A stretch of DNA of 64,000 nucleotides from an uncultured Mollicutes bacterium. Its GTDB lineage: Bacteria > Bacillota_I > Bacilli_A > RFN20 > CAG-288. The notes beneath the pieces are model-generated. The model had not been told where the DNA came from. It made no database searches and saw only the letters and a list, made by a program, of their open reading frames with translations. The stretch covers positions 64,926 through 128,925 of the forward strand of contig UQDS01000002.1 in assembly GCA_900539865.1 (NCBI GenBank), given 5' to 3'. Each line of letters starts with the position of its first letter. Position 1 is the first letter of the stretch. Positions 1 to 64,000 of the stretch are shown piece after piece. The position numbers and the translations under genes were made by a program.

Positions 1-1609
1 GCGGTTTGCCGGCTTTGACATTTTCATAGATTAACATAGATGCAGTAAAGGAGGTTGCATACTGATATACATAGAAAGGAGTATAGAAGAGATGAGGGAT
101 ATAAGCCCAGACAAAGGGTTTAACCTTTTCTTCTGCGATGTCGATGCCGTAATAAGTCTTGTAAAGTTTGATCATTTCATCACAGAGGACAGAATAATCG
201 ATAGGTTCACCTTTTTCCGCTTTACAAGCAATTTCATATTCGTATTGTCCAAATAAAGTTTGGCGATAGAAGGTAGAGACAATTTGATCAATCGCTTTTT
301 GTAATAAAGCAATCTTGTCATTTTTCGACAATGTTCCACTGTCCATAAGATAATCTAAAAGATTGTGTTCGTTGAAGGTGGATGCAATTTCAGCGACAAA
401 AATCGTATATCCCTGTTTAACTACAGGTTGACTTTCCATGGAGTAAAGAGTGTGAATTGAATGTCCGCTTTCGTGCGCCAATGTGAAAACATCTTCTAAC
501 TCACCATTGAAGTTTAAAAGAATATACGGATGGATATTTTCACCGCCGGAAGAATATGCACCTGTTCTTTTTCCTGGTTGATTGTATACGTCAACATAGC
601 CTTCTTTTGTCACTTCTCTCGCTTTGTTTTTAAAATCTTCAGGGAAGTTATCAATCGACTGGAAGAAAAGTTCTTTTGCTTCTTCATACGTGTATTTCTT
701 TTCACTTCTTGCCAATTGAACGAAACGATCATAAGAGCGATGATGTTCTAAACCTAAATATTTTGCTTTCAACTTGTAATATTTGTGGAGCGCTTCATTC
801 TGAGTAGAAGCTACTTCGACTAAACTGTGGAATACATTTTCGTCGATATTGTTCGAATAGAGGTGTTCTTCTAAAATCGATTTATAACCTCTTGCTTTCT
901 TTTCTGCAATTTGTGCCTGTAAGACCGTGTTATAAATCTCACCATAGGTGTTTTTATGCTCATCATAATAGGTGTAGAGACTCTCAAAGATTCTTCGGCG
1001 GTCTTCTTGTTTCTCACAACTAGCACAAAGGGATGTCCAGTTGGCCTGATTAACTTCAACTTCACTGCCATCGGTTAAGGTTACTTTCTTTGGAACATAA
1101 TCGGCGACAGAGAGCAAAGAGTAAAGTTGAGAACCTTCTCCACTTAAAGGACCATAGAAACTCGTAAGTCTTTCTTGTTCAAATGGAAGAACAAACTTTG
1201 CACCGCGGAAAAGCTTGTCAAAAGCAAAATCAAAATCTTGGAACTCCGGATTATTTTTAAGGAATTCATCAACATAATCTTTGCCCAATTTTAATATTTC
1301 AGGATCGACAAAAGAAACGGCGGTACTATAGTCATTAAAGAGCATTTCAACTTTGGAATAATCTTTTGCGTTTTCGATATTTTTCTTATCTAAATCACTT
1401 CTCATCGATGCGAACATCGCAAGGCGAGAAAGCAATAAATTAGCTTCTCTTTCTAAAAGCAAATACGCCTTAAAACCTTCTTCTGTTCCAAGTTTTCCTT
1501 GAAGAGAAGAATAGGAAGCAATGATATGTGTTTTCGCATATTCAAGATCTTTTAAGAAACTTTCCTCATCTTTATAGATTTTTGTTAAATCCCATTTATT
1601 TGAACTCAT
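1..1609 (-). CDS. pepF: M3B oligoendopeptidase F (PepF), C-terminal part runs off the window start
   Basis: The reverse-strand reading frame is open from the ATG at 1607-1609 down to position 1. The translation contains a zinc-binding HExxH motif (LAHESGHSIH, near 440-470). There is a GGAGG RBS upstream. The automatic ORF track omits it because no stop codon lies inside the window. Confidence 0.75.
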   Translation of the reverse strand, partial: MSSNKWDLTKIYKDEESFLKDLEYAKTHIIASYSSLQGKLGTEEGFKAYLLLEREANLLLSRLAMFASMRSDLDKKNIENAKDYSKVEMLFNDYSTAVSFVDPEILKLGKDYVDEFLKNNPEFQDFDFAFDKLFRGAKFVLPFEQERLTSFYGPLSGEGSQLYSLLSVADYVPKKVTLTDGSEVEVNQANWTSLCASCEKQEDRRRIFESLYTYYDEHKNTYGEIYNTVLQAQIAEKKARGYKSILEEHLYSNNIDENVFHSLVEVASTQNEALHKYYKLKAKYLGLEHHRSYDRFVQLARSEKKYTYEEAKELFFQSIDNFPEDFKNKAREVTKEGYVDVYNQPGKRTGAYSSGGENIHPYILLNFNGELEDVFTLAHESGHSIHTLYSMESQPVVKQGYTIFVAEIASTFNEHNLLDYLMDSGTLSKNDKIALLQKAIDQIVSTFYRQTLFGQYEYEIACKAEKGEPIDYSVLCDEMIKLYKTYYGIDIAEEKVKPFVWAYIPHLFYTPFYVYQYATSFTASMLIYENVKAGKP

Positions 1610-1799
1610 TTTTGTTCCTCCTCATCATAAACTATCCTATTTTAACAAGTATTTGTTAAACTGCAAAAGAAATTGAAGTTACACATTAAATAAACTGTTT
1701 CAAACCTCGTGTTTTTTCAATATTGTAAGTGCTTTCAAAAGTCATACTACTTGAATAGATTTATAATCATTGACCGCATATAGGAGACTTATAAAAATT

Positions 1800-3215
1800 A
1801 TGCAAAGTTTAGTACAAAGTTCGACACTTCTTCCTTTGAATTTTTTGATCAATCAAAGTGAAGAAATCATCCAAAAAGGCAATCCAACCGACATTCTCCT
1901 TCCCATTGCTCTCTTGTTGATTATCGGTAAAATCTTGGCGCTCCTTTTAGGAAAAATCAAAATCCCGCAAGTAGTAGGTTTTTTACTCTCTGGTCTTATC
2001 GTTGGAGCGATTTATTTAATCCCGGGTCAGACAATTTTAACAGATTACACTGAATCAGGTTTGAAAGTATTTTCAAAAATCGCTGTCATTCTCATCATGT
2101 TCTCCGCCGGTGTTGAAACAGATATCAAAAAGTTAAAATCGGTAGGTGTTGCTTCCTTTTTCATCGCTTTATTAGGTGTTCTTGTTCCGATGCTTCTCTG
2201 TTTTGGAATCGCGCACGGAATCAACGCGCTTCCAAGTCACCCATTGACAATCGAAGGGGTTAACCCTCTCTTCAGCGAACTCTTCTATGGTGTCATCTTA
2301 ACTGCTACTTCTGTCAGTATCACCGTGGCAACTTTAAAAGAGATGGGAAAATACGATTCTCGTGTTGGTTCAGCTTTAACTAGCGCAGCAATCATCGATG
2401 ATATCATGGGAATTGTTGTCTTATCTTTAGCAGTATCATTAAGCGGATCCTCTAGTACCAACGCTGCTCCGACTACCATTTCCGGATATATTATAAAAGC
2501 TTTTAATATAACAAATAGTGGCGCCACCATAGCTTTACAACTTCTTTTTATGGCTGTTTTCTTTGGTTTGATTTTCGTTGTTGGCATCTATTTGCGCAAA
2601 CTCTTTAACTGGTTAGGAAACAAATATCCTCACCATATCCGTATTCCGATTCTTTCTTTAGGCGTTTGCTTCCTTTTCTCTTATCTTGCTGAGTGGTTTA
2701 ATATCGCTGATATCACCGGTGCTTATCTCATTGGTTTGATCCTTTCTACAACGTCTGATTCACAATATATTGATCATCGTGCTGAAACTACAGGAAACCA
2801 TCTTTTCGCACCGGTTTTCTTCGGTGTAATTGCGATGGATATGTATAAGACAAATTTCGATTTTTCAAGCCCTACATTCCGTGTTTTTGCTCTCTTTGGA
2901 CTTCTTTGGATTCTTATCGGCATCATTGGAAAAATCATCGGGTGTGGCGGCATGGCGTTATGCTTCAAATTCAATCTCTCGGATTCTCTTAAGGTAGGTT
3001 TAGGAATGATGGCACGTGCAGAAGTGTTGATTGTCTGCGCTTCTAAGGGGATTGAAGCGGGCCTTATTTCCAATCAAATCATGCCTTTCTGTCTCTTATT
3101 GATTTTAATCAGTTCTTTCTTGACCCCAATCAGTTTAAAGCTGTTATACCGTCATGATGATCGAGTACTCGCTTTAAACAACAATACTACAAATAACAGT
3201 GAAGAGACGAAATAA
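1800..3215 (+). CDS. monovalent cation:proton antiporter (CPA family Na+/H+ exchanger-like membrane protein)
   Basis: The 481-aa ORF is polytopic and hydrophobic, with GxxxLALLLGKIKIPQVVGFLLSGLIVG-type helices typical of CPA1/CPA2 exchangers. An AGGAGA RBS sits 11 nt before the ATG at 1800, so the internal Met is the more likely start than 1770. Confidence 0.65.
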   Translation: MQSLVQSSTLLPLNFLINQSEEIIQKGNPTDILLPIALLLIIGKILALLLGKIKIPQVVGFLLSGLIVGAIYLIPGQTILTDYTESGLKVFSKIAVILIMFSAGVETDIKKLKSVGVASFFIALLGVLVPMLLCFGIAHGINALPSHPLTIEGVNPLFSELFYGVILTATSVSITVATLKEMGKYDSRVGSALTSAAIIDDIMGIVVLSLAVSLSGSSSTNAAPTTISGYIIKAFNITNSGATIALQLLFMAVFFGLIFVVGIYLRKLFNWLGNKYPHHIRIPILSLGVCFLFSYLAEWFNIADITGAYLIGLILSTTSDSQYIDHRAETTGNHLFAPVFFGVIAMDMYKTNFDFSSPTFRVFALFGLLWILIGIIGKIIGCGGMALCFKFNLSDSLKVGLGMMARAEVLIVCASKGIEAGLISNQIMPFCLLLILISSFLTPISLKLLYRHDDRVLALNNNTTNNSEETK

Positions 3216-3337
3216 ACCTTGGACACTTCTTCTCACTAATTTGTTTTCATTCGTTAATAACCTCTCTTTATTTGCATTAATTTAAGAGTAACTCTACTAA
3301 AATAGAAATCTCAGAAGATATTCAGGGAATACAAAAA

Positions 3338-3375
3338 AAATAAAAAGAAGGTGGAAAAACCACCTTCTTTTTTAG
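3338..3375. terminator. bidirectional rho-independent terminator between the antiporter and RNase genes
   Basis: Hairpin GAAGGTGG-aaaaa-CCACCTTC with an A-run upstream and a T-run downstream. Confidence 0.7.
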
Positions 3376-3418
3376 ATTTTTAATTATAAGGAGAAATCTA
3401 TGAAAGACATTTCCTCAT

Positions 3419-4486
3419 TTAGAAATTGCGTTCGACAACAGAAGGATAAGGAGTTTTGTATTTTCCGGTTTCATCGTATTCATCAGCACCACCGGCAATA
3501 TTTCCAAACCACTCTCCCCATCCGCCTTCATAGTTGAGATATTCTTGGAAGTCTCTGTAATGGTCAAAGGTGTAAAAAACCTTCATTTCAGTTGGTTTAG
3601 AGCAAGGAGTTCCGCCGCCATAAGAATAACGACGTCTATAGACAATACGAGATGAACCTCTGATAATTTTACTTCCGTTGTTATAGGGGCCTGTTCTATA
3701 GTTGCCTGAGTACTCGAAGCTACCTGTCGTACCGATATCCATTTCATAATAGGAGTATTTTGAAGGATCTGGAAGTTCAGGTTCTGTGGGATACTGACTC
3801 ACATCGTTGCTGTAATAATTGTTGTTGACACGAAGATATTTGCCCCACGGGCTGGCTGTAGGCTTTGCGCTCTTGTTCTTATCATAATTTGCAGGGGCAT
3901 CGCCAAAAGCAAAGACATAAGCAGCAACCTCTTCTAATGTTACATAAGCGCCACCTTTAAATATCGTATTGACCACGTTTCCGTTAACATCGACAATATC
4001 ATAAGATAAACCATCCGCGCTCAATCCGCTCGTGATATTTTTGACGAATTTACCATTTTCTTTCGGCTGATTTTTTGCGATTGTTGGACGCTGTTTTTGT
4101 TCCTCAATGGAGCCAGACATAAAGTGGTGTTGCGTGCGATAATAAGCGTCATTATACGTTGTTGCAGGTTGATAGTTTTTGTAAAACTCATAAGAGCTAA
4201 CTCCAACATAAGGGTCGGTAGTAGGGCCTTGATCTACAGATTCACTATCTGAAACAGGCGGTTCTGTATCTGGAATGGAGGGTTTTGTTTCAGGAAGTGT
4301 CGACTCCGTATCGGGTTGAACAGTTTCACTATCCGGATTGATTGTTTCGCTTTGCGGAGTGTCTGTCGGATTCACCGTTACAGGTGGATTTGTTTCCTTT
4401 CCATCACTTCCGAAAATAGGAAAACTGTTGGTACATCCAGTCAATGTCAATAAAATAGCTGGTATGATATATTTTAGTTTATGCAT
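3419..4486 (-). CDS. lipoprotein with C-terminal barnase-family (guanyl-specific, N1/T1-type) ribonuclease domain
   Basis: Signal peptide plus lipobox (LTLTGC). A Pro/Thr/Ser-rich linker follows. The C-terminal approximately 100 aa align with barnase catalytic elements: E-x-DIG (Glu73 equivalent), RIVYRRRY (Arg87 region) and FYTFDHYRDF (His102 equivalent). Confidence 0.65.
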   Translation of the reverse strand: MHKLKYIIPAILLTLTGCTNSFPIFGSDGKETNPPVTVNPTDTPQSETINPDSETVQPDTESTLPETKPSIPDTEPPVSDSESVDQGPTTDPYVGVSSYEFYKNYQPATTYNDAYYRTQHHFMSGSIEEQKQRPTIAKNQPKENGKFVKNITSGLSADGLSYDIVDVNGNVVNTIFKGGAYVTLEEVAAYVFAFGDAPANYDKNKSAKPTASPWGKYLRVNNNYYSNDVSQYPTEPELPDPSKYSYYEMDIGTTGSFEYSGNYRTGPYNNGSKIIRGSSRIVYRRRYSYGGGTPCSKPTEMKVFYTFDHYRDFQEYLNYEGGWGEWFGNIAGGADEYDETGKYKTPYPSVVERNF

Positions 4487-4488
4487 TC

Positions 4489-4830
4489 CTATTTCTCCTC
4501 TCTATGTATACTGTCTTCTTTATTGAAGTGATTTCCATGATAACGTTTATGTAATTTATCTAAATTGTATTGAGCAACTTCTTCTAAAGTAACCCCCAAA
4601 CCGCTTGCTGTTTCCGCAATATACCAAAGGACGTCACCGATTTCTTCCATAAGGTGTTCTTTATCCAATTCATGTCCTTGGAACTTTACTTTTTTAATGA
4701 TGTCGCAGCATTCACCGCTCTCTCCTGCAAGTCCTAAAACCCCATTTAAGACCATATCTTTTTGGCCATCTTCAGAGATGAGATCTCTTGCCTGTCTTTG
4801 ATATTCGTTAAAAGATAATTTTTCTTCCAT
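4489..4830 (-). CDS. MazG-like nucleotide pyrophosphohydrolase (YpjD-type, about 113 aa)
   Basis: EExGE and EEIGDVLWY motifs of the all-alpha NTP pyrophosphatase family. The stop codon abuts the start of the RNase gene at 4486, so the two are probably co-transcribed. Confidence 0.7.
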   Translation of the reverse strand: MEEKLSFNEYQRQARDLISEDGQKDMVLNGVLGLAGESGECCDIIKKVKFQGHELDKEHLMEEIGDVLWYIAETASGLGVTLEEVAQYNLDKLHKRYHGNHFNKEDSIHREEK

Positions 4831-4846
4831 ATTTCAGTTCCTTTCT

Positions 4847-5332
4847 TCAATCAATCGATACAGAGAAATCTTTTCGGATATATTTTTCAATCAACGGATA
4901 GGCTCCGCGTAAAAACATCTCCTTGGGAGGAAGTTGTTCCAATGAATAAAACTTCAATTCGCTAGACTCTCCGTCAGATATAGTTAATTCTTGTTTTGTA
5001 GAGTCAACTTTACTATAAAAATAAAGATCTACATAATGCGTAATGTCACCATTAGGATAACGGAGGATATTCTTTTCTCCAGATACAATGGCAAAAAGAT
5101 GAACCTCATCTAAAGCAAGACCAGTTTCTTCTCTTACTTCCCTTCTTAAACCTTCCTCGACGGTCTCATAAAGATCAATTCCACCGCCAGGAATACAATA
5201 AAGGCCATTGTCTGTTCTCTTCTCTAAAAGTATTTCTTCCTTCTCATTGATAATGAGACAACTAAGCCCAACAGAAAGAATTTCATCATGACCCACTTTC
5301 TTTCGCAAATATGGAATATACTCTAAAGCCAT
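4847..5332 (-). CDS. NUDIX hydrolase
   Basis: Canonical Nudix box GGGIDLYETVEEGLRREVREETGL. Confidence 0.8.
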   Translation of the reverse strand: MALEYIPYLRKKVGHDEILSVGLSCLIINEKEEILLEKRTDNGLYCIPGGGIDLYETVEEGLRREVREETGLALDEVHLFAIVSGEKNILRYPNGDITHYVDLYFYSKVDSTKQELTISDGESSELKFYSLEQLPPKEMFLRGAYPLIEKYIRKDFSVSID

Positions 5333-5393
5333 GAAAATTCTCCTTTCGTAGTATTATATTATATAATAAATATATACATTTATCATTAGTAAA

Positions 5394-5660
5394 ATGAAAG
5401 TGAACAAGTTTGATATTCAAACGGCTATCCGTTATTTAAAAGCAGGATACCGTCTTAAAAGCATCATCGACCGCAAGGAAGAGTGTTTCGTCATGAGAAA
5501 TGACATTGTTTTTGTATTAGCAGAACAAAAAGGAATAAAGCTTGATCTTTATACCTTTGCAGATTTGTACAAAGATTGTGTCTTTGAAAAAGTAGAAGTA
5601 GAAGAGGAAGAAACAGTCGATATAAAGAAAGACGAAGAATATTACTCCTGGCGTCAATAA
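5394..5660 (+). CDS. hypothetical acidic 88-aa protein
   Basis: Complete ORF divergent from the Nudix gene. The C-terminus is acidic. I see no recognisable family. Confidence 0.4.
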   Translation: MKVNKFDIQTAIRYLKAGYRLKSIIDRKEECFVMRNDIVFVLAEQKGIKLDLYTFADLYKDCVFEKVEVEEEETVDIKKDEEYYSWRQ

Positions 5661-5663
5661 AGC

Positions 5664-5691
5664 TTGCATTTTTTTAAATTTTGGCTATAAT
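5664..5691 (+). promoter_or_regulatory. sigma-A type promoter (TTGCAT-16-TATAAT) driving the small ORF
   Basis: TTGCAT at 5664-5669, TATAAT at 5686-5691, 16-nt spacer. Confidence 0.55.
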
Positions 5692-5725
5692 TATAAAGCA
5701 TTGTTTAAAACGAGGTGTATATATT

Positions 5726-5848
5726 ATGGGAAAGAAAAGATTTGAAGCTAGAGGCTTCGCCGATGAATGGGCAGTCAGAAGAAAGAAGAGACTTGCCAAA
5801 CAGGCCAAAGCTCAAGCGAAAGCAAAAGCAGAAAAGGTTTCTGCCTAA
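5726..5848 (+). CDS. unannotated 40-aa highly basic Lys/Ala-rich small protein
   Basis: GAGGTG RBS 8 nt upstream of the ATG. The ORF is below the 60-aa ORF-track cutoff. It is bracketed by a near-consensus promoter and a strong terminator. Confidence 0.4.
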   Translation: MGKKRFEARGFADEWAVRRKKRLAKQAKAQAKAKAEKVSA

Positions 5849-5871
5849 GCATCTGAATACAGATAAATTAA

Positions 5872-5936
5872 CCGCCTGAAACGGCGGTTTTTTTCATTAA
5901 AAAAAGCAGCTAGAAATTCAATCTAGCTGCTTTTTA
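5872..5936. terminator. two rho-independent terminators
   Basis: First hairpin CCGCC-tgaaa-CGGCGG plus T7 on the plus strand. Second hairpin GCAGCTAG-n9-CTAGCTGC, bidirectional, flanked by an A-run and a T-run. The second also terminates the giant minus-strand gene. Confidence 0.75.
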
Positions 5937-5937
5937 T

Positions 5938-8900
5938 TTATTCGTGGAAGAAATAAACGCGATCAGGAGAGTTATTTGTAGAAGTGTCTTTTGATGAGGC
6001 AGAAACCGTAAGGACAGCAACATCATAATTATCGACAATTGTTATGCCGTTATATTTGTATGTTCCGTGAGGCGTTGCCGTGATGTTAGAGATTACATAT
6101 TCCTCTAACTTTTGGATTCTTTCATCTTGTTGAAGCTGATCGATAACGCGATCAAAACGCTGCATTTTTTGTGCTTTCATTGCATCATCATCCGCGGGTA
6201 AATTGATATTTCTATTGAGTTCAAACGAGATGTTGACTGCGATCAAAGAAACAGCTTTGATGTTCATGTTGATGTTCAACTTCTTCAATTCATGATTTTC
6301 ATCATAAACGATAGATGCGGTTAATCCAGCTTTACCATTCGGATCAAATTCAACGAGGTTGTCCTTCATCGAAATCAATTTTCCAAGACAAGCTGTCATC
6401 GTCATCGTTCTGTTTGTTTCGTCATAAGTTGCACTTTGCAAAATAGAGGAATAGTTTCTAGACATCGTCACCGTATTCGCACTGCTTTCTGTTCCATTTC
6501 CTCCGGTGGAATCATTGATAGCACCATAGACATTTCCTAATATGATGTTTCCAACAGAGATTCCGATGGTGGACATACTTTCGATATTGAATACATAAGA
6601 TAAAATGTAGTAGATGATATTATTCAAAAGTTCTTTTTGAGAAAGTTTACGGATTTCAGCAACACTTTCAGAATACTTGATTTGATTAAACCAACTTTCT
6701 TCTTTTCTTTCGTAAGTTCTTGTTCGAATTGAGTATGCCTTATCTTCTAAGACAAAGAATTCAACACCATAGAAACCATTGTTTTTCCAATAATCCGCAT
6801 CGATTGCTTTGCTGTTAAACGACAAATATGCAATTGTCTGCTGATCTTGAATATAGACATAACAATTAAAGAAAGTTTGTAAAGTAGAGAGCTTTAAAGA
6901 AGGCAAGAAATCTAAAGCCATATCGAGCTTAAGATGACCGGAAAGATCAAAGAAATGATGTTCAGTTGTAGTAATCAAACATTGTGTAAGCAAATCAAAT
7001 CCTTTTGAATCAACGAAATTTGCTTTTGTTTCGTCGTTGTAAGGCATTATTGTTGGAAGCTTTGTAGAATCATAAGCAGAGAGCTTAATTGTCGCTTGAA
7101 TGTGGAAAGCAGAGATATGACCATCGGCAGTAACTTCAGCAAGCTTGTTGTTTTCATCAAAACGGAAGGTTAATTTTTCGCTGCGACCCGAATGATCATT
7201 TTCATCTAATAAGTGACTAGAAAATTCTAAATATAATGTCTTGTCAGTGATACGTATCTCTTTGATGTTCTCATTTGTGAGGATAGAGAGATCTTTGTTG
7301 ACAAAGGCATCGATAATAGGCATACCGGTAGAAATAGCTTTTGCTGTATTGAAATAATTTTTCAAATACTGATACAAGAGATTGTTCGGATTGTTTCCTA
7401 CCGATACAACACGATCGTAAATAGAGAAAATATCTCTGTTCTTAAGCAATAAATGCATCGTTGCAGGATCGCTTACTTGTTCATCCAAACTTGTGAACTC
7501 TGCAATTGTCTGACCATTGTTATAGTCGCCGTTATATTCAAAGAGAATGCGATGATCGGTGTAATTTGCATAAGGATCTGTTGTAGTATTTTCTCCTGTA
7601 TTTCCATTCATCGGAACAACATTCGCTTTACCGTCTTTTGGTTGATATAAATGAAGTGTACCGCCAAGTGTAGGAGCACCTTGGATGCTGTTATCTACTT
7701 GACAATCTCCTGTTAAAGCAAGGAGTTCGTTTTCGGTTTGTGTCAAATTGTCCTGTTGATAGACAGAACCATCAAGCTCAAGACCAAAAGTCTTAAAGTC
7801 TGTCGGTAAATCGTAAAAACCTTTAATGATTTGACTGACATTACTCATCTCATAATAAAGAGCTTCTTGCTCGGGGGTAAGTTTAAAGTCAGAGAAAGAA
7901 TCGTTTAAGCTTAAAGCAAAATCGACATTGTAATTTTGATAACTCAAGCCGCGTATGGTTAACCCGGTAAGAGCATCCGCGTTCGTATCTAATTCTAAAG
8001 CGACAGATTTGACTTTATCTTTCAACGACGTTTCTGCCAAAATGTAAGGTAGATTTAATTCAAGGAATAACTTGTTAGGGTCTTGATTGTTTTTGTCAAT
8101 TTTAACGATTTCTTCTAGATGAGTTAACGAATAATCTTCACTCATTTTTCCGAAAAGGTGATCGATAAATGCAGTAGATTGGAAATAAGTCAACAAATCA
8201 TTGACACCATCAAGAGAAGAAGAGATTCCTTGATCGCTCAGAATTTGATTAAGAACTTCATAAACAGAAGCCATGCCTTGATTACTGATTTTTTGGTGCA
8301 TGAATTGATCGAGAGAAAAATAGAGTATGTTCTGTTGATAATTAGCAACAATATTGTGATCTACGCCGCTTAAATTGGTATCGAAGGTAAGTTTGTAAGC
8401 ACCGTAATTTTTGTTTTCGCTTGTGACATCAAACTGAGTCATATCAGCGGATAATTCACCAGAACCAGCAAGGATTTGACCTTTTTCATCCGCGATATTG
8501 ATGTTGTACTTTGTGTTGAATCTTTTTTCGTGAATCAATTTAGAAACAGTATCGAATAAAGGGACAATTCCTTGATAGTCTTTAAATGTGTTTAATTCTT
8601 CTTTTGCTTTATCTAAGCTGATTTTTTCTTCTGGATTTACAGTTGCACTAAAGTCAAAGATATAACTTTGATAATGAAGATTGAGCAATTCGATATAAAA
8701 TCCGTTCGATATATCTGTAGTGACATCTAAAAGTTTTATCGTAAGATCATAATCTCCAAGTCCAAAGAGGTTTGCGTTGATAACGATTTGGACACCATTT
8801 GCTAAGAAATCAAATGAACGCACATGTTCTTTGATTGCATTCAAGTCTCCTTGGCGTATTTTATCTAAATCAATTTTGCTCAAAATAATATCAACAATGT

Positions 8901-10152
8901 CTGTGGTTTGATTAAGGTTGATATTGCTACCATTGGCATTCATCTCATTTGAGATACGGGTGAACAAATCGGCGAGCGTTTGATTGCTCATTTTACCTTT
9001 CAAGAGATTGTTCAATTGTAAGTAGATATTATTGTCGCGATATAATGCATAAACATCATTAGATAAACGCTGATTGACATAATGTTTCAAATCGATTTGA
9101 TAAGTACCTTTGCTCAAATCGCGTTCAACAGTGGACAAATCCCCTTTTAAAGTACCAACAAATTCTTGTTGATGAATGTTATTGGTCTCATCACGGAATT
9201 GAATAGCATAATCAGCTTTAAAGTTTTTCTTATCTACCAGTTTGGCAACAGTGGTACAAAGATTAGATGTTGTTTCTGTCATATCCTGATAAAGTTTCTT
9301 TTGGGCATCACTTAAACCTTCATACAAAGAGGAAGCATTCAAATTAATTCCGAAAGAATCAAAAGAAACACGATAAGTAGAATTAATTTCGATGCCATCA
9401 GCCCCTGTTTTAATACCGATAAGATTGTTATCGTTATCAGAGGAAAGGATGACAATCGGGTTAGCAATTGTCACGGGCAAATTCAACTCGTTCAAGATAT
9501 CTGTAAGATTTAATGTGTAGTCATAACCATAAGAAGTTGGTGTTTGCAAGGCGTTATTTCCTAAATCCATAGCTTTGCCGACAAGATCCTCTATATTTAC
9601 ATTTTCAAAAATTCCACCAATAGTTGATCCAATATCCGGAACTTCGACGCCAACTGCAGTTAATAAAGGCAAAACACCTGCAATTGTCTGCGGTGCATTA
9701 AACGCAAAATTCTTATTCTCGTATGTTAAATAAGCGGTGCTGTTTTCAAAAACAGCATCGATATTTTCATTAATGTTTTGATACTGAACATTAATTTTTG
9801 TTTTTAATTTTAAATCAGCGACGTTCTTACTGCTTAACAAATCAGAAAGATCCATATCAAAATCTGTCAATGACAACTTAATATCACTGACTCCTGTCTG
9901 TGAAAGTGTAAAGTTGAAACTTGGAGCGATTATTTGTTGTGTATTGACAAGCTTTGTGGCTAATTTTGAGAAAGTCGGTTCCTCATCAACGCTTTCTTCT
10001 GGAACAAAAATATCACTTGTTCCATCTCCGCCGTTTTCCTGTGGAATATTAGGCTTAACTGGATCGACAATGTCATGCACTAAATAAGCGCCCGTTCCAC
10101 CTATACCTAACGATAAGAAACTGACTAATGTATAAATGACCCAATTTTTCAT
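5938..10152 (-). CDS. giant (1404 aa) N-terminally membrane-anchored extracellular protein, Asn/Ser-rich, unknown family (large subunit of module B)
   Basis: Single N-terminal TM helix (VIYTLVSFLSLGIGGTGAYLV). The N-terminal approximately 450 aa are paralogous to the 516-aa protein at 11570-13120. Start overlaps the stop of the upstream gene (ATGA). Confidence 0.8.
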   Translation of the reverse strand: MKNWVIYTLVSFLSLGIGGTGAYLVHDIVDPVKPNIPQENGGDGTSDIFVPEESVDEEPTFSKLATKLVNTQQIIAPSFNFTLSQTGVSDIKLSLTDFDMDLSDLLSSKNVADLKLKTKINVQYQNINENIDAVFENSTAYLTYENKNFAFNAPQTIAGVLPLLTAVGVEVPDIGSTIGGIFENVNIEDLVGKAMDLGNNALQTPTSYGYDYTLNLTDILNELNLPVTIANPIVILSSDNDNNLIGIKTGADGIEINSTYRVSFDSFGINLNASSLYEGLSDAQKKLYQDMTETTSNLCTTVAKLVDKKNFKADYAIQFRDETNNIHQQEFVGTLKGDLSTVERDLSKGTYQIDLKHYVNQRLSNDVYALYRDNNIYLQLNNLLKGKMSNQTLADLFTRISNEMNANGSNINLNQTTDIVDIILSKIDLDKIRQGDLNAIKEHVRSFDFLANGVQIVINANLFGLGDYDLTIKLLDVTTDISNGFYIELLNLHYQSYIFDFSATVNPEEKISLDKAKEELNTFKDYQGIVPLFDTVSKLIHEKRFNTKYNINIADEKGQILAGSGELSADMTQFDVTSENKNYGAYKLTFDTNLSGVDHNIVANYQQNILYFSLDQFMHQKISNQGMASVYEVLNQILSDQGISSSLDGVNDLLTYFQSTAFIDHLFGKMSEDYSLTHLEEIVKIDKNNQDPNKLFLELNLPYILAETSLKDKVKSVALELDTNADALTGLTIRGLSYQNYNVDFALSLNDSFSDFKLTPEQEALYYEMSNVSQIIKGFYDLPTDFKTFGLELDGSVYQQDNLTQTENELLALTGDCQVDNSIQGAPTLGGTLHLYQPKDGKANVVPMNGNTGENTTTDPYANYTDHRILFEYNGDYNNGQTIAEFTSLDEQVSDPATMHLLLKNRDIFSIYDRVVSVGNNPNNLLYQYLKNYFNTAKAISTGMPIIDAFVNKDLSILTNENIKEIRITDKTLYLEFSSHLLDENDHSGRSEKLTFRFDENNKLAEVTADGHISAFHIQATIKLSAYDSTKLPTIMPYNDETKANFVDSKGFDLLTQCLITTTEHHFFDLSGHLKLDMALDFLPSLKLSTLQTFFNCYVYIQDQQTIAYLSFNSKAIDADYWKNNGFYGVEFFVLEDKAYSIRTRTYERKEESWFNQIKYSESVAEIRKLSQKELLNNIIYYILSYVFNIESMSTIGISVGNIILGNVYGAINDSTGGNGTESSANTVTMSRNYSSILQSATYDETNRTMTMTACLGKLISMKDNLVEFDPNGKAGLTASIVYDENHELKKLNINMNIKAVSLIAVNISFELNRNINLPADDDAMKAQKMQRFDRVIDQLQQDERIQKLEEYVISNITATPHGTYKYNGITIVDNYDVAVLTVSASSKDTSTNNSPDRVYFFHE

Positions 10153-11246
10153 TCTTCACCTCCTTCTTGTTTCGGAAGTAATTGAAAACCGGCAAATGTC
10201 GGCTCATTTACTAAGGGAAGATTAATGGTCACACCATTGAAGGTGTTGTTATCGCTATAGAAATAATATTGCTTAATTTCAGATGTCGTGTCTGCAGAAA
10301 TGACACCGGTGTCAGCATCATAACGGTCCATAAAGTTAGAAGATAGTGGATTAAGTTGAGCATCAAAATCAAATGTTAAAACACATTCCGAAAACTTTGG
10401 ACGACGCGCTAAATCACCAGTTGATTTCATTTGCACTGCATAGTAAGAAACAGAATAAGGTTTTCCAATTACATCTAAATCGATAGTTACCTTATATCCT
10501 TCTTCTACTTTTTCAACAGACGTTTTACTGTTCTCACCCTGTGGTTTCACAGTGTCTTTGGTGAGATTATATATCAAAGCCCCATTGCGAACAAATTTTT
10601 GTTTTTCTTGGCTTTGTTCATATTCTTCTTTATCAAAACTAAGAAACTTCTCTGGGATAGGGTTATCATTATCCGCGTCAGAAGAGACACAAAAATAATT
10701 TCCAGTGTTAAGTTTTCCGTAAGTTTGGATAAAACTATCATACGTGTATTCTTTGACTTTCGTTTTTGCCCAATCCGTTGCGCGAGACGCCTCATATCCA
10801 TGGATGACTTTATTCTGTCTATCCTCATAATAACGATCGGCTGCATGGACAAAACTTGAATCAGACTCTTTCTGATGGAAGAAGCCTTCGGGGGTATTAT
10901 AAGTTGTGCTTATAATTGTTTGATTTACTTTTGTAAATCCGGCGCTTGCTAGAGCGTTGCCTTGACCAACAACAAGTGAATATTTTTTGGATGTAAAAAT
11001 ATCAAAGGCATAATTAACAATATCGTGTGGTGGAATTGTAGAAACTAAAGTGTCATTTTTTAACGCCTCTTCCACCAATTTATTACGATGGGCGATAGAT
11101 CCAAGAGAAGATCCTCCCGCCGGCCCAGCAATAACTTCATCAGGAGCTTTGTTGAAAATATCATATAAATAGTAGCCGGCACCACTGCCAATCAAAAGGA
11201 AGAGAACCGAAAGAGAGCTGATGGTGATCACAAACTTTTTATCCAT
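10149..11246 (-). CDS. membrane-anchored extracellular protein, unknown family (small subunit of module B)
   Basis: N-terminal TM helix. Core block IVGQGNALASAGF...YNTPEGFFHQKESDSSFVHAADRYYE is clearly paralogous to the protein at 13117-14352. Confidence 0.8.
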   Translation of the reverse strand: MDKKFVITISSLSVLFLLIGSGAGYYLYDIFNKAPDEVIAGPAGGSSLGSIAHRNKLVEEALKNDTLVSTIPPHDIVNYAFDIFTSKKYSLVVGQGNALASAGFTKVNQTIISTTYNTPEGFFHQKESDSSFVHAADRYYEDRQNKVIHGYEASRATDWAKTKVKEYTYDSFIQTYGKLNTGNYFCVSSDADNDNPIPEKFLSFDKEEYEQSQEKQKFVRNGALIYNLTKDTVKPQGENSKTSVEKVEEGYKVTIDLDVIGKPYSVSYYAVQMKSTGDLARRPKFSECVLTFDFDAQLNPLSSNFMDRYDADTGVISADTTSEIKQYYFYSDNNTFNGVTINLPLVNEPTFAGFQLLPKQEGGEE

Positions 11247-11569
11247 AATATTTTCTGTTTTCTTTCTATTTTTCTATATCAATAAATAGTTAAAACATAT
11301 GTTTAACTATAAATTTAAGAATATATGAGAATTTCTATTTGGTCAAATGTTTCATAAGCAAACTATCATTTTTTTATTCTATTTTGATATTTTGTTATAT
11401 AATTTTTTACTTTTTGCAAAAAATTCTTACAAATAATAGATGTTTCAAAGAAAATGAACACTTACAGAATTTAAAACTTGTCCAATTTTCATTTTTTTAG
11501 GTTTTTTCTGTCACGATAAAAAACATGACAATGAAATTGATTCTTAACGACAAGCCTCATACAAAATTG

Positions 11570-13120
11570 TTAAAAGCGAGACAATTCATCTTCTGTTTTA
11601 GACAACACAATTTTATCTACAGGGTCAAGAATATAAACAGTCTTGCGAGTATCTTTTTGAGCAGTTATACGATTAACAGTGATTTTCATTTTAGGATTTT
11701 CAGCAGTTCCTTCTCTTTCGAGAATTATCGTAAATTCCAAATCACCGAGATTCATGTTTTTAGTATCAAATTGCAGTAAAATTGAATTTTGAGTGTACTG
11801 AACCTGTGAAATAGACGCTTTATAAAGGAGATACAAATCCTCAAAAATACGTTTGATATCGCCACTAGCAAAATCAATTTTATCTAAAATACCACCAGAT
11901 TGCGTTGATTCTTTTCCAAAAATACCACCTATGATTTCAATAATTTTATGAATGTTTTCACTCAATTTACCAATGTTGAGTTTGAAATGAAGCCAATCAT
12001 TATGGCTAAAATAAAGCATTTCTTGACGATATAAAGCATAAATATTTTTTGTATTCTTTCCCTCAACACTTTCATCGGCAGTTATTTCAAAAACACCGGT
12101 ATCCAAGTTATTGCCATCCGCAGATAAATCTCCTTTAATTGTACCGATTGTTTCTTTCTTTTTTAACGTGTCCGAAACATCAAAAGATTCGCTGACAGAA
12201 GAAAAAGAGATTTCAAAATTTTTAGACTCTAACAATTGCGTAATAATCGTAAACACATGACTGTTAAATTCTGTCATATCAACATATTTTGATGTCTCGT
12301 CTTCCGATAGAGGCACATATGCGGATTCATAAATAGGAGTGAAATCACAGTTTACTTTCACTTGATAGAGATTGTTGATGCTTATACCATCATCGATGGT
12401 ATGAACGGCGGCCAAATTGAAATCAAGATCAGTTAAAATTTCTAATTTGAAATTTGAAAAAGGAAGTTGTAGTACATTTGAATAATAAGTAAAATCGATC
12501 AAAAAAGAATAGCTATTTTCGGTTTTCGTCTCTATGACAAACTCTTCTAACATTTCTAAGTTGGAAATGATTTCATCTACTGTGATTTTAGAAATAAGGT
12601 TTTCTATTAGAGTTGGATTAGGAAGAGGAATTCCAACAGCAGTTAATATGGGAAGTATAGAATCAATTGTTTCTGAAGTTTTCGTGCAAATGTAATTTGA
12701 TTCATTAGAAAAGTATAAAAACTCATTTTGTGAGGCAAAGTTAAAGGACTCATCAACAACATCGTTGCTGATGTGAAAAGTTCCTTTCGCCTGTGGCGCT
12801 TTTAATTGAAATAGTGGTTCGAGATTGATATCCAAATCAGAAAAAGTAAATTCGAAATCTTCATTTTCATTATTACTCAAAGTAACTTTAGAGGACTCTG
12901 ACTTCAGTTGTTGCATCGTCAAAGCTTTATTGATAAACTTCCCAAAATTAGATTGCACGGTTCCACTTTCCCTTGGAACAAAGCCCTCCATTCCTGTTTG
13001 GTCTGAAGGAAGTGAGTCCCCTTGTTTTCTTTCAACTATATCGATTGCTACATAAGATCCCACTCCGCTTAATAAAAGAGTAGAAGCGCTGATGATTGCA
13101 TACAAAATACTACGTTTCAT
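11570..13120 (-). CDS. membrane-anchored extracellular protein, 516 aa (large subunit of module A)
   Basis: N-terminal TM helix. Shared blocks with the 1404-aa protein, for example ILPILTAVGIPLP versus VLPLLTAVGVEVP. Start overlaps the stop of the upstream gene. Confidence 0.8.
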   Translation of the reverse strand: MKRSILYAIISASTLLLSGVGSYVAIDIVERKQGDSLPSDQTGMEGFVPRESGTVQSNFGKFINKALTMQQLKSESSKVTLSNNENEDFEFTFSDLDINLEPLFQLKAPQAKGTFHISNDVVDESFNFASQNEFLYFSNESNYICTKTSETIDSILPILTAVGIPLPNPTLIENLISKITVDEIISNLEMLEEFVIETKTENSYSFLIDFTYYSNVLQLPFSNFKLEILTDLDFNLAAVHTIDDGISINNLYQVKVNCDFTPIYESAYVPLSEDETSKYVDMTEFNSHVFTIITQLLESKNFEISFSSVSESFDVSDTLKKKETIGTIKGDLSADGNNLDTGVFEITADESVEGKNTKNIYALYRQEMLYFSHNDWLHFKLNIGKLSENIHKIIEIIGGIFGKESTQSGGILDKIDFASGDIKRIFEDLYLLYKASISQVQYTQNSILLQFDTKNMNLGDLEFTIILEREGTAENPKMKITVNRITAQKDTRKTVYILDPVDKIVLSKTEDELSRF

Positions 13121-14352
13121 CTTTTCACCTCCACATCAATGCCTGATAACAAATCAAAACCCTTAAAATACATCTCGTCAATTTTAGGAATATTCACATC
13201 GACAAAACCATTTCCGTTAACAAACCTTGCATTATTACTTGTGAAGTAATACTGGTCTAAATCACAACTAATATCAGCCATAATAACGCTTTTTAACGCT
13301 TTATATTCATCGTGAAAATGAGAAGAAATTAAATTTAGTTGATTGTCCAAACGGAATGTAAGAATACTCTTTAAATAAGTGGGCAAAGAGGACAAACCGC
13401 CTGTAGATTTCATTTGAACTTGAGAAAAACCTATCCCGTAATTGTTTTGCACATCCATTTCAATTTGTATTTCATATCCGTATTTCGTCGTGTTGAATCT
13501 ATTTGCATCCGAATACTTTAATACAGTATTTTCATCAAGATTATAAATTAATGAACCATTTACTTTATGCTTTGTTTTTTCATTGCTCTGATTGTAAACA
13601 GCTTCATTATCTGTTAAAAACTTTTCTGGTATCGGTCTGTTTTCTTCCGGTAAAGAATCAACGCAATAGTAAATTCCTTTTCCTAATTTTCCAAACGTTT
13701 GTATATAATCGTCATAACTATAAATATGATTTGATGAGGAATTTTTCCAATCTTCCGGTTTTGCATATTCATAAGCTTCAACACTTTTCAACGAAACGTT
13801 TTCGTAATAGCGATCAGCTGTATTTACAAGAGAAGAAGATGATGTTTTTTGATTAAAAAAACCATTTGGTGTGTTATATGTAGCAGCTTGAATTTTTTGA
13901 TCAATTTGGATAGGACCCGTTTTTGCAACAGCGTTTCCTTGTCCAATAATAATGTTGTATTTTGTTTTAGCAAAGTTATCAAAGGCGTAATTTAACAATT
14001 GATACGTTTTTAGAGAATAATCTTCAAGCAATGTTCCTTTTTCTAAGGACTGTTGTATTTGTTGAACATCATAGCCACTATTAGACTCATTTGGTTTTGA
14101 TACGGGTTTGTTATTATTATGGTGTGTTTGAATGTATATCTGATAACCAGAAAAGCAACCTACTAAGGAGAATACAAGCACACAAGCAACACCGCCTAGA
14201 ACGCGGCGTGTAACACTATCATTACGGCGCTTCACGCCGTTTTGATCTTCGATCTGTAGTTGGGTTTCTTCGAGTCTTACCTCTTTCTGAGAATAATTAA
14301 AAAGACCAAAGGTAAGTATTTCGTAATTTCGCTTGTTTTTATTTGGTTCCAT
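13117..14352 (-). CDS. membrane-anchored extracellular protein, 411 aa (small subunit of module A)
   Basis: TM helix near residues 50-70. Paralog of the protein at 10149-11246. Confidence 0.8.
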   Translation of the reverse strand: MEPNKNKRNYEILTFGLFNYSQKEVRLEETQLQIEDQNGVKRRNDSVTRRVLGGVACVLVFSLVGCFSGYQIYIQTHHNNNKPVSKPNESNSGYDVQQIQQSLEKGTLLEDYSLKTYQLLNYAFDNFAKTKYNIIIGQGNAVAKTGPIQIDQKIQAATYNTPNGFFNQKTSSSSLVNTADRYYENVSLKSVEAYEYAKPEDWKNSSSNHIYSYDDYIQTFGKLGKGIYYCVDSLPEENRPIPEKFLTDNEAVYNQSNEKTKHKVNGSLIYNLDENTVLKYSDANRFNTTKYGYEIQIEMDVQNNYGIGFSQVQMKSTGGLSSLPTYLKSILTFRLDNQLNLISSHFHDEYKALKSVIMADISCDLDQYYFTSNNARFVNGNGFVDVNIPKIDEMYFKGFDLLSGIDVEVKR

Positions 14353-14523
14353 AATACACCTTTCGTTGTATCATTTTCTCGATACATACATCTCTTTAAA
14401 AGGTTATAAAGTAATCTCTATCTAAATTATATAAAATCCCATCCAAAATTACATAACATTTAATAATAGTAAAATATAAAAAGAGAAAGTGCATTTCTGC
14501 CTTTCCCTTTTAAATGATGCAAT

Positions 14524-14895
14524 TTATTTATCTTCCGATTCCATGAGAATCTTCATTCTCTCTTCACGACGGCGTTGTTTTGCCTCTAATTCTGCCGCTT
14601 TAGCAGTATAAGAGAAGACAACAATGAGAATGCCTATCATCGCAATAATCATTGCAACAGTCCCTACAATTCGGAAGTCCATAACGCCTTGCATTTTGAA
14701 GAATGCCGCAAAGGATTTCTGCAATTCGTACAACGGGTTGGTAGAAAGCTTTCCAACGTTGAAAGCACAAATGCCTAAGATAGCAAACACTAATCCAGTG
14801 ATCCAAAGAAAGCCGAAGATGCAATACCAAACAATCTCACCTTTGAAAATTTTTCTATGACTCTTTTTAACTTTTTCTTCCATGATATAACTCAT
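14524..14895 (-). CDS. small membrane protein (2-3 TM helices)
   Basis: Hydrophobic ORF immediately downstream of the 14907-15797 gene on the same strand. Confidence 0.5.
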   Translation of the reverse strand: MSYIMEEKVKKSHRKIFKGEIVWYCIFGFLWITGLVFAILGICAFNVGKLSTNPLYELQKSFAAFFKMQGVMDFRIVGTVAMIIAMIGILIVVFSYTAKAAELEAKQRRREERMKILMESEDK

Positions 14896-14906
14896 CTCCT
14901 TTTAAA

Positions 14907-15797
14907 TCAGGCTTTTACAGGTTCTGTTTCGTTTTGCATTTGCTGACCGACATCAATAAACATTTGATTGAGTTCGTTCTGAATAGAGGAAAGAAGCGGG
15001 TCAAAATAACTGACGAACATTTTAAAGAAGGCTTTCAAATCTGTTGTTGTTTTCTTTCCGTTAAAGATTTCACAATCAGAATAGATAGATGCTTTAATGC
15101 GTTCGAACTCCGAATCACCTTCGCCATAAGAATTAAGAATAACCAACATATCTTGATTCAACTGATGGAACTCATTCTCTAACATACGGAAAGAAGGATC
15201 GTTACGAACATCGAATTCTGAATCGGTGTTAGGATTGATGCCGTTATGCTCTTTGGAATAAGCCTGAGCATAAGTATTAGCAGCCTTATTAATGTCTTGG
15301 AAATTGTTGGAAATTAAAATACAAGATATTTTTCCAGCGAGACAATGATAATAACGAATATCAGTCATGATAAGTTTTTCAACTTGTGCAGATAAAAGAT
15401 CTCTTTCTTTTAACGCCTTCATCGCGGCGTGAAGAAACGCTTCTAAACGAGCTCTAAGATTAACAATCGTATGGAAAAGTTCAAGTGTTAATGATTGTTC
15501 AACAACAAGATCGCCATTTAAAGTTGTGTAGACGATTCTTCCAGAGTTACCGTAGACATCTTCAATAAAGTACTGCATGTCTTCTTTTAACTCTTTACCA
15601 AGATCACCATTATTATCACAATTTGTAGCAAAAGGAGAACCTTCTTCAGTCAAAGCTGTTAGTGCTTCAAAACGACTTTTTCTTTCTTCAGTAGAAAAAC
15701 CTTCGGGATTAACAGATTTTAAACAATACCAAAGTGATGATTCAACAATGCGAGAGATCGTAAGAATGGTCATCACGTTCTTTTCTTCGTTGTTCAT
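14907..15797 (-). CDS. hypothetical cytoplasmic protein, 296 aa
   Basis: Complete ORF with RBS. No recognisable motif. Confidence 0.55.
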   Translation of the reverse strand: MNNEEKNVMTILTISRIVESSLWYCLKSVNPEGFSTEERKSRFEALTALTEEGSPFATNCDNNGDLGKELKEDMQYFIEDVYGNSGRIVYTTLNGDLVVEQSLTLELFHTIVNLRARLEAFLHAAMKALKERDLLSAQVEKLIMTDIRYYHCLAGKISCILISNNFQDINKAANTYAQAYSKEHNGINPNTDSEFDVRNDPSFRMLENEFHQLNQDMLVILNSYGEGDSEFERIKASIYSDCEIFNGKKTTTDLKAFFKMFVSYFDPLLSSIQNELNQMFIDVGQQMQNETEPVKA

Positions 15798-15876
15798 AAT
15801 TTCACCTCACATAAAATGAATAGTTACACACTAATTGTTAATTATATACAATATAGTAAATATTTCCAAATTATTT

Positions 15877-15910
15877 TATTAAAAAAGGGAGGCTTAAGCC
15901 TCCCCATATA
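15877..15910 (-). terminator. rho-independent terminator of hpf
   Basis: Hairpin GGGAGGC-ttaa-GCCTCCC followed by a U-run on the minus strand. Confidence 0.75.
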
Positions 15911-15917
15911 ATTTTAT

Positions 15918-16481
15918 TTATTTTTCGACTTCAATATCACCAAACGTTCCATCATCTCTTTCATAGATTACGTTAACTTTGTCAGTAGCAGAGTCTAAAT
16001 AGATAAAGAACTTATGGCCTAAGGCGTCCATTCTGGCAATTGCTTCATCGACATCCATAGGAGCAAGTGAAAGGTGTTTTCTCTTTACGATAACTTTGGC
16101 TTCTTTCTGATCTTCTTCAATTTGTTCCATCAGAATGTTTTCAGATAAAGATCTTCTCTTGTTAACGCGTTGCAATTGAGTCTTCATCTTTCTCATCTGA
16201 CCTTCCAATTTTGTGATTAACGTATCGATGGCGCTGTAATAATCTTCATTCATCGTCTTAACACGTAAATCAACACCTGTAGTAGAAAGAGAGATTTCAA
16301 CAGCCTTTAGATGATTGGGAAGAATAGAAATGGTAATAACAGCATCAACTTCAGAATCGGCACGGAAATACGAATCGAATTTTGCCAACTTTTCCTCCAC
16401 CATTTCCTTCATTGAAGTGGTAAAAGAAACATCGCGAGATACATAAGTAAATTTCATAAGCTGGCTCCTTTCTATGTACAA
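15918..16481 (-). CDS. hpf: ribosome hibernation promoting factor, long form
   Basis: N-terminal YfiA/RaiA fold signature plus the C-terminal dimerisation domain of long HPF (APMDVDEAIARMDALGHKFFIY). Confidence 0.85.
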   Translation of the reverse strand: MYIERSQLMKFTYVSRDVSFTTSMKEMVEEKLAKFDSYFRADSEVDAVITISILPNHLKAVEISLSTTGVDLRVKTMNEDYYSAIDTLITKLEGQMRKMKTQLQRVNKRRSLSENILMEQIEEDQKEAKVIVKRKHLSLAPMDVDEAIARMDALGHKFFIYLDSATDKVNVIYERDDGTFGDIEVEK

Positions 16482-16573
16482 ATATTATAACCGCTTTCAA
16501 TTTAGAAATAAAGCATAGTAATCAAGAAAATAAAGGAATTATAATATATGATATGAAACCGCTTACTTTCCTT

Positions 16574-18118
16574 TTATTCATTGCTGTGAAAAGCAGTAAG
16601 AACCTCGTCGGCAAGATACCATTTACTTCGATCTATTACTTTGATCATACCAGGCTGTGTGTCCTTTAAAACAACACCTCCTTCACCAGCATAAAACTCG
16701 ATCAAATTCACTGTATCTTGGGTAATAATTTCGCCCGGGATTACGAGTGGAATTCCTGGAGGATATGCCATTATAGTCTCTGCTGAAATCTCGCCGATAG
16801 CTTCTGTAATTGAAACGATTAAACTCGGAGCATCATATGCCTCTCTTGGTGACACCAGCATGCATGGGTACGTGTAATTATACGAACGTATTTTTCTTTC
16901 TTCTATTTTCTTCTCTAAATGTGATTTAGACAGTTGCTGAAAGGCATCAACCAAGCATCTCACCTGCTCCCAAGTAGTTCCTGGACCGATAATAGCTAAG
17001 ACAACAAAGATTTCTCCCAATTCTAATTGTATGTTGAATTTTTGTTTGATTTCCTGAAAAACATCATAACCATAAGTATTTAATCCACGAACATCAATTA
17101 CTATTTTTGTTAAATCAATATCCTTTACGCCACTAGAATTGTGTTTTAAAATAAACTCTTTTCCGTATGCATATATACCAGGAATACGATTTAATTCATC
17201 GCGTGCATACTCTGCCATTTTTATGCGGTCATCTAAAAGTTCTTTTCCGTTAAAATACATTTCTTTGCGGGCAGAATCTAAAGATGCAATAAGAATATGA
17301 TTTGGTGATGTTGATGTAAACATTGCAAATGACTTCTGAATGTCATAAAAATTTACACGCGTCCCTTTAAGAAGAATCATCGATGTTTGTGTTAGTGACC
17401 CTGAATTTTTATGCATGCTTAAAACGGCTATATCGCAATTACATTCCATAGCAGAGCAAGGAAGCTTTTCTGAAAAATAAAAGTTAGAACCGTGGGCTTC
17501 ATCCGCAATCACAATCATATTGCGTTTATGTGCTTCTCTTACGATTTCTTTCAAATCAGAAACCACGCCAAAATACGTAGGATTAATAACAAAAACTGCA
17601 CGTGCAGTCGGATTATCATCCATGGCTTTTATATAATCTTCGGTAGTGACTCCACATGCAATCTTTAAATCTTCGTCAATTACAGGATTTACAAATACAG
17701 GAATAGCGCCTGAAACAATTAAGGCATTAATTACTGATTTATGAACATTTCTAGGCAATATGATTTTTTCTTTTGTTTTAAGACAACCCATTATCGCCGC
17801 TAATATTCCTCCTGTAGATCCATTCACAGAAAAAATACAATGATCTGCGTGAAAAGCCTTAGCGGCTAAGTCTTGCGCCTCATTTATGACGCCGGTTGGA
17901 TGAAATAAATTATCCATTCCAATCGGAGCGTTAATATCATAAGAGTAAAAATCTGATCCTATTAAACGAGACAAGTCGCTTTGAAAGTTACCAAGTTTAT
18001 GCCCCGGAACATCAAATTGAACGGGTTTGCTTTTCACATAGTCAATTAAAGCTGAAAGGAAAGGTGTTTTCTCTTGTTCGTTCATAGCAATACTCCTATC
18101 AATCGATTTTTGAATCAA
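16574..18118 (-). CDS. PLP-dependent Orn/Lys/Arg decarboxylase family protein (SpeA-like)
   Basis: 514 aa. Major-domain motifs include the PLP-lysine region SMHKNSG. Confidence 0.7.
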   Translation of the reverse strand: MIQKSIDRSIAMNEQEKTPFLSALIDYVKSKPVQFDVPGHKLGNFQSDLSRLIGSDFYSYDINAPIGMDNLFHPTGVINEAQDLAAKAFHADHCIFSVNGSTGGILAAIMGCLKTKEKIILPRNVHKSVINALIVSGAIPVFVNPVIDEDLKIACGVTTEDYIKAMDDNPTARAVFVINPTYFGVVSDLKEIVREAHKRNMIVIADEAHGSNFYFSEKLPCSAMECNCDIAVLSMHKNSGSLTQTSMILLKGTRVNFYDIQKSFAMFTSTSPNHILIASLDSARKEMYFNGKELLDDRIKMAEYARDELNRIPGIYAYGKEFILKHNSSGVKDIDLTKIVIDVRGLNTYGYDVFQEIKQKFNIQLELGEIFVVLAIIGPGTTWEQVRCLVDAFQQLSKSHLEKKIEERKIRSYNYTYPCMLVSPREAYDAPSLIVSITEAIGEISAETIMAYPPGIPLVIPGEIITQDTVNLIEFYAGEGGVVLKDTQPGMIKVIDRSKWYLADEVLTAFHSNE

Positions 18119-18368
18119 TATAATTTTTCAACGCCTTAGATAGTTGATCCGGACAAGAGGTGTTTTTATTTCCACATTTTGTGCCTGCTAATTTATTGTA
18201 AACGTCTTCTGCTTTCATCCCTATTATTAACTGTCTTATACCCGCAAGATTACCAGAACAACCGCCTAGCACTTTAAAATCAACGATTGTGTCTGTTACA
18301 TCATCTATAACCAGAGTCATCTTAATAGAACAAACACCTTTTGGGCTATATTCAATTATTTTTTTCAT
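18099..18368 (-). CDS. TSCPD domain protein (TIGR03905-like)
   Basis: GTKCGNKNTSCPDQ motif. GGGGGAGG RBS before the MKKII start at 18368. 3' end overlaps the decarboxylase gene by about 20 nt. Confidence 0.65.
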   Translation of the reverse strand: MKKIIEYSPKGVCSIKMTLVIDDVTDTIVDFKVLGGCSGNLAGIRQLIIGMKAEDVYNKLAGTKCGNKNTSCPDQLSKALKNYIDSKID

Positions 18369-18492
18369 GATTTTACCTCCCCTATTAAAATCTATTTGAA
18401 TATTTATTGTCATTAACAAATAAAAACGAGTCTTTCCTATTACAATCTATAGTTATAAACTTTTAGAAGCTTAGGAAAGACTCGTTTAATTT

Positions 18493-19446
18493 TTATCTTG
18501 CTTTGTATTTACGAACCGCGTTAAGTTCGGCACCGTAATAATTTTTTCCATCAAGATAATTTTTAAAAACGTCGTAATTAAATCCGTTACGCAAAATATC
18601 TTTGTAACACTGATAAACAATTCTGTATGCTTTATTGTGTAACTCTAAGAAAGAACTATTACATTCTTCACCCGTACATGGATCTTTCCATACAGTTCTT
18701 TCTTCATTTAATACTCTAAAGTCAGGTTCCTCAGGTTGATACATTGCAGACAAACCATTACATTTTCCTAAGAACGCACGTTTTATCTTACCATGTCTAT
18801 TCATCGACTCTATAAAGTGACGTGTGTTATAGATAGCATTTGAGTACATGTGTTTTGGAAGTTTACGCATATCAAATGTTTTCTTTAACACCGGAACAAA
18901 ATATATATCGATAAATTCCAGGTGTGATTGTATAAGGGGTATCGTTTCTTCAGGATGTGATAAGAAACGATTCATGCCCGCTTTTTTCGCAAGAGCACAA
19001 TCCAAATGTGTCTCAAAAAAGGCATGATCAAAATGATAATGACCTGTGATATGGCCATTATTATCAAAGCCTGACTCATAAAGAATATATGGATGAGCCT
19101 CTCTATCAAGAACATAGTGTGCAAATTGTCCAAACACAAATGCCTCGAATCGTTTCTTTTCTTTATCGTTATCAATGGTATACACTTGCTCTACCAAATA
19201 ACGAAAATATTTTTTTCCATCTGTTTTATGAATTTGGTTGCCTAGCTTTTTTAACGCAGTGATTAAATGAAGTCCATGAAATGGACGAATTCCCATATAA
19301 AATAGCGGGTCCGGTCCTAAAGAACCCCATGTTAAAAACTCCAAATTCCCATGAAGAAACGCATTTTGATGATTTCTGAGTGATTTGTCATCCGCCTCAT
19401 TGTATAGGCGCTTAACAATCAAAGAATGTGCTAATAAATTCGGCAT
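18493..19446 (-). CDS. zinc-dependent phospholipase C family protein (cytoplasmic type)
   Basis: His-rich blocks (HYVLDREAHPY, HYHFDHAFFETH) resemble the zinc ligands of PLC / alpha-toxin N-domain. No signal peptide. Confidence 0.45.
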   Translation of the reverse strand: MPNLLAHSLIVKRLYNEADDKSLRNHQNAFLHGNLEFLTWGSLGPDPLFYMGIRPFHGLHLITALKKLGNQIHKTDGKKYFRYLVEQVYTIDNDKEKKRFEAFVFGQFAHYVLDREAHPYILYESGFDNNGHITGHYHFDHAFFETHLDCALAKKAGMNRFLSHPEETIPLIQSHLEFIDIYFVPVLKKTFDMRKLPKHMYSNAIYNTRHFIESMNRHGKIKRAFLGKCNGLSAMYQPEEPDFRVLNEERTVWKDPCTGEECNSSFLELHNKAYRIVYQCYKDILRNGFNYDVFKNYLDGKNYYGAELNAVRKYKAR

Positions 19447-19461
19447 TACGATTCACAACTA

Positions 19462-20103
19462 TTAAAAATCAATTTTTACAATAGATCCCACAACACCGGT
19501 GGCAGCTCCACCAACAGCATTAGATTCATCGGTATCAATATGCATAGCTAAAGCATATTTTTCAGACACACGGATAACAGTATCGCCTAGAACAGCGCTT
19601 CTTCCATTGGAAGAAACAATTTTAACAGCAACAATATCGCCATTGGCAACTCCAAAATTTTCTGCGTCAGCAGGTGTCATATGAATATGACGTTTTGCAA
19701 CTATCATACCTTCGGCACAATCATAAGATTTGCCGTTTAAAGGATTTACTAATGTTACAGGAGCGGATCCTTTAATATCACCCGATTCTCTAACAGGAAC
19801 GTTTGCCTTTAAAGAGCGGGCTTCAGTCATTGAGATTTCAACCTGGTTAGCATTTCTAACAGGTCCCAAAATAGACATGTTTTTAATCGTGAAATCCTTG
19901 TTTTCCATCTCACCTGTGACTTTGTTCTTAATAGACGCGTGATAAACAATATCAAGTCTCTTATCAGATGCAAATTGGCCGGGTTGAGACAGCATTTTTC
20001 TAACGCCTAAAGTGGCTCCTTCGCCAAATAAATACTCCAATGCTTCCTGTGTTACATGAATATGATGTGCACTGGTTTCAACAATAAAAGTTTTTTCAGA
20101 CAT
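19462..20103 (-). CDS. PduL/EutD-type phosphate acyltransferase
   Basis: Two PduL repeats with HHIH and HIHMTPADA motifs. Start set at the second ATG because the first overlaps the GAGGT RBS. Confidence 0.7.
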   Translation of the reverse strand: MSEKTFIVETSAHHIHVTQEALEYLFGEGATLGVRKMLSQPGQFASDKRLDIVYHASIKNKVTGEMENKDFTIKNMSILGPVRNANQVEISMTEARSLKANVPVRESGDIKGSAPVTLVNPLNGKSYDCAEGMIVAKRHIHMTPADAENFGVANGDIVAVKIVSSNGRSAVLGDTVIRVSEKYALAMHIDTDESNAVGGAATGVVGSIVKIDF

Positions 20104-20195
20104 ATGTTTATACCTCACAATTGAATTTTACCACAAAACAACAAAAAAAGTGAAAAAATAGTGGTAATAGATACAAAAACATTATTTTTATAACA

Positions 20196-20222
20196 AAGAA
20201 AAAATCTTCCTCGAGGAAGATT
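20196..20222 (-). terminator. rho-independent terminator of the NifU-like gene
   Basis: Hairpin TCTTCCTC-GAGGAAGA followed by a U-run on the minus strand. Confidence 0.7.
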
Positions 20223-20593
20223 TATTCACTAAATTTGGTGTCTTTATGAGTTCTATTGTATTCTTCAAGTTCTTTATTAGCCTGTTCCTCTTCACGTAAA
20301 CGACGAAGCAAGTCTTCAAAAGACTCTTGATATTCGCTTTTAACTAACTGCACATCCTTAATTTCCGGAATTTCATCCATTAATAATACAGCCACAGAAT
20401 CAGAAACATCTGTGCTCGCTTCAATGCAACCATCACAAGCGCCTAACATTTGAACATAGCATGTCCCTGTATCATCATCATAATGATCCAATTTAATATC
20501 TCCACCATCTCTTTGCAAAAAGGGACGAAGACGTTCTAATACAAATTCGATTTTTTCTTCAATCGATTGCATGTTGTTTAATTCATCAGTCAT
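20222..20593 (-). CDS. NifU-like Fe-S cluster scaffold domain protein
   Basis: Nfu/NifU C-terminal domain motif CxxC (GACDGC) with flanking conserved residues. Confidence 0.7.
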   Translation of the reverse strand: MTDELNNMQSIEEKIEFVLERLRPFLQRDGGDIKLDHYDDDTGTCYVQMLGACDGCIEASTDVSDSVAVLLMDEIPEIKDVQLVKSEYQESFEDLLRRLREEEQANKELEEYNRTHKDTKFSE

Positions 20594-20711
20594 ATATCAT
20601 TCTCGCTTTCTAAGCTCAATTATTATACCACTCTAAAAAAAATTGTGTTGTTAAATATTTTTTTGAAAATTTTACGCAATTAAGTCCAATGTAAGATAGG
20701 GGGTATAAAAA

Positions 20712-21857
20712 ATGTTAGAAAACATTACATACAAATATAGAATTTATCTAACCGAAGACCAAAAGAAAACATTTACAAAAATCTCAAATGCCGAAACGAA
20801 CCTTATCAACCTTGTTTTGCAAAAAATAGACCGATCAAAATTCAACTATCCAAGTGTCAACGATCTCTTTTTTTACTTAGGAAAAGTAAGAAAAGAAGGA
20901 CATGCTGATATTTTTAATGATCTCTATTCATCGACTATTCCGTTATTAATCAGAAGATTAGCAATGGGAATTAATATCTGTAAGAAAAACAACGTTCCTT
21001 TCCCCATGCCAAAAAATCCTAAAGATTATGTAAGTTCAATCATCTTCAATCCGCAAATAGATAGAATACAAATGGTAAGTCGCAAAAAGATTCGGGCGAT
21101 TTTAAACATTAAAAAATTCGGTAATATCAAACTTGTTTTTCATCGACCATTTCCAAAAAACAGCACTTGCATAGCAACCATAATAAAAAAATTTCCTAAT
21201 GATCAGTTTTATATTTTCTTTGTTTTACAAGGCTCTTTTGGAAAAGAAAAAAATTATGAGTATAAATCCTATGATAAAACTATCGGCTTAGACTTCTCGT
21301 TAAAAAACTTTTTTGTTTCTACAGACCCAAAAATAATACCAAATATGAACTTATTAACTCCAAATAGAGAAGAACTAAAACTAATCAAGACAAGACAAAA
21401 CAATCTTATGAGAGAAAACAAATACTCTAAGAATCACGAGCGTGCACACATACTATATTCAAAATTAGTAACGAAATTAAAATATCGAAGAATTCAAGAA
21501 TACTACAGACTAATTGATGAAATACTCAAAAAGTACGACGTTATAGCTGTAGAAACATTAAAAATGGAAAAAATGAAACAAAACACTCGTTTTTCCAACA
21601 GAGTTCTTCAATTAGGCTATATTGAATTTTTGAAGCTCTTAACATACAAAGCCGAATTAGAAGGAAAGCATGTAGTCAAAATTTCCCCTTGGTATCCCTC
21701 ATCACAAATTTGCTCAGTTTGCGAATATAAGAATAACAATTTAAAAATTTATGATAAAACCTGGATTTGTCCTAAATGTCATTCATTTCATGTAAGAGAT
21801 GAAAATGCAGCTTTTAACATAAAAAAAGAAGGAAATAGAGTTTACAATCTGAATTAA
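20712..21857 (+). mobile_element. tnpB: IS200/IS605-family accessory gene tnpB (OrfB, RNA-guided endonuclease), solo with no tnpA
   Basis: 381 aa. RuvC-I (IGLDFS), RuvC-II (IAVETLKME), C-terminal zinc finger CSVC...CPKC and RuvC-III (RDENAAFNI). About 280 bp of non-coding sequence follows, as expected for the right end and its omega RNA. Confidence 0.8.
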
Positions 21858-22140
21858 AATTTATTCCCATGCCTCAGGGGAATTAGCCACGAAGTTCTGA
21901 GAAAAAATACCCTCTTAAGAAAACTCTTGAAGTGGTAATTGAAGTGTTCTTCAATAGAGGACGGTTCGAACCTTCTATTTATTTAAAAATCCCGATATCT
22001 CTTTATGCAAATAAGATATGAAGAGTTTAATCGGGTTTTTAATTTTAAAGACGTAAATAAGCCAGTTTGCGTTATATATAGTTGAAAAAACAAACAAAAA
22101 AAATAGGCCTTTAATCAAGGGCCATTAAGCATTTAAAGAG

Positions 22141-22228
22141 TGGTGCCCGGGGCCGGACTTGAACCGGCACGGATTATGAGTCCGCAGGATTTTAAATCCT
22201 GTGCGTCTACCGATTTCGCCACCCGGGC
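22141..22228 (-). tRNA. tRNA-Leu (anticodon TAA)
   Basis: Cloverleaf with long variable arm, anticodon loop UUUAAAA, CCA encoded. Confidence 0.85.
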
Positions 22229-22234
22229 ACTAGA

Positions 22235-22310
22235 TGGTGACTCGTACGGAACTCGAATCCGTGGCCCCTTGATTAAAAGTCAAGTGCTCTACCAACTGAG
22301 CTAACGAGTC
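22235..22310 (-). tRNA. tRNA-Lys (anticodon TTT)
   Basis: Cloverleaf, anticodon loop CUUUUAA, CCA encoded. Confidence 0.85.
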
Positions 22311-22323
22311 AGATAACGCAAAC

Positions 22324-22398
22324 TGGCTGGGAAAGAAGGACTCGAACCTTCGCATGTCAGAGTCAAAGTCTGATGCCTTACCGCTTGGCTATTTCCCA
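22324..22398 (-). tRNA. tRNA-Gln (anticodon TTG)
   Basis: Acceptor UGGGAAA/UUUCCCA, anticodon loop CUUUGAC, CCA encoded. Confidence 0.8.
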
Positions 22399-22438
22399 AT
22401 GTATGTTGGGACGAATTAATGCCGAACACCAGAGAGAG

Positions 22439-22522
22439 TGGTGGGCGGTCGTGGATTCGGACCACGGAACCCAAAGGAACAGATTTACAGTCTGCCGCGT
22501 TTGACCACTTCGCTAACCGCCC
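22439..22522 (-). tRNA. tRNA-Tyr (anticodon GTA)
   Basis: Long variable arm, anticodon loop ACUGUAAAU, CCA encoded. Confidence 0.85.
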
Positions 22523-22549
22523 ATTATAACGTTGTCTCGCTGATGTAGA

Positions 22550-22627
22550 TGGTGGATGCTAAGGGACTCGGACCCCTGACCTCCGCCGTGTAAAGGCGAT
22601 GCTCTAACCAACTGAGCTAAGCATCCC
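22550..22627 (-). tRNA. tRNA-Val (anticodon TAC)
   Basis: Acceptor GGGAUGC, anticodon loop CUUUACAC. Confidence 0.8.
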
Positions 22628-22646
22628 TGCATTTCAGCGCTTGTTT

Positions 22647-22675
22647 ATTGTACCAAACTAAAAAACAATAATCAA
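22647..22675 (-). promoter_or_regulatory. sigma-A promoter of the five-tRNA operon (TTGATT-17-TACAAT on minus strand)
   Basis: The -35 is at 22670-22675 and the -10 at 22647-22652, reading the minus strand. They lie about 20 nt upstream of the 5' end of tRNA-Val. Confidence 0.6.
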
Positions 22676-22685
22676 GATAAAATTA

Positions 22686-22712
22686 AGGCTTGCTACATTT
22701 TTTTTGCAGCAA
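22686..22712 (-). terminator. rho-independent terminator of pgi
   Basis: Hairpin GGCTTGCT-n-AGCAAGCC followed by a U-rich tract on the minus strand. Confidence 0.6.
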
Positions 22713-22730
22713 GCCTACATCAATCACGAT

Positions 22731-24020
22731 TTACTTCTCGTATCCAGGTTTACCTAATAAGGTAAACATATTTTTCTTGTAAATTTCCACACCTGGTTGA
22801 TTGAACGGATTAACATCTAAAAGATAAGCAGAATATGCACAGGCACGGAAGAAGAAATAAACTAAATTACCAAGAGTATAGGGATCTGATTTCTCAACCT
22901 CTAAAACAATTGCGGGAGTATGACCTTCTGTATGGGCTTTTAATGTAGCTTCATATGCTTTGTTGCAAATATAAGACATGTTCTTTCCCGCAAGATAGTT
23001 AAGATTGTCTAAATTCTTCTCGTCAGCAGAAACAACAACATCTTCATTCGGTTTTTGAACATGAATGATCGTTTCAAATAAAACTGGACTACCTTGTTGA
23101 ATAAACTGTCCCATAGAATGAAGGTCTGTAGTAAAAGTAGCCGAAGTACAAAGCAAAGCTTTACCATCTTTTCCTTCAGATTCATCGAAAAGTTGTTTAA
23201 GCCATTCCCCAATCATTGCATATTGTAAATGATAAGTAACATACATTTCGCAAGGGAATTTAAAATCTGTATTTAACAAATATCTAAGTGCACCATAATA
23301 ATACGCAGGGTTCTTCTTATAATCTAAATCCGAATATTCTTGTTCACCAGCGATAACACCCTTAATAAATTGCTTAATATCAATATTAGCTGTAGCGATA
23401 GGAAGCAATCCAACAGGGGTGATAACAGAATATCTTCCACCAACATCATCCGGGATAACGAAAGTTTCGTATCCTTCTGCATCTGCTTCAGTTTTCAAAG
23501 CTCCACGAGCTTTGTCCGTGGTAGCGAAAACCGCATTCTTTAAGCTTTCTTTTCCAAACTTCTTAATATATAAATCTTTTAACAAGCGGAAAGAGACTGC
23601 TGTTTCTGTAGTTGTACCACTCTTAGAGATAACATTTATTGCGAATTTCTTGTTCTTAAGATGATGTAAAACCTGAGCAGTGTAATCTGGTGATAATGTA
23701 TTTCCGAAGAAAATTATTTCAAAATCATCAGATGCATATAAGCCATTAATTGCTTCAATAACCGCTCTCGCACCAAGGTATGATCCACCAATACCGCAAA
23801 CCACCAAGCAATCAAAATTTTCGCGAATTTTCTTTCCTGCCGCAGCAATACGATTGATCTCATCCTCGGATAATTTAGATGTATAGTCTAACCAACCAAG
23901 GAAATCATTTCCCTCACCACTTCTATCTTTGATAGTCTTAGCAACTTGATATCCCTTTTCATCAATTTTACTGAAATCTAATTTTGATAAATCAACTCCA
24001 TGTAAAGAAACGTTAATCAT
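22731..24020 (-). CDS. pgi: glucose-6-phosphate isomerase (Gram-positive about 430-450 aa type)
   Basis: Full-length match to the Firmicutes Pgi pattern (DYTSKLSEDE..., GGRYSV...). Confidence 0.9.
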   Translation of the reverse strand: MINVSLHGVDLSKLDFSKIDEKGYQVAKTIKDRSGEGNDFLGWLDYTSKLSEDEINRIAAAGKKIRENFDCLVVCGIGGSYLGARAVIEAINGLYASDDFEIIFFGNTLSPDYTAQVLHHLKNKKFAINVISKSGTTTETAVSFRLLKDLYIKKFGKESLKNAVFATTDKARGALKTEADAEGYETFVIPDDVGGRYSVITPVGLLPIATANIDIKQFIKGVIAGEQEYSDLDYKKNPAYYYGALRYLLNTDFKFPCEMYVTYHLQYAMIGEWLKQLFDESEGKDGKALLCTSATFTTDLHSMGQFIQQGSPVLFETIIHVQKPNEDVVVSADEKNLDNLNYLAGKNMSYICNKAYEATLKAHTEGHTPAIVLEVEKSDPYTLGNLVYFFFRACAYSAYLLDVNPFNQPGVEIYKKNMFTLLGKPGYEK

Positions 24021-24124
24021 TTTTGTTCTCCTTAATTACCATAAAATATACTATGTATATATTATTAGTATATATTAATATAAATATTTTTATCAAAAAA
24101 ATAAAGCATTCCCAACGCAAAAAA

Positions 24125-24829
24125 TTATTTATAATATTCTTTAATCAAAGCAGAAATAATTGTTTTGTCCTCCGGATAGGTAAGTTTATATAATTGTTCA
24201 GAACCTTTTATATTGAAACAATTTAATCCGGCACGCACAGCCTTACTAAAATCATCTGTGTCTTTTTCGTCATATCCACCTTCATATATCTCTAATATTT
24301 TGTCATATTTGAACGCCTGGGGAGTCTGCACTCTATACAAATCTTCTCGATCAATATAGGTACCATGTTTCATTAAGGAGTCCACAACAGGAACAACAGG
24401 TGTTACAGCGTCATATTTCTCTAATGCCTGTTGAATATTAAATAAAATTTCTTTTGGCAAAATAACCCTAGCAGCATCATGTATATAAACGTTTGTTATA
24501 TTTTCATTGCACAAAGATTTCAAACCATTAAATACTGATTCGTTTCTGGTCTTGCCTCCTGCTACTAAATGAAAATCAACCTTAAAATTTGAATATTCCC
24601 GCTCAATAATATTTTTCACCTCGCTTACATGATCTGCTTCGCATACTAAAACAATCACATCAAAAAGTAATGAAGATATTAGGCTTTCTAAAGGATATAA
24701 AAAGGCTTCTTTTCCATAAAAATCAACAAATTGTTTTTGAGAATTATTGTTATTTTGAAATCGTTGACTTTTACCTGCCATTAAAAGAACAGCAGCGTTT
24801 TTCACTTTATGTTCCATCTTATTTTCCAT
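24125..24829 (-). CDS. IspD/TarI-family cytidylyltransferase (2-C-methyl-D-erythritol 4-phosphate or ribitol-5-phosphate cytidylyltransferase)
   Basis: N-terminal AAVLLMAGKSQRF nucleotide-binding motif. Start moved to MENK (GGAG RBS). I cannot distinguish IspD from TarI by eye. Confidence 0.6.
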   Translation of the reverse strand: MENKMEHKVKNAAVLLMAGKSQRFQNNNNSQKQFVDFYGKEAFLYPLESLISSLLFDVIVLVCEADHVSEVKNIIEREYSNFKVDFHLVAGGKTRNESVFNGLKSLCNENITNVYIHDAARVILPKEILFNIQQALEKYDAVTPVVPVVDSLMKHGTYIDREDLYRVQTPQAFKYDKILEIYEGGYDEKDTDDFSKAVRAGLNCFNIKGSEQLYKLTYPEDKTIISALIKEYYK

Positions 24830-24961
24830 AATAATCATTACTCCATTATCTTTTATTATACGCAATATCCACAATTCTTTTTATACTCATTTCGTCTTAA
24901 GCTATAATTAAACTATTATAATATTAAAAAAGAATTATTCTTAAAGAAAGGACACTATAAA

Positions 24962-25489
24962 ATGAAAGAATGGGTTATCGTAATTCTTGTGGTTGTTGGC
25001 TTAATTGCTTTATATTTAATTTCCGCAGGAATCGTTTATTTATTGATGAGAAACGCTAAGAAAAAAACATTTGCGGCATTAGAAAATATAGTCCCCTTAG
25101 AACAAACACGATTAGATCTTATATTACAAACAAAGTCATCTATTGAAGAAGATGGTCGAGTGTTACCTAAAAATTTACATGACGCAGTCGAAATAGCAGA
25201 GAAAACTTTTCAAAAAATTCCAATTAATTATGTCGAAATCAAAGGAAACAACGATTTCTTGATTATGTACTTTAGAAAATATTTGTCTGAAAAGAAATTA
25301 CTAAACAAAGAACTTTATAAAAATTTAGATAAAAAGTTAGAAGAAAATCTTTATTTAGATCCTACCGATAAAACATCACCTTATTATGATTACAATAAAA
25401 AAGCTTCCCACTATAACGCATATCTTGGCATGACTCTTCTTGCTCTTTTTGGAATTAGAAGACGTTATCCAACTGCTCCAATTTTATAA
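24962..25489 (+). CDS. hypothetical membrane-anchored protein, 175 aa
   Basis: N-terminal TM helix. The extracytoplasmic part has no recognised motif. Confidence 0.5.
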   Translation: MKEWVIVILVVVGLIALYLISAGIVYLLMRNAKKKTFAALENIVPLEQTRLDLILQTKSSIEEDGRVLPKNLHDAVEIAEKTFQKIPINYVEIKGNNDFLIMYFRKYLSEKKLLNKELYKNLDKKLEENLYLDPTDKTSPYYDYNKKASHYNAYLGMTLLALFGIRRRYPTAPIL

Positions 25490-25547
25490 GATGTTGAATT
25501 AGATAAAAGACACCTTTATAATATATTTTTGAACGAGGAATTATTTC

Positions 25548-26204
25548 ATGGAATTATTTATTGATACAGCTAACATCAACGAAATTGCTATTGCTAGCGA
25601 TTGGGGATTTGTTAAAGGAGTTACAACAAACCCTGCATTGATTGCAAAAGAAGGTTTGACGCAAAAAGATGTCATTTCGAAAATTGTCACATTAGTCGAC
25701 GGTCCTATTTCTGCTGAAGTTACTGCGGACGATTTTGAAGGTATGATGGTTCAAGCAAAAGAACTTTATGAGATTGATCCCAAACACATTGTCATTAAAC
25801 TTCCAATGACGCTTGCTGGATTAAAAGCTTGCAAGGCTCTTTCAGAGGTTAACATTCCCACAAATGTAACCTTGTGTTTTTCTTCCGCACAAGCTCTTTT
25901 GGCAATGGAAGCAAACGCCACATATGTTTCTCCATTTTTAGGAAGACTTGATGACAATGGTTGGCCGTCTTTAAAACTCATTCAAGATATTGTTAAAGTG
26001 AAACAAAATTACGGTTATAAAACAAAAATCATCGCCGCTTCTATTCGTTCTGTTTCTCACGTTGAATCTTGCGCACTTGCTGGTGCTGATATTGCAACTG
26101 TCCCTTATAAAGTATTAACTAAATTAGTTAAACATCCTCTCACTGATCAGGGATTAGAAGATTTTGAAAAAGCCGCAAAAAAGACTGCCGCATTAAGCAA
26201 ATAA
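25548..26204 (+). CDS. transaldolase-family protein (short Fsa/Tal type)
   Basis: MELFIDTANINEI...GVTTNP signature of short transaldolase / fructose-6-phosphate aldolase. Confidence 0.85.
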   Translation: MELFIDTANINEIAIASDWGFVKGVTTNPALIAKEGLTQKDVISKIVTLVDGPISAEVTADDFEGMMVQAKELYEIDPKHIVIKLPMTLAGLKACKALSEVNIPTNVTLCFSSAQALLAMEANATYVSPFLGRLDDNGWPSLKLIQDIVKVKQNYGYKTKIIAASIRSVSHVESCALAGADIATVPYKVLTKLVKHPLTDQGLEDFEKAAKKTAALSK

Positions 26205-26363
26205 TTTTACAACTAAAGAACGATATTAATATCGTTCTTTTTAATTTGAAATAAAAAAGAGACTACGTATTAATAATTGCACAATATTATATTTTAATCG
26301 TTAGCAATTTATTAAAATAATATAAAGTAGTCTCTTTTTTTATTACTAGTATAATTCAGAAAA

Positions 26364-27974
26364 TTATCCAAAATCTGCAGCGTGGAAAGTATCTGTATTA
26401 TTTGCTTGCTTATAAAGATCAATGAATTTAACTAAACAATCAAACATATAAATAGTTGAGCCTTGATTTTTATCTAATTCAAACTGTTCATATTGATTTA
26501 ATCCATACCTTTCCCAGTAAGTTCCTTCGGAAACAAAATCAATTGTAACAACATCATAAGTTTGACGAGAACTGAAAGAAATATCATTTTCTATATAATA
26601 TGCGTAGAATTTTGTCGAGTGATTATCATTCACTGTTCCGATTAGATTAGCCAATTTAATTCCTGGTACATTTTTAATTACTTTTACTTTATTATCAAAT
26701 GGCGACGTTTTAAAAAGTAACTCTTTAGTTAAACTTCCAGAGGGAAGGTCAGAACGAATACCACTTAAATTATGTAAGCCAATAATTTTGTTTTCGCCCT
26801 TCCAGCCATTATCTACAGCAACATCATGTAAAGCCATCGGAACGAAGCGATTTAATTCTTCATAACGATTGAATTCGCCATCTAATTTACACAATTCTGT
26901 TGTTCCATCAAATTTAGATTTTGCTTCATCAATCGTATGAATCATATCCTGATTTAAATTTTCTTCTGGAGTGTTATGGTATTTTCCATAACAAGACTCA
27001 TAACGATATGAAATTGTTTTCTTTGTTTCGACATCAATTTTGATTTTACAATAGCCACGTGAATTACTTCCACCTTGAACATAAGGTATGGAATTAGGAA
27101 GAAGTTGAGCTTCAAATTGATGAGTGTGCGCACCAAACATCGCCTGAATTTCATCTATTGAAGTGCTATAGGCTACATTGTATAAGAAACCCTCGGCTGA
27201 ATCATGACAACCTAAAATAACTAAATCACATCCTTGTTGTTTTAATTTCTTTGCTTCATTTGTAATCAACTTAATATCATCACTAAAGGAATACCCTGCC
27301 AGCTGAGAAGCCGCTATAGAAGATTCTTCACCGGGACCCATAGCCCCAATAATACCGACTTTAATTCCTCCTTTTTCTACAATTACAGAAGGATCGGCAA
27401 GATTAGTTGCATACTGTCCTTTATCATTGAAAATATTGATTCCTAAAAAGGGGAACTTTGCTGCCTGCTTCTGAATTTCGATATTTTCAATTCCCCAATC
27501 AAATTCGTGATTGCCTAAAACAAAAGCATCAATTTTCATCTGTTCAAGAAGAACATTTGTTAATCTTTTATCTTCGTGAGCAAGATATCCACCCTGCCAT
27601 GCATCACCACAATTAATAATAATGCTAGTTTCAGGATCATAGTCTACATCATGGCGAATAGCATAATCTAATTTAGCTAAACCTAGCTCTCCATGATATG
27701 GAGATTCAACCAACGAGCCATGAACATCATTGAATGAAAAAATAGTGATCTCTTTTTGTTTTCCTTCTTGATGACTTTCCTCAATAGATGGATTAGTATC
27801 GCTAGTATCTGTTTGGTTTGTATCACTGAAAACGGAATCTTGTCCATCGGTAGATTGCTGGTTAGAATCGGATGTTATAGTTCCCGTAGTTCCGCTATCA
27901 GTAGAAGGAGCTTCACAACCGACTAGAATAAAACTAAATAAAGAGATTAAAGCGGCTGGCCATGTTTTTTTCAT
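26364..27974 (-). CDS. lipoprotein, bifunctional metallophosphatase / 5'-nucleotidase
   Basis: Lipobox LVGC. Calcineurin-like motifs (DVHG, GDAWQGG, GNHEFD) plus a C-terminal 5'-nucleotidase domain. Confidence 0.75.
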   Translation of the reverse strand: MKKTWPAALISLFSFILVGCEAPSTDSGTTGTITSDSNQQSTDGQDSVFSDTNQTDTSDTNPSIEESHQEGKQKEITIFSFNDVHGSLVESPYHGELGLAKLDYAIRHDVDYDPETSIIINCGDAWQGGYLAHEDKRLTNVLLEQMKIDAFVLGNHEFDWGIENIEIQKQAAKFPFLGINIFNDKGQYATNLADPSVIVEKGGIKVGIIGAMGPGEESSIAASQLAGYSFSDDIKLITNEAKKLKQQGCDLVILGCHDSAEGFLYNVAYSTSIDEIQAMFGAHTHQFEAQLLPNSIPYVQGGSNSRGYCKIKIDVETKKTISYRYESCYGKYHNTPEENLNQDMIHTIDEAKSKFDGTTELCKLDGEFNRYEELNRFVPMALHDVAVDNGWKGENKIIGLHNLSGIRSDLPSGSLTKELLFKTSPFDNKVKVIKNVPGIKLANLIGTVNDNHSTKFYAYYIENDISFSSRQTYDVVTIDFVSEGTYWERYGLNQYEQFELDKNQGSTIYMFDCLVKFIDLYKQANNTDTFHAADFG

Positions 27975-28774
27975 TTTAATATAACCTCATTTTCTTTTCT
28001 GTTGAGCATAACATAACCGAAATGATTGTATACATCACGTCGATTATAAACGAAAGGTTCTAGTCTAGTGTCTTCAAAAATCCCACCCGCTTCAGTAATG
28101 AGAAGATCCGGAGCACACGTGTCCCATTCCTTTGTTTGATCAGTCATTCGAATACATGCTTCCGCTTTTCCACTTGCAATATAAATGGCTTTTGTCGATG
28201 CACCCATAGGGATAATTTCTTTAATTAAATCACTATGTTTTTCAAATTGCTTTTCTTCAAACTTAGAGCAATTTGTTTTAGAAACAACGAGCGTGAGGTT
28301 TTCAGTCTTGTCGGACACATGCAATCTTTCTTCTGTGCCATCTGCATGAATCAAATAAGCCCCTTTTCCTTTAACGGCATATGCGATTTGATGCTGAGCG
28401 GGGGCACATACTACAGCCACAACCGGTTTATGATCTTCTACATAAGCAATATTGATACCAAATTGGCCATCTTTTTGAACAAAATCAATTGTGCCATCAA
28501 GGGGATCGATGATGAATAGTTTTTGTTTGCTTAAACGTGATGCATCATCGGTATCTTCTTCACTCAACCAAGCAACATCAGTAAAGCAGGATAAAGTTTC
28601 ACGAATAATCTTATCGGAAGCAATATCAGCATCTGTGACAGGGGATTTATCTTCTTTAATTTCTACGTTAAATCCCTTTTCGTAAATTTCCATGATTTTT
28701 TCACTTGCAAGTTTACCTGCTAAAATCATCTTTTGGAGAATCGTCTCGTACATTTCAAAATTCCTTTTCTTCAT
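27971..28774 (-). CDS. inositol monophosphatase / CysQ-family phosphatase
   Basis: WLSEED and IDPLDGT motifs. Confidence 0.75.
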   Translation of the reverse strand: MKKRNFEMYETILQKMILAGKLASEKIMEIYEKGFNVEIKEDKSPVTDADIASDKIIRETLSCFTDVAWLSEEDTDDASRLSKQKLFIIDPLDGTIDFVQKDGQFGINIAYVEDHKPVVAVVCAPAQHQIAYAVKGKGAYLIHADGTEERLHVSDKTENLTLVVSKTNCSKFEEKQFEKHSDLIKEIIPMGASTKAIYIASGKAEACIRMTDQTKEWDTCAPDLLITEAGGIFEDTRLEPFVYNRRDVYNHFGYVMLNRKENEVILK

Positions 28775-29705
28775 TCATGCGATCAACAACCTTTTGAACA
28801 TCATCAAATGTAGTCAATCGACAACCAGCCGCAGGAACATGTCCACCGCCATTAAAGCAGACCGCAACTTGCTGAACATTATAATGACCATTACTACGAA
28901 GTTCGCAACGAATTGTACCATCGCTTTGTTCGGTAAATGCCGCCCACATCGGATGATCATCAAGAAGTGATAATAAATTAACTTTACCACTCGCTTCATT
29001 ATCTGATAATCCTAACGGCTCATACATATCCTTAGTGATACAAACATAACAAACCTTACCATCCATTTTAAAGTTGGAGTAGATAACTGAGCGATAACGC
29101 AAGTCTCTAGAATTTTGGCGATACAATTCAGAATATAATGCATTCGTATCAATTCCAGTCTTGATTAATTCAATTGCTGTCTCTAATGTTTCTGGACGAG
29201 AATCATATTGGAATCTTCCAGAATCTGTCATTAAGCCCATGTATAAATAAAGTGCACTTTCTTTTGATGGTATTTTTCCATAACGCAAAATTAAACATCT
29301 CGTGATAATCGCAGTGCAAGAAGCTGCATTTTCATCACGCAATACAGGAAAAGGTTGTTCATATTGTTTTACATGATGATCAATACAAACAATAGATTTT
29401 GCAGTACGAATACGTTGATCTTCCACACGATCTAAATCAGAAAGATCAACCATTAACGCTAAAGAATTTTGGATTGTTTCATCATCAACAATATCGCTGG
29501 GTTCGATGAAGCGGGGTAAATAGGTAGGATGCGTTCCCACAGCAAAAATTTTCTTTTGAGGAAACAATGTCTTTAAGGCATGCTTCATGCCCATTACTGA
29601 TCCGACACAATCGCCGTCTGGGTTTTTATGTCCAAAAATGACAATACTCTCTGCTTCTTCAAGTGCGGCGAAAACTGCTTCACGTTCACTGTCAAAATAA
29701 TTCAT
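28755..29705 (-). CDS. nrnA: DHH-family phosphoesterase NrnA (nanoRNase / pAp phosphatase)
   Basis: DHH motifs (GHKNPDGDCVGS, DHH) and the DHHA1 GGGH motif. Confidence 0.75.
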   Translation of the reverse strand: MNYFDSEREAVFAALEEAESIVIFGHKNPDGDCVGSVMGMKHALKTLFPQKKIFAVGTHPTYLPRFIEPSDIVDDETIQNSLALMVDLSDLDRVEDQRIRTAKSIVCIDHHVKQYEQPFPVLRDENAASCTAIITRCLILRYGKIPSKESALYLYMGLMTDSGRFQYDSRPETLETAIELIKTGIDTNALYSELYRQNSRDLRYRSVIYSNFKMDGKVCYVCITKDMYEPLGLSDNEASGKVNLLSLLDDHPMWAAFTEQSDGTIRCELRSNGHYNVQQVAVCFNGGGHVPAAGCRLTTFDDVQKVVDRMNEEKEF

Positions 29706-29732
29706 TTTCGTTGCTACCTTTCTTTTTGTACG

Positions 29733-29766
29733 AAAAAGCCCTCTTGTTTTAAAAGGGCTTTTTTAT
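29733..29766. terminator. bidirectional terminator downstream of rpoE
   Basis: Hairpin AAGCCCT-n-AGGGCTT with a flanking A-run and T-run. Confidence 0.6.
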
Positions 29767-29768
29767 TA

Positions 29769-30269
29769 TTAATCGTTATCGTCTGAATCTTCATCCTCAT
29801 CGCCAACTAATAATTCATCTTCATCTTCTTCATCTGTGGCATAAGGATCATCATCAACTTCTTCATCCTCGTAATCATCGCGATCATCAGAATCATCGAT
29901 ATCTTCCAAATCTTCAGAATCATCAATGTCATCGATATCGTCGAAGATATCTGTCTTCTTCTTTTTCTTTTTACGAGTGTCCGGAAGATCATCTTCGGAA
30001 TAAACATCGTTCATATCAATATGAACATTCTTATAAAGTTCATGTTCACGAAGTGACCATGTGTTGTTTTCTTTTAAAACAAAACGGCCATCCAAAGTCA
30101 TATCAGTATAAAAACGTGAAACGAGTCGTGCAAAAGCTTCTTCAGAAAGGCCAAGATTTTCGCAAATGCCTTGGCAAAGTTCTAAAAACGCGACTGGATT
30201 TTTATCGCCAGAATCGTATCTTTCTGTCATAATTTCATAGGCGGTATCTACTAAAGATTTTTTAAGCAT
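29769..30269 (-). CDS. rpoE: DNA-directed RNA polymerase delta subunit
   Basis: N-terminal HARE-HTH-like domain followed by a long poly-Asp/Glu acidic tail, characteristic of Firmicutes RpoE. Confidence 0.75.
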   Translation of the reverse strand: MLKKSLVDTAYEIMTERYDSGDKNPVAFLELCQGICENLGLSEEAFARLVSRFYTDMTLDGRFVLKENNTWSLREHELYKNVHIDMNDVYSEDDLPDTRKKKKKKTDIFDDIDDIDDSEDLEDIDDSDDRDDYEDEEVDDDPYATDEEDEDELLVGDEDEDSDDND

Positions 30270-30333
30270 AATATAATCTCCTTTTATTTATCACTTAAAG
30301 TATACATATCTACAAGAATTAGCAAAAGAAAAA

Positions 30334-32001
30334 TTAATTATTTTCTACTTTATCGCTGGAAACCATTCTTTCCGGGGCTTCAACAGCAATTAAATTTAGG
30401 GCAGATGCAAGAACATAACGACAAGCCTCTACCAAACCCAAGCGTTCTCTTGTCAACTCAGGGTTCTTATCATCAATAACACGGCACTTGGTATAAAATT
30501 CGTTAATTGTTTGAGCCAAAGTATGAATATAATTTGTAACCTTATATGGTTCGTTTTCTAACGTAGCATTCTTGATTACATTGGTATAATCTTTCAAAAG
30601 AATTAAGAGATCCTTTTCAGATTCACTGGTAAGTTGCGAACAAGAATAATCAATAGGATAGAAAGAACTTGCATTTTTCATAATGCCACAAAGACGCGCG
30701 TGGGTGTATTGGGCATAATACACTGGGTTTTCGCTTCCCAATGTTTTAGCTAAATCAATATCAAAGTCTAAATGAGAAGTTCCGCTTCTAGAAACAAAGA
30801 AATAACGAACAGAGTCAACGCCGACTTCGTCAATCAATTCTTTCATCGTGATCGCGTTGCCGGTGCGTTTGCTCATCTTAAATTCTTCACCATTTTTGAA
30901 TAATCTAACCATCTGAACAAGACAGACATTTAAAGCCTCTGGATTATGGCCCAAATCTTTTTGAGATGATTTCAAGCGTGCAATATAACCGTGGTGATCT
31001 GCACCAAACATATCGATAAGAAGATCAAAACCACGATTGAATTTGTCATTGTGATAGGCAATATCCGGCAATAAATAAGTGTAATTACCATCCGTTTTAA
31101 CTAATACACGATCTTTATCATCACCATCTTTTGTTGTGTCGAGCCATAACGCCCCTTCTTGTTCATAGCAGAAAGGTCTCAACTGCTCTAAGACTTTTTC
31201 CACATCTCCGCGATTGCGAATTGCTTTTTCAGAAGTATATACGTCCTGATCAACACGGAAATCATGTAGGTCTTTTTTAATTGCATCAAGAAGTTTATCA
31301 CCGCCAAACTTTTTAAAATCTTCTAAATGCGATTCCGGTTCATTCACGTATAAATCGCCAATTTCTTCTTTTAATTCTTGTGCGAGCTTGATGATTTCCG
31401 GACCATGATAACCATCATCCGGCATAGCTCTTTCAATTCCAAAGAGAGATAAATAACGAATCATTAACGATTCTGCCAAATGATCCATTTGAACACCGGC
31501 ATCATTTACATAGTATTCTCTGGTAACATCATAACCTGCTTTTTTATAAAGTCTAGCAAGACAATCTCCTAAAGCAGCGCCTCTCGCATGACCTAAATGT
31601 AAAGTTCCTGTCGGATTAGCAGAAACATATTCAATATTGACTTTGATTCCTTTACCAAGGTCCAAATCACCATAATGCTGAGGATCATTAACGATAGTTT
31701 TGATGATGCTTCCTAATTCATCTTGTTTTAAGAAAAAGTTAAGAAAACCCGGTTTTGCAGCTTCGATGTGATCCACGCCTTCAAGTTTGAATTCGGCAAT
31801 GATTTTCTCCGCTAACACCATCGGATTCGTTTGAAATGATTTTGCTTTTCTCATAGCGAGATTCGATGCGTAATCTCCGTGTTCTCGCGTATTTGATGGA
31901 GAAAGTACTATTTCATCATCTTTAACTTCTCCGCCAAGAGCAATAATAACTCTTTTTAATTCTTCTTTGATTTGTTGCTGAATATCCATATTAATTTTCA
32001 T
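30334..32001 (-). CDS. argS: arginine--tRNA ligase
   Basis: Class I HIGH-type motif (HLGHAR) and KMSKR-equivalent. Confidence 0.9.
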   Translation of the reverse strand: MKINMDIQQQIKEELKRVIIALGGEVKDDEIVLSPSNTREHGDYASNLAMRKAKSFQTNPMVLAEKIIAEFKLEGVDHIEAAKPGFLNFFLKQDELGSIIKTIVNDPQHYGDLDLGKGIKVNIEYVSANPTGTLHLGHARGAALGDCLARLYKKAGYDVTREYYVNDAGVQMDHLAESLMIRYLSLFGIERAMPDDGYHGPEIIKLAQELKEEIGDLYVNEPESHLEDFKKFGGDKLLDAIKKDLHDFRVDQDVYTSEKAIRNRGDVEKVLEQLRPFCYEQEGALWLDTTKDGDDKDRVLVKTDGNYTYLLPDIAYHNDKFNRGFDLLIDMFGADHHGYIARLKSSQKDLGHNPEALNVCLVQMVRLFKNGEEFKMSKRTGNAITMKELIDEVGVDSVRYFFVSRSGTSHLDFDIDLAKTLGSENPVYYAQYTHARLCGIMKNASSFYPIDYSCSQLTSESEKDLLILLKDYTNVIKNATLENEPYKVTNYIHTLAQTINEFYTKCRVIDDKNPELTRERLGLVEACRYVLASALNLIAVEAPERMVSSDKVENN

Positions 32002-32488
32002 CCTTTAATATACATACTTGACTATAAACAATAATCGCACGTTCTTGACCGACTTCTGCAAGACCTTCTCCTGTATTAAAATGAACTGCCACACGATCTT
32101 TAGATATCGCAAGGAGTTGCGATAATGCAGTACGAATTTCTTCTCGATAATTCATCAATTTTGGTTTTTCTAAATGAATATCTACTGTAACATTCTGTAT
32201 CTTATAATGTAATTCGCGAATGGAATTCAGGGCGCTTTCCAAAATCATAACAGAATTCATATTCTTTGTTTTCTCAATGTTATCGGGGAAATAATAACCA
32301 ATGTCATTTTTGCCAATAGAAGAGTATAATGCGTTGCTTAACGAGTGAAGCAATACATCCCCATCCGAATGAGCATCCACTGTCTTATTCGAAGGAATTT
32401 TAACTGTGGATAAAAGAATATTTCCAGGCACATTTACCAAGCGATGAATGTCGTAACCAAACCCGGTGCGAATATCAAAATTTATCAT
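31991..32488 (-). CDS. ispF: 2-C-methyl-D-erythritol 2,4-cyclodiphosphate synthase
   Basis: GFGYDIHRL and DAHSDGDVLLH metal-binding motifs. Confidence 0.85.
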   Translation of the reverse strand: MINFDIRTGFGYDIHRLVNVPGNILLSTVKIPSNKTVDAHSDGDVLLHSLSNALYSSIGKNDIGYYFPDNIEKTKNMNSVMILESALNSIRELHYKIQNVTVDIHLEKPKLMNYREEIRTALSQLLAISKDRVAVHFNTGEGLAEVGQERAIIVYSQVCILKDEN

Positions 32489-32490
32489 AC

Positions 32491-33606
32491 TTACTTTTTC
32501 TTTGCGGCAGAACGAATAAAGAGAATGTCTCCATCTTTGACAAGATAATCCTTTCCTACCGTTTGCATTTTTCCTGCTTCTTTTACCGCTAACTCAGTTC
32601 CAAGACGAATTAAATCATCATAAGAATAAACTTCTGCTTTCAAAAAGAACTTTTGGAAATCTGAGTGAATAACTCCCGCACACTCGGGGGCAGTATATCC
32701 CTTATGGAAGGTCCACGCTCTCACTTCATCTTCACCACCAGTGAAGAAAGTACGTAGTCCAAGAATGTGGTATGCGGCAAAAGTAACTTTGTCCAAACCT
32801 GTTTGATTTGTGCCGAGGCTTTCAAGATACTCCCTTCTTTCTTCCGAAGATATGTGCGAGAGTTCTTCTTCCATTTTGGCAGAAACTGGTATGCATTCTG
32901 CACCTTGCTGATGAGCAAAATCAACCAATTGTGCAAAATATTTATTTGCCATCGGATCAGCATAGCTATCTTCATCCACATTGCCAACATAAATGACAGG
33001 TTTCATTGTGATAAGATTGAATTCTTTGGCAATTTCTTGTTCATCGACAGAAAGAACAACATCCTTTGCCATTTGTTCATGCTGGAGTCCTTCTATCAAT
33101 TTATGAAGGGCTGACACCTCTGTCAACGATTGTTTATCTTTCGTAGTAAGAGCCTTCCTCTCGATTTTTTCCAAACGCTTGGTCATCACATCGATATCAG
33201 CGAGCATCAACTCTAAATTGACTTCCATCGCATCTGAAACGGGATCGACAGCTCTACCATTATATGTGAGAATTTCCGAGGAATCAAAGCAACGGACAAC
33301 ATGAATAATTGCATCTGTATTTCTAATATTCCCCAAGAATTGATTTCCTAAGCCTTCCCCTTTCGAAGCTCCTTTGATCAATCCGGCAATATCCGTAAAT
33401 TCAAAAGTTGCTCGTACCGTTTTCTTAGGATTAAAAATTTTAACCAATTCATCTACACGAGGATCGTTAACTTCTACAACACCCGTGTTAGGATCAATAG
33501 TGGCAAAGGGATAATTTTCCGCTAAAATATCACTATTTGTGATTGCGTTGAACAATGTCGATTTACCAACATTAGGCAATCCAACAATACCTGCAGTTAA
33601 ACTCAT
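32491..33606 (-). CDS. ychF: ribosome-binding ATPase YchF
   Basis: G1 motif GLPNVGKST plus the TGS domain. Confidence 0.9.
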   Translation of the reverse strand: MSLTAGIVGLPNVGKSTLFNAITNSDILAENYPFATIDPNTGVVEVNDPRVDELVKIFNPKKTVRATFEFTDIAGLIKGASKGEGLGNQFLGNIRNTDAIIHVVRCFDSSEILTYNGRAVDPVSDAMEVNLELMLADIDVMTKRLEKIERKALTTKDKQSLTEVSALHKLIEGLQHEQMAKDVVLSVDEQEIAKEFNLITMKPVIYVGNVDEDSYADPMANKYFAQLVDFAHQQGAECIPVSAKMEEELSHISSEERREYLESLGTNQTGLDKVTFAAYHILGLRTFFTGGEDEVRAWTFHKGYTAPECAGVIHSDFQKFFLKAEVYSYDDLIRLGTELAVKEAGKMQTVGKDYLVKDGDILFIRSAAKKK

Positions 33607-33653
33607 ACATTCTTCTTTCTATTCTTTGTCATACATTCCAAAGAAATTTTTAT

Positions 33654-35657
33654 CTATCTTTCCACATAAACGACCATATCTTCTTTAGGAAGTATCGTCA
33701 CAATATTCTTTTGCACACCTTCTTCAACAACATAAAGACGAGTATAGTTACCAAGAAGTTCTTGAATTGCACTCTCATAGCGAGCCAATTTCGAACCCGG
33801 AACAATTTTCATCATCTTATCCTCTTGTCCAGTTTCCTTAAACGTAAGAGTTATCGCTTTTGTCAATCGGCGAATAAACTTTTTCTCCACAACACTTTCT
33901 TGATTGTCATTCACAACAGAAAGCGGGAGTTGTGCAAGACCGAGAGTATCAAAATCTTTATCTGTGACAGGAACCTTCGACGCCTCATCTAAATAAAGTC
34001 CATTATAAAGATAAGTGGCTCCATCGAGCGTTTGTTCACCCATAAAGTCAACACCCAAACTATCATAATCAACGATGTCTTTCATATTGAAATACTGCGA
34101 ATAAGTTAGATTGGGAACTTCTGTATAATTTCCATCGGCTGAAAGGTTTGCAAATGTTTTGACTTTAAAGGACCACTGATAGAAAATTTTCAAATTTAAA
34201 GTAAAGTTTTCCATCGGCATATCCGTATTGATATTAACTATTTCTTTACCTTGTGTATCCAAAGAATAGAAATATGTTGCATCTAAATGATTGTTTGTAT
34301 CCTGTACCGACTCTAACGCTTTTTCAAAATCTGTCAAATAGGAAACAATGCTCTCACCCGGTTTCACCACAAAAGATTTGTTTTCTAAACGAGTTCCTTC
34401 AAAGTTATCCGGATAATCATAATTTAAAGATAAAATCGGATAATCATCATAGACAGCTGTCAAAAGCAAATCGGTGTCAGGAAGAGGATGAATAAAATTA
34501 AAGACGCCTCCCTTTTCATCAACAAAGTAAAGGAAATCCCCACTGTCTTTCACTGGAAGATGGGCATCATAAAACTCTGTTCCTAAAATATCGCCTTCGT
34601 AGTAATCAGAAAACGTTTCAGAAGTTAATCCATTGACCATTCCGCCTGCATAATCTAATACAACATTGATATGATCATCCCATTTCAAATAAATATCCAT
34701 ATCATTATCCATAATGGAGGAATTTAAGGATATCGGATTTTTAAAGGCCGGATCGGTATAAAAACCAGCAAATCGATGTTCTTTTGTCTCGACTGGATAA
34801 TAGCGATAGCCTGTCGCTTCAGCGCCAAAATCAATTCCTAAATCACGTTTAATCTGAGCGATTAAATTTTGTGAAAAATCCACTTCTTTCGTTTGGAATG
34901 ATTGATCTGAAACACCATCTAAATTGTAATGAATAGTAATTTTAGGATCTTTTTTCCAATGAGCATACAGCGTAAAACTCTCTTGATCTAAAGGTCTTGG
35001 GAATACCATGTTTCCTTCAGAAAAAGCTGTATTATCAAATTTGTAAACACCTTTTTCTTGTGTGACATCTAACTGATAATATGTTTCTTTATTCTCGTTT
35101 TGTACGGCCTTCAACGGGTATTCGGTATACCAATATTCAAAGGTGAGATGAGATCCGTCCGCTTTTGCAGTTGGAAGAGCATCTGTTGAAATTGGTTTAT
35201 TGACATATCCATGTAAATTTTGACCTTTGAATGACTCCGGATTTTTCTCTGGTTCAACTAAAATACCATTTTGAGAAGCCGCCTCAGTTAAATCAAAAGA
35301 AAGAGTCACTAACTTTTCATAATAAGCATACAAAGTATCCTCAACATAGGGATAATGAAAATAATATTTACCATCAGTCTCATCAAATTGCTTGCTGACG
35401 ATTCGATAAGAACCATCTTCTTTCTTTTCACGCCATCCTACAAATTCATATCCTTCTTTTGTAGGATCGGGAATATCAACTTCAACTTTTGCACCTGCTG
35501 GTCCCACTAATTCCATCGTATTAAAATCAGCCGGAAAAGAGCCACCATTGAGATCAAAAATGATCTTCCCCATCAACTTGTTTCCACAAGAAGAAAGCGG
35601 CGCAATCATAGTCAAACAGGTCATAGAAACTAAAAGTTTTTTATTAAAGCTATGCAT
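33654..35657 (-). CDS. lipoprotein with Listeria-Bacteroides (InlB B-repeat-type) repeats
   Basis: Lipobox LSSCG. Repeated GYxFxGW-like units. AAGGAGGGG RBS before the MHSF start. Confidence 0.55.
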   Translation of the reverse strand: MHSFNKKLLVSMTCLTMIAPLSSCGNKLMGKIIFDLNGGSFPADFNTMELVGPAGAKVEVDIPDPTKEGYEFVGWREKKEDGSYRIVSKQFDETDGKYYFHYPYVEDTLYAYYEKLVTLSFDLTEAASQNGILVEPEKNPESFKGQNLHGYVNKPISTDALPTAKADGSHLTFEYWYTEYPLKAVQNENKETYYQLDVTQEKGVYKFDNTAFSEGNMVFPRPLDQESFTLYAHWKKDPKITIHYNLDGVSDQSFQTKEVDFSQNLIAQIKRDLGIDFGAEATGYRYYPVETKEHRFAGFYTDPAFKNPISLNSSIMDNDMDIYLKWDDHINVVLDYAGGMVNGLTSETFSDYYEGDILGTEFYDAHLPVKDSGDFLYFVDEKGGVFNFIHPLPDTDLLLTAVYDDYPILSLNYDYPDNFEGTRLENKSFVVKPGESIVSYLTDFEKALESVQDTNNHLDATYFYSLDTQGKEIVNINTDMPMENFTLNLKIFYQWSFKVKTFANLSADGNYTEVPNLTYSQYFNMKDIVDYDSLGVDFMGEQTLDGATYLYNGLYLDEASKVPVTDKDFDTLGLAQLPLSVVNDNQESVVEKKFIRRLTKAITLTFKETGQEDKMMKIVPGSKLARYESAIQELLGNYTRLYVVEEGVQKNIVTILPKEDMVVYVER

Positions 35658-35734
35658 TGATAACCCCTCCTTTGACAATAATCAGAGAATAACTTCCTCG
35701 TGCATTAACGCACGAGGAAGTGAAAAAAGAAATT

Positions 35735-37969
35735 CTATTTATGTTCGCGACGCGGTTTGCGATCTTGACGAGGAGCGCGTTCCGGGCGTTCAACATAACC
35801 TTCTGGTTTCGGAAGGAATTCGCGATGAGATACATCGACTCTACCTTGAGCATCGATTCCAGTGATGATAACTTTGAGTGTATCACCAAGGTTGCAGACA
35901 TCTTCAACTTTTTCAACACGTTTCCAATCTAATTTAGAAATGTGACATAAAGCATCAGTGTTTCCGAAGAGATTGACAAAGCAACCATAAGATTCAACGC
36001 GAACAACTTTCGCATCATAGACTTCACCAACTTCGGGAACTTTAGCAATAGACATAATCATGCCATAGGCTTTTTCAATCATATCTTTGTGGACGGAATA
36101 AAGAATAACTCTACCATCATCATTAATATCAATTTTGACATCTTTGTTGCATTCATCAATGATACCGTTAATCACCTTGCCTTGCGAGCCGATAACTTCA
36201 CGGATCTTGTCTGTTGCGATTTCAAATCTCTTCATCTTCAAAGCATAATCAGAGAGTTCTCTTCTCGGCTCCGGAATTGCCGCGAGCATGACGTCAAGAA
36301 TTTGTTTTCTTGCCGGTTTTGCTTGATAGAGAGCTTCACGCAAAATTTCTTTGGTGATACCACGGATTTTAATATCCATCTGTAATGCAGTGATACCATT
36401 TGGAGTACCCGCAACTTTAAAGTCCATATCGCCAAGGTGATCTTCCATACCCTGGATGTCAGTGAGAATGGTATAAGGATGATTGCCATCCAACGGACCA
36501 GAAGTGATCAAACCCATCGCAATACCAGAAACAGGTGCTTTTAAAGGAACACCAGCATCCATCAAAGCCATGCAAGAAGCACAAATAGAAGCCTGTGAAG
36601 AAGAACCGTTAGATTCGCAAACATCAGCAACACAACGAATGGTATAAGGGAATTCTTCTTCGGAAGGAATGACATAACTCAAAGCTCTTTCGCCAAGATT
36701 ACCATGACCGATTTCACGGCGACCGGGAGTACCCATTCTACCAAGTTCGCCAACAGAGAAAGGCGGGAAATTGTAATGATGCATCCATCTCTTAGTAGTA
36801 TCACCAGTGATATCATCGAGAATTTGAGCATCATCTAAGGAACCTAAAGTACAAGCGGAAATTACTTGTGTTTGACCACGAGTAAACATCGCAGAGCCAT
36901 GAGCTCTAGCTAAGAGGTGAACCTGAGCATCTAAAGGACGAATTTCGTCTGTTTTTCTTCCATCCGGACGCACTTTGTCAACAGTGATCAATCTGCGAAC
37001 TTCATTTCTAACAACAATTTCTAAAACTTCTTTCGCCTCGTTCACAGCAAGATCATGTGCCTGCGTTGTTTCATATTTTTCACCAGTTAAGAAGTTTGCT
37101 TGATCAACTAAATCAATCACTTCTTTTTCTAAGGCGTCAATCGTATTTTGTCTTTCAAGTTTATCAAAGATAGAAACTGCTTTGATAATTCTATTTTCTG
37201 TTGTTTCGCTTTGACCTTCCGCGATATAATTTCTACATTTTGCAGCAAATTCTTCATCAATATGATAGATGTTAAGAGGTCTCTTTTCCTTACCGCAAGC
37301 AGCGACAATTTCCTTCTGGAAAGCACAAAGCTGCTTGATAGCTTCATGACCAAACATCAAAGCTTCTAACATATCATCTTCGCTAACTTCTGCTGCGCCA
37401 GCTTCAACCATGTTAATTGCTTTTTCTGTACCAGCAACAGAAAGATTTATATCCGAACGTTCCATCTCATCCTGTGTGGGGTTGATAATAAGCTGACCAT
37501 CCACTCTACCGACATGAACACCAGCAATCGGACCTTCAAACGGGATGTCGGAAACACAAAGTGCTAAAGAAGCACCAAACATTGCTGTCATATCAGTGCA
37601 AGCATCCGGATCAGCAGACATCACCTGACAAGTGATCTGAGTTTCGTTAACATATCCTTCCGGGAACATCGGACGAATCGGACGGTCAATCAAACGAGAA
37701 ATCAAAGTTTCTCTTGTAGACTGTCTTCCTTCTCTTCTTAAGAAAGAACCAGGGATTTTACCAGCCGCATACTGACGTTCAAAATAATTGACCGTAAGCG
37801 GGAAGAAATCCTGACCTAACTTAGCTTCTTTTGCGCCACAAACAGCACAAAGAACGGCGGTATCGTTAAATTTAACAAAAACAGAACCGTCAGCCTGTTT
37901 TGCGATTTCTCCGGTCTCAACAGTGAGATTCTTGCCGAAGAAATCTAAAGAAAACACTTCTTTTGACAT
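35735..37969 (-). CDS. pnp: polyribonucleotide nucleotidyltransferase
   Basis: Full-length PNPase: two RNase PH domains, KH and S1 domains. Confidence 0.95.
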   Translation of the reverse strand: MSKEVFSLDFFGKNLTVETGEIAKQADGSVFVKFNDTAVLCAVCGAKEAKLGQDFFPLTVNYFERQYAAGKIPGSFLRREGRQSTRETLISRLIDRPIRPMFPEGYVNETQITCQVMSADPDACTDMTAMFGASLALCVSDIPFEGPIAGVHVGRVDGQLIINPTQDEMERSDINLSVAGTEKAINMVEAGAAEVSEDDMLEALMFGHEAIKQLCAFQKEIVAACGKEKRPLNIYHIDEEFAAKCRNYIAEGQSETTENRIIKAVSIFDKLERQNTIDALEKEVIDLVDQANFLTGEKYETTQAHDLAVNEAKEVLEIVVRNEVRRLITVDKVRPDGRKTDEIRPLDAQVHLLARAHGSAMFTRGQTQVISACTLGSLDDAQILDDITGDTTKRWMHHYNFPPFSVGELGRMGTPGRREIGHGNLGERALSYVIPSEEEFPYTIRCVADVCESNGSSSQASICASCMALMDAGVPLKAPVSGIAMGLITSGPLDGNHPYTILTDIQGMEDHLGDMDFKVAGTPNGITALQMDIKIRGITKEILREALYQAKPARKQILDVMLAAIPEPRRELSDYALKMKRFEIATDKIREVIGSQGKVINGIIDECNKDVKIDINDDGRVILYSVHKDMIEKAYGMIMSIAKVPEVGEVYDAKVVRVESYGCFVNLFGNTDALCHISKLDWKRVEKVEDVCNLGDTLKVIITGIDAQGRVDVSHREFLPKPEGYVERPERAPRQDRKPRREHK

Positions 37970-38277
37970 TTCTTTTACCTCTTTAATATCTTTGTAATTG
38001 TATCATATAAAAATAATATTTAGTACTAAAATATATATAAATATATATATACCGTTTTCTTCTTATCTCACATATTGTTCATCTTCAAAAGATGTTAATA
38101 AAAATATTATTCTATTTTTCGGGATTTTTATCGTTTTTTACTAAATTTTAAAAGAATAGAAGAAATTGAGATTATAACAACACTCTTCTAATTTTGATTC
38201 TCAAAAAGCCAAAAGGTGTACAATGTGGTATTTTATATATTAGACATATCGATAAAAACCGGAAAGGAGATCTTTAC

Positions 38278-39795
38278 ATGAACAACAATGCAAATCTTTT
38301 AACGCTTTATTCTTTACTCAGTCAGATTGAATTATATAAGCACACCATAGAAGTTTTAAACTACGATATGGAAACCGCAGTCCCACCAAAAGGAATGATT
38401 GACGATGCCGATGGCATATCATTCTTCAGCGCTAAAATCTTCGAAATCGAAAAAAGCGCAGACTATATCGATGCAGTAACTTCACTTTATCAAAACGACT
38501 TAGCAACGCTTGATGAATACAATAAACGACTTGTAACCTTGTTATATCGAAACATTGAAAAAGATAAAAAAGTCACACCTGAATTGCACCAAGAAATGAC
38601 AAAACTCTTCAATGAAGCATATATAACTTGGATCGATGCCAAGGCAAAAAATAGTTATCCTATTTTTAAAAACACATTAAAAAACATTGCTGATATTGAA
38701 AAAAAGAGAATTTCTTTACGCGATAATTACAATCCTCAAAAGCCCTACGATTCTTTATTTTCTGACTATGAAGAAGGATTTGATTCCGAAGATTTAGATC
38801 AATTCTTTGACGAACTAGAAAAAGGAATTGTTCCTTTGGTTAAGAAAATTAAAAATTCCAATTACACGCCTCGACATGATTTCTTGCATAGACCAGTAAG
38901 TATCAGCAAACAAGAACGTTTTTCAAAAGAACTTTTAAAGTTTAACGGCTTTGACTTTGAACGCGGATCTCTTTCTACGACCGAACATCCATTCACCGCT
39001 CAACTTTCTTATAATGATACCCGCGTTACCACACATTATTACGAAACAAACTTTATTTCCAATATGTACTCCATCATTCACGAGGGAGGACACGCCCTCT
39101 TTGGTCAAAATATACCAGAAGAAGTTTTTACAAAACACCTTGGAGAAGGATCTCTTTCCATGGCAAAACACGAATCTGTCTCAAGATTTTATGAAAATGT
39201 CATCGGAAGAAGTAAAGAATATATCCACGCTATCTACCCCCTTTTCAAGGAAATATTCAGTGAAGAATTCTCCGATGTCAGTGAACAAGATTTATACGAG
39301 GGAGTAAACTATGTCGACTTAAACAATTCTATCCGCACGGAGGCGGATGAATTAACCTACTCGCTCCATATTATCATTCGTTATCGACTAGAGAAAAAGA
39401 TTTTGGAAGGAAAAGCAGACATCGAACATTTAGATCAAGAATGGAATCTCCTTACAAAAGAAATCTTAGATATTGATAACATCGATGCCTCTACTGGCAT
39501 CTTACAAGATGTTCATTGGACCTCTGGTTTCGGTTACTTCCCCACCTACGCCTTAGGAAATGCTCTGAATTGTATTTATGTCAAACGCATGTGCAAAGAA
39601 ATTGATTTCAACAAGGTCGTATCTGAAGGTAAAATGAATATCATCTTAAATTGGATGAAAGAAAATGTTTTTAAAAAAGCCTCTCTTCTTGATACGAAAG
39701 AATGGATTGAAAATATCTCCGGTGAGAGCTTCTCGGCAAAAGACTATATCGATTATCTCACTGCCAAATTCAGTGAAATATATCATCTAAACTAG
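38278..39795 (+). CDS. M32 carboxypeptidase (Taq-type)
   Basis: HEGGHALF zinc motif and TTEHPF motif. AAAGGAGA RBS before MNNN. Confidence 0.8.
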   Translation: MNNNANLLTLYSLLSQIELYKHTIEVLNYDMETAVPPKGMIDDADGISFFSAKIFEIEKSADYIDAVTSLYQNDLATLDEYNKRLVTLLYRNIEKDKKVTPELHQEMTKLFNEAYITWIDAKAKNSYPIFKNTLKNIADIEKKRISLRDNYNPQKPYDSLFSDYEEGFDSEDLDQFFDELEKGIVPLVKKIKNSNYTPRHDFLHRPVSISKQERFSKELLKFNGFDFERGSLSTTEHPFTAQLSYNDTRVTTHYYETNFISNMYSIIHEGGHALFGQNIPEEVFTKHLGEGSLSMAKHESVSRFYENVIGRSKEYIHAIYPLFKEIFSEEFSDVSEQDLYEGVNYVDLNNSIRTEADELTYSLHIIIRYRLEKKILEGKADIEHLDQEWNLLTKEILDIDNIDASTGILQDVHWTSGFGYFPTYALGNALNCIYVKRMCKEIDFNKVVSEGKMNIILNWMKENVFKKASLLDTKEWIENISGESFSAKDYIDYLTAKFSEIYHLN

Positions 39796-39808
39796 AAAGG
39801 ATAACATT

Positions 39809-41542
39809 ATGATTCAACATTTCAACAGCGATTTTAAAAATCTAGAAGACATTAAAATTGAGCGCCCTGATAAAAATGAAATCATTCGCGCCATTTCTGA
39901 ATTAGACACTCGTCTTAACAACGCACAAAACGGAGAAGATGCAGTTCAAGTTGTCAAAGACTACTTCGCTTTAAGCGATGATATCGCCTCTGCCTTTTCC
40001 CTTATCAACATTCATCACACCATCAATACTGCCGATGAATATTATTCCGATTTAAATGATCTCATGGATGAGATTTCCCCCAGCATCAACGAGGCCACAA
40101 ATCAATTCGACAAAGATTTTTACAATTCCAAATTCCGCGACGATCTCGTCGCTGCTTTCGGAAGTCTTTACTTTGAACAAGTCGCCTTATCTATGAAGAC
40201 TTTCAACAGTGAAATTGTTCCGGATTTAGTAGAGGAAAACAAACTGGTATCTGAGTATACAAATCTTCTCGCCTCTGCCCTCATCGAATACAATGGTCAA
40301 AAATATTCTCTTCCTCAAATGGGTAAGTTCACCAAATCTATGGATCGCAATGTAAGAAGAGAGGCTAGCTTAAAAGTCAATGAATTTTACAGCGCTAACG
40401 ACGAAAAAATCGGTGAAATCTATACACGCATGGTGGAAGTAAGAACAAAAATCGCTAGAAAACTCGGTTATCAAAACTTCCTTCAATTGGGTTATGATCG
40501 CATGGGAAGACTCGATTGGACACCAGAAGATGCAAAAGAATACCGTCAGAAAATTTTAACCTATATCGTTCCGCTCTCTAACCAAATTTTCCAGGCACAA
40601 AAAAAACGCTTAGGCTATGGTGAAGACACTCGTTATTACGACTATGCAATCTTTTATAAATCAGGTGACCCTACGCCAAAAGGTAGTCCCGATCAATTGA
40701 TTGATGCCGCAAGAAAGATGTATGCGGAACTCTCCCCGGTTGCCAGCACATATTTCAATTTCATGGTCGAACATAATTGCATGGATGTCATCGCCAAAGC
40801 AAACAAGGCTGGCGGTGGTTACATGGACTATATTCCGAGTTTAAAAACCGCATTTATTTTTTCTAATTTTAATGGTACAAGCGGTGATGTTGATGTTCTC
40901 ACTCATGAATTCGGCCACTCCTTGCAGGGATTTCTCGGCGCCGAAAACACCATTGTCCCTTCCTATCGTTCCCCTGGTATGGAATGTTGCGAAATGCATT
41001 CAATGAGCATGGAGTATCTAACTTACCCTTGGATGAATCTCTTCTTTAAAGAAGACACGGAAAAATACCTGTATGAACATCTTTGTGACGCCATCACTTT
41101 CATCCCCTATGGTTGTATTATCGACGCTTTCCAAACACATTGTTACGAACACCCTGAATTGACTCACAGTCAACGAAAAGCATATTTCCGCCAATTAGAA
41201 AGAACTTATTTACCCCATCGTCAATATCAAGACAGCCCTTATTTAGAAAGCGGCGGTTTCTGGGAAAAACAAATGCACATTTTCCAATGCCCTTTATACT
41301 ATCTTGACTATACGATCGCTCAAGTTGTCGCTTTAGAATTCTTCACAGAAGCAAACCGCGATCACAAAAAAGCATTTGAAAAATATCTCGCCTTTGATCG
41401 TCTTGGTGGAACTTTACCTTTCCGTGCCCTCTTAAACAAAGCCGCTATCGACAACCCAATGGACGGCGACACTCTCAAACGCGTTTCCGAAGAAATCATG
41501 AACTATCTTTCCACTTTTGATCTTTCTAAATTAGATCGTTAA
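39809..41542 (+). CDS. M3-family oligoendopeptidase
   Basis: HEFGHS zinc motif. Confidence 0.8.
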   Translation: MIQHFNSDFKNLEDIKIERPDKNEIIRAISELDTRLNNAQNGEDAVQVVKDYFALSDDIASAFSLINIHHTINTADEYYSDLNDLMDEISPSINEATNQFDKDFYNSKFRDDLVAAFGSLYFEQVALSMKTFNSEIVPDLVEENKLVSEYTNLLASALIEYNGQKYSLPQMGKFTKSMDRNVRREASLKVNEFYSANDEKIGEIYTRMVEVRTKIARKLGYQNFLQLGYDRMGRLDWTPEDAKEYRQKILTYIVPLSNQIFQAQKKRLGYGEDTRYYDYAIFYKSGDPTPKGSPDQLIDAARKMYAELSPVASTYFNFMVEHNCMDVIAKANKAGGGYMDYIPSLKTAFIFSNFNGTSGDVDVLTHEFGHSLQGFLGAENTIVPSYRSPGMECCEMHSMSMEYLTYPWMNLFFKEDTEKYLYEHLCDAITFIPYGCIIDAFQTHCYEHPELTHSQRKAYFRQLERTYLPHRQYQDSPYLESGGFWEKQMHIFQCPLYYLDYTIAQVVALEFFTEANRDHKKAFEKYLAFDRLGGTLPFRALLNKAAIDNPMDGDTLKRVSEEIMNYLSTFDLSKLDR

Positions 41543-41549
41543 TCAAGTA

Positions 41550-41603
41550 GTAAGAGACAATGTTTCAACTCTTTATTTCTTCCACATTGTCTCTTACTTT
41601 TTT
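41550..41603 (+). terminator. rho-independent terminator of the M3 peptidase gene
   Basis: 13-bp stem GTAAGAGACAATG / CATTGTCTCTTAC followed by a T-run. Confidence 0.65.
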
Positions 41604-41635
41604 CTTTTCATATTCGTTTTTCTTTGTTATAATGA

Positions 41636-41760
41636 ACATGCGATTCAGGGAAAGGTGAAATTCCTTCTCGGCGGTATACCCCGCAAGAAACTTTTGTTTC
41701 AGGATCTGGTGAAATTCCAGGGGCGACAGTAAAGGCTGGATGGAAGAATGGCAATATGAT
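41636..41760 (+). promoter_or_regulatory. FMN riboswitch (RFN element) aptamer
   Basis: Matches RFN conserved blocks: GGGAAAGGUGAAAUUCC...CGGCGGUA, and GGUGAAAUUCCAG...GCGACAGUAAAGGCUGGAUGGAAGAAUGG. Compare B. subtilis ribD leader GCCGACAGUGAAAGUCUGGAUGGGAGAAGGAUG. Confidence 0.8.
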
Positions 41761-41785
41761 TTTTTTCATATCACCTTACTTTTTT

Positions 41786-41816
41786 TAACCTGAAACGCGT
41801 GTTTCAGGTTTTTTTA
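41786..41816 (+). terminator. riboswitch expression-platform terminator (alternative antiterminator with 41696-41703)
   Basis: CCTGAAAC-gcgt-GTTTCAGG followed by T7. The same GTTTCAGG octamer occurs inside the aptamer at 41696-41703. Confidence 0.75.
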
Positions 41817-41834
41817 TTAACAGAAAGGTAATTT

Positions 41835-42554
41835 ATGAGAAGAAAAACAAGTGAAGTCATTGTACAAATGACAACTCTAGCATTGCTCTCTGCATTAGGT
41901 TTTGTCCTCATGAGCTTTGTTAGATTCCCCTACCCCATCGCCCCCTGGCTAATGATTGAATTTTCTGATTTGGTTGTACTGATCGGATATGCAATGTATG
42001 GTTTTACAGGCGGCTTTACAATTAGCATATTAAAAACATTGCTCGATTTTGCAATTCATGGTATTGTTGGACCCTTTGGCATCGGAAATATCACCGCTCT
42101 CATCACATCATTAACCTTTACTTTTTGTCTTTTCTTAAGCGCTAAAGTATTTCACCTTTTCAACAAAGGATGGAAAATGCGAATTGTCGGTTATGTTTCT
42201 ATCATCCTTTTAGAAGCCTTTATCCTCACTTTCTTAAACATCTTGTTTATCACTCCAACCTTTATAACAGGTAGATTCACTACTTGTTTTGATAGCGAAG
42301 CAGTCGCTGCCGTTATCGAAGGTATGAAACAATATATTTCCGGATTTTCCTATTTTGGTTTAGTTTTCATTGTCTACTTCCCCTTCAACCTACTCAAAGG
42401 TGTAATTTCTTGCCTGCTTTACGAATTGGTTTTCAACAGGCTCCTCTTTGTTTTCATGCAACGTTCTCCGAGAATACAAAAGTATTTTGTCAGTGCAAAC
42501 TTCATGAAACACAGTTCTCAAAACAAAGTTACAGAAAATAATAACGGGGAATAA
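41835..42554 (+). CDS. ribU: ECF transporter S component, probable riboflavin transporter RibU
   Basis: Six-TM S-component architecture. Sits immediately downstream of the FMN riboswitch. No ecfA/ecfT genes are adjacent, consistent with a group II shared-module ECF. Confidence 0.65.
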   Translation: MRRKTSEVIVQMTTLALLSALGFVLMSFVRFPYPIAPWLMIEFSDLVVLIGYAMYGFTGGFTISILKTLLDFAIHGIVGPFGIGNITALITSLTFTFCLFLSAKVFHLFNKGWKMRIVGYVSIILLEAFILTFLNILFITPTFITGRFTTCFDSEAVAAVIEGMKQYISGFSYFGLVFIVYFPFNLLKGVISCLLYELVFNRLLFVFMQRSPRIQKYFVSANFMKHSSQNKVTENNNGE

Positions 42555-42711
42555 ACTTCCCCGTTATTGTATGCCCTTACAATTTTTAATCAGCGTATAA
42601 AACAAATTTAAAAAAACGATAAAAAAGTATAAATTTTAAATATTTTAATCTTTTTGACCAATTTTTATAAATTTCACCACATTTATACAATTGAAAAAAA
42701 TAATTGATTTA

Positions 42712-42746
42712 ACCTATTGAGAAAGCGCTTAACTATGTTAAAATAT
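42712..42746 (+). promoter_or_regulatory. candidate promoter with extended -10 (TTGAGA-16-TGTTAAAAT)
   Basis: Lies upstream of the Fic-family gene. Confidence 0.4.
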
Positions 42747-42799
42747 AAGCGTTATAGATCTCCTGTAAAACAGGAAAAGCAATAGGAAAGGAGTCCGTT

Positions 42800-43498
42800 A
42801 TGCAGACAATTTTTAAAGACCAAAAACCAATGACATTAGAGGAGGAAAACGACCTCATTGAAAAGAACCTCGTCGATTTGGTTTACAACGCAGCTTACTT
42901 AGAGGGCGTTCGTACCTCCTTTGTTGAAGCAAGAGCATTTATCTTAGAAGGAACAGAACCTTCTGGTCCTCGCCCCACCGGTTTAAAAAAGTTAAAGAAT
43001 TTAAAAACCGCATACATGAGATTGATGGAAAAAGACATGCTGGATGAGCCGACCGATTTAGCCACATTATGTGAACTTAATCGCATTGTCAACGGAAGAG
43101 GCGTCAGCGATGAACCCGGTAGAGTTCGTTCTGTTGCTGTCACCATTTCCGGAACAGAATATGTCCCTCAAATTCCCGATCCTTATACGGTCAATAATAC
43201 CATCCGCGACATTGTGGAACAGAAAAAGACCTTTATCGAAAGAGGTCTTGACCTTTATTGCTATTTGATGCGTGAACAAGTTTTTGTCGATGGTAACAAG
43301 AGAAGCGCAAACTTATTGTGCAATCAATTCTTATTACGCCATGGACAAGGTATCTTCTCCATCCGTCCTGAAAGAAATGATGAATTCTTACAAAAACTTG
43401 TTTCCTATTATGAAAGCGGCGATCCTACTGATTTAAAGATCTATATCTACGAAAATTGTTTCTATACCGACCCCACTCTTCCTTACATTGATGATTAA
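42800..43498 (+). CDS. Fic/DOC-family protein with degenerate active-site motif
   Basis: The Fic core reads QVFVDGNKRSAN where HPFx(D/E)GNGRxxR is expected, so the catalytic His is replaced by Gln. Confidence 0.55.
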   Translation: MQTIFKDQKPMTLEEENDLIEKNLVDLVYNAAYLEGVRTSFVEARAFILEGTEPSGPRPTGLKKLKNLKTAYMRLMEKDMLDEPTDLATLCELNRIVNGRGVSDEPGRVRSVAVTISGTEYVPQIPDPYTVNNTIRDIVEQKKTFIERGLDLYCYLMREQVFVDGNKRSANLLCNQFLLRHGQGIFSIRPERNDEFLQKLVSYYESGDPTDLKIYIYENCFYTDPTLPYIDD

Positions 43499-43515
43499 TT
43501 CAAAATAATAATAAA

Positions 43516-43545
43516 ATGGCTATCCATCACGGATAGCCATTTTTT
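43516..43545. terminator. bidirectional terminator
   Basis: Hairpin ATGGCTATCC-atcac-GGATAGCCAT followed by T5. Confidence 0.7.
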
Positions 43546-43567
43546 ATTTCGTAATCTTAAATTGGTT

Positions 43568-44509
43568 TTAATAATTTCCCCAAACTTTCTTCTCTAAACC
43601 AGGAAAATCGACATATGGATTGCGGTTGTTTTGAAAACTATATACCGCATTATTGCGGTCGATTTCTTTTTGAGAAACAGGATCTTCTTCTGCCCACTTG
43701 AGATAAAGGTTGATCGCCCACTTCGATAAAGAAGGATAGGTGTTTCTAGCAAAACAGGCATAGTTCTCCATACTGCTCATCTTGTCTTCATAACAAGTGA
43801 CAAAATAGAAATAGATTCTTGCAAAATCGCCTTTATATTCATCGATAGGCTCAAAAGCTTTACCTGAATAACCTGATGCTGTACTTGTACCAAGCATACT
43901 ACCATTGGAGCTGGTATAAGTCGGATTACTCACTTCTGCGTGCGGGTAATTGCTACGCATACCATTCACTTTTCCATCGGTTGGAACCACGTGGAAGGCA
44001 TCGCTTCTCATCGGAGATCTCTTGTTAAACACACTCTGCGGAATGGTATGTTCTCTATTATAACAATCGCCTTCTTGTGAATAGTTTCCACAAGTTCCGC
44101 TGCCGTAATAAAACTTTTTGTTGGAATACATATCCCAGACAGTTCCATCAGGACGAATGTCACTCTTTTTATACACGTTATATAATCCGCTATAACCAAC
44201 ATCCGTATGTTTGCTAATCAATTTAAATAAATCTGTTTTAAGTGCAGCACCTGTCAAAGAAAAGTCTACCTTATTGCGATAATATTCCGGAATGTCTTCC
44301 ATGGGTTCACTGGGCTTTTCTGTGCTGACAGAAGAATCCGGTTTAACAGACGAAACAGAACCCTCTGTATCACTTTCGCTATTTGGTGCAGTCGTAGTCA
44401 CGGAATCTTGCGTTGATTCTGTAGGCTTGTCACTCGGAAGGTTTGTATTCCCACCGCAAGAAATCAACGTCAACGAAGCTAAGACTGCAAACAACAACAC
44501 TCTTTTCAT
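43568..44509 (-). CDS. lipoprotein, extracellular endonuclease I (EndA/Vvn family DNA/RNA non-specific nuclease)
   Basis: Lipobox LISCGG. Ser/Thr-rich linker. CYNREHTIP and HVVPTDGKVNGMRSNYP motifs. GGGGGT RBS before MKRVLL. Confidence 0.7.
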   Translation of the reverse strand: MKRVLLFAVLASLTLISCGGNTNLPSDKPTESTQDSVTTTAPNSESDTEGSVSSVKPDSSVSTEKPSEPMEDIPEYYRNKVDFSLTGAALKTDLFKLISKHTDVGYSGLYNVYKKSDIRPDGTVWDMYSNKKFYYGSGTCGNYSQEGDCYNREHTIPQSVFNKRSPMRSDAFHVVPTDGKVNGMRSNYPHAEVSNPTYTSSNGSMLGTSTASGYSGKAFEPIDEYKGDFARIYFYFVTCYEDKMSSMENYACFARNTYPSLSKWAINLYLKWAEEDPVSQKEIDRNNAVYSFQNNRNPYVDFPGLEKKVWGNY

Positions 44510-44605
44510 AATTACCCCCATAAAATCATTAAACGATATTATAATCTTTTCTTTCCATTTTTTCATCATGTATTTATAATAGATGAGGAAAGACCGAGGT
44601 AAATT

Positions 44606-45310
44606 ATGGCTCGTATCGTTTTAGTTGGAGGAGGTTCTTCCTCTGGAAAGTCATATGTGACACGTAATGTCATCGATAAAATTGGTGAAGAAAACATCTG
44701 TCGTTTAACAATTGATGATTACTACAAGGATCAAACAGATGTTCCACTAGAAGTCAGAAGGAAAGTCAATTACGATCACCCGAAAGCCTTTGACTGGAAA
44801 CTTTTAAGATCACAAATCATGGACTTGAAAAATGATAAGCCCATTGACAAACCTGTTTACGACTTCACAATTCATAATCGTTCTGATAAAGTGGAACACA
44901 TTATCCCTAAAAAAATCATTTTAGTCGAAGGTATTATGGCTTTGGTCGATAAATCCTTACGCGAAATGGGAGACTTGAAAGTCTTTATTACCGCTTCACC
45001 AGAAGTGAGATTTTTAAGAAGATTTATTCGTGACCACAGCGAAAGAAAAAGAAGCTATGAAAATATTGTCAGCCAATATTTAAAAACGGTTGCACCGATG
45101 TATGATGAAATTATCGCGCCAAGTGCGAACTACGCCGATTTAATCATCAACAATGATGGAATCGCTAACCTTGCTATCGACGTTCTCACTTGTGTTTTGC
45201 ACGAAGAATTAGATAAAGCGAACGACGCCAATTTAAAACCTGTTTTACCTTCGAATGAATTCAGCGAAGAAATCTTAAATAAGGTTTTCGGAAATAGCAT
45301 GAAAAACTAG
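44606..45310 (+). CDS. udk: uridine kinase
   Basis: P-loop GGSSSGKS and the uridine kinase family pattern. Confidence 0.85.
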   Translation: MARIVLVGGGSSSGKSYVTRNVIDKIGEENICRLTIDDYYKDQTDVPLEVRRKVNYDHPKAFDWKLLRSQIMDLKNDKPIDKPVYDFTIHNRSDKVEHIIPKKIILVEGIMALVDKSLREMGDLKVFITASPEVRFLRRFIRDHSERKRSYENIVSQYLKTVAPMYDEIIAPSANYADLIINNDGIANLAIDVLTCVLHEELDKANDANLKPVLPSNEFSEEILNKVFGNSMKN

Positions 45311-45339
45311 TTGACATTTTTCTGATTTCAAGATATAAT
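45311..45339 (+). promoter_or_regulatory. consensus sigma-A promoter TTGACA-17-TATAAT for tRNA-Ala
   Basis: Perfect -35 and -10 hexamers with a 17-nt spacer. Confidence 0.7.
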
Positions 45340-45367
45340 TAACTCCGCTGTAATAAGCGGATTTATT

Positions 45368-45443
45368 GGGGCTGTAGCTCACCTGGGAGAGCGCCTCCAT
45401 GGCATGGAGGAGGTAGCGAGTTCGATCCTCGTCAGCTCCACCA
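45368..45443 (+). tRNA. tRNA-Ala (anticodon GGC)
   Basis: G3:U70 pair, anticodon loop AUGGCAU, CCA encoded. Followed by a terminator hairpin at 45457-45487. Confidence 0.85.
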
Positions 45444-45578
45444 ATAAAAAAATATAAAGCAAACTCATTAGAGTTTGCTTTTTTCTTTAAAAACTCGATA
45501 AAATAAATTTTGTTTTCGCTATCTTTTGTGTAAATCACTTGCTCAAATACATCATTTCAATTATTTTTTATATTTTTC

Positions 45579-45607
45579 TTGCAATCCCCTCTTATCTTCG
45601 GTATAAT
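45579..45607 (+). promoter_or_regulatory. sigma-A promoter TTGCAA-17-TATAAT for the tRNA-Met / tRNA-CAT pair
   Basis: Hexamers at 45579-45584 and 45602-45607. Confidence 0.65.
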
Positions 45608-45622
45608 TTTTGTTGCCTATTT

Positions 45623-45698
45623 GGCTGCGTAGCTCAGTTGGTAGAGCAGTCGGTTCATACCCGATATGTCGAGAGTTCGACCCTCCCCGCAGCCACCA
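45623..45698 (+). tRNA. tRNA-Met, elongator type (anticodon CAT)
   Basis: Anticodon arm GUCGG-UUCAUAC-CCGAU resembles B. subtilis elongator Met. Confidence 0.75.
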
Positions 45699-45702
45699 TT
45701 AG

Positions 45703-45779
45703 GGATCAATAGCTCAATTGGTTAGAGCCCTCGGCCCATAACCGAGTGGTTGCAGGTTCAAGTCCTGCTTGATCCACCA
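45703..45779 (+). tRNA. tRNA with CAT anticodon, probably tRNA-Ile2 (lysidine) or second Met
   Basis: Anticodon arm CUCGG-CCCAUAA-CCGAG resembles B. subtilis tRNA-Ile2. As folded, position 33 is C rather than U. Confidence 0.65.
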
Positions 45780-45796
45780 ATTGAGAATTTTGCCTA

Positions 45797-45823
45797 GCTA
45801 TGCTAGGTTTTTTTATTTTTACT
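45797..45823 (+). terminator. rho-independent terminator of the tRNA pair
   Basis: CCTAGC-tatg-GCTAGG followed by T7. Confidence 0.7.
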
Positions 45824-46367
45824 CTCCCTTTAAAGCAACATATTGAATCGTATGTCTTGCCCCCTGCTCTATGACCTTAAGTAGGTCTTCACACTTCAAT
45901 TTAAGGGTTGTTGTATTTACCAAGGGGTGAATTAGAATATATTCTTCTTTTAAAAAATCCTGATCAATTAAAAATGTCACCTTTTGTTCTACATCATTTA
46001 TCAAACATAACGGACTGCACGCCCCCATGGTCACATGCAAAAGCTCTTGCATCTTGTCTTCTGTTGCAAAAGAAAGACGGGCAGAATTGATTTGATTTGA
46101 TATCTCCTTTGTTTTAAATTTTTTATCTCCAGGTAAAAACAGCAAATAAAATTTTGTCTGCTGACGGTTACAAAGGAATAAATTTTTAAACACCTTTCCT
46201 TCTTTCATACTCTTTTCCACGTCTTGATAATCCGCCATTGTATATAAAGGAGCGTGATCCACGCGCTCATATACAATCTTCATCTTATCTAGAACATCAT
46301 ATACTTTACATTCCTTGTTTGATCGATTTAAGAGATCATCCGGTTTTCCTATAAAAACTTTCATCAA
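45819..46367 (-). CDS. YbaK/ProX-family aminoacyl-tRNA deacylase
   Basis: YbaK-type editing domain pattern (GACSPL, LIHPLVNT). Confidence 0.65.
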   Translation of the reverse strand: MMKVFIGKPDDLLNRSNKECKVYDVLDKMKIVYERVDHAPLYTMADYQDVEKSMKEGKVFKNLFLCNRQQTKFYLLFLPGDKKFKTKEISNQINSARLSFATEDKMQELLHVTMGACSPLCLINDVEQKVTFLIDQDFLKEEYILIHPLVNTTTLKLKCEDLLKVIEQGARHTIQYVALKGE

Positions 46368-46425
46368 TAAATCCTCTCAACACTTTGTGTTTTCACTCAA
46401 CTTATTTTATAATAACGCATATATG

Positions 46426-47208
46426 GAACAAGAAAGAATACAGAAAATTTTATCGTCGTTAGGTGTTTGCTCACGCCGCAAAGCGGAACAGTTTATTTTA
46501 GAAGGCCGCGTTTTTGTAAATGGGAAACAAGTGAGTGAACTTGGTTTTAAATGCTCAACAGAAGACGAAATATCTATCGATGGAGAGATTGTAAACTCTC
46601 ACCAAGAAAAGTCACCTGTCTATTTAGCGTTTAACAAGCCCTACGATGTTGTATCAACCCTTTCTGACCCGCAAGGAAGAGCTACGGTGTTAGACTATGT
46701 TTCCAAAAAATACGGCCGCGTATTTCCTGTAGGAAGACTCGATCACAATTCTACTGGTTTAATGATTTTGACAAATGATGGCGAGTTTGCAAACTTGGTT
46801 ACACATCCTTCTTCTGCGCCTGAAAAAGAATATTTGATTAAAGTAAAAAACAAACTCCGCGGCGATGAGGTTGAAAAGCTCGCACAAGGATTATATGTTT
46901 ACCAAGATGGTTATACAGCTTTGCCGTGTAAAGCTGTTGTCTTAAAAGAAGAAGATGATGGCGCCATCATGTCAATTACATTGCGACAGGGAAAAAAGAG
47001 ACAAATTCGCCATATGATGGAAACGTTAGATCATCCGGTACGAATGCTCATTCGTATTCGCATCGGTTCTATCCTCTTAGGTGACTTAAAAGAAGGCGAA
47101 GTTCGTGAAATACCTTCCGAAGAGATTGAAAAGATGATTCAACAGTGTCTTTATGATAAATCGCACAACAGCTTCCTCAAGGAGGACTTTGCCTATGACA
47201 GCGACTAA
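46426..47208 (+). CDS. rluB: 23S rRNA pseudouridine synthase, RluB/RsuA family
   Basis: S4 domain (RIQKILSSLGVCSRRKAEQFI) plus the catalytic GRLDHNSTG motif. Start placed at MEQER. Confidence 0.8.
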   Translation, partial: EQERIQKILSSLGVCSRRKAEQFILEGRVFVNGKQVSELGFKCSTEDEISIDGEIVNSHQEKSPVYLAFNKPYDVVSTLSDPQGRATVLDYVSKKYGRVFPVGRLDHNSTGLMILTNDGEFANLVTHPSSAPEKEYLIKVKNKLRGDEVEKLAQGLYVYQDGYTALPCKAVVLKEEDDGAIMSITLRQGKKRQIRHMMETLDHPVRMLIRIRIGSILLGDLKEGEVREIPSEEIEKMIQQCLYDKSHNSFLKEDFAYDSD

Positions 47209-48364
47209 ACATGAACACACTTATACCAGAAAAGAGAGAATCTTTCGAATCTCCGTTGTCGCTGTTTTATCTGTCTTAGGATATCTTCTTTTGCTATTAG
47301 GTCAATTTGATTTCATGAAAACACCTTTATACATGTTTTGGGAAATCAGTGATCTTGTCGTTTTAATCGCGATGGCTCTTTATGGTCCTGTATCTGCAAT
47401 TATAGTCACGACTATAAAGATGTTATTATTCTTTTTAACTAGATTTGATGGGGTTTTCTATCCTATCGATTCATCGATTTACGCATTATTTGCTTCATCA
47501 TTAATCTTAATTACAATTTCTTTCTCTTTGAATTATATCGTTCGTTTTTTCAAGCGGCAAACGTTTGTTAAAATCATCGGAGATTTTATTTGTATCGTCT
47601 TAACCTCTTTGATTATGACCGCTCTAAGTTATCTTTATTTCACGCCGATGCATTTTCATAACGATCAATTCATAGACATCTCTCAAATAAACACTTCTGC
47701 TATTTTAGCTAACAACCCAGAGATATTCCCTGTTCCAAGCCGTGGATTTCTCACCTATATGTTCATTTATCATTTACCATATTATTCCATTAAGTACACG
47801 ATTGTTTTCATCTTGTTTGAATTGATTTCTTTTTATATTATCAACCCCTATTTGAAAAGCGAATACTTTGGTGTACACCGTTATTTCTTCACCAACAAAA
47901 ACGATTTTCGCATTCCTTATCACATACTTTCTTTCCGCAAATTCAGCAATGATTATTTCAAAAAGAAAGAATTATCTTCACGCCATCGCAAGTGGATAAA
48001 GAAAAGCAACACCAAAAAGACAATTAATTTAGAAGAACAAACAGAAGAAATAAACGACTTTATCATACGCGAGAATTACCTTTACCGCATCACAATCACT
48101 GATTCAGGAATGGTACATACAGATGAGATTAAAGCCAATAAAGAAGGTGCTTTACTCATCATGAATTATATGAAAAACTCTTATCCCAACATCCGTTATA
48201 AAGTAACCTCTTATCAAGAGGACAACTCTCTTATTCGAGACGCTTCTTCCGACGGCCTTTCTTTTGAACTTTTCCGTCAGGTCAATCACTGCGATAAAGA
48301 AATCACAAAAGTCCTCAACGTTGAAATTGTTTTGATAAAAAAGAGCACAAAAAAAGTCGCCTGA
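47195..48364 (+). CDS. ECF S-component-like membrane protein with about 190-aa C-terminal cytoplasmic extension
   Basis: The N-terminal approximately 200 aa are paralogous to the RibU candidate (ISDLVVLIAMALYG versus FSDLVVLIGYAMYG). AAGGAGGA RBS. Overlaps the rluB stop. Confidence 0.6.
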   Translation: MTATKHEHTYTRKERIFRISVVAVLSVLGYLLLLLGQFDFMKTPLYMFWEISDLVVLIAMALYGPVSAIIVTTIKMLLFFLTRFDGVFYPIDSSIYALFASSLILITISFSLNYIVRFFKRQTFVKIIGDFICIVLTSLIMTALSYLYFTPMHFHNDQFIDISQINTSAILANNPEIFPVPSRGFLTYMFIYHLPYYSIKYTIVFILFELISFYIINPYLKSEYFGVHRYFFTNKNDFRIPYHILSFRKFSNDYFKKKELSSRHRKWIKKSNTKKTINLEEQTEEINDFIIRENYLYRITITDSGMVHTDEIKANKEGALLIMNYMKNSYPNIRYKVTSYQEDNSLIRDASSDGLSFELFRQVNHCDKEITKVLNVEIVLIKKSTKKVA

Positions 48365-48384
48365 TAAAAGGCGACTCTTTTTTT
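48346..48384. terminator. bidirectional terminator shared by the ECF-like gene and the ferredoxin gene
   Basis: GTCGCC-tgataaaa-GGCGAC flanked by an A-run and a T-run. Confidence 0.7.
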
Positions 48385-48391
48385 GTCTGAA

Positions 48392-48580
48392 TTACTCAGC
48401 TTCGATAGCCTGGACAGGGCATCCAGCGATAGCATCGTTGACAGCGGCTTCGTTGTCAGCGGTGACTTCAGCATAAACTTCAGCCTTGCCTTCATCATCG
48501 AACTGGAAGACTTCAGCAGCGATGCCAGTGCAAGCACCACAACCGATGCAAAGATCCTTGTTAACAGTAACCTTAGTCAT
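48392..48580 (-). CDS. 4Fe-4S ferredoxin
   Basis: CIGCGACTGIA ... C(P) single-cluster ferredoxin pattern, 62 aa. Locally GC-rich codon usage. Confidence 0.85.
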   Translation of the reverse strand: MTKVTVNKDLCIGCGACTGIAAEVFQFDDEGKAEVYAEVTADNEAAVNDAIAGCPVQAIEAE

Positions 48581-48695
48581 TTTAATTTCCTCCTAAAGTA
48601 TGGCTTTATTGTACTTATTTTCATTAAAATATGCAACACGCAAATACTTTATTACATTATATGTGGTAATTTTCAAATAAGTTTTCGATTTATTG

Positions 48696-48724
48696 TTGAC
48701 ATCCGTTGTCTTTTGCGTTATCAT
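48696..48724 (+). promoter_or_regulatory. sigma-A promoter TTGACA-17-TATCAT for tRNA-Ile
   Basis: Hexamers at 48696-48701 and 48719-48724. Confidence 0.6.
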
Positions 48725-48744
48725 AATTCTCGCCTTGAAGATAT

Positions 48745-48821
48745 GGGTCTTTAGCTCAGTTGGTTAGAGCGTTCGCTTGATAAGCGAGAGGTCGGTGGTC
48801 CGAGCCCACTAAGACCCACCA
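48745..48821 (+). tRNA. tRNA-Ile (anticodon GAT)
   Basis: Anticodon loop UUGAUAA. Followed by two terminator hairpins (48829-48868 and 48880-48925). Confidence 0.85.
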
Positions 48822-48923
48822 TAGTAAAAAATGCGTCTTCCTGTGAAGACGTTTTTTTTCACCGTTTTCCCCTGAAGAAAAAGGTCCTTAGGTTAATTTC
48901 CTAAGGACCTTTTTTCTTTTCAT

Positions 48924-50231
48924 TTAAACATGAATAATGTCTGTGCTTAAATCGATATCACTGGAAAAATACGCTTTACAAAGCTTTACCATGACTTCAA
49001 TGTCTTTTGTTCCCATAAGCTCATAAGAAGAATGCATCGCAAGCTGTGGTAAACCGATATCTACAGAAGTAAGAGACACTTCTGCATTCGAAATATTACC
49101 GAGTGTAGATCCACCTCTTAAATCGCTGCGATTTGTATATTCTTGATAAGTGAGGTTTTCTTTCTTTGCAATCGCTTTGATAATAGAAGAGGAGTAAGCA
49201 TCACTTGTATAAGTCTGATTTGCATTATACTTGATGACAAAACCTCCGTTGAGCATCACTTTGGTTGTCGGTGATGAATATTCCATGTGATTGGGATGGT
49301 TTGCGTGGGCGTTGTCGATAGAAAGAAGCATCGAGCGGGCAATCGTCTTTTCATAATCGTCTTTTTCCTCTTGGAAACAAGCGACAATTCTTCGTAAAGT
49401 CTCCTGAAGAAAAGTTGAATTTGCACCTTGTTTTGTCAAGCTTCCAACTTCTTCATTATCAAAAGAAGCGTAGACAGAAATGCTCTCTTTATTTTCGCTT
49501 TCTAAATAGCCGAACAAGGCAGAATATGCAGCCGAAAGATCATCTAATCTTCCACTGGCCAAAAACTCTTTATTTTTACCCAATAAGGCAGGCTTTTCGC
49601 GGTTGACTAAATATAAGTCATGAGAAATAACTTGATAAGTCTCATCTAAACCCAGCTTCGTTAATAAATATTTATCAAACGTGAAGTCCTCTTCCACCGT
49701 TCCAAAAACTGGTTTCATATCAACATTTGCATTGTAAGAGGCATTTGTATTTACTGTTCGATTCATATGTATAGCTACATTAGGGATTTCTAGTAAATCT
49801 TCATCAATATAAAGAAGTTTTGTTTCTAAACCCTTAGGTGATAAAACCATCACACGGCCAGCAATAGTCAACGGGCGATCTAACCATGTGGAATAAATAC
49901 CTCCACCATAGGGTTCTGTTTCTAACATCAATAGGTTCATGACCTTAAGAAGAGGTTGAGGCTTCAATTTGAAAGTCGGTGAATCGTTATGGGTCGCTGT
50001 AATCAAAAACCGCAGTGTGTTTATATCCACTCTTTCCGGCAAGCGAAAAGAAATAATACTGGTATCATTTCTTTTTATGTAATATTTTCCGCTGTTCTCT
50101 AAATGATAGTTTTTTCTCTCGTCTAATTTTGTATATCCCTGAGCTACAAGCTCGGTTTCAATATTCTTTACCGCATGAAACGCAGAATGCGATGTGGAAA
50201 GAAGAGAAATTAATTTTTCTGAATAATTCAT
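48924..50231 (-). CDS. M18-family aminopeptidase
   Basis: Full-length similarity to the aspartyl aminopeptidase / aminopeptidase I family. GAGGTGA RBS before MNYSEK. Confidence 0.7.
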   Translation of the reverse strand: MNYSEKLISLLSTSHSAFHAVKNIETELVAQGYTKLDERKNYHLENSGKYYIKRNDTSIISFRLPERVDINTLRFLITATHNDSPTFKLKPQPLLKVMNLLMLETEPYGGGIYSTWLDRPLTIAGRVMVLSPKGLETKLLYIDEDLLEIPNVAIHMNRTVNTNASYNANVDMKPVFGTVEEDFTFDKYLLTKLGLDETYQVISHDLYLVNREKPALLGKNKEFLASGRLDDLSAAYSALFGYLESENKESISVYASFDNEEVGSLTKQGANSTFLQETLRRIVACFQEEKDDYEKTIARSMLLSIDNAHANHPNHMEYSSPTTKVMLNGGFVIKYNANQTYTSDAYSSSIIKAIAKKENLTYQEYTNRSDLRGGSTLGNISNAEVSLTSVDIGLPQLAMHSSYELMGTKDIEVMVKLCKAYFSSDIDLSTDIIHV

Positions 50232-50311
50232 AATAATCACCTCACAAATATTATATATCAAAGCAAAGAAAAACAGCTGCGATAAGGCAGCTGTCTTTTT
50301 TTCCAAAACAA

Positions 50312-50533
50312 TTATTCAGTTAAGCAAAGCTTGTTCTTGAGGAGAACCCAAACCAAGTCAACCCAGCCCCAGAAAGGAACGAGAACAGCGAGAACAATAC
50401 CAAGAATATTTGTTGTCGATGTATCATCGATGACTGCGGTGAGACGAACAATGATTTCGATAATCCAGTTAACACCAGGGATTAAAAGAAGGATAAACTG
50501 AACAAGTCTTGGAAGAGAGTTAAACCATTTCAT
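50312..50533 (-). CDS. small two-TM membrane protein
   Basis: 73-aa hydrophobic ORF. Confidence 0.4.
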   Translation of the reverse strand: MKWFNSLPRLVQFILLLIPGVNWIIEIIVRLTAVIDDTSTTNILGIVLAVLVPFWGWVDLVWVLLKNKLCLTE

Positions 50534-50676
50534 ATAGCATTACCTCCAATATGAAACATTTGACACTTATAGTATAGTACCCTTTCACAGATAAAGCGAT
50601 TATTTTTTACCGAAATCATTTTTTTTGCTGTTTTTGAGAAATTTGTTTCTTTTGATGTGGCATATTAATTTTTTTC

Positions 50677-50705
50677 TTGAAAGAATGTATTTCAAATGAT
50701 AAAAT
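50677..50705 (+). promoter_or_regulatory. sigma-A promoter TTGAAA-17-TAAAAT for the tRNA-Val / tRNA-Thr pair
   Basis: Hexamers at 50677-50682 and 50700-50705. Confidence 0.6.
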
Positions 50706-50721
50706 GATTTAGCTCTCTATT

Positions 50722-50796
50722 GAGTGCTTAGCTCAGCGGGAGAGCGCTTCCTTCACACGGAAGAGGTCGCAGGTCCGATCCCTGTAGCACTCACCA
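50722..50796 (+). tRNA. tRNA-Val (anticodon CAC)
   Basis: Anticodon loop UUCACAC. Confidence 0.8.
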
Positions 50797-50801
50797 TCTT
50801 T

Positions 50802-50877
50802 GCCAACTTAGCTCATCCGGTAGAGCAGCTGATTTGTAATCAGCAGGTGGCTGGTCCGAGTCCGGCAGTTGGCACCA
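50802..50877 (+). tRNA. tRNA-Thr (anticodon TGT)
   Basis: Anticodon loop UUUGUAA. Terminator hairpin at 50888-50920. Confidence 0.85.
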
Positions 50878-50951
50878 TTAGAAAATAAGAAACGACACGT
50901 AAAACGTGTCGTTTTTTTTCTAAAAAATAATTTTCAATTTAAAAAGAGCTT

Positions 50952-52229
50952 TTACAAATTCTCACGCAATCCTTTCGGAAGGTAATTTTTAATGCGATTT
51001 TTGACTTTCTTTCCAAATCCAAGCGGATAACCTAAATAGCATAATACGACCAGACCATCTTTAACAGTTGAGTCAGAAAGGGAAATTTCATTTCCTCTTA
51101 TATACTCTTTAGCCAAACTTTCTTCGATAGAAACTTTTGGTATATCCTGACAAACTTTACTATAAGCGTGATCATAAATACACTTCGGGTAAGGGGAATC
51201 ATCATGAATTTTAACTCCTGGAGCGATAAAAGGAAGATCAATTAATTCTTTATAAATACGAGAAACGATATATTCGTTTTTGCGATATGCAAACAGTTTA
51301 GTTCCTGTCAAAGGAGAACTCCCCTTATTTTTTAATTCCTGGAAAGAAAATTCAGCACCACCCTTTTTACGAAGCAAAGCAAAGTAAATTCCTTCACCAT
51401 CAAAAATTCCAGGTACCATATGGTATCCGATTCCTTTTACTCCTTTAACAATGTCCTTTCTTATCTTGCATTCAATAAGTTCCATATCGGAATGACGTTT
51501 AAGAAATTGTTCTACCTGTTCTTCATCTTCTTGAACAGACAAAGAACATGTACTATAAGCGATTATTCCGTCTTTTTTCAGAAGATGATATGACTTTTCT
51601 AAGAGTTCCATTTGAACAGGAAGCAATCGTTCTACTTTTTCCATCGACCAATCATCTAACATTTTTTCTTCTTTTCTAAACATGCCGCTACCCGAACAGG
51701 GAACATCTAAAATGACAAGATCAAAAGCAGCTGGTAAATCCATCTTCACCGGATCCATAGATACAGAGAGCACATTTGACAAACCCAAACGCTGGGTATT
51801 CTTTTGAATCTCCACTGCTCTGGTATAAGAAATATCATTACAAAGATACAATCCATCATGACGTCGCATCGCAAGAGAGATACTTTTTCCACCCGGTGCT
51901 CCACAAAGATCAATTGATACAAAATTTTGTTTCAATAAAGGAGATAAATAATAACTGATTGTTGCACTGCTCGGATCCAGCATATAAAATGCCCCGCCAA
52001 AATGTTCAACACTTTTTCCTAAAGAAAATGTTTCTTTGTCAAAGCGATACAAAAGAGCATCTTCTTCATCATGTTTTAAATCCTTTAAAAAAGACAAGCT
52101 TTCAGGAAAGTATGTATTGACCAAAAGAGAGGAGACAGGCCTATCTTCACAACACAATAAAAATTGCTTTATTTCTTGTTCTGTACAATATGGGTTTAGA
52201 AGATTTGCAATGTTTTGTAACTTTGTCAT
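50952..52229 (-). CDS. RsmB/RsmF-family SAM-dependent rRNA cytosine-C5 methyltransferase
   Basis: SAM-binding motif DLCGAPGGKS and catalytic DVPCSGSG. Confidence 0.75.
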   Translation of the reverse strand: MTKLQNIANLLNPYCTEQEIKQFLLCCEDRPVSSLLVNTYFPESLSFLKDLKHDEEDALLYRFDKETFSLGKSVEHFGGAFYMLDPSSATISYYLSPLLKQNFVSIDLCGAPGGKSISLAMRRHDGLYLCNDISYTRAVEIQKNTQRLGLSNVLSVSMDPVKMDLPAAFDLVILDVPCSGSGMFRKEEKMLDDWSMEKVERLLPVQMELLEKSYHLLKKDGIIAYSTCSLSVQEDEEQVEQFLKRHSDMELIECKIRKDIVKGVKGIGYHMVPGIFDGEGIYFALLRKKGGAEFSFQELKNKGSSPLTGTKLFAYRKNEYIVSRIYKELIDLPFIAPGVKIHDDSPYPKCIYDHAYSKVCQDIPKVSIEESLAKEYIRGNEISLSDSTVKDGLVVLCYLGYPLGFGKKVKNRIKNYLPKGLRENL

Positions 52230-52308
52230 ATTTTTTGTCTCTCAATTCAATTTTTTTACAAATTTTGTTTGGTATTACTATAAAAACATTCTATCATATA
52301 ATTAAGTT

Positions 52309-52833
52309 ATGACATGGAAGGAAATTTTTATGAATCAGAAAAAAGCATTAATAAAAATGAAAGCCGATAAAAGCAAGGAAGTCCCTCCACTTCACCCCAA
52401 ATCCATGTACAAAGAAGGGGATATTGTCGATGTCGAAAATGGTGTAGATATCTATTTTGCACAAGGTAAAACCCGCTATCAACTTTCTCGTCACGCCTCC
52501 CCATTTTATAGCGGTGAAGAATACTCTTTCACCGGTACACTTGTAAAAGGAGAGGAAGTTTGTTTCACGCATCGTGACGGAACCAAAATTCCTGTTCATG
52601 AAAACTCAAATTGTGGTTATACCTTAGTTGGTAATGCTAGAAAGTATTTTGAAGCCAAGCGCGCACTCTGCGCAAATGGTGAAGCAAGCGATGACCAAGA
52701 ATACATTTATATCAACAAACATTCTGAACTTTATTATGTCGGCGAAACGGAAGAACACACGATTTTCATCCGCGTTTACGACAATGCAAACGGCATAAAT
52801 AATGACCGCTGGGTCGTCATCTATATTTCATAA
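52309..52833 (+). CDS. hypothetical protein, 174 aa
   Basis: Complete ORF with no recognisable motif. Confidence 0.45.
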   Translation: MTWKEIFMNQKKALIKMKADKSKEVPPLHPKSMYKEGDIVDVENGVDIYFAQGKTRYQLSRHASPFYSGEEYSFTGTLVKGEEVCFTHRDGTKIPVHENSNCGYTLVGNARKYFEAKRALCANGEASDDQEYIYINKHSELYYVGETEEHTIFIRVYDNANGINNDRWVVIYIS

Positions 52834-52909
52834 TAAACTGCCTTCGGGCAGTTTTCTTTTTAGAAATAAATTTATGTTATAATATATAACATCATATAGA
52901 GGTATTTTT

Positions 52910-54250
52910 ATGGACATTATCAGCATTATCGAAAAGAAGAAACACGGAGAAGCTCTCACACAAGAGGAAATCCAATATTGGATTAAAGGGCTTTGTGCCG
53001 GCACGATCAAAGACTATCAATCTTCTGCTCTCTTAATGGCGATTTGCCTCAAAGGCATGAACAAAGAAGAGACTTTCAATTTGACCGAAAGCATGATGAA
53101 CTCTGGTGAAATTATCAATTTAAGCAAAATACCCGGAATCAAATGTGACAAGCACTCCACCGGTGGTGTCGGAGATAAGACTTCTTTAGCTCTTTGCCCA
53201 ATGATTGCTGCTTTAGGTGTAAAGGTCGCTAAGATGTCTGGAAGAGGTTTGGGCTTTACCGGAGGCACTTTAGACAAATTAGAGTCCATTCCTGGTATGA
53301 CTGTTGTCATTCCCGGCAAACAATTTATTGATGACGTTACCAAAAACGGTATGTCCATTATCGGGCAAAGCAAAGATATCGATCCTGCCGATAAAAAACT
53401 TTACGCTTTACGCGATGTCACAGGAACGGTTGACAGCATGCCTTTAATTGCCTCTTCTATTATGAGCAAGAAATTAGCAAGTGGATGCGACTGCATTTTA
53501 TTAGATGTCAAATACGGTAGTGGCGCATTCATGAAAACAAAGGAAGATGCGGAAAATTTAGCAATGCTTATGGTCGAAATCGGCACTCACTTCGGACGTG
53601 ATGTGCGCGCTGAAATCACCAGCATGAACCAACCTTTAGGTTTAGCAGTCGGCAACATTCTCGAAGTAAAAGAGGCGATCGATACTCTCCATGGTAATGG
53701 TCCTAAAGACTTTACTGATCTTTGCTATTCTTCTGGCGCTACAATTCTCCTTCAAGCCGGTCTTTATAAAGATAGAGCAAAAGCGATTCAGGCCTTAAAA
53801 GGTGTTGTTGAAGATGGTCGCGCTTTCCAAGTGTTCCGTAAATTTGTCAAAGCACAAGGCGGAGATGTCTCTTATGTTGAACATCCTGAGAAATTCCCTA
53901 CAGCGCTTTATACTATTCCTGTTCGCTCAGTAAAAAGCGGTTATATTAAGGCCATCAACACAATGGAAATTGGTCTTACAAGCATGAAACTTGGTGCAGG
54001 TCGTGAGACTACTGAAGATATCATTGATCCGGCAGCAGGTATCATCTTAAACAAGAAAGTCGGTGACAAAGTCAACAAAGGCGATTTGCTTTTAACTATG
54101 TATTCCGAACGCCCAAATATGAACAATCTTGTCTCCGATGTCCTTAACTATTTTGACTTCTCTGATGTGGAAGTTGAAGTTCCCCACGTCATTGAAGAAT
54201 TGATTTCTTACAACAAACAAACAAAAAGATTTATCATAGAGAAAGAATAA
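52910..54250 (+). CDS. pdp: pyrimidine-nucleoside phosphorylase
   Basis: Glycosyltransferase family 3 fold with the HSTGGVGDKTSL motif. Confidence 0.85.
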   Translation: MDIISIIEKKKHGEALTQEEIQYWIKGLCAGTIKDYQSSALLMAICLKGMNKEETFNLTESMMNSGEIINLSKIPGIKCDKHSTGGVGDKTSLALCPMIAALGVKVAKMSGRGLGFTGGTLDKLESIPGMTVVIPGKQFIDDVTKNGMSIIGQSKDIDPADKKLYALRDVTGTVDSMPLIASSIMSKKLASGCDCILLDVKYGSGAFMKTKEDAENLAMLMVEIGTHFGRDVRAEITSMNQPLGLAVGNILEVKEAIDTLHGNGPKDFTDLCYSSGATILLQAGLYKDRAKAIQALKGVVEDGRAFQVFRKFVKAQGGDVSYVEHPEKFPTALYTIPVRSVKSGYIKAINTMEIGLTSMKLGAGRETTEDIIDPAAGIILNKKVGDKVNKGDLLLTMYSERPNMNNLVSDVLNYFDFSDVEVEVPHVIEELISYNKQTKRFIIEKE

Positions 54251-54263
54251 CGAAAGATAAAAT

Positions 54264-56186
54264 ATGGAAGTACTCTTGTCTGTACAAGGGCTGACAAAGG
54301 AATTTTCAGGCGAACGGCTTTTTGAACCGGTCTCCTTTATTGTGCGTGACCACGATCGCACAGCGATTTTGGGTCCCAATGGAACGGGTAAAAGCACATT
54401 GATCAAAATGATTCTTGGCCAAGAAGAAATCACCGATGGAAATATCATCTTCTCCAAAAATGTGACAATCGGTTATCTGTCCCAAGATGTCATTGAAAAC
54501 ACAGAAAACACGCTTTACCAAGAAGCCCTTTCTGTTTTTTCGCCACTGATAGAAGAAGAAAAGAAGCTCAAAGAGTTGTCAGAACAACTTGCACTTCATG
54601 CAGATGATAAAAAACTACTGGAAGAATACTCTAAACTGCAAAACGATTTTGAAATCAAAGACGGCTATAACTATCGCTATAAAATTGATATGATTTTAAA
54701 TATGTTTTCTTTCAGCAAAATTGATTATGACAGAAAAATATCTACTTTTTCTGGCGGAGAGAAAACGCGTGTTGCCTTTGCAAAACTTCTTTTGATCAAT
54801 CCAGATATTCTTATTCTTGACGAACCAACAAACCATCTTGATATTATATCTATAGAATGGTTAGAAGATTATCTATCTTCTTATCAAGGTGCTGTCTTAT
54901 TTGTTTCACACGATATCGCTTTCGTAAAGCATCTTGCCAATCACATTTTAGACATCGATAATCATGTCTTTACTATGTATAACGCCAACTACGACAACTT
55001 CGCTAAGATGAAGAAAGACAATTACGAAAACGCCTTAGCTCAATTCAAAGCACAAGAAGAAGAAAGAGCTCGCTTAGAGCGCTTTATCACTTTTTACATG
55101 CCAAAGCCACGCTTTGCAAGCCGTGCAAGAGATCGTGTTAAAAAGTTAGAGCGTCTTAATGCAAATGCGATGAAAGATCCTCGTTTCCGAGATCAAAAAA
55201 CTTTATCTATGGGGTTGAAAGGCGAGATACGCGAAGGCAAAAAATTGATGGATTTCAACGATGTTGGAATCGGTTATGACACCCCCTTAATCAGCAATAT
55301 CAATTTCACTTTATATGGAAAAGATCACCTTGCTATCATGGGTGCAAACGGTATCGGAAAATCTACCTTTGGAAAAGTTTTGCTCAATGAACTAGAGCCT
55401 ATTTTAGGAAATATACGCCGCTATTTTCACATGAATATAGGTGTTCTTCGCCAAGATATCCGTTCTTATTCCAGCGATGAAACACTCTTTGATCACTTTA
55501 GAAATCAATATCCAAAAATGTCAAATGAAGAAATTTACAGCGGTTTGGCACGTTACGGATTTACTTATGGAGAGAGCAACGAAAAGCGTTTATGTGATCT
55601 CTCTGGCGGTGAATTGATGCGCGTTGAAATTCTTCAACTTTCCTTAGAAGACTACGATTTACTTTTGTTAGATGAACCGACAAACCATCTTGATATGGTC
55701 TCTATTTCTGAACTTGTCGATGCCTTAAACGATTACGAAGGTACGTTAGTAATCATCTCTCACGACAGAGATTTCATTGATAAAACTTGTAACAAACTCT
55801 TATATCTTTATCATAAAACTGGTTATTACTATGAAGGACCTTATGAAGAGTTTAAAGAGAGACAACTACAAAAGATCATCCAAGAAGAAAAAGAAAAACT
55901 CGAATTAGAAAATGCTCAGCGGAAAGAAGAGAAGAAATCGGCGCTTTTAGAAGCAAAAAAACAAGTGATTCCCGAAGTGAAAAAATCGCGTCTCACTCGT
56001 GAATCTCCTGAGAAAATCCTTGAAAAAATCGACCGAGCTGAAAAGAAGAAAAAAACTTGTTGCGACGCTTGTTATCTTGAAGAAAATTATACCGACAACG
56101 ATAAAATGAAAGCGTTAGAGGAAGAAATTCAAAAATTGGATCAGAAATTAGAAAAACTGTACGAAGACCTCGATCTTGCTATGTGA
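54264..56186 (+). CDS. ABC-F family ATPase (tandem ABC domains, no TM)
   Basis: Two Walker A motifs (GPNGTGKST, GANGIGKST), two LSGGE signatures and a C-terminal coiled-coil. Confidence 0.85.
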   Translation: MEVLLSVQGLTKEFSGERLFEPVSFIVRDHDRTAILGPNGTGKSTLIKMILGQEEITDGNIIFSKNVTIGYLSQDVIENTENTLYQEALSVFSPLIEEEKKLKELSEQLALHADDKKLLEEYSKLQNDFEIKDGYNYRYKIDMILNMFSFSKIDYDRKISTFSGGEKTRVAFAKLLLINPDILILDEPTNHLDIISIEWLEDYLSSYQGAVLFVSHDIAFVKHLANHILDIDNHVFTMYNANYDNFAKMKKDNYENALAQFKAQEEERARLERFITFYMPKPRFASRARDRVKKLERLNANAMKDPRFRDQKTLSMGLKGEIREGKKLMDFNDVGIGYDTPLISNINFTLYGKDHLAIMGANGIGKSTFGKVLLNELEPILGNIRRYFHMNIGVLRQDIRSYSSDETLFDHFRNQYPKMSNEEIYSGLARYGFTYGESNEKRLCDLSGGELMRVEILQLSLEDYDLLLLDEPTNHLDMVSISELVDALNDYEGTLVIISHDRDFIDKTCNKLLYLYHKTGYYYEGPYEEFKERQLQKIIQEEKEKLELENAQRKEEKKSALLEAKKQVIPEVKKSRLTRESPEKILEKIDRAEKKKKTCCDACYLEENYTDNDKMKALEEEIQKLDQKLEKLYEDLDLAM

Positions 56187-56378
56187 ACGTCATTGAGAGT
56201 GAATTCGTTTTGTTCACTCTCTTTTCTTTTCATATCGCAAATCACATTCTATTTGACTTATTTTTAAAATGTAAGCATTTTTATTCTCAAAAGAAGAAAA
56301 AAAGATTTATAAAGTTATTAGTAGTTTATATAATAAAAAACGTTTGTATATTATTAGTTATTTGTTAGGAGATGAGTT

Positions 56379-58214
56379 ATGAACGAAAACATTAGAAATG
56401 TTGCCATCATCGCACACGTTGACCACGGAAAGACCACCTTAGTGGATGCTCTTTTAAAGAAGAGTAACACCTTCCGCGACAATGAAAAAGTCAGCAGCCG
56501 CGTTATGGATAGCAACCCGTTGGAACACGAAAGAGGCATCACAATTTTAGCCAAAACAACAGCAGTCGAATACAAAGGAGTAAAAATCAATATCGTCGAC
56601 ACTCCTGGACACGCTGATTTTGCTGGCGAAGTCGAAAGAATCATGAATATGGTAGATGGTGTTTGTCTTTTGGTTGACGCTTTTGATGGTCCGATGCCAC
56701 AAACCCGTTTTGTTTTAAAGCAAGCGATCTCCTATCATTTAAAAACAGTTGTTGTCATCAATAAAGTAGATCGTCCCGGCGCAGATGCTGAGAGAGCTTT
56801 AAATGAAGTTTTAGAGCTCTTCATGGATTTAGGCGCCGATGATTCCCAGCTTGATTTCCCAGTCATCTACACCTCTGCTTTAAACATGACTTCTTCTTAC
56901 ACTGCAGATCCTAACGATCAAAAAGATGGCATGGATCCGCTCTTTGATACGATTCTTAAGACGATTCCCGCGCCGAGTGCCGATGAATCTAAACCGCTTC
57001 AATTCCAACCTTCTTTGCTTGATTACAACCGTTATGTAGGAAGAATTGGTATCGGAAGAATCGACAGAGGCAAAATCCGTTTAGGTGACACATTAACTTG
57101 TATCAGACTCGATGGAAAAACCACACAATTTAAAGTAGCAAAGCTCTTCTCTTATCAGGGCTTAAATAGAGTTGAAGTAGAAGAAGCTCACTCTGGTGAT
57201 ATTTGTGGCATTGCCGGTCTTCCTGATATTTCTGTCGGTGAAACTGTCTGTCCTAACAACTGCCTGGAACCTTTGCCACCTCTCCGTATCGATGAGCCGA
57301 CCATGAAGATGGAATTCGGTGCCAACACCTCCCCGTTTGCCGGAAAAGAAGGAACTCTTTTAACAGCACAAAAAATCGCAGACTTCCTCTATGAAGAGTC
57401 GCAAAAAGATGTCTCTATGAGAATTGAAGTTTCGGCAACAAACGAATCCTATATTGTCACGGGTAGAGGCGAACTTCACCTTTCTGTCTTAATTGAAACA
57501 ATGCGCCGCACCGGATTTGAATTACAGGTTTCCAAACCGATGGTCATCACAAAAGTCATCGATGGCGTTGAATGTGAACCGTTTGAAGATTTACAAATTG
57601 ACGTTCCAGATGAATACGCCGGCGCTGTCATGCAACTGGTTGGTGGAAGATGTGCTGAAACAATCAATATGACAAGCGAGAATGGTCAGACTCGTTTGGT
57701 TTATATCATTCCTTCTCGCGGTTTAATTTCCTTCATGAATAACTTTATGACTTTAACCAAAGGTTATGGTATTATCAATCACTCCTTCCGTGAATTCCGT
57801 CCCAAGATCAACAAAGCTATCGGCCAAAGAAATGTCGGTGTCTTAGTCTCTTACGAACAAGGAAAATCCACTGCTTACGCTATCAAATCTGCAGAAGAAA
57901 GAGGCACCATGTATATCGGTCCCGGTGTCGAAGTTTACGAAGGTATGATTGTTGGCGAAAACAAGTATCAAAATGACTTAGTCGTCAATGTGTCTAAAGA
58001 CAAATCTTTGGGCAACCAAAGAAGTGCAAACAAAGACGTCACTGTTGTCTTAAAATCCCCTCGCAAGATGTCTTTAGAAGATTGCTTAGACTATATCAAC
58101 AACGATGAACTTGTTGAAGTCACTCCAAAATCTATCCGTATGAGAAAACGTATTCTCAATACAGAAGTGAGAAAGAAATACGAAGCTCATCATCCTGAAG
58201 AATACGAAAAATAA
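56379..58214 (+). CDS. typA: translational GTPase TypA/BipA
   Basis: AHVDHGKTT G1 motif and EF-G-like domains. Confidence 0.9.
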   Translation: MNENIRNVAIIAHVDHGKTTLVDALLKKSNTFRDNEKVSSRVMDSNPLEHERGITILAKTTAVEYKGVKINIVDTPGHADFAGEVERIMNMVDGVCLLVDAFDGPMPQTRFVLKQAISYHLKTVVVINKVDRPGADAERALNEVLELFMDLGADDSQLDFPVIYTSALNMTSSYTADPNDQKDGMDPLFDTILKTIPAPSADESKPLQFQPSLLDYNRYVGRIGIGRIDRGKIRLGDTLTCIRLDGKTTQFKVAKLFSYQGLNRVEVEEAHSGDICGIAGLPDISVGETVCPNNCLEPLPPLRIDEPTMKMEFGANTSPFAGKEGTLLTAQKIADFLYEESQKDVSMRIEVSATNESYIVTGRGELHLSVLIETMRRTGFELQVSKPMVITKVIDGVECEPFEDLQIDVPDEYAGAVMQLVGGRCAETINMTSENGQTRLVYIIPSRGLISFMNNFMTLTKGYGIINHSFREFRPKINKAIGQRNVGVLVSYEQGKSTAYAIKSAEERGTMYIGPGVEVYEGMIVGENKYQNDLVVNVSKDKSLGNQRSANKDVTVVLKSPRKMSLEDCLDYINNDELVEVTPKSIRMRKRILNTEVRKKYEAHHPEEYEK

Positions 58215-58230
58215 AGTTTACATATAGAAA

Positions 58231-58260
58231 ATGGTTCGGTTAAACCGAACCATTTTTGTT
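58231..58260. terminator. bidirectional terminator between typA and the ABC transporter gene
   Basis: ATGGTTCGGTT-taa-ACCGAACCAT followed by a T-run. Confidence 0.75.
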
Positions 58261-58287
58261 GTAACTTTATTTAAAAGACAAACGTTA

Positions 58288-61011
58288 TTATTCAGAGCGC
58301 AAGGCAGTTACGGGGTCTTTCTTTGCTGCAGATTTTGCAGGAACAAGTCCTGCGACAGAAGTTAACACCATCGATACAAGAATGACAATGAGCGCCGCAA
58401 TAGGAGAAAGGGTCGCGATACGAGCAATCGGTGTGTTCATTGATATCGAAATATTGGCGATGAGTTGTAGCAAATATGTAAAGGCAATACCAAAGGCTCC
58501 CGAGGCAAAACCGATGATCAAAGTCTCAGCATAGAAGAGGTTTGATACATCCTTCTTTCGGCCGCCTAAAGCACGAATGGTGCCAATTTCTTTGATACGT
58601 TCCATGACAGAAACATAGGTGATAATACCAATCATTACTGTCGAAACGAGCAAGGCTAACGCGGTGAAACAAATCAAAGCTATCGTGATGATATAGATGA
58701 CGTTATTGATCATAGATATAACAACTTCGAGATTGTCTGTATATGTGATTTCATCGCGTTGTTCATCTGTCAACATTTTTCCATTAACTTCGATCGTTTC
58801 TTTGCTGTTCCAACGATCTAGATAATCCGTGACTAAATATTTCTTATCAAAAGAATTTGGATAGAATGACATACCGACAGGATATTGTTTTCCACCCACC
58901 GCTTCTACTAGAAGGGTAGAAGAACGAATTTTTTCTTTTTCTCCTCCCGTCATCGAAGCGAAGATTTCATACATCGAATTTCCTGTTCCTAAGAAGCCGA
59001 TATTGTCTTCATATCTGGTTCCTTCATAAGTTAAAGGGAAATTATAATAGATTCCGTAATTGAAAAGGATATCTTCTCCTGTATTAGGATCTTTCGTAGG
59101 AAGAGAACCGGAAGGAAGTCCTTCTACTTCTTTATTTTCCGCAACATAATCACGAATAAACTTCGATATTTGAGAATTATAGTTGTCTTGCAAATAACGT
59201 TTCGTAAAGGCAGTTGTGTAATAAAATCCAGGGCCTAAAGAATAATATTGTCGATTTTGTTTTGGTTTTAAAATACCCACTACTTTTAACGGCAATCCAT
59301 TTTGCCAAGAGGAGTCACGCTCATAAGAATAAAAGAAAGGTCGAATATTTGAAGTCATCGGCAAAACATTTTTCTTTAAGACAGTATTGTTAGGGAAATA
59401 AGTAAACGTCTTTGACATCAACTCATCTATAGCTATCTCACGTTGCTCTTCAAACATCTCCTCATCATATTTGCCATCTTCCATAAATTTATGAACTAAG
59501 TTCATGAATTGTTCCTGACTAAAATAGCCAAGCAGAGTTAAGAGCAAATCATTAATTTTTGCATCTTTACTCAAAACAATCATGATTTCGTCCTCTTTTT
59601 CCGGAATCTTACCTTTAACAATATCGTATTGATGTGCGATATAGTCACCGTTTTCAAAACCTTGAGAAAGACTGCTATTCATCGTAGAGATGATAGAAGC
59701 GTAGTCAGCATATTGTGTTTTACGGACAATTTCGGCGGCGACAGTCAAGATGAAGGAAAGTGAATATTCTTTGGGTTTCTCTTCTCCTTCAAGGAGATCT
59801 TCAGTATAAATATTGTTATTTACATCGATGCCGTAGTCCATATAAATTTCTTGATAATATTCTTTCGGCATATCACAAACATATTGATAATAATCTGGAG
59901 TGATCTCATTCACGACCATAGAAGAGCCCATCTTCTTTGCACTATCTATAAGTTGCTTTACAATAAAATCAACATTAATATAGCCATCTTTTGTTCCTTC
60001 TTGCAAAATATCTCCCGAAGAAGAACTCGTTGCTAACGCCATCAGTTTTTCTAAATCAAAACCTGATTTCATCACTTGTACTGGATTTCCAGAAAGCATT
60101 TCATCTTGCATGGAATCAATATACCCAGTCACACCGCCAGATAAAGATAAGACTGCCGAAACACCGACAATACCGATGGATGCCGCGATGATGATCATAG
60201 CCGTTCTTTTGGCTTTCACAATCAAGTTCTTTGCGGAAAGTTTAAAAGCGGTCCACCAGCTCATCTTCGCTTCTTCTTTTTTGCGGACAAGATTGACCTC
60301 TTCTACTTTTCTCTCTTTATCTTCCTCTTCAATACTAAAGGGGTTGGTGTCATCGACGACGTCGCCGTCAAGGAGTGAAATAATACGAGTAGAGTACTGT
60401 TTTGCAAGTTCGGGATTATGAGTGACCATAATCACCAGTCTTTCTTTAGAAATCTCCTTGATCAATTCCATGATTTGAACAGATGTCTCACTATCTAGTG
60501 CACCAGTCGGCTCATCCGCTAAGAGAATTTCCGGTTCGTTAACAAGCGCTCTTGCAATAGCGACTCTTTGACATTGACCTCCCGAAAGCTGATTCGGTTT
60601 TTTCTTATACATTCCCGTCAACCCTACGCGGTCAAGAGCGCGCTTTGCTCTTGCTTCTCTTTCTTCTTTCGATACACCTGCAATTGTCAACGCCAACTCG
60701 ACGTTTTCAAGAATGTTTTCTTGTGGAATCAAATTATAGCTTTGAAAAACAAAACCAATGCGATGATTGCGGTAGATATCCCAGTCGCGATCATCGTAAT
60801 ATTTTGTCGATCTTCCTTCAATAATTAAATCGCCTTCTGTGTAATGATCCAATCCGCCTAATATATTCAACAGCGTTGTTTTACCACAGCCTGAAGGTCC
60901 TAAAATCGAAACAAACTCATTCTTGCGAAAACAGAGGTTAATACCTTTTAATGCATGAACGACGCTTTCTTTCATCGTGTAGTCTTTTTTGATGTTATCT
61001 AGTCTTAACAT
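58288..61011 (-). CDS. fused ABC transporter ATPase-permease (MacB/FtsX-type)
   Basis: N-terminal ABC domain (GPSGCGKTT, LSGGQ) followed by an FtsX permease with a large extracytoplasmic loop. Confidence 0.8.
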   Translation of the reverse strand: MLRLDNIKKDYTMKESVVHALKGINLCFRKNEFVSILGPSGCGKTTLLNILGGLDHYTEGDLIIEGRSTKYYDDRDWDIYRNHRIGFVFQSYNLIPQENILENVELALTIAGVSKEEREARAKRALDRVGLTGMYKKKPNQLSGGQCQRVAIARALVNEPEILLADEPTGALDSETSVQIMELIKEISKERLVIMVTHNPELAKQYSTRIISLLDGDVVDDTNPFSIEEEDKERKVEEVNLVRKKEEAKMSWWTAFKLSAKNLIVKAKRTAMIIIAASIGIVGVSAVLSLSGGVTGYIDSMQDEMLSGNPVQVMKSGFDLEKLMALATSSSSGDILQEGTKDGYINVDFIVKQLIDSAKKMGSSMVVNEITPDYYQYVCDMPKEYYQEIYMDYGIDVNNNIYTEDLLEGEEKPKEYSLSFILTVAAEIVRKTQYADYASIISTMNSSLSQGFENGDYIAHQYDIVKGKIPEKEDEIMIVLSKDAKINDLLLTLLGYFSQEQFMNLVHKFMEDGKYDEEMFEEQREIAIDELMSKTFTYFPNNTVLKKNVLPMTSNIRPFFYSYERDSSWQNGLPLKVVGILKPKQNRQYYSLGPGFYYTTAFTKRYLQDNYNSQISKFIRDYVAENKEVEGLPSGSLPTKDPNTGEDILFNYGIYYNFPLTYEGTRYEDNIGFLGTGNSMYEIFASMTGGEKEKIRSSTLLVEAVGGKQYPVGMSFYPNSFDKKYLVTDYLDRWNSKETIEVNGKMLTDEQRDEITYTDNLEVVISMINNVIYIITIALICFTALALLVSTVMIGIITYVSVMERIKEIGTIRALGGRKKDVSNLFYAETLIIGFASGAFGIAFTYLLQLIANISISMNTPIARIATLSPIAALIVILVSMVLTSVAGLVPAKSAAKKDPVTALRSE

Positions 61012-61198
61012 GCAACACCTCCTTTACTTTTCTTGTTTAACAAGAAAACGAAATCATTATATATATTTTATATTTAATGTATCAATTTAATAAAACATTT
61101 TGTTTCGAAATTTTAAGAAATTTTTTACTTTCTTTCTTTTTTGCTAATAAACGCCTGAGAACCTTTTTTTATTTTCAAAAAAAGAGTAAAATGAAATT

Positions 61199-62191
61199 AT
61201 GAAAAAAGAATATTTAGGAATCGATTTAGGAAGCGATAACACCGTTATCTATTCTTCTCTCACCGATGAAGTAATCTTCAATGAACCAACCTGTATTGTC
61301 TTTAACAAAGCAAATCATAAAGTAAAAGACATCGGTTTTCTAGCTTCGAAGATTCAAGGAAAAACGCCCTATACCGTCGAAGTAATTCATCCGATAATCA
61401 ACGGATTGATTTATGATGATGATGCTACTGCTGAATTTTTATCTCAAGTTTTCCAACGCTTGCGCTTTGATAAAAGAAACCGTATCACCTCTCTCATTTT
61501 CACCGCCCCCTCCCTTTCTGGAAAAACCAACCGAAAAGTTCTGATTGAATTAGGAAAAAAATTGTTAGCAAAAGAAATTTATATTGAACCACAAGCTAAA
61601 ATTTCCGCTTTTGCGACTGATTTATCCTCTTTGGTTGCTCCTAACGCAACTTTAGTTTGCGACATCGGTGCAGGTGTCACTGACATCGCCTTACTAAGCA
61701 TGGGAGAAGTCGTCGCATCTGATTCTACGAATGTTGCTGGAAAAACTTTTGATGAAGCAATTCGTCGCTATATGATTCAAAAACAACACCTAAATATCGG
61801 TATCCAATCCGCCGAATACATTAAAATGCGTATCGGATCTATCGCTGACATAAGCGAGAATAGATTAGTCGAAGTCAAAGGTCGCGACACAATCACCTCT
61901 CTTCCTTCCAGTGTCATTGTCTCCTCCGGTGAAATTAAAAACGTCTTAATTCCTCTTGCAAACTACATCGTTTTAAAAATCACCGATGTCATATCTGTCG
62001 TCCCCCCGGAACTTGCTGCCGATATTTCTCGCAATGGTTTAATTCTCACAGGTGGCGGCTCACTTTTAGGAGGTATGGCAAAATATCTTCAAAGTCAATT
62101 ATCTATCCCTGTCAGAGTTTTAGACAATCCTATGGAAGCAAGCAAAGAAGGATTCCGTTCCTATATTCGCTATCTTAATGATAGACAATAA
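61199..62191 (+). CDS. MreB/Mbl-like actin-family ATPase (divergent)
   Basis: Phosphate-1 motif GIDLGSDNT and the overall actin-fold length. Confidence 0.55.
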   Translation: MKKEYLGIDLGSDNTVIYSSLTDEVIFNEPTCIVFNKANHKVKDIGFLASKIQGKTPYTVEVIHPIINGLIYDDDATAEFLSQVFQRLRFDKRNRITSLIFTAPSLSGKTNRKVLIELGKKLLAKEIYIEPQAKISAFATDLSSLVAPNATLVCDIGAGVTDIALLSMGEVVASDSTNVAGKTFDEAIRRYMIQKQHLNIGIQSAEYIKMRIGSIADISENRLVEVKGRDTITSLPSSVIVSSGEIKNVLIPLANYIVLKITDVISVVPPELAADISRNGLILTGGGSLLGGMAKYLQSQLSIPVRVLDNPMEASKEGFRSYIRYLNDRQ

Positions 62192-62213
62192 CCTCTATGA
62201 AAGAAGGAATAAT

Positions 62214-62645
62214 ATGGTTACATTAATTGATTTAAAAAAAGCTAAGATGACAGCATTAAAAAATCATGACAGCAATGCTCAAAGTGTCTTAGGAATTGTC
62301 ATCGCCTCTTATCAAAAAAAACAAATTGAGAAACAAGCAAGCGGTCAAGAAATGACCGATGCTGATATGCTTTCGATTCTGAATAAAACGGTAAAAGAAC
62401 TCACAGATGAAAAAGCCATGTATGAAAACGCCAATCGAAAAGAAGAAGCAGCTAATGACCAAAGGCAGATTGAAATAATTAAAGCGTATTTGCCAAAGAT
62501 GATGGAAGAAAATGAAGTTAGATCCATCATCGAAAATTTAGAAGATAAATCCATAAAAAATATCATGGCTAAGTTTAAAACAGAATATAGCGGCAAAGCA
62601 GATATGGCTATGGTTTCACGTCTTGCAAAAGAATATCAAAAATAA
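62214..62645 (+). CDS. GatB/YqeY domain protein
   Basis: YqeY family pattern. Start placed at MVTLID. Confidence 0.7.
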   Translation: MVTLIDLKKAKMTALKNHDSNAQSVLGIVIASYQKKQIEKQASGQEMTDADMLSILNKTVKELTDEKAMYENANRKEEAANDQRQIEIIKAYLPKMMEENEVRSIIENLEDKSIKNIMAKFKTEYSGKADMAMVSRLAKEYQK

Positions 62646-62712
62646 AAAACTCCTGTGGATCGGTTAGCGCTTCAATTCAATTCATTTTTCTCTTTCCGAT
62701 CCACAGTTTCAT

Positions 62713-62741
62713 TTGACATTTGCTTGAATTTAACTTATTAT
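62713..62741 (+). promoter_or_regulatory. sigma-A promoter TTGACA-17-TATTAT for tRNA-Trp
   Basis: Hexamers at 62713-62718 and 62736-62741. Confidence 0.6.
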
Positions 62742-62760
62742 AATTAGGCTAATTTTCCAC

Positions 62761-62834
62761 GGGGAAATAGTTAAGTGGTATAACAGTGGTCTCCAAAACC
62801 ATTATTGAGAGTTCGATTCTTTCTTTCCCCGCCA
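62761..62834 (+). tRNA. tRNA-Trp (anticodon CCA)
   Basis: Anticodon loop CUCCAAA. Acceptor GGGGAAA/UUUCCCC. Terminator hairpin at 62843-62870. Confidence 0.85.
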
Positions 62835-63200
62835 TTAAGTAAAAATGCCCGATTTCTCGGGCTTTTTTTGTGGCGGATTTTGTTTTTGATACAATTTTGA
62901 TACAACTTTCTAAAAAAATAACTAAAAAATTTAGAAAAATTATCTTCTAAAATACCAGCAATAGAACCTCAATAATCCTCAATTTCATCAATCTAATAGA
63001 ATCGATGAAGAATCAGCTTAACTTTTTTAATCTTCTGATAAGTTTCTTGTTGTTTACTCTTTGAAAAGAACACTACATATACCAACACAACACGTTATTT
63101 TTTAACGCCAAGATTGCCACATATATAAGTGACAAAAGAAGAAAGAAACAAACAATCGCATATAAAGGAATCAAAGAAACTAGAATTATTTGAAGTTGAC

Positions 63201-63506
63201 TCATAAATCATCCTCCATTTCTTCTTCCTTTCCTAAATCAGACTCTGGATCTTTTTCCGTAGAATAAGAAACAGTGCGATGATCTAAACCAGCTTTCTTA
63301 CTATAGAAAGATACCAAAGACTTTTTACTACGCCAGGGAGAGAACAACAAAACAAAAAAATAGATCGGAAGATACACAATATAAAAAGAAAGAAAGAAAA
63401 TCCAATATAAAGGCAACAATACAATTGGAAAAAAATCAGGAATAAATTTAATTTTAATCATAGTATTGACTTTCTCCTTTCTTTTAAGTAAACTAATAAA
63501 GAACAA
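63201..63506 (-). CDS. hypothetical small membrane protein
   Basis: ORF with a hydrophobic core. Confidence 0.35.
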   Translation of the reverse strand: MFFISLLKRKEKVNTMIKIKFIPDFFPIVLLPLYWIFFLSFYIVYLPIYFFVLLFSPWRSKKSLVSFYSKKAGLDHRTVSYSTEKDPESDLGKEEEMEDDL

Positions 63507-63599
63507 CGACTAGGTAAACTATTGAAGAATAACCACACCTACACAAACTCATCTATCAAGTGCTGACCGGGGGAGGGCATTGCGCTGCCTCCCATTTTT

Positions 63600-63941
63600 T
63601 TATTCAATAATTATCTTTTTAGGCTTTTTTAAAAAATATTCAAGATTATCTTTAGTTATTTCTCTTTTGTTTTTTTCAATCAAAAATGGACAATTATCAA
63701 ACAATCCTTCAGACCTAGCTTTGATGTAATAACCTTTTCCCAATTTTCTTTTCCGATTAGGATCTTCAATAAATAAATGATTTAATTGATGAAAATCACC
63801 ATTTTCATCCTTAATATAATAATGTTCCTTACCTGAAGCTCCGTTAAAAACAAGACTGTCAGGAATAGAGTACAAATTAAGATTATTCTCGTCTTTCTTA
63901 AAAGAAGAATAACTTGATTTCTTTTTATATTGATTATTCAT
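63600..63941 (-). CDS. hypothetical protein, 113 aa
   Basis: Complete ORF. A GC-rich terminator hairpin lies at 63569-63598. Confidence 0.4.
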   Translation of the reverse strand: MNNQYKKKSSYSSFKKDENNLNLYSIPDSLVFNGASGKEHYYIKDENGDFHQLNHLFIEDPNRKRKLGKGYYIKARSEGLFDNCPFLIEKNKREITKDNLEYFLKKPKKIIIE

Positions 63942-64000
63942 AAATAACTCCTTTCAAAATAACCACAACTTAGGCACATCTTCGCCTTTCGCTTTCTTAA

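Follow-up and report, generated by a model that had tools for sequence, protein, structure and literature searches.

A lipoprotein RNase of the barnase family in a gut Bacilli bacterium: no linked barstar gene and a probable role in RNA scavenging

Barnase and its inhibitor barstar are a textbook model of folding and protein-protein recognition, and a widely used genetic tool. A gene at positions 3419-4486 of the window (the whole stretch of 64,000 nucleotides analysed here, from an uncultured Mollicutes bacterium) appears to encode an exported RNase of this type with no barstar gene beside it, which raises the question of what such an enzyme does and how the cell that makes it is protected. 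The sequence-only reading had left three options side by side: a nutrient-scavenging nuclease, an interbacterial toxin with a non-canonical immunity protein, or one with immunity encoded elsewhere.

The RNase gene closes an operon that it shares with a Nudix and a MazG-type gene; all three open reading frames were found on the minus strand as that reading had placed them. In the direction of transcription the features are as follows.

5358..5386, minus strand: putative promoter (ATGATA-17-TATAAT, a consensus match) upstream of the Nudix gene, followed by the Shine-Dalgarno sequence AAAGGAG
4847..5332, minus strand: first gene, Nudix hydrolase (PF00293), 161 aa, predicted cytoplasmic (no signal peptide)
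4489..4830, minus strand: second gene, MazG-type NTP pyrophosphohydrolase (PF03819), 113 aa, predicted cytoplasmic
3419..4486, minus strand: third and last gene, lipoprotein barnase-family RNase, 355 aa (from the open reading frame list)
4433..4486, minus strand: signal peptide and lipobox, residues 1-18, MHKLKYIIPAILLTLTGC, with Cys18 as predicted lipidation site
4226..4432, minus strand: linker or stalk, residues 19-87, rich in Pro/Thr/Ser/Asp/Glu and disordered, from composition and pLDDT
3956..4225, minus strand: family-specific N-terminal subdomain, residues 88-177, small alpha+beta (family conservation; pLDDT 88-98)
3539..3955, minus strand: barnase-like catalytic domain, residues 178-316 (hhalign, PF00545 at 20.3 bits, conservation counts)
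3422..3538, minus strand: family-specific C-terminal extension, residues 317-355, with the motif LNYEGGWGxxFGNxxGG (alignments A1 and A4)
3342..3372, bidirectional: intrinsic-terminator-like hairpin with a 13-bp stem and T-runs on both sides, 47 nt past the RNase stop codon

The N-terminus of the RNase consists of a positively charged n-region (MHKLK), a hydrophobic h-region (YIIPAILLT) and the canonical lipobox LTGC, which ends on Cys18 and matches the lipoprotein pattern [LVI][ASTVI][GAS]C. When the family representatives were scored with this regular expression, 127 of 150 carried a lipobox, and a lipobox-like N-terminus is found in 32 of the 33 rows of alignment A1, that is, in all full-length members, row 33 (P0119) being a fragment truncated at its N-terminus. 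The 69 residues that follow (12 Pro, 11 Thr, 9 Ser, 7 Asp and 7 Glu; pI 4.1) have a pLDDT below 50 in the full-length model and vary in both length and sequence between the members aligned in A1. The lipoprotein signal and the long Pro/Thr linker recognised at first sight are therefore both present, and the lipobox suggests that the RNase would be lipid-anchored and displayed at the cell surface. The remaining 268 aa form a conserved module, whose globular part is acidic (pI 5.7). Its N-terminal subdomain has no match in a Pfam scan, while its C-terminal extension lies beyond the region that hhalign aligns to barnase. In this extension, columns L317, N318, Y319, G322, W323, G324, F327, G328, N329, G332 and G333 are invariant in A1, and likewise in the 120 rows of A4; E320 and G321, within the same motif, are variable in A1.

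Judged from profile comparison, the catalytic domain of the RNase is homologous to barnase. A profile of 259 family domain sequences was aligned by hhalign to one of 117 true PF00545 proteins with a probability of 97.8% (E 1e-12, score 76.5), and the 95-98 aligned columns span barnase residues 2-109; an earlier, independent hhalign run with a three-sequence barnase template gave the identical register at 22.6% probability (E 9.3e-4). The PF00545 model scores the protein below its gathering threshold of 24 bits (18.5 bits full-length, 20.3 for the domain alone and 18.5 for the family consensus); it matches 32 of 33 members, every one of them sub-threshold, with a best E of 1.7e-4. Neither phmmer with the protein nor hmmsearch with the family profile returned an RNase from the PDB sequences, because sequence-to-profile methods are too weak at such a distance. 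Comparison of the family-domain HMM with single barnase and binase sequences produced a partly different local register (13.7 bits), which was rejected because its invariant residues miss the catalytic positions and conflict with the strands of the structural model.

In the retained register, barnase residues K27, E60, E73, R83, R87 and H102 correspond to K205, E235, E248, R276, R280 and H309 of the RNase. All 259 family sequences contain the equivalents of E73, D75, R83, R87 and Y103, and 258 contain that of H102; those of K27 and E60 occur in 219 (with Arg in a further 12) and 253 of the 259, respectively. The catalytic context first noticed by eye can be read in the motifs YYE248-M-D-I-G, SR280IVYRRRY and TFDH309YRDF, and the Glu and His on which an active enzyme depends hold up on careful alignment. 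By analogy with barnase, Glu248 would act as the general base and His309 as the general acid, with Arg276, Arg280 and Lys205 stabilising the transition state and Glu235 as the counterpart of the guanine-recognising Glu60. As for the guanine-recognition loop (barnase Phe56-Glu60), an aromatic residue is found at position 232 in 253/259 sequences, while the equivalents of Asn58 and Arg59 are not conserved. We infer RNase activity and specificity from this homology and from the conserved active site.

A model of residues 88-355 (pLDDT 88.1, pTM 0.89) predicts the barnase-like order of a helix followed by five strands, with E248 on beta2, R280 on beta3 and H309 in the beta4-beta5 loop. A Foldseek search of this model against the PDB gave no significant match, the best geometry being that of RNase Sa chains (TM 0.40-0.42, E about 2); the full-length AF2 model, built from the 33-sequence alignment, is poor (pLDDT 67.6) and its Foldseek comparison with the PDB uninformative. 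Overall, the RNase resembles barnase, binase, balifase and RNase Sa (PF00545) in its homologous catalytic domain, with the Glu/His pair, two Arg and the Lys at the same positions, in the predicted order of its secondary structure and in its predicted export from a Gram-positive-type cell. On the other hand, the family falls under the PF00545 threshold and carries two insertions in the sheet relative to barnase (about 15 aa between beta2 and beta3, about 13 aa between beta3 and beta4), an obligatory 90-aa N-terminal subdomain and a C-terminal extension of 39 aa. Furthermore, the RNase is predicted to be lipid-anchored on a long stalk, whereas those enzymes are freely secreted, and its globular part is acidic, whereas barnase is basic.

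The RNase is one of a large group of gut Firmicutes proteins that had not been characterised as a family. The search identified more than 2,250 homologues, none with a Pfam annotation, corresponding to 406 representatives (about 400 clusters) at 50% identity; the family is present in 398 or more reference species, most of them Bacilli and Clostridia of the gut, whose hosts are humans and many animals. Among the best 150 matches of the representative search, all are family members and none bridges the family to canonical RNases. We found no description in the literature of a lipoprotein barnase-type RNase.

The composition of the longer members gives a first indication of function. According to a Pfam scan, the N-terminal additions in 79 long members are Big_2 (32), Big-like (13), OB-fold nucleic-acid-binding (5), Big_3 (3) and Flg_new (2) domains. 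One member, P0246, combines a Metallophos and 5'-nucleotidase-C unit, an OB-fold and the RNase module; the unit matches the model of the multifunctional 2',3'-cyclic-nucleotide phosphodiesterase/3'-nucleotidase with E 1.5e-41, far under the equivalog cut-off, and the neighbours of its gene encode UPRTase, an HD protein, two DHH-DHHA1 proteins and SurE. This CpdB-type fusion was seen in a single representative. The gene neighbourhood was analysed at 94 family loci, which represent 85 distinct species, the remainder being repeat assemblies. DHH/DHHA1, SurE, thymidine kinase or Xth-like neighbours are present at 32 of the 94 loci, mostly in one Clostridial clade, so that those loci are not independent observations; immediately around the RNase gene at 3419-4486 such a salvage neighbourhood is not found. 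Further away, the window encodes a nuclease, a nucleotidase and salvage enzymes.

26364..27974, minus strand: lipoprotein of the 2',3'-cyclic-nucleotide phosphodiesterase/3'-/5'-nucleotidase family, putative pathway partner
43568..44569, minus strand: lipoprotein Endonuclease I (PF04231, E 2e-81; lipobox), likely start 44509, MKRVLLFAVLASLTLISC, putative pathway partner
44606..45310, plus strand: uridine kinase (NF004018, 234 bits; cut-off 180), divergent from Endonuclease I
52910..54250, plus strand: pyrimidine-nucleoside phosphorylase of cytoplasmic salvage (TIGR02644, 574 bits; cut-off 409), putative pathway partner

The product of 26364-27974 contains Metallophos and 5_nucleotid_C domains (NF006934, E 4.8e-31, far under the equivalog cut-off) and starts with a lipobox (FILVGC) and a Ser/Thr linker; its gene lies downstream of those for a CysQ-like protein (27971-28774, E 1e-57) and NrnA (28755-29705, E 4.7e-66). 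This protein and Endonuclease I are two more lipoproteins built like the RNase. A functional tie between the RNase and the 26364-27974 lipoprotein would be consistent with the expected chemistry, as CpdB/UshA-type enzymes, whose activities have been described for CpdB (PMC4905662), are the expected next step for the products of a barnase-type RNase. One such unit is fused to the RNase module in P0246 and one is a lipoprotein of this window, although in the latter case it is a separate enzyme and no part of the RNase protein, and the matches are far below equivalog cut-offs.

Taken together, these data make it probable, in our view, that the protein is a lipid-anchored, extracellular barnase-type RNase that scavenges RNA for nucleotides and phosphate, and not a delivered toxin. 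The Sec pathway would export the RNase, and the lipid anchor and the flexible, Pro/Thr-rich stalk would hold it on the outer face of the membrane. Extracellular RNA would be cut, probably after G, leaving 2',3'-cyclic-phosphate or 3'-phosphate ends, as with barnase; the surface 2',3'-cyclic-phosphodiesterase/nucleotidase of the same window may then dephosphorylate the products. Once taken up, the nucleosides so formed would be substrates for recycling by uridine kinase, pyrimidine-nucleoside phosphorylase and NrnA, and it is through the RNase that RNA would enter this route for scavenging nucleotides and phosphate in this gut Bacilli bacterium. Of the three options initially proposed, nutrient scavenging is clearly the best supported, as the fusions and neighbours are nucleotide-catabolic. 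A precedent exists in the enzymes of the same superfamily, since binase and balifase are induced by phosphate starvation (PMC5021464).

Surface nucleases of two other kinds are functional analogues of the RNase, namely the membrane lipoprotein nucleases of Mollicutes, such as MnuA, and YhcR of B. subtilis; like the RNase, each is tethered at the surface and has a proposed part in providing nucleotide precursors (PMC12115388). YhcR is a cell-wall-anchored protein with OB-fold, nuclease and 5'-nucleotidase parts, and P0246 likewise joins a Metallophos/5'-nucleotidase unit, an OB-fold and a nuclease module. The folds of MnuA and YhcR, staphylococcal-nuclease or EEP, are unrelated to the barnase type, and these enzymes are sugar-nonspecific or DNA-acting and metal-dependent, whereas barnase-type enzymes are metal-independent and RNA-specific. 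In Mycoplasma, nucleic-acid precursors are supplied by membrane or secreted nucleases (PMC12115388).

The producing cell is probably protected from the RNase by the export of an unfolded precursor and not by a linked barstar. The claim that no barstar gene lies nearby withstood every search. No barstar was found within ±10 kb of the 94 family loci (1.48 Mb searched by HMM, best E 0.13), whereas the same HMM recovered 8/8 known barstars with E <= 5e-32. Within the window, PF01337 has no match among the 60 ORFs of 70-180 aa and the barstar HMM none in the six-frame translation; the same holds for about 79 kb around the RNase gene (the window together with loci L001 and L105). Barnase and barstar are also unlinked in B. 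amyloliquefaciens, where no barnase is found within ±8 kb of the barstar gene, and an RNase-inhibitor operon has been described as unique to balifase (PMC5021464); therefore the missing neighbour, which the sequence-only reading took as an anomaly, is not anomalous in itself. What does stand out is the family-wide non-linkage, at 0/94 loci, which is real when compared with canonical Clostridial barnases, where barstar is directly downstream in 3/3.

An inhibitor acting in the cytoplasm, either an unlinked barstar homologue or an unrelated protein, could nevertheless be encoded elsewhere in the genome, an explanation that we consider somewhat unlikely. It would account for self-protection only and is compatible with scavenging. 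The separation of barstar from barnase in B. amyloliquefaciens (PMC5021464) provides a model for it, the active-site residues that contact barstar (equivalents of K27, R83, R87 and H102) are kept, and the barstar search of this particular genome covered about 79 kb. It sits less easily with the contrast between 0/94 loci in 85 species and the 3/3 linked barnases of comparable Clostridia, and with the two insertions, the N-terminal subdomain and the acidic charge (pI 5.7), which alter the barstar-binding surface.

A bolder extension of the scavenging reading, which we regard as rather unlikely, is that the module of about 270 aa is a self-sufficient, barstar-independent barnase, in which the subdomain, the insertions and the extension replace the inhibitor, and which founds an undescribed surface pathway from RNA to nucleosides. 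If so, the extra elements might hold back folding or cover the active site as long as the protein is not yet exported, and might add an RNA-binding surface. The pathway, made up of three lipoproteins (the RNase, Endonuclease I and the cyclic-phosphodiesterase/nucleotidase), would be common among uncultured Bacilli and Clostridia of the gut. More generally, if the proposed role is correct, the family would show how a potentially lethal RNase is handled without a dedicated inhibitor and could yield barstar-insensitive RNase scaffolds. It would also mark extracellular RNA as a source of both nucleotides and phosphate for at least 398 species, mostly uncultured gut Firmicutes, and provide an annotation for hundreds of "hypothetical lipoproteins" missed by current Pfam and NCBIfam models.

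The predicted surface display of the protein in gut bacteria of humans and many animals also fits a factor directed at the host or the community. In the gut, such a factor would degrade extracellular RNA with a regulatory or immunostimulatory effect, or RNA that forms part of biofilm matrix or of NET-like structures. Mycoplasma surface nucleases serve both nutrition and virulence (PMC12115388), and a work on the degradation of NETs by MnuA is among the references of PMC6895004. We consider this role improbable, as neither the sequence nor its context contains a specific pointer to host interaction, and the fusions and neighbours are nucleotide-catabolic. Such a role would leave scavenging possible.

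Even less probable is an interbacterial or anti-eukaryotic toxin that would deliver its barnase-like domain into competitor cells and whose immunity protein is non-canonical or unlinked, for example the product of the ORF at 5394-5660. Barnase-like domains do serve as tips of polymorphic toxins (PMC3482391), and the RNase shares with Tox-Barnase a barnase-clade BECR-fold RNase domain that forms the C-terminal part of a longer, exported protein. Beyond this likeness, every toxin hallmark tested is missing, against the toxin option of the sequence-only reading. The Pfam scan detected toxin-trafficking or repeat domains (LXG, WXG100, RHS, filamentous haemagglutinin, PT-HINT or similar) in 0/79 long members, and PADLOC and barstar searches gave no match. 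Unlike the Tox-Barnase/Imm-Barstar pairs, family members have no adjacent barstar (0/94 against the 3/3 Clostridial pairs) and no cassette polymorphism; they are conserved (40-76% domain identity) and syntenic with housekeeping genes, and the lipid anchor would retain the enzyme on the producer cell. Clustering of the neighbours at the 94 loci revealed no conserved small partner gene that could encode a non-canonical immunity protein, the most widespread neighbour being common to at most 26 of the 94.

The two small ORFs beside the operon are, as first described, free of barstar motifs. The one at 5394-5660 encodes 88 aa, is acidic (pI 5.0), has no barstar, Pfam or PADLOC similarity and adjoins the operon also at L016, the locus of the nearest relative; it is missing beside the RNase gene in L005, L007, L015 and L017-L020. 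It co-occurs with the Nudix/MazG block and not with the RNase, and was rejected as an immunity gene. The ORF at 5681-5848 (40 aa from ATG; 55 aa, pI 10.9, in its TTG-start form) is likewise without barstar, Pfam or PADLOC similarity; being strongly basic, it too was rejected.

Finally, the association with the two hydrolases deserves attention. The Nudix protein scores 70.7 bits with PF00293 (cut-off 21.1) and has an intact Nudix box, GX5EX7REUXEEXGU, readable in GGGIDLYETVEEGLRREVREETGL; the MazG protein scores 42.4 bits with PF03819 (cut-off 22). The genes are tightly packed, with gaps of 16 nt between Nudix and MazG and 2 nt between MazG and RNase, and the RNase Shine-Dalgarno sequence AGGAG sits within the last MazG codons, so that the translational adjacency proposed for this unusual trio is confirmed, whereas its juxtaposition proves lineage-specific. 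Of the 85 distinct species, only this one (L001-L004) and its nearest relative (L016) have the trio, which therefore is no conserved module; relatives with 54-62% identity share the synteny with the Na+/H+ antiporter downstream and lack both hydrolases. That Nudix, MazG and RNase form a dedicated three-part module, such as a defence or nucleotide-depletion system, is hardly credible on this distribution, even with the tight packing, the single putative promoter and terminator and a weak match of the Nudix protein to the PADLOC candidate model PDC-S07 (E 4.9e-8), which reflects generic Nudix similarity and has no counterpart for RNase or MazG. The defence reading of the trio was rejected for want of PADLOC support. 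The two hydrolases have no signal peptide, in contrast to the exported RNase, and therefore would act in a different compartment. Most likely, they are cytoplasmic house-cleaning enzymes co-transcribed with the RNase only in this lineage, where at most they may sanitise the nucleotide pool derived from salvage.

The RNase gene is the last of three minus-strand genes that form one compact unit, at exactly the positions assigned to them by the sequence-only reading. The intergenic gaps are 16 nt (Nudix-MazG) and 2 nt (MazG-RNase), and the AGGAG Shine-Dalgarno of the RNase gene lies within the final MazG codons. TGA serves as a stop codon; therefore, the standard bacterial code applies. The lipoprotein signal that the sequence-only reading saw in the RNase has the textbook form.

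Operon and parts of the 355-aa protein
5386–5358, minus strand: predicted promoter-like site with TATAAT, then a Shine-Dalgarno before the Nudix gene
4847–5332, minus strand: Nudix hydrolase, 161 aa (PF00293, 70.7 bits)
4489–4830, minus strand: MazG protein, 113 aa (PF03819, 42.4 bits)
3419–4486, minus strand: barnase-family lipoprotein RNase, 355 aa (ORF)
3342–3372: 13-bp hairpin with T-runs, past the RNase stop codon
N-terminus MHKLKYIIPAILLTLTGC: lipoprotein signal, lipobox LTGC (sequence reading)
Residues 19–87: acidic linker rich in Pro/Thr/Ser
Residues 88–177: family-specific N-terminal subdomain
Residues 178–316: barnase-like domain
Residues 317–355: family-specific C-terminal extension

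Searches of NCBIfam, and of the PDB by sequence and by profile, gave no match for this protein, and the barnase Pfam model PF00545 stays below its gathering score of 24 bits both on the full length (18.5) and on the isolated domain (20.3). The sub-threshold match is nevertheless consistent, being found in 32 of 33 family members. We compared a profile of 259 family domains with one of 117 true PF00545 proteins (115 retrieved homologues plus barnase and RNase Sa) using hhalign, which aligned barnase residues 2–109 end to end (97.8% probability, E 1e-12) in the register of an earlier, weaker run. Conservation counted across the 259 domains in this register is as follows; the catalytic Glu and His are both retained.

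Barnase residues, positions in this protein and conservation in the family
Lys27: K205, 219/259 (plus 12 Arg)
Glu60: E235, 253/259
Glu73: E248, 259/259
Asp75: D250, 259/259
Arg83: R276, 259/259
Arg87: R280, 259/259
His102: H309, 258/259
Tyr103: Y310, 259/259

An AlphaFold model of residues 88–355 (120-sequence input) is confident (pLDDT 88.1, pTM 0.89) and follows barnase in the order of its elements: one helix, then five strands. Strand 2 carries E248, strand 3 carries R280, and H309 sits in the strand 4–5 loop. Model and hhalign both place insertions of about 15 residues between strands 2 and 3 and about 13 between strands 3 and 4. We conclude from these comparisons that the protein, as had been proposed, truly belongs to the barnase/N1-T1 superfamily, though as a divergent member, and that its active site is under strict purifying selection.

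The protein has matches in more than 2,250 clusters at 90% identity, and a precomputed Pfam RNase annotation is absent from all of them. An exhaustive search gave 406 representatives at 50% identity (214 with E <= 1e-30), and relatives are encoded by at least 398 GTDB species representatives, nearly all of them uncultured MAGs from the guts of humans and many animals, with the labels Bacilli, Clostridia/Eubacteriales, Oscillospiraceae, Erysipelotrichaceae or Anaeroplasmataceae. By a simple pattern test, 127 of 150 representatives have a lipobox-like N-terminus; among the other 23, N-terminal fragments are frequent, and in a few the pattern overlooked a lipobox. Many members reach 400–1,038 aa, with the conserved module at the C-terminus. 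In the 33-row family alignment, among members P0020–P0118, the Clostridial ones have two conserved Cys (…ISGCGG… and …TDCDP…), possibly a disulfide, and finish in a conserved tail of about 25 aa that closes with …CA; the Bacilli subfamily, including the window protein, lacks both features. One Bacilli-type RNase (62% identity) lies on a contig labelled Alistipes onderdonkii (CAVALL010000014.1), adjoining the Na+/H+ antiporter gene of Bacilli MAGs; this is probably a mis-binned contig and not an occurrence in Bacteroidota.

As the sequence-only reading stated, the RNase has no barstar nearby: PF01337 matched none of the 60 window ORFs of 70–180 aa. A barstar HMM built on 81 true barstars likewise found none in the six-frame translation of the window and 94 family loci (1.48 Mb; best E 0.13), nor in 8.2 kb past the window end, read from a 99.97% identical contig; as a positive control it recovered 8 of 8 known barstar genes (E <= 5e-32). 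Of the 94 loci, 80 are GTDB species representatives; the other 14 are metagenome or MAG contigs, several of which reassemble the same proteins while some duplicate GTDB loci, so that the set covers 85 distinct species. In B. amyloliquefaciens, no barnase lies within ±8 kb of barstar, and PMC5021464 describes an RNase-inhibitor operon as a feature of balifase alone, uncharacteristic of barnase and binase; therefore, a barstar-free 64-kb window is not anomalous in itself. On the other hand, canonical small barnase homologues of Clostridial MAGs have barstar directly downstream on the same strand in 3 of 3 cases. Set against these and the B. amyloliquefaciens calibration, the lack of a linked barstar at all 94 loci truly characterises the lipoprotein family. 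That an unlinked inhibitor encoded elsewhere protects the cell, with the B. amyloliquefaciens pair as a known case of such separation and the Clostridial pairs as the opposite one, we regard as rather unlikely. On three Oscillospiraceae MAG contigs (L098, at 4490–5962, L099 and L100), the ORF directly downstream of the canonical barnase gene encodes 480–490 aa, a Barstar domain (PF01337) fused to a class I/II aminotransferase domain, in a single open frame in six-frame translation (barstar HMM E 5e-32).

Domain fusions discriminate between the scavenger and toxin readings. The N-terminal additions of 79 long members include Big_2 (32), Big-like (13), OB-fold nucleic-acid-binding (5), Big_3 (3) and Flg_new (2) domains, and none is a toxin-trafficking domain in Pfam; across the 94 loci there is also no conserved small neighbour gene. 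One of the 79, P0246, carries an N-terminal Metallophos plus 5'-nucleotidase-C unit, best matched by the 'multifunctional 2',3'-cyclic-nucleotide 2'-phosphodiesterase/3'-nucleotidase/5'-nucleotidase' model (E 1.5e-41), a class that acts on the products of barnase-type RNases. Its gene is flanked by UPRTase on one side and by a cluster of HD, DHH-DHHA1 (two copies) and SurE genes on the other. DHH/DHHA1, SurE, thymidine kinase or Xth-like nuclease genes are neighbours in 32 of 94 loci; these all belong to one broad Clostridial clade and, being phylogenetically related, are not independent evidence. The salvage-type gene content of the window adds support to scavenging:

26364–27974, minus strand: 2',3'-cNMP cyclic-phosphodiesterase/nucleotidase-family protein, lipobox and Ser/Thr-rich linker (NF006934, E 4.8e-31)
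43568–44569: Endonuclease I, lipobox and Ser/Thr-rich linker (PF04231, E 2e-81)
52910–54250: pyrimidine-nucleoside phosphorylase

The first two share with the RNase a common build of lipobox, linker and hydrolase. NrnA and CysQ-like genes directly precede that of the nucleotidase (block 26364–29705, minus strand), and a uridine kinase gene is divergent from that of Endonuclease I (region 43568–45310), whose start is probably an internal Met at 44509.

The protein combines a barnase-homologous domain and a conserved active site with a lipobox, its operon position and, in the family loci examined, no linked barstar. By analogy with barnase-type enzymes, it would need no metal, use Glu248 and His309 for acid-base catalysis, probably prefer G and yield 2',3'-cyclic phosphates. 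From its context, the enzyme may sit on a flexible stalk; the surface nucleotidase would dephosphorylate its products, and the resulting nucleosides would be imported and salvaged. Sec export of the unfolded precursor would provide self-protection. Among known proteins, the closest are barnase, binase, balifase and RNase Sa, from which the family differs in falling below the Pfam threshold, in its three additional structural elements, predicted lipid anchor and acidic globular part, and in lacking barstar linkage. Mollicute membrane nucleases and the multidomain YhcR-type surface nucleases may resemble it in function, although their folds are unrelated. Our literature searches gave no prior description of such a lipoprotein RNase family. 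A scavenging role is unsurprising for an extracellular RNase; worth recording are how large the family is, that current annotation misses it, and that it does without a linked barstar.

The unusual RNase-MazG-Nudix trio stands as a compact unit, but among the loci sampled occurs only in the window's own species (L001–L004) and in L016, the closest relative there (RNase 65% identical). Other Bacilli relatives (54–62% identity) keep the downstream Na+/H+ antiporter, peptidase M3 and Hsp33 genes and have IspD and PGI upstream in place of Nudix/MazG. The 88-aa ORF accompanies the Nudix/MazG block rather than the RNase, both hydrolases are of cytoplasmic type, with no signal peptide in either, and PADLOC gave no defence-system signature for the trio beyond generic Nudix similarity. 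The trio therefore represents an operon fusion specific to this lineage rather than a conserved module. Speculatively, MazG and Nudix, as house-cleaning pyrophosphatases, might clean the nucleotide pool into which salvaged, and possibly modified, nucleosides flow. Immediately upstream of the operon (5938–14352, minus strand) lie large ORFs, four in a row, of 1404, 365, 516 and 411 aa. All begin with a transmembrane-like helix and are without a match in Pfam, NCBIfam or PADLOC, and together they resemble a surface-protein cluster of an uncharacterised kind; L016 conserves the 1404-aa protein, of which the 516-aa protein is a distant paralogue (E 1.6e-40).

Elsewhere, the window carries an IS605 OrfB/TnpB-type gene with a Cas12f1-like TNB domain (20712–21857, plus strand; E 1.7e-20), with a similar gene at the syntenic position of L007, another family locus (3725–4873). 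In another strain (contig L104, 11721–14200), a phage-integrase and Rep_trans element directly follows yqeY; it is missing from the window (~62.6–64 kb) and from L105, the contig overlapping the window end, so the far end of the window has a mobile element that varies between strains. At 41835–42554 and 61199–62191 (both plus strand), the window encodes an MPN527-family (mycoplasma-type) ECF transporter permease as well as an MreB, and L105 carries an Rnf complex just past the window end; the host seems to belong to a walled Bacilli lineage that has some transport genes of mollicute-like type.

Follow-up and report, generated by a model that had tools for sequence, protein, structure and literature searches.

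In known systems, LolA-like domains either hold the acyl chains of a lipid or lipoprotein or bind to a partner protein; LolA itself is fed by a transporter of the MacB-like (type VII ABC) type. In mycobacteria, the operon of LprG also encodes a membrane partner (LprG–Rv1410c), and LppX takes part in PDIM transport. In Proteobacteria, DUF1329 is another LolA-like protein, whose gene usually lies next to that of a much larger envelope protein. Mollicutes carry two-gene operons of N-terminally anchored surface proteins—P97/P102 of M. hyopneumoniae and MIB–MIP—often as several diverged paralogs. For Firmicutes, a preprint outlines GerS of Clostridioides difficile as a LolA-like, membrane-tethered protein that works via a protein partner, an example of such a fold that can act purely as a protein activator (bioRxiv 10.1101/2025.01.13.632879).

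The locus described here lies on the minus strand of the window—the whole stretch of 64,000 nucleotides of DNA that was analyzed. Its four open reading frames (ORFs) of 411, 516, 365, and 1404 aa form two two-gene modules, each with a small protein (S) followed by a large protein (L):

13117-14352, minus strand: S2, small protein of module 2 (ORF, 411 aa; 40% identity to S1)
13117-13132, minus strand: S2–L2 coupling site, GGAGG Shine–Dalgarno (13132-13128) and ATGA overlap (13120-13117), read from the sequence
11570-13120, minus strand: L2, shortened large-protein paralog of module 2 (ORF, 516 aa; anchor, N-domain, and one repeat unit)
11247-11569, no strand: AT-rich inter-module spacer (323 bp, GC 20.7%)
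10149-11246, minus strand: S1, small protein of module 1 (ORF, 365 aa)
10149-10163, minus strand: S1–L1 coupling site, GGAGGTGA Shine–Dalgarno (10163-10156) and ATGA overlap (10152-10149), read from the sequence
5938-10152, minus strand: L1, large protein of module 1 (ORF, 1404 aa)
5901-5935, minus strand: hairpin of 14 pairs with A and T runs on its flanks, 3 nt past the L1 stop (terminator scan)

The initial annotation had placed four consecutive genes here, with an ATGA start–stop overlap in each module and an AT-rich spacer of about 320 bp; the ORFs match exactly, the spacer measures 323 bp, and both overlaps are found in the sequence—the L1 ATG (10152-10150) with the S1 TGA (10151-10149) and the L2 ATG (13120-13118) with the S2 TGA (13119-13117). 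Both large-gene ATGs have GGAGG 6-7 nt upstream, and the S2 ATG at 14352 is preceded by the Shine–Dalgarno site AAAGGTG. As the start of L overlaps the stop of S, the two proteins would be co-produced and most likely work as a single complex. The spacer is presumably the site of the module 1 promoter; promoter-like matches within it are weak, and a riboswitch or structured leader was looked for and not found, with neither an Rfam match nor significant RNA folding (z = -1.0). The hairpin is a probable bidirectional terminator closing the unit. Two upstream genes of 296 and 123 aa are kept only in close syntenic relatives and were excluded from the system because they are missing from distant S–L loci.

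S1 and S2 share 40% identity over 351 aa (E 9e-84), and L1 and L2 share 26% over all 516 aa of L2 (E 3e-42), covering L1 residues 1-523. At these values, the paralogy of the modules, as originally proposed, is far above chance, and by the same identities the two modules are old and deeply diverged. Among the genomes examined, the tandem module duplication is observed in this species only; every other genome has one S gene, including that of locus L023, where a second large gene accompanies the single small gene. L2 is shorter than the large protein of every relative examined (972-1451 aa). Hence, module 1 might represent the ancestral, full-length form and module 2 a lineage-specific duplicate under weaker constraint, in which L would have been cut to its anchor, N-domain, and one repeat.

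The initial annotation had called for a survey of small-plus-large pairs beyond this genome. Of 32 related contexts, all from metagenomes, 30 have an S gene with an L gene of 1000-1451 aa directly behind it (L005-L014, L017-L020, and L022-L037), with identities of the S relatives down to about 24-30%. A profile of L (the A3 HMM) reaches E 9e-11 for L018, 1e-23 for L019, and no worse than 4e-57 for any of the large ORFs of L022-L037; a word-indexed homolog search with L1 and L2 had returned only themselves and one 58%-identical ortholog. Judged by these profile matches, the large partners are one family; the S–L pair is a real, conserved unit. With such conservation, an undescribed membrane-anchored extracytoplasmic complex is a reasonable reading. 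S and L show 36-41% identity to their orthologs, whereas the flanking genes there show 52-90%; these similar divergence rates, faster than those of the neighbors, suggest extracellular, co-evolving proteins. A mobile-element origin was rejected, as the chromosomal position of the unit is syntenic in relatives, a tblastn search of S1 against plasmids and phages gave no match, PADLOC found nothing, and PHROGs gave nothing below E 0.02 for the four proteins.

The carriers of the pair are uncultured, small-genome gut Bacilli, at least some of them in the order RFN20: UBA4682, which carries the pair at locus L013, is placed in the RFN20 family CAG-288 (PMC8629427). This family is predicted to be peptidoglycan-deficient, and RFN20 genomes are reported to lack the sortases srtA/B (PMC10868615). 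With no peptidoglycan predicted and no sortases, anchoring by a helix is the expected way to hold surface proteins. At a hydropathy cut-off of 1.5, an N-terminal hydrophobic segment is seen in S1 (residues 1-27), S2 (residues 46-74), and L2 (residues 4-26), whereas the homologous segment of L1 falls just under the cut-off; the earlier assignment of one N-terminal transmembrane helix per protein is, hence, consistent with the hydropathy of three proteins and borderline for L1. S2 is predicted to carry a cytoplasmic tail of about 45 aa, this one hydrophobic segment, and then the conserved ectodomain. A lipobox ([LVI][ASTVI][GAS]C within about the first 35 residues) is absent from S1, L1, and L2. 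S2 has LVGC at residues 63-66, behind a 50-residue N-terminal tail; its translation as a lipoprotein from an internal GTG start was rejected, since that start has no ribosome-binding site and homologs do not keep the cysteine. The four C-termini are hydrophilic, with no LPXTG-like motif nearby, and wall-binding domains (SLH, CWB2, LysM, choline-binding) have no Pfam match in the four proteins and 11 large homologs.

The core sequence described for S (GQGNA..., ATYNTP.GFF.QK.S.SS.V..ADRYYE) is present in S1, S2, and relatives. An AF2 model of S1 (pLDDT 80, pTM 0.79) places a helical linker and a long, curved antiparallel β-sheet domain behind the N-terminal membrane helix; the latter domain is modeled as a half-barrel—an unclosed antiparallel β-barrel—with an α-helical lid or plug. 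The seven best Foldseek matches of this model in the PDB are DUF1329, LprG with and without lipid, LolA3, LolA, the LolA-superfamily protein NE2245, and SAOUHSC_02783, all at probabilities of 0.85-1.0, with the DUF1329 structure 4z48 on top (E 8.6e-5); LprG (3mh8 and 3mha) and LppX (2byo) are among the best structural matches. TM-scores relative to the targets are 0.28-0.47 and identities 6-13%, so that the S model resembles the open half-barrels of LolA, LprG, LppX, and DUF1329 at the fold level only. LolA-clan Pfam families (LolA, LolB, LppX_LprAFG, DUF1329, DUF4367, and others) have no match at E <= 1 in S1 or S2, and the clan is absent from the Pfam matches of 45 diverse S homologs. The most conserved residues of S are polar (R138, Y140, Q109, S128, Y251, Y309, and a V-Q-M-K-S-T-G loop), which would suit a hydrophobic pocket less well than a protein interface or a particular polar ligand; a loop at 269-277 is conserved and modeled with low confidence.

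Sequence-based searches assigned no family. The four proteins have no family match in Pfam (E <= 1) or NCBIfam—no adhesin, Ig-like, lectin, or repeat family, and no enzyme family or catalytic motif in L—and Pfam gives nothing consistent across 45 small and 11 large homologs (the large ones at E <= 5). Matches to ETRAMP, B12D, and DUF6669, in one to three members each, were attributed to chance or to the membrane helix. Sequence and profile searches of the PDB with S1, L1, the profiles A2 and A3, and the repeat profile A6 stayed at chance level (e.g., coronavirus spike, E 0.1). The S profile gathers 331 cluster representatives; none of the 10 looked up bears a functional name. The view that these proteins match no adhesin, S-layer, sortase-substrate, or lipoprotein family has, hence, held up, and that of no recognizable family holds for the sequences of all four and gives way for S, whose predicted fold is LolA/LprG-like.

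L1 can be divided into six parts, all on the minus strand:

9976-10152, minus strand: anchor ending G-x-G-x-Y, then an acidic linker (residues 1-59; alignment with L2 and nine orthologs)
9316-9975, minus strand: N-domain, common to L2 (residues 60-279; hhalign N vs R1 43%, N vs R2 26%)
8611-9315, minus strand: repeat R1, also in L2 (residues 280-514; hhalign R1 vs R2 98.3%, E 2e-14)
7843-8610, minus strand: repeat R2 (residues 515-770; hhalign R1–R2 98%, R2–R3 91%)
7048-7842, minus strand: repeat R3 (residues 771-1035; hhalign R2 vs R3 90.8%, E 1.2e-6)
5941-7047, minus strand: C-terminal region (residues 1036-1404; no hhalign match to other units)

By these profile alignments, L1 contains three homologous repeats of about 235-265 aa each, and BLASTP also matches L2 residues 289-453 to L1 residues 532-723. 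The N-domain bears a weak relationship to the repeats (residues 130-326 pair with residues 366-560 at 85%). Within the C-terminal region, residues 1044-1259 can still be recognized in the large protein of L017, which is the most distant partner (colinear, 79% probability). The roughly 900 residues by which L1 exceeds L2 had been described as Asn/Ser/Thr-rich, a description that does not hold: N+S+T make up 24.4% of residues 1-520 and of 521-1404 alike. Nor is this extra part of 888 residues unstructured filler, as it holds two further copies of the repeat present in the shared part. A model of L1 residues 205-1404 from a three-row alignment shows long helices alternating with strands; because its pLDDT is only about 35 (34.7), the fold of L1 was left unassigned, and a Foldseek search with this unreliable model (no match at E <= 0.001) was discarded. 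The anchors of S and L have a G..G.Y ending in common, its tyrosine in L1 (Y23) being invariant in the alignment with L2 and nine orthologs; profile–profile comparison of S and L, whole and unit by unit, finds no homology beyond the membrane helix.

How does the pair compare with the systems named above? S relatives without L adjoin ABC proteins of MacB/LolCDE-like topology. This concerns two contexts, in which the S relatives (P0170 and P0056) are lipoproteins with a clear lipobox and the fused ABC protein comprises an ATPase, one transmembrane helix, a large ectodomain, and then two or three further predicted transmembrane segments; a link of S relatives to type VII ABC transporters is, hence, suggested by n = 2 gene neighborhoods. 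A 685-aa lipoprotein beside the ABC genes of L021 was considered as an L relative and rejected for lack of similarity. Unlike LolA or LolB, S has no sequence similarity to them or LolA-clan match, is about twice the size of LolA and membrane-tethered where LolA is soluble, and belongs to monoderm or wall-less Bacilli with no outer membrane as destination; its usual partner is a repeat protein of 1000-1450 aa and not an ABC transporter like LolCDE. LprG and LppX bind lipids outside the cytoplasm while tethered to the membrane, a location also predicted for S. However, they are held by an acyl anchor, as lipoproteins of about 200-240 aa; S has 365-411 aa and a helix as its anchor, its conserved residues are polar, any lipid binding is a prediction, and L is not an MFS or MmpL transporter. 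DUF1329 provides the best structural match, yet S has no Pfam DUF1329 match, and the DUF1302 partner of DUF1329 is an outer-membrane β-barrel, whereas L is α/β in its low-confidence model, repeat-built, and anchored in the cytoplasmic membrane.

Our leading, although still tentative, reading is that of an undescribed two-subunit extracytoplasmic complex, formed by a LolA-like adaptor or carrier (S) and an extended repeat protein (L), which probably handles amphiphilic cargo or contacts the host surface. Both proteins would sit on the outside of the cell membrane, anchored by their N-terminal helix. S, with its predicted open, curved half-barrel like those of LolA, LolB, LprG, and LppX, might be the membrane-proximal adaptor or carrier; L, with its N-domain, three α/β repeats, and distinct C-terminal region, probably extends away from the membrane as an arm. 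On a little-walled or wall-less cell, such a complex could handle amphiphilic molecules (lipids, glycolipids, or lipoproteins) at the surface.

It is doubtful, albeit arguable, that the locus is instead an adhesin or host-interaction module, in which L would be a long surface adhesin, S its membrane-proximal anchor or partner, and duplication a source of antigenic or binding diversity. L is indeed large, N-terminally anchored, and repeat-built; S and L evolve much faster than their neighbors; L023 has a second L paralog as well; and the layout is similar to the paralogous two-gene P97/P102 operons of M. hyopneumoniae. These and MIB–MIP are two-gene surface-protein operons in wall-less relatives, but neither sequence nor domains match (Pfam, including the DUF31 family of the MIP peptidase, gives nothing), they have no LolA-like subunit, and nothing in S–L indicates their functions of adhesion or antibody cleavage. 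Among near-identical strains, differences are few, mostly in L1 and L2, and largely non-synonymous. They are point changes only, and module 2 is about twice as polymorphic as module 1: L2 has 2.1 variable positions per 100 aa and is broken into 206 + 310 aa in one strain. The duplication had been taken as typical of host-interaction or antigenic-variation loci; antigenic variation is not supported by these data. All other genomes examined have a single S gene, the modules are anciently diverged, and near-identical cassettes, inverted repeats, and simple-sequence tracts were looked for at the locus and not found; only short residual paralog matches and chance-level inverted repeats occur, and no DNA prone to inversion or slippage was detected. 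L diverges evenly over its length without a hypervariable tip—the last 174 residues of L1 being the most variable, somewhat faster part—and L2 lacks the distal two-thirds. There is no sign of any antigenic-variation mechanism. An adhesin would, in addition, find no counterpart among the families searched and leave the LolA-like fold of S unexplained.

Alternatively, S might be a dedicated protein partner of L—a chaperone, assembly factor, or allosteric activator as in GerS–CwlD—with L itself as the functional enzyme or structural protein and no lipid cargo, which we regard as unlikely. The S–L order and the stop–start overlap hold strictly across the 30 contexts, the divergence rates of S and L are similar, the conserved polar patches and the loop 269-277 look interface-like, and the G..G.Y endings could pair in the membrane. 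GerS, in the account outlined by the preprint, is a precedent with a LolA-like fold in a Firmicute, as predicted for S (bioRxiv 10.1101/2025.01.13.632879). However, GerS is a lipoprotein for spore germination with a small amidase as partner, searches of L detect neither an amidase nor any other enzyme domain, and GerS is not among the top structural matches of the S model. The lipoprotein relatives beside MacB-type transporters also argue against a pure partner of L, as S would have an L-independent role in these lineages.

Narrowing the leading reading to an undescribed apparatus with which wall-less or thin-walled gut Bacilli scavenge or transfer lipids would be distinctly improbable on present evidence. 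Hereby, S at the membrane would receive lipid from, or donate it to, the long arm of L repeat domains—comparable in function to diderm bridge-type lipid transporters or Mycoplasma P116, with unrelated parts—and the S-only lipoproteins would serve MacB-type ABC transporters likewise. AsmA/TamB signatures (AsmA, AsmA_2, TamB, DUF748) have no Pfam match in 11 large homologs. A structural surface scaffold that partly replaces a missing or thin wall in shape and envelope integrity, with no transport or adhesion, is very unlikely: at least some carriers are predicted to be without peptidoglycan and sortases, and L is long, repetitive, and membrane-tethered, but the pair evolves rapidly for a core structural component, nothing points to self-assembly domains or strong expression, and in many RFN20/RF39 families the wall is predicted to be retained (PMC10868615).

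The uncultured, tiny-genome bacteria of RFN20 and its sister orders are common in the gut, and some of them are predicted to be wall-less. The two modules together take up about 1% of a 1-Mb genome, are conserved in the relatives examined, fast-evolving, and unannotated; S and L are two families suitable for adding to domain databases. A LolA/LprG-like subunit whose lipoprotein relatives neighbor MacB-type ABC transporters leads to a concrete, testable hypothesis, namely that amphiphiles are handled at the cell surface; if adhesion is the true function, the pair would be a candidate host-contact structure of these organisms.

Two paralogous modules with the signals of translational coupling lie next to each other in the window, where the four consecutive minus-strand ORFs are found exactly at the positions the initial annotation had assigned to them. 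Each module consists of a small membrane-anchored protein (S) and a large partner (L), namely S1 with L1 (module 1) and S2 with L2 (module 2).

13117-14352, minus strand: S2, ORF of 411 aa
11570-13120, minus strand: L2, ORF of 516 aa
10149-11246, minus strand: S1, ORF of 365 aa
5938-10152, minus strand: L1, ORF of 1404 aa

S1 and S2 share 40% identity over 351 residues (E 9e-84), and L2 aligns over its full length to residues 1-523 of L1 (26% identity, E 3e-42). The ATGA overlap of start and stop claimed earlier is present in both modules, the large-gene ATG sitting on the small-gene TGA, and a GGAGG is located 6-7 nt 5' of each large-gene ATG, within the end of the small gene. Between the modules lies a spacer (323 bp, GC 20.7%) that matches no Rfam family and folds no better than shuffled sequence; a 14-pair hairpin with A and T runs on either side follows 3 nt past the L1 stop codon. 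By hydropathy, S1, S2, and L2 each bear a single N-terminal hydrophobic segment—preceded in S2 by a tail of ~45 residues—and the L1 segment homologous to this anchor falls slightly under the cut-off used. Neither an LPXTG-type signal nor an N-terminal lipobox is present in any of the four proteins. S2 alone contains a lipobox-like motif, LVGC at residues 63-66, within its membrane segment. Translation of S2 from codon 40, an in-frame GTG, would start with a textbook signal peptide of a lipoprotein (MKRRNDSVTRR-VLGGVACVLVFSLVG-C); this GTG has no ribosome-binding site upstream, and the lipobox-like Cys is missing from the homologs.

The proposed absence of a known sequence family was borne out, as both the S and the L family are absent from the Pfam, NCBIfam, PADLOC, and PHROGs libraries searched. 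Pfam and NCBIfam at E <= 1 return nothing for S1, S2, L1, and L2, nor do PADLOC and PHROGs, and searches of the PDB by sequence and by profile are likewise empty. A Pfam scan of 45 diverse small-protein and 11 large-protein homologs gives no recurrent family, and tblastn with S1 as query finds no match among phage and plasmid records. Literature searches, none of them directed at the S–L pair in particular, found no paper on it. A word-indexed search retrieves only seven clusters for S1 and almost none for L1 and L2. With a small-protein profile, 331 of 1.84 billion cluster representatives are matched at E <= 1e-3, of which 47 reach E <= 1e-30; almost all of the listed matches measure 270-450 aa, and none of the ten looked up bears a functional name.

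Genomic contexts were examined wherever the DNA around small-protein relatives could be retrieved; the relatives of the window genome are labelled Bacilli or Mollicutes MAGs. The small gene is directly followed by the large gene in 30 of these 32 contexts, several of which fall within the same species groups. The S–L pair is strictly conserved, and the pairing first seen in this one genome hence extends beyond it. In genome and assembly collections, ten loci (L005-L014) carry a gene of 1324-1430 aa immediately after the small one, and all 16 loci from a metagenome scan (L022-L037) contain the pair. It is also found in four loci of much more distant small-protein relatives:

L017: small protein of 381 aa, large protein of 1339 aa
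L018: small protein of 377 aa, large protein of 1001 aa
L019: small protein of 336 aa, large protein of 1053 aa
L020: small protein of 382 aa, large protein of 1006 aa

An HMM built from the large-protein alignment detects every large ORF of the metagenome loci at E 4e-57 or better, that of L019 at E 1e-23, and that of L018 at E 9e-11. The most distant partner, the large protein of L017, is colinear with L1 residues 1044-1259 (hhalign probability 79%). Judged by these profiles, the large partners constitute one family.

A confident AlphaFold2 model of S1 from a seven-sequence alignment (pLDDT 80, pTM 0.79) displays an N-terminal helix (3-32) and further helices at 48-86, after which comes a long antiparallel sheet that is strongly curved and accompanied by a few short helices; the conserved loop V-Q-M-K-S-T-G (269-277) is modelled at low confidence. 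The seven top Foldseek PDB entries are all of the LolA-superfamily type: DUF1329, LprG with and without bound lipid, LolA3 and LolA of P. gingivalis, NE2245, and SAOUHSC_02783 of S. aureus. Lower matches include P. aeruginosa LolA, MucB, LolB, and Csa1B. The fold class of S is thereby assigned at the level of the model, with E ~1e-4 and probabilities up to 1.0. Since TM-scores relative to the target are modest (0.28-0.47) and identities amount to 6-13%, we regard the likeness as a fold-level resemblance rather than established homology.

For L1, a profile self-comparison reveals three homologous repeats, R1 (280-514), R2 (515-770), and R3 (771-1035), with probabilities of 98% for R1 against R2 and 91% for R2 against R3. 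The repeats also bear a weak relation to the N-domain (60-279; 26-43%), and the C-terminal 370 residues are unrelated to every other unit of L1. The supposed Asn/Ser/Thr enrichment of the extra 888 residues does not hold, their content being 24.4% there and 24.4% in the first 520. A model of L1 from a three-sequence alignment reached a pLDDT of only 34.7, and a fold search on this poor model returned nothing; at this low confidence, a pattern of a long helix, four to five strands, about three helices, and four to five strands appears to recur. Profile comparison detects no relation between L and S in any part except the membrane helices, which have a G..G.Y ending in common.

Two full modules appear to be specific to the window species, as all other genomes examined carry one small gene only. 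Several near-identical assemblies exist for this species. In close relatives (L005-L009), one module occupies the same chromosomal position, flanked by a hibernation-factor gene and two unnamed genes on one side and by NUDIX/MazG genes on the other. Duplication of L recurs in another form in the metagenomic locus L023, where S and an L of 1451 aa are accompanied by a second L paralog of 972 aa. Module 2 looks like a derived copy. L2 is reduced to the anchor, the N-domain, and a single repeat. Its identity to relatives' large proteins is 22-29%, compared with 36-37% for L1 (against L006, L008, and L009), and strain variants show ~2 variable positions per 100 aa in module 2 and ~0.9 in module 1. 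At least one strain has L2 either disrupted or mis-assembled, since one contig set of the same species shows it as ORFs of 206 and 310 aa (P0199, P0200) that jointly cover 516 residues.

The initial annotation had likened the duplicated locus to host-interaction or antigenic-variation loci. No mechanism of phase or antigenic variation emerged: repeat searches yield only faint paralog remnants at ~3-kb spacing, inverted repeats are at chance level, and divergence is even along L, with the last 174 residues alone somewhat faster. Among assemblies otherwise 99.7-100% identical (11 genes, compared with L001, L002, and L004), L1 and L2 hold most differences. The three comparisons together give 14 non-synonymous and 2 synonymous changes in these two genes, against four non-synonymous (all in a decarboxylase gene) and one synonymous in the nine other genes together; such counts are too low for a test.

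Several neighboring genes may be described alongside. Immediately 5' of S2, two unnamed minus-strand genes (14524-14895 and 14907-15797) encode a 123-aa protein with two membrane helices and a 296-aa soluble protein, neither with a family match; they retain 59-68% identity and their order in close relatives, are absent beside distant S–L pairs, and are separated from S2 by a terminator-like hairpin followed by a T-run. On the 3' side of L1, two small opposite-strand ORFs of 88-89 aa (5394-5660, plus strand) and 40-50 aa, again without family match, recur in the same place in each close relative checked (L001, L005, L006, and L007), which suggests that they are real genes; in L001, a 40-aa gene is called between L1 and the NUDIX gene. 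A 355-aa predicted lipoprotein (3419-4486, minus strand; lipobox LTGC) bears a Pro/Thr/Ser/Glu-rich linker and a C-terminal match to barnase-type ribonucleases that is weak and below cut-off (Pfam PF00545, E 0.003); its counterparts in L007 and L008 are 64-65% identical, and it may act as a nuclease tethered to the cell surface. Another probable surface protein, of 674 aa (33654-35678, minus strand), carries a Listeria-Bacteroides repeat domain (Pfam Flg_new, E 6e-11). Between a NifU-like gene and a five-tRNA cluster (22141-22626), a 381-aa ORF (20712-21857, plus strand) is annotated in identical assemblies as IS605 OrfB/TnpB-like (Cas12f1-like_TNB); the gene calls of L005 and L006 lack it at the syntenic position, so the ORF has the look of a species-specific insertion.

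The two small-protein relatives without a large partner, the distant P0056 and P0170, bear lipoprotein signal peptides, and both genes adjoin fused ABC proteins. These comprise an N-terminal ATPase, one TM helix, an ectodomain of 250-520 aa, and two or three more predicted TM segments, which is the MacB/LolCDE layout; one shows a weak FtsX match as well. In L015, the small gene begins 38 bp after the ABC genes. This adjacency, seen in two contexts only, recalls the pairing of LolA with a type VII ABC transporter, and a functional link of the S fold family with such transporters in monoderm bacteria is possible. Both S-only loci (L015 3138-9110 and L021 256-8089) contain pairs of fused ABC ATPase–permease proteins with MacB-like topology, L021 together with a TetR regulator and another lipoprotein of 685 aa. 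The window itself encodes, 44 kb from the S–L modules, a 907-aa fusion of an ABC ATPase and an FtsX-type permease with a large ectodomain and MacB-type layout (58288-61011, minus strand); it shares the architecture of the ABC proteins beside S-only homologs, with 26-33% identity in the ATPase part.

CAG-288, the family of the window genome, is predicted to be peptidoglycan-deficient, and its order RFN20 is without sortases (PMC10868615). S and L presumably face outward, anchored by an N-terminal helix that is probably retained uncleaved, as suggested by conservation at the end of the helix and by the long tails that S2 and several homologs have on the cytoplasmic side. We tentatively favor, at somewhat less than an even chance, a two-subunit extracytoplasmic complex of S and L, in which the LolA/LprG-like S would serve near the membrane as an adaptor or carrier of amphiphilic material and the long repeat protein L would work together with it; that there is a cargo at all is part of this conjecture. 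Identity to orthologs is 36-41% for S and L, compared with 52-90% for flanking genes in the same genomes, and the two diverge at similar rates; such values are typical of exposed proteins. An adhesin module is an unlikely yet credible alternative. Across 45 S homologs, R138 and Y140 are invariant and Q109, S128, Y251, and Y309 nearly so; these polar or aromatic residues would fit a specific interface with a head-group, a glycan, or a protein no less well than a greasy pocket. A role of S purely as protein partner to L, on the model of GerS and CwlD, seems quite improbable. L is probably extended in shape, and a structural scaffold is the remaining, very improbable, explanation.

The favored complex with S as adaptor or carrier would be a variant on a known theme, as a LolA-like extracytoplasmic subunit is already known to be encoded together with a large envelope partner in LolA–LolCDE, LprG–Rv1410c, DUF1329–DUF1302, and GerS–CwlD. 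The S–L pair provides a solid, well-delimited case in an understudied group, and there is a modest chance that the structure of L could reveal something quite new.
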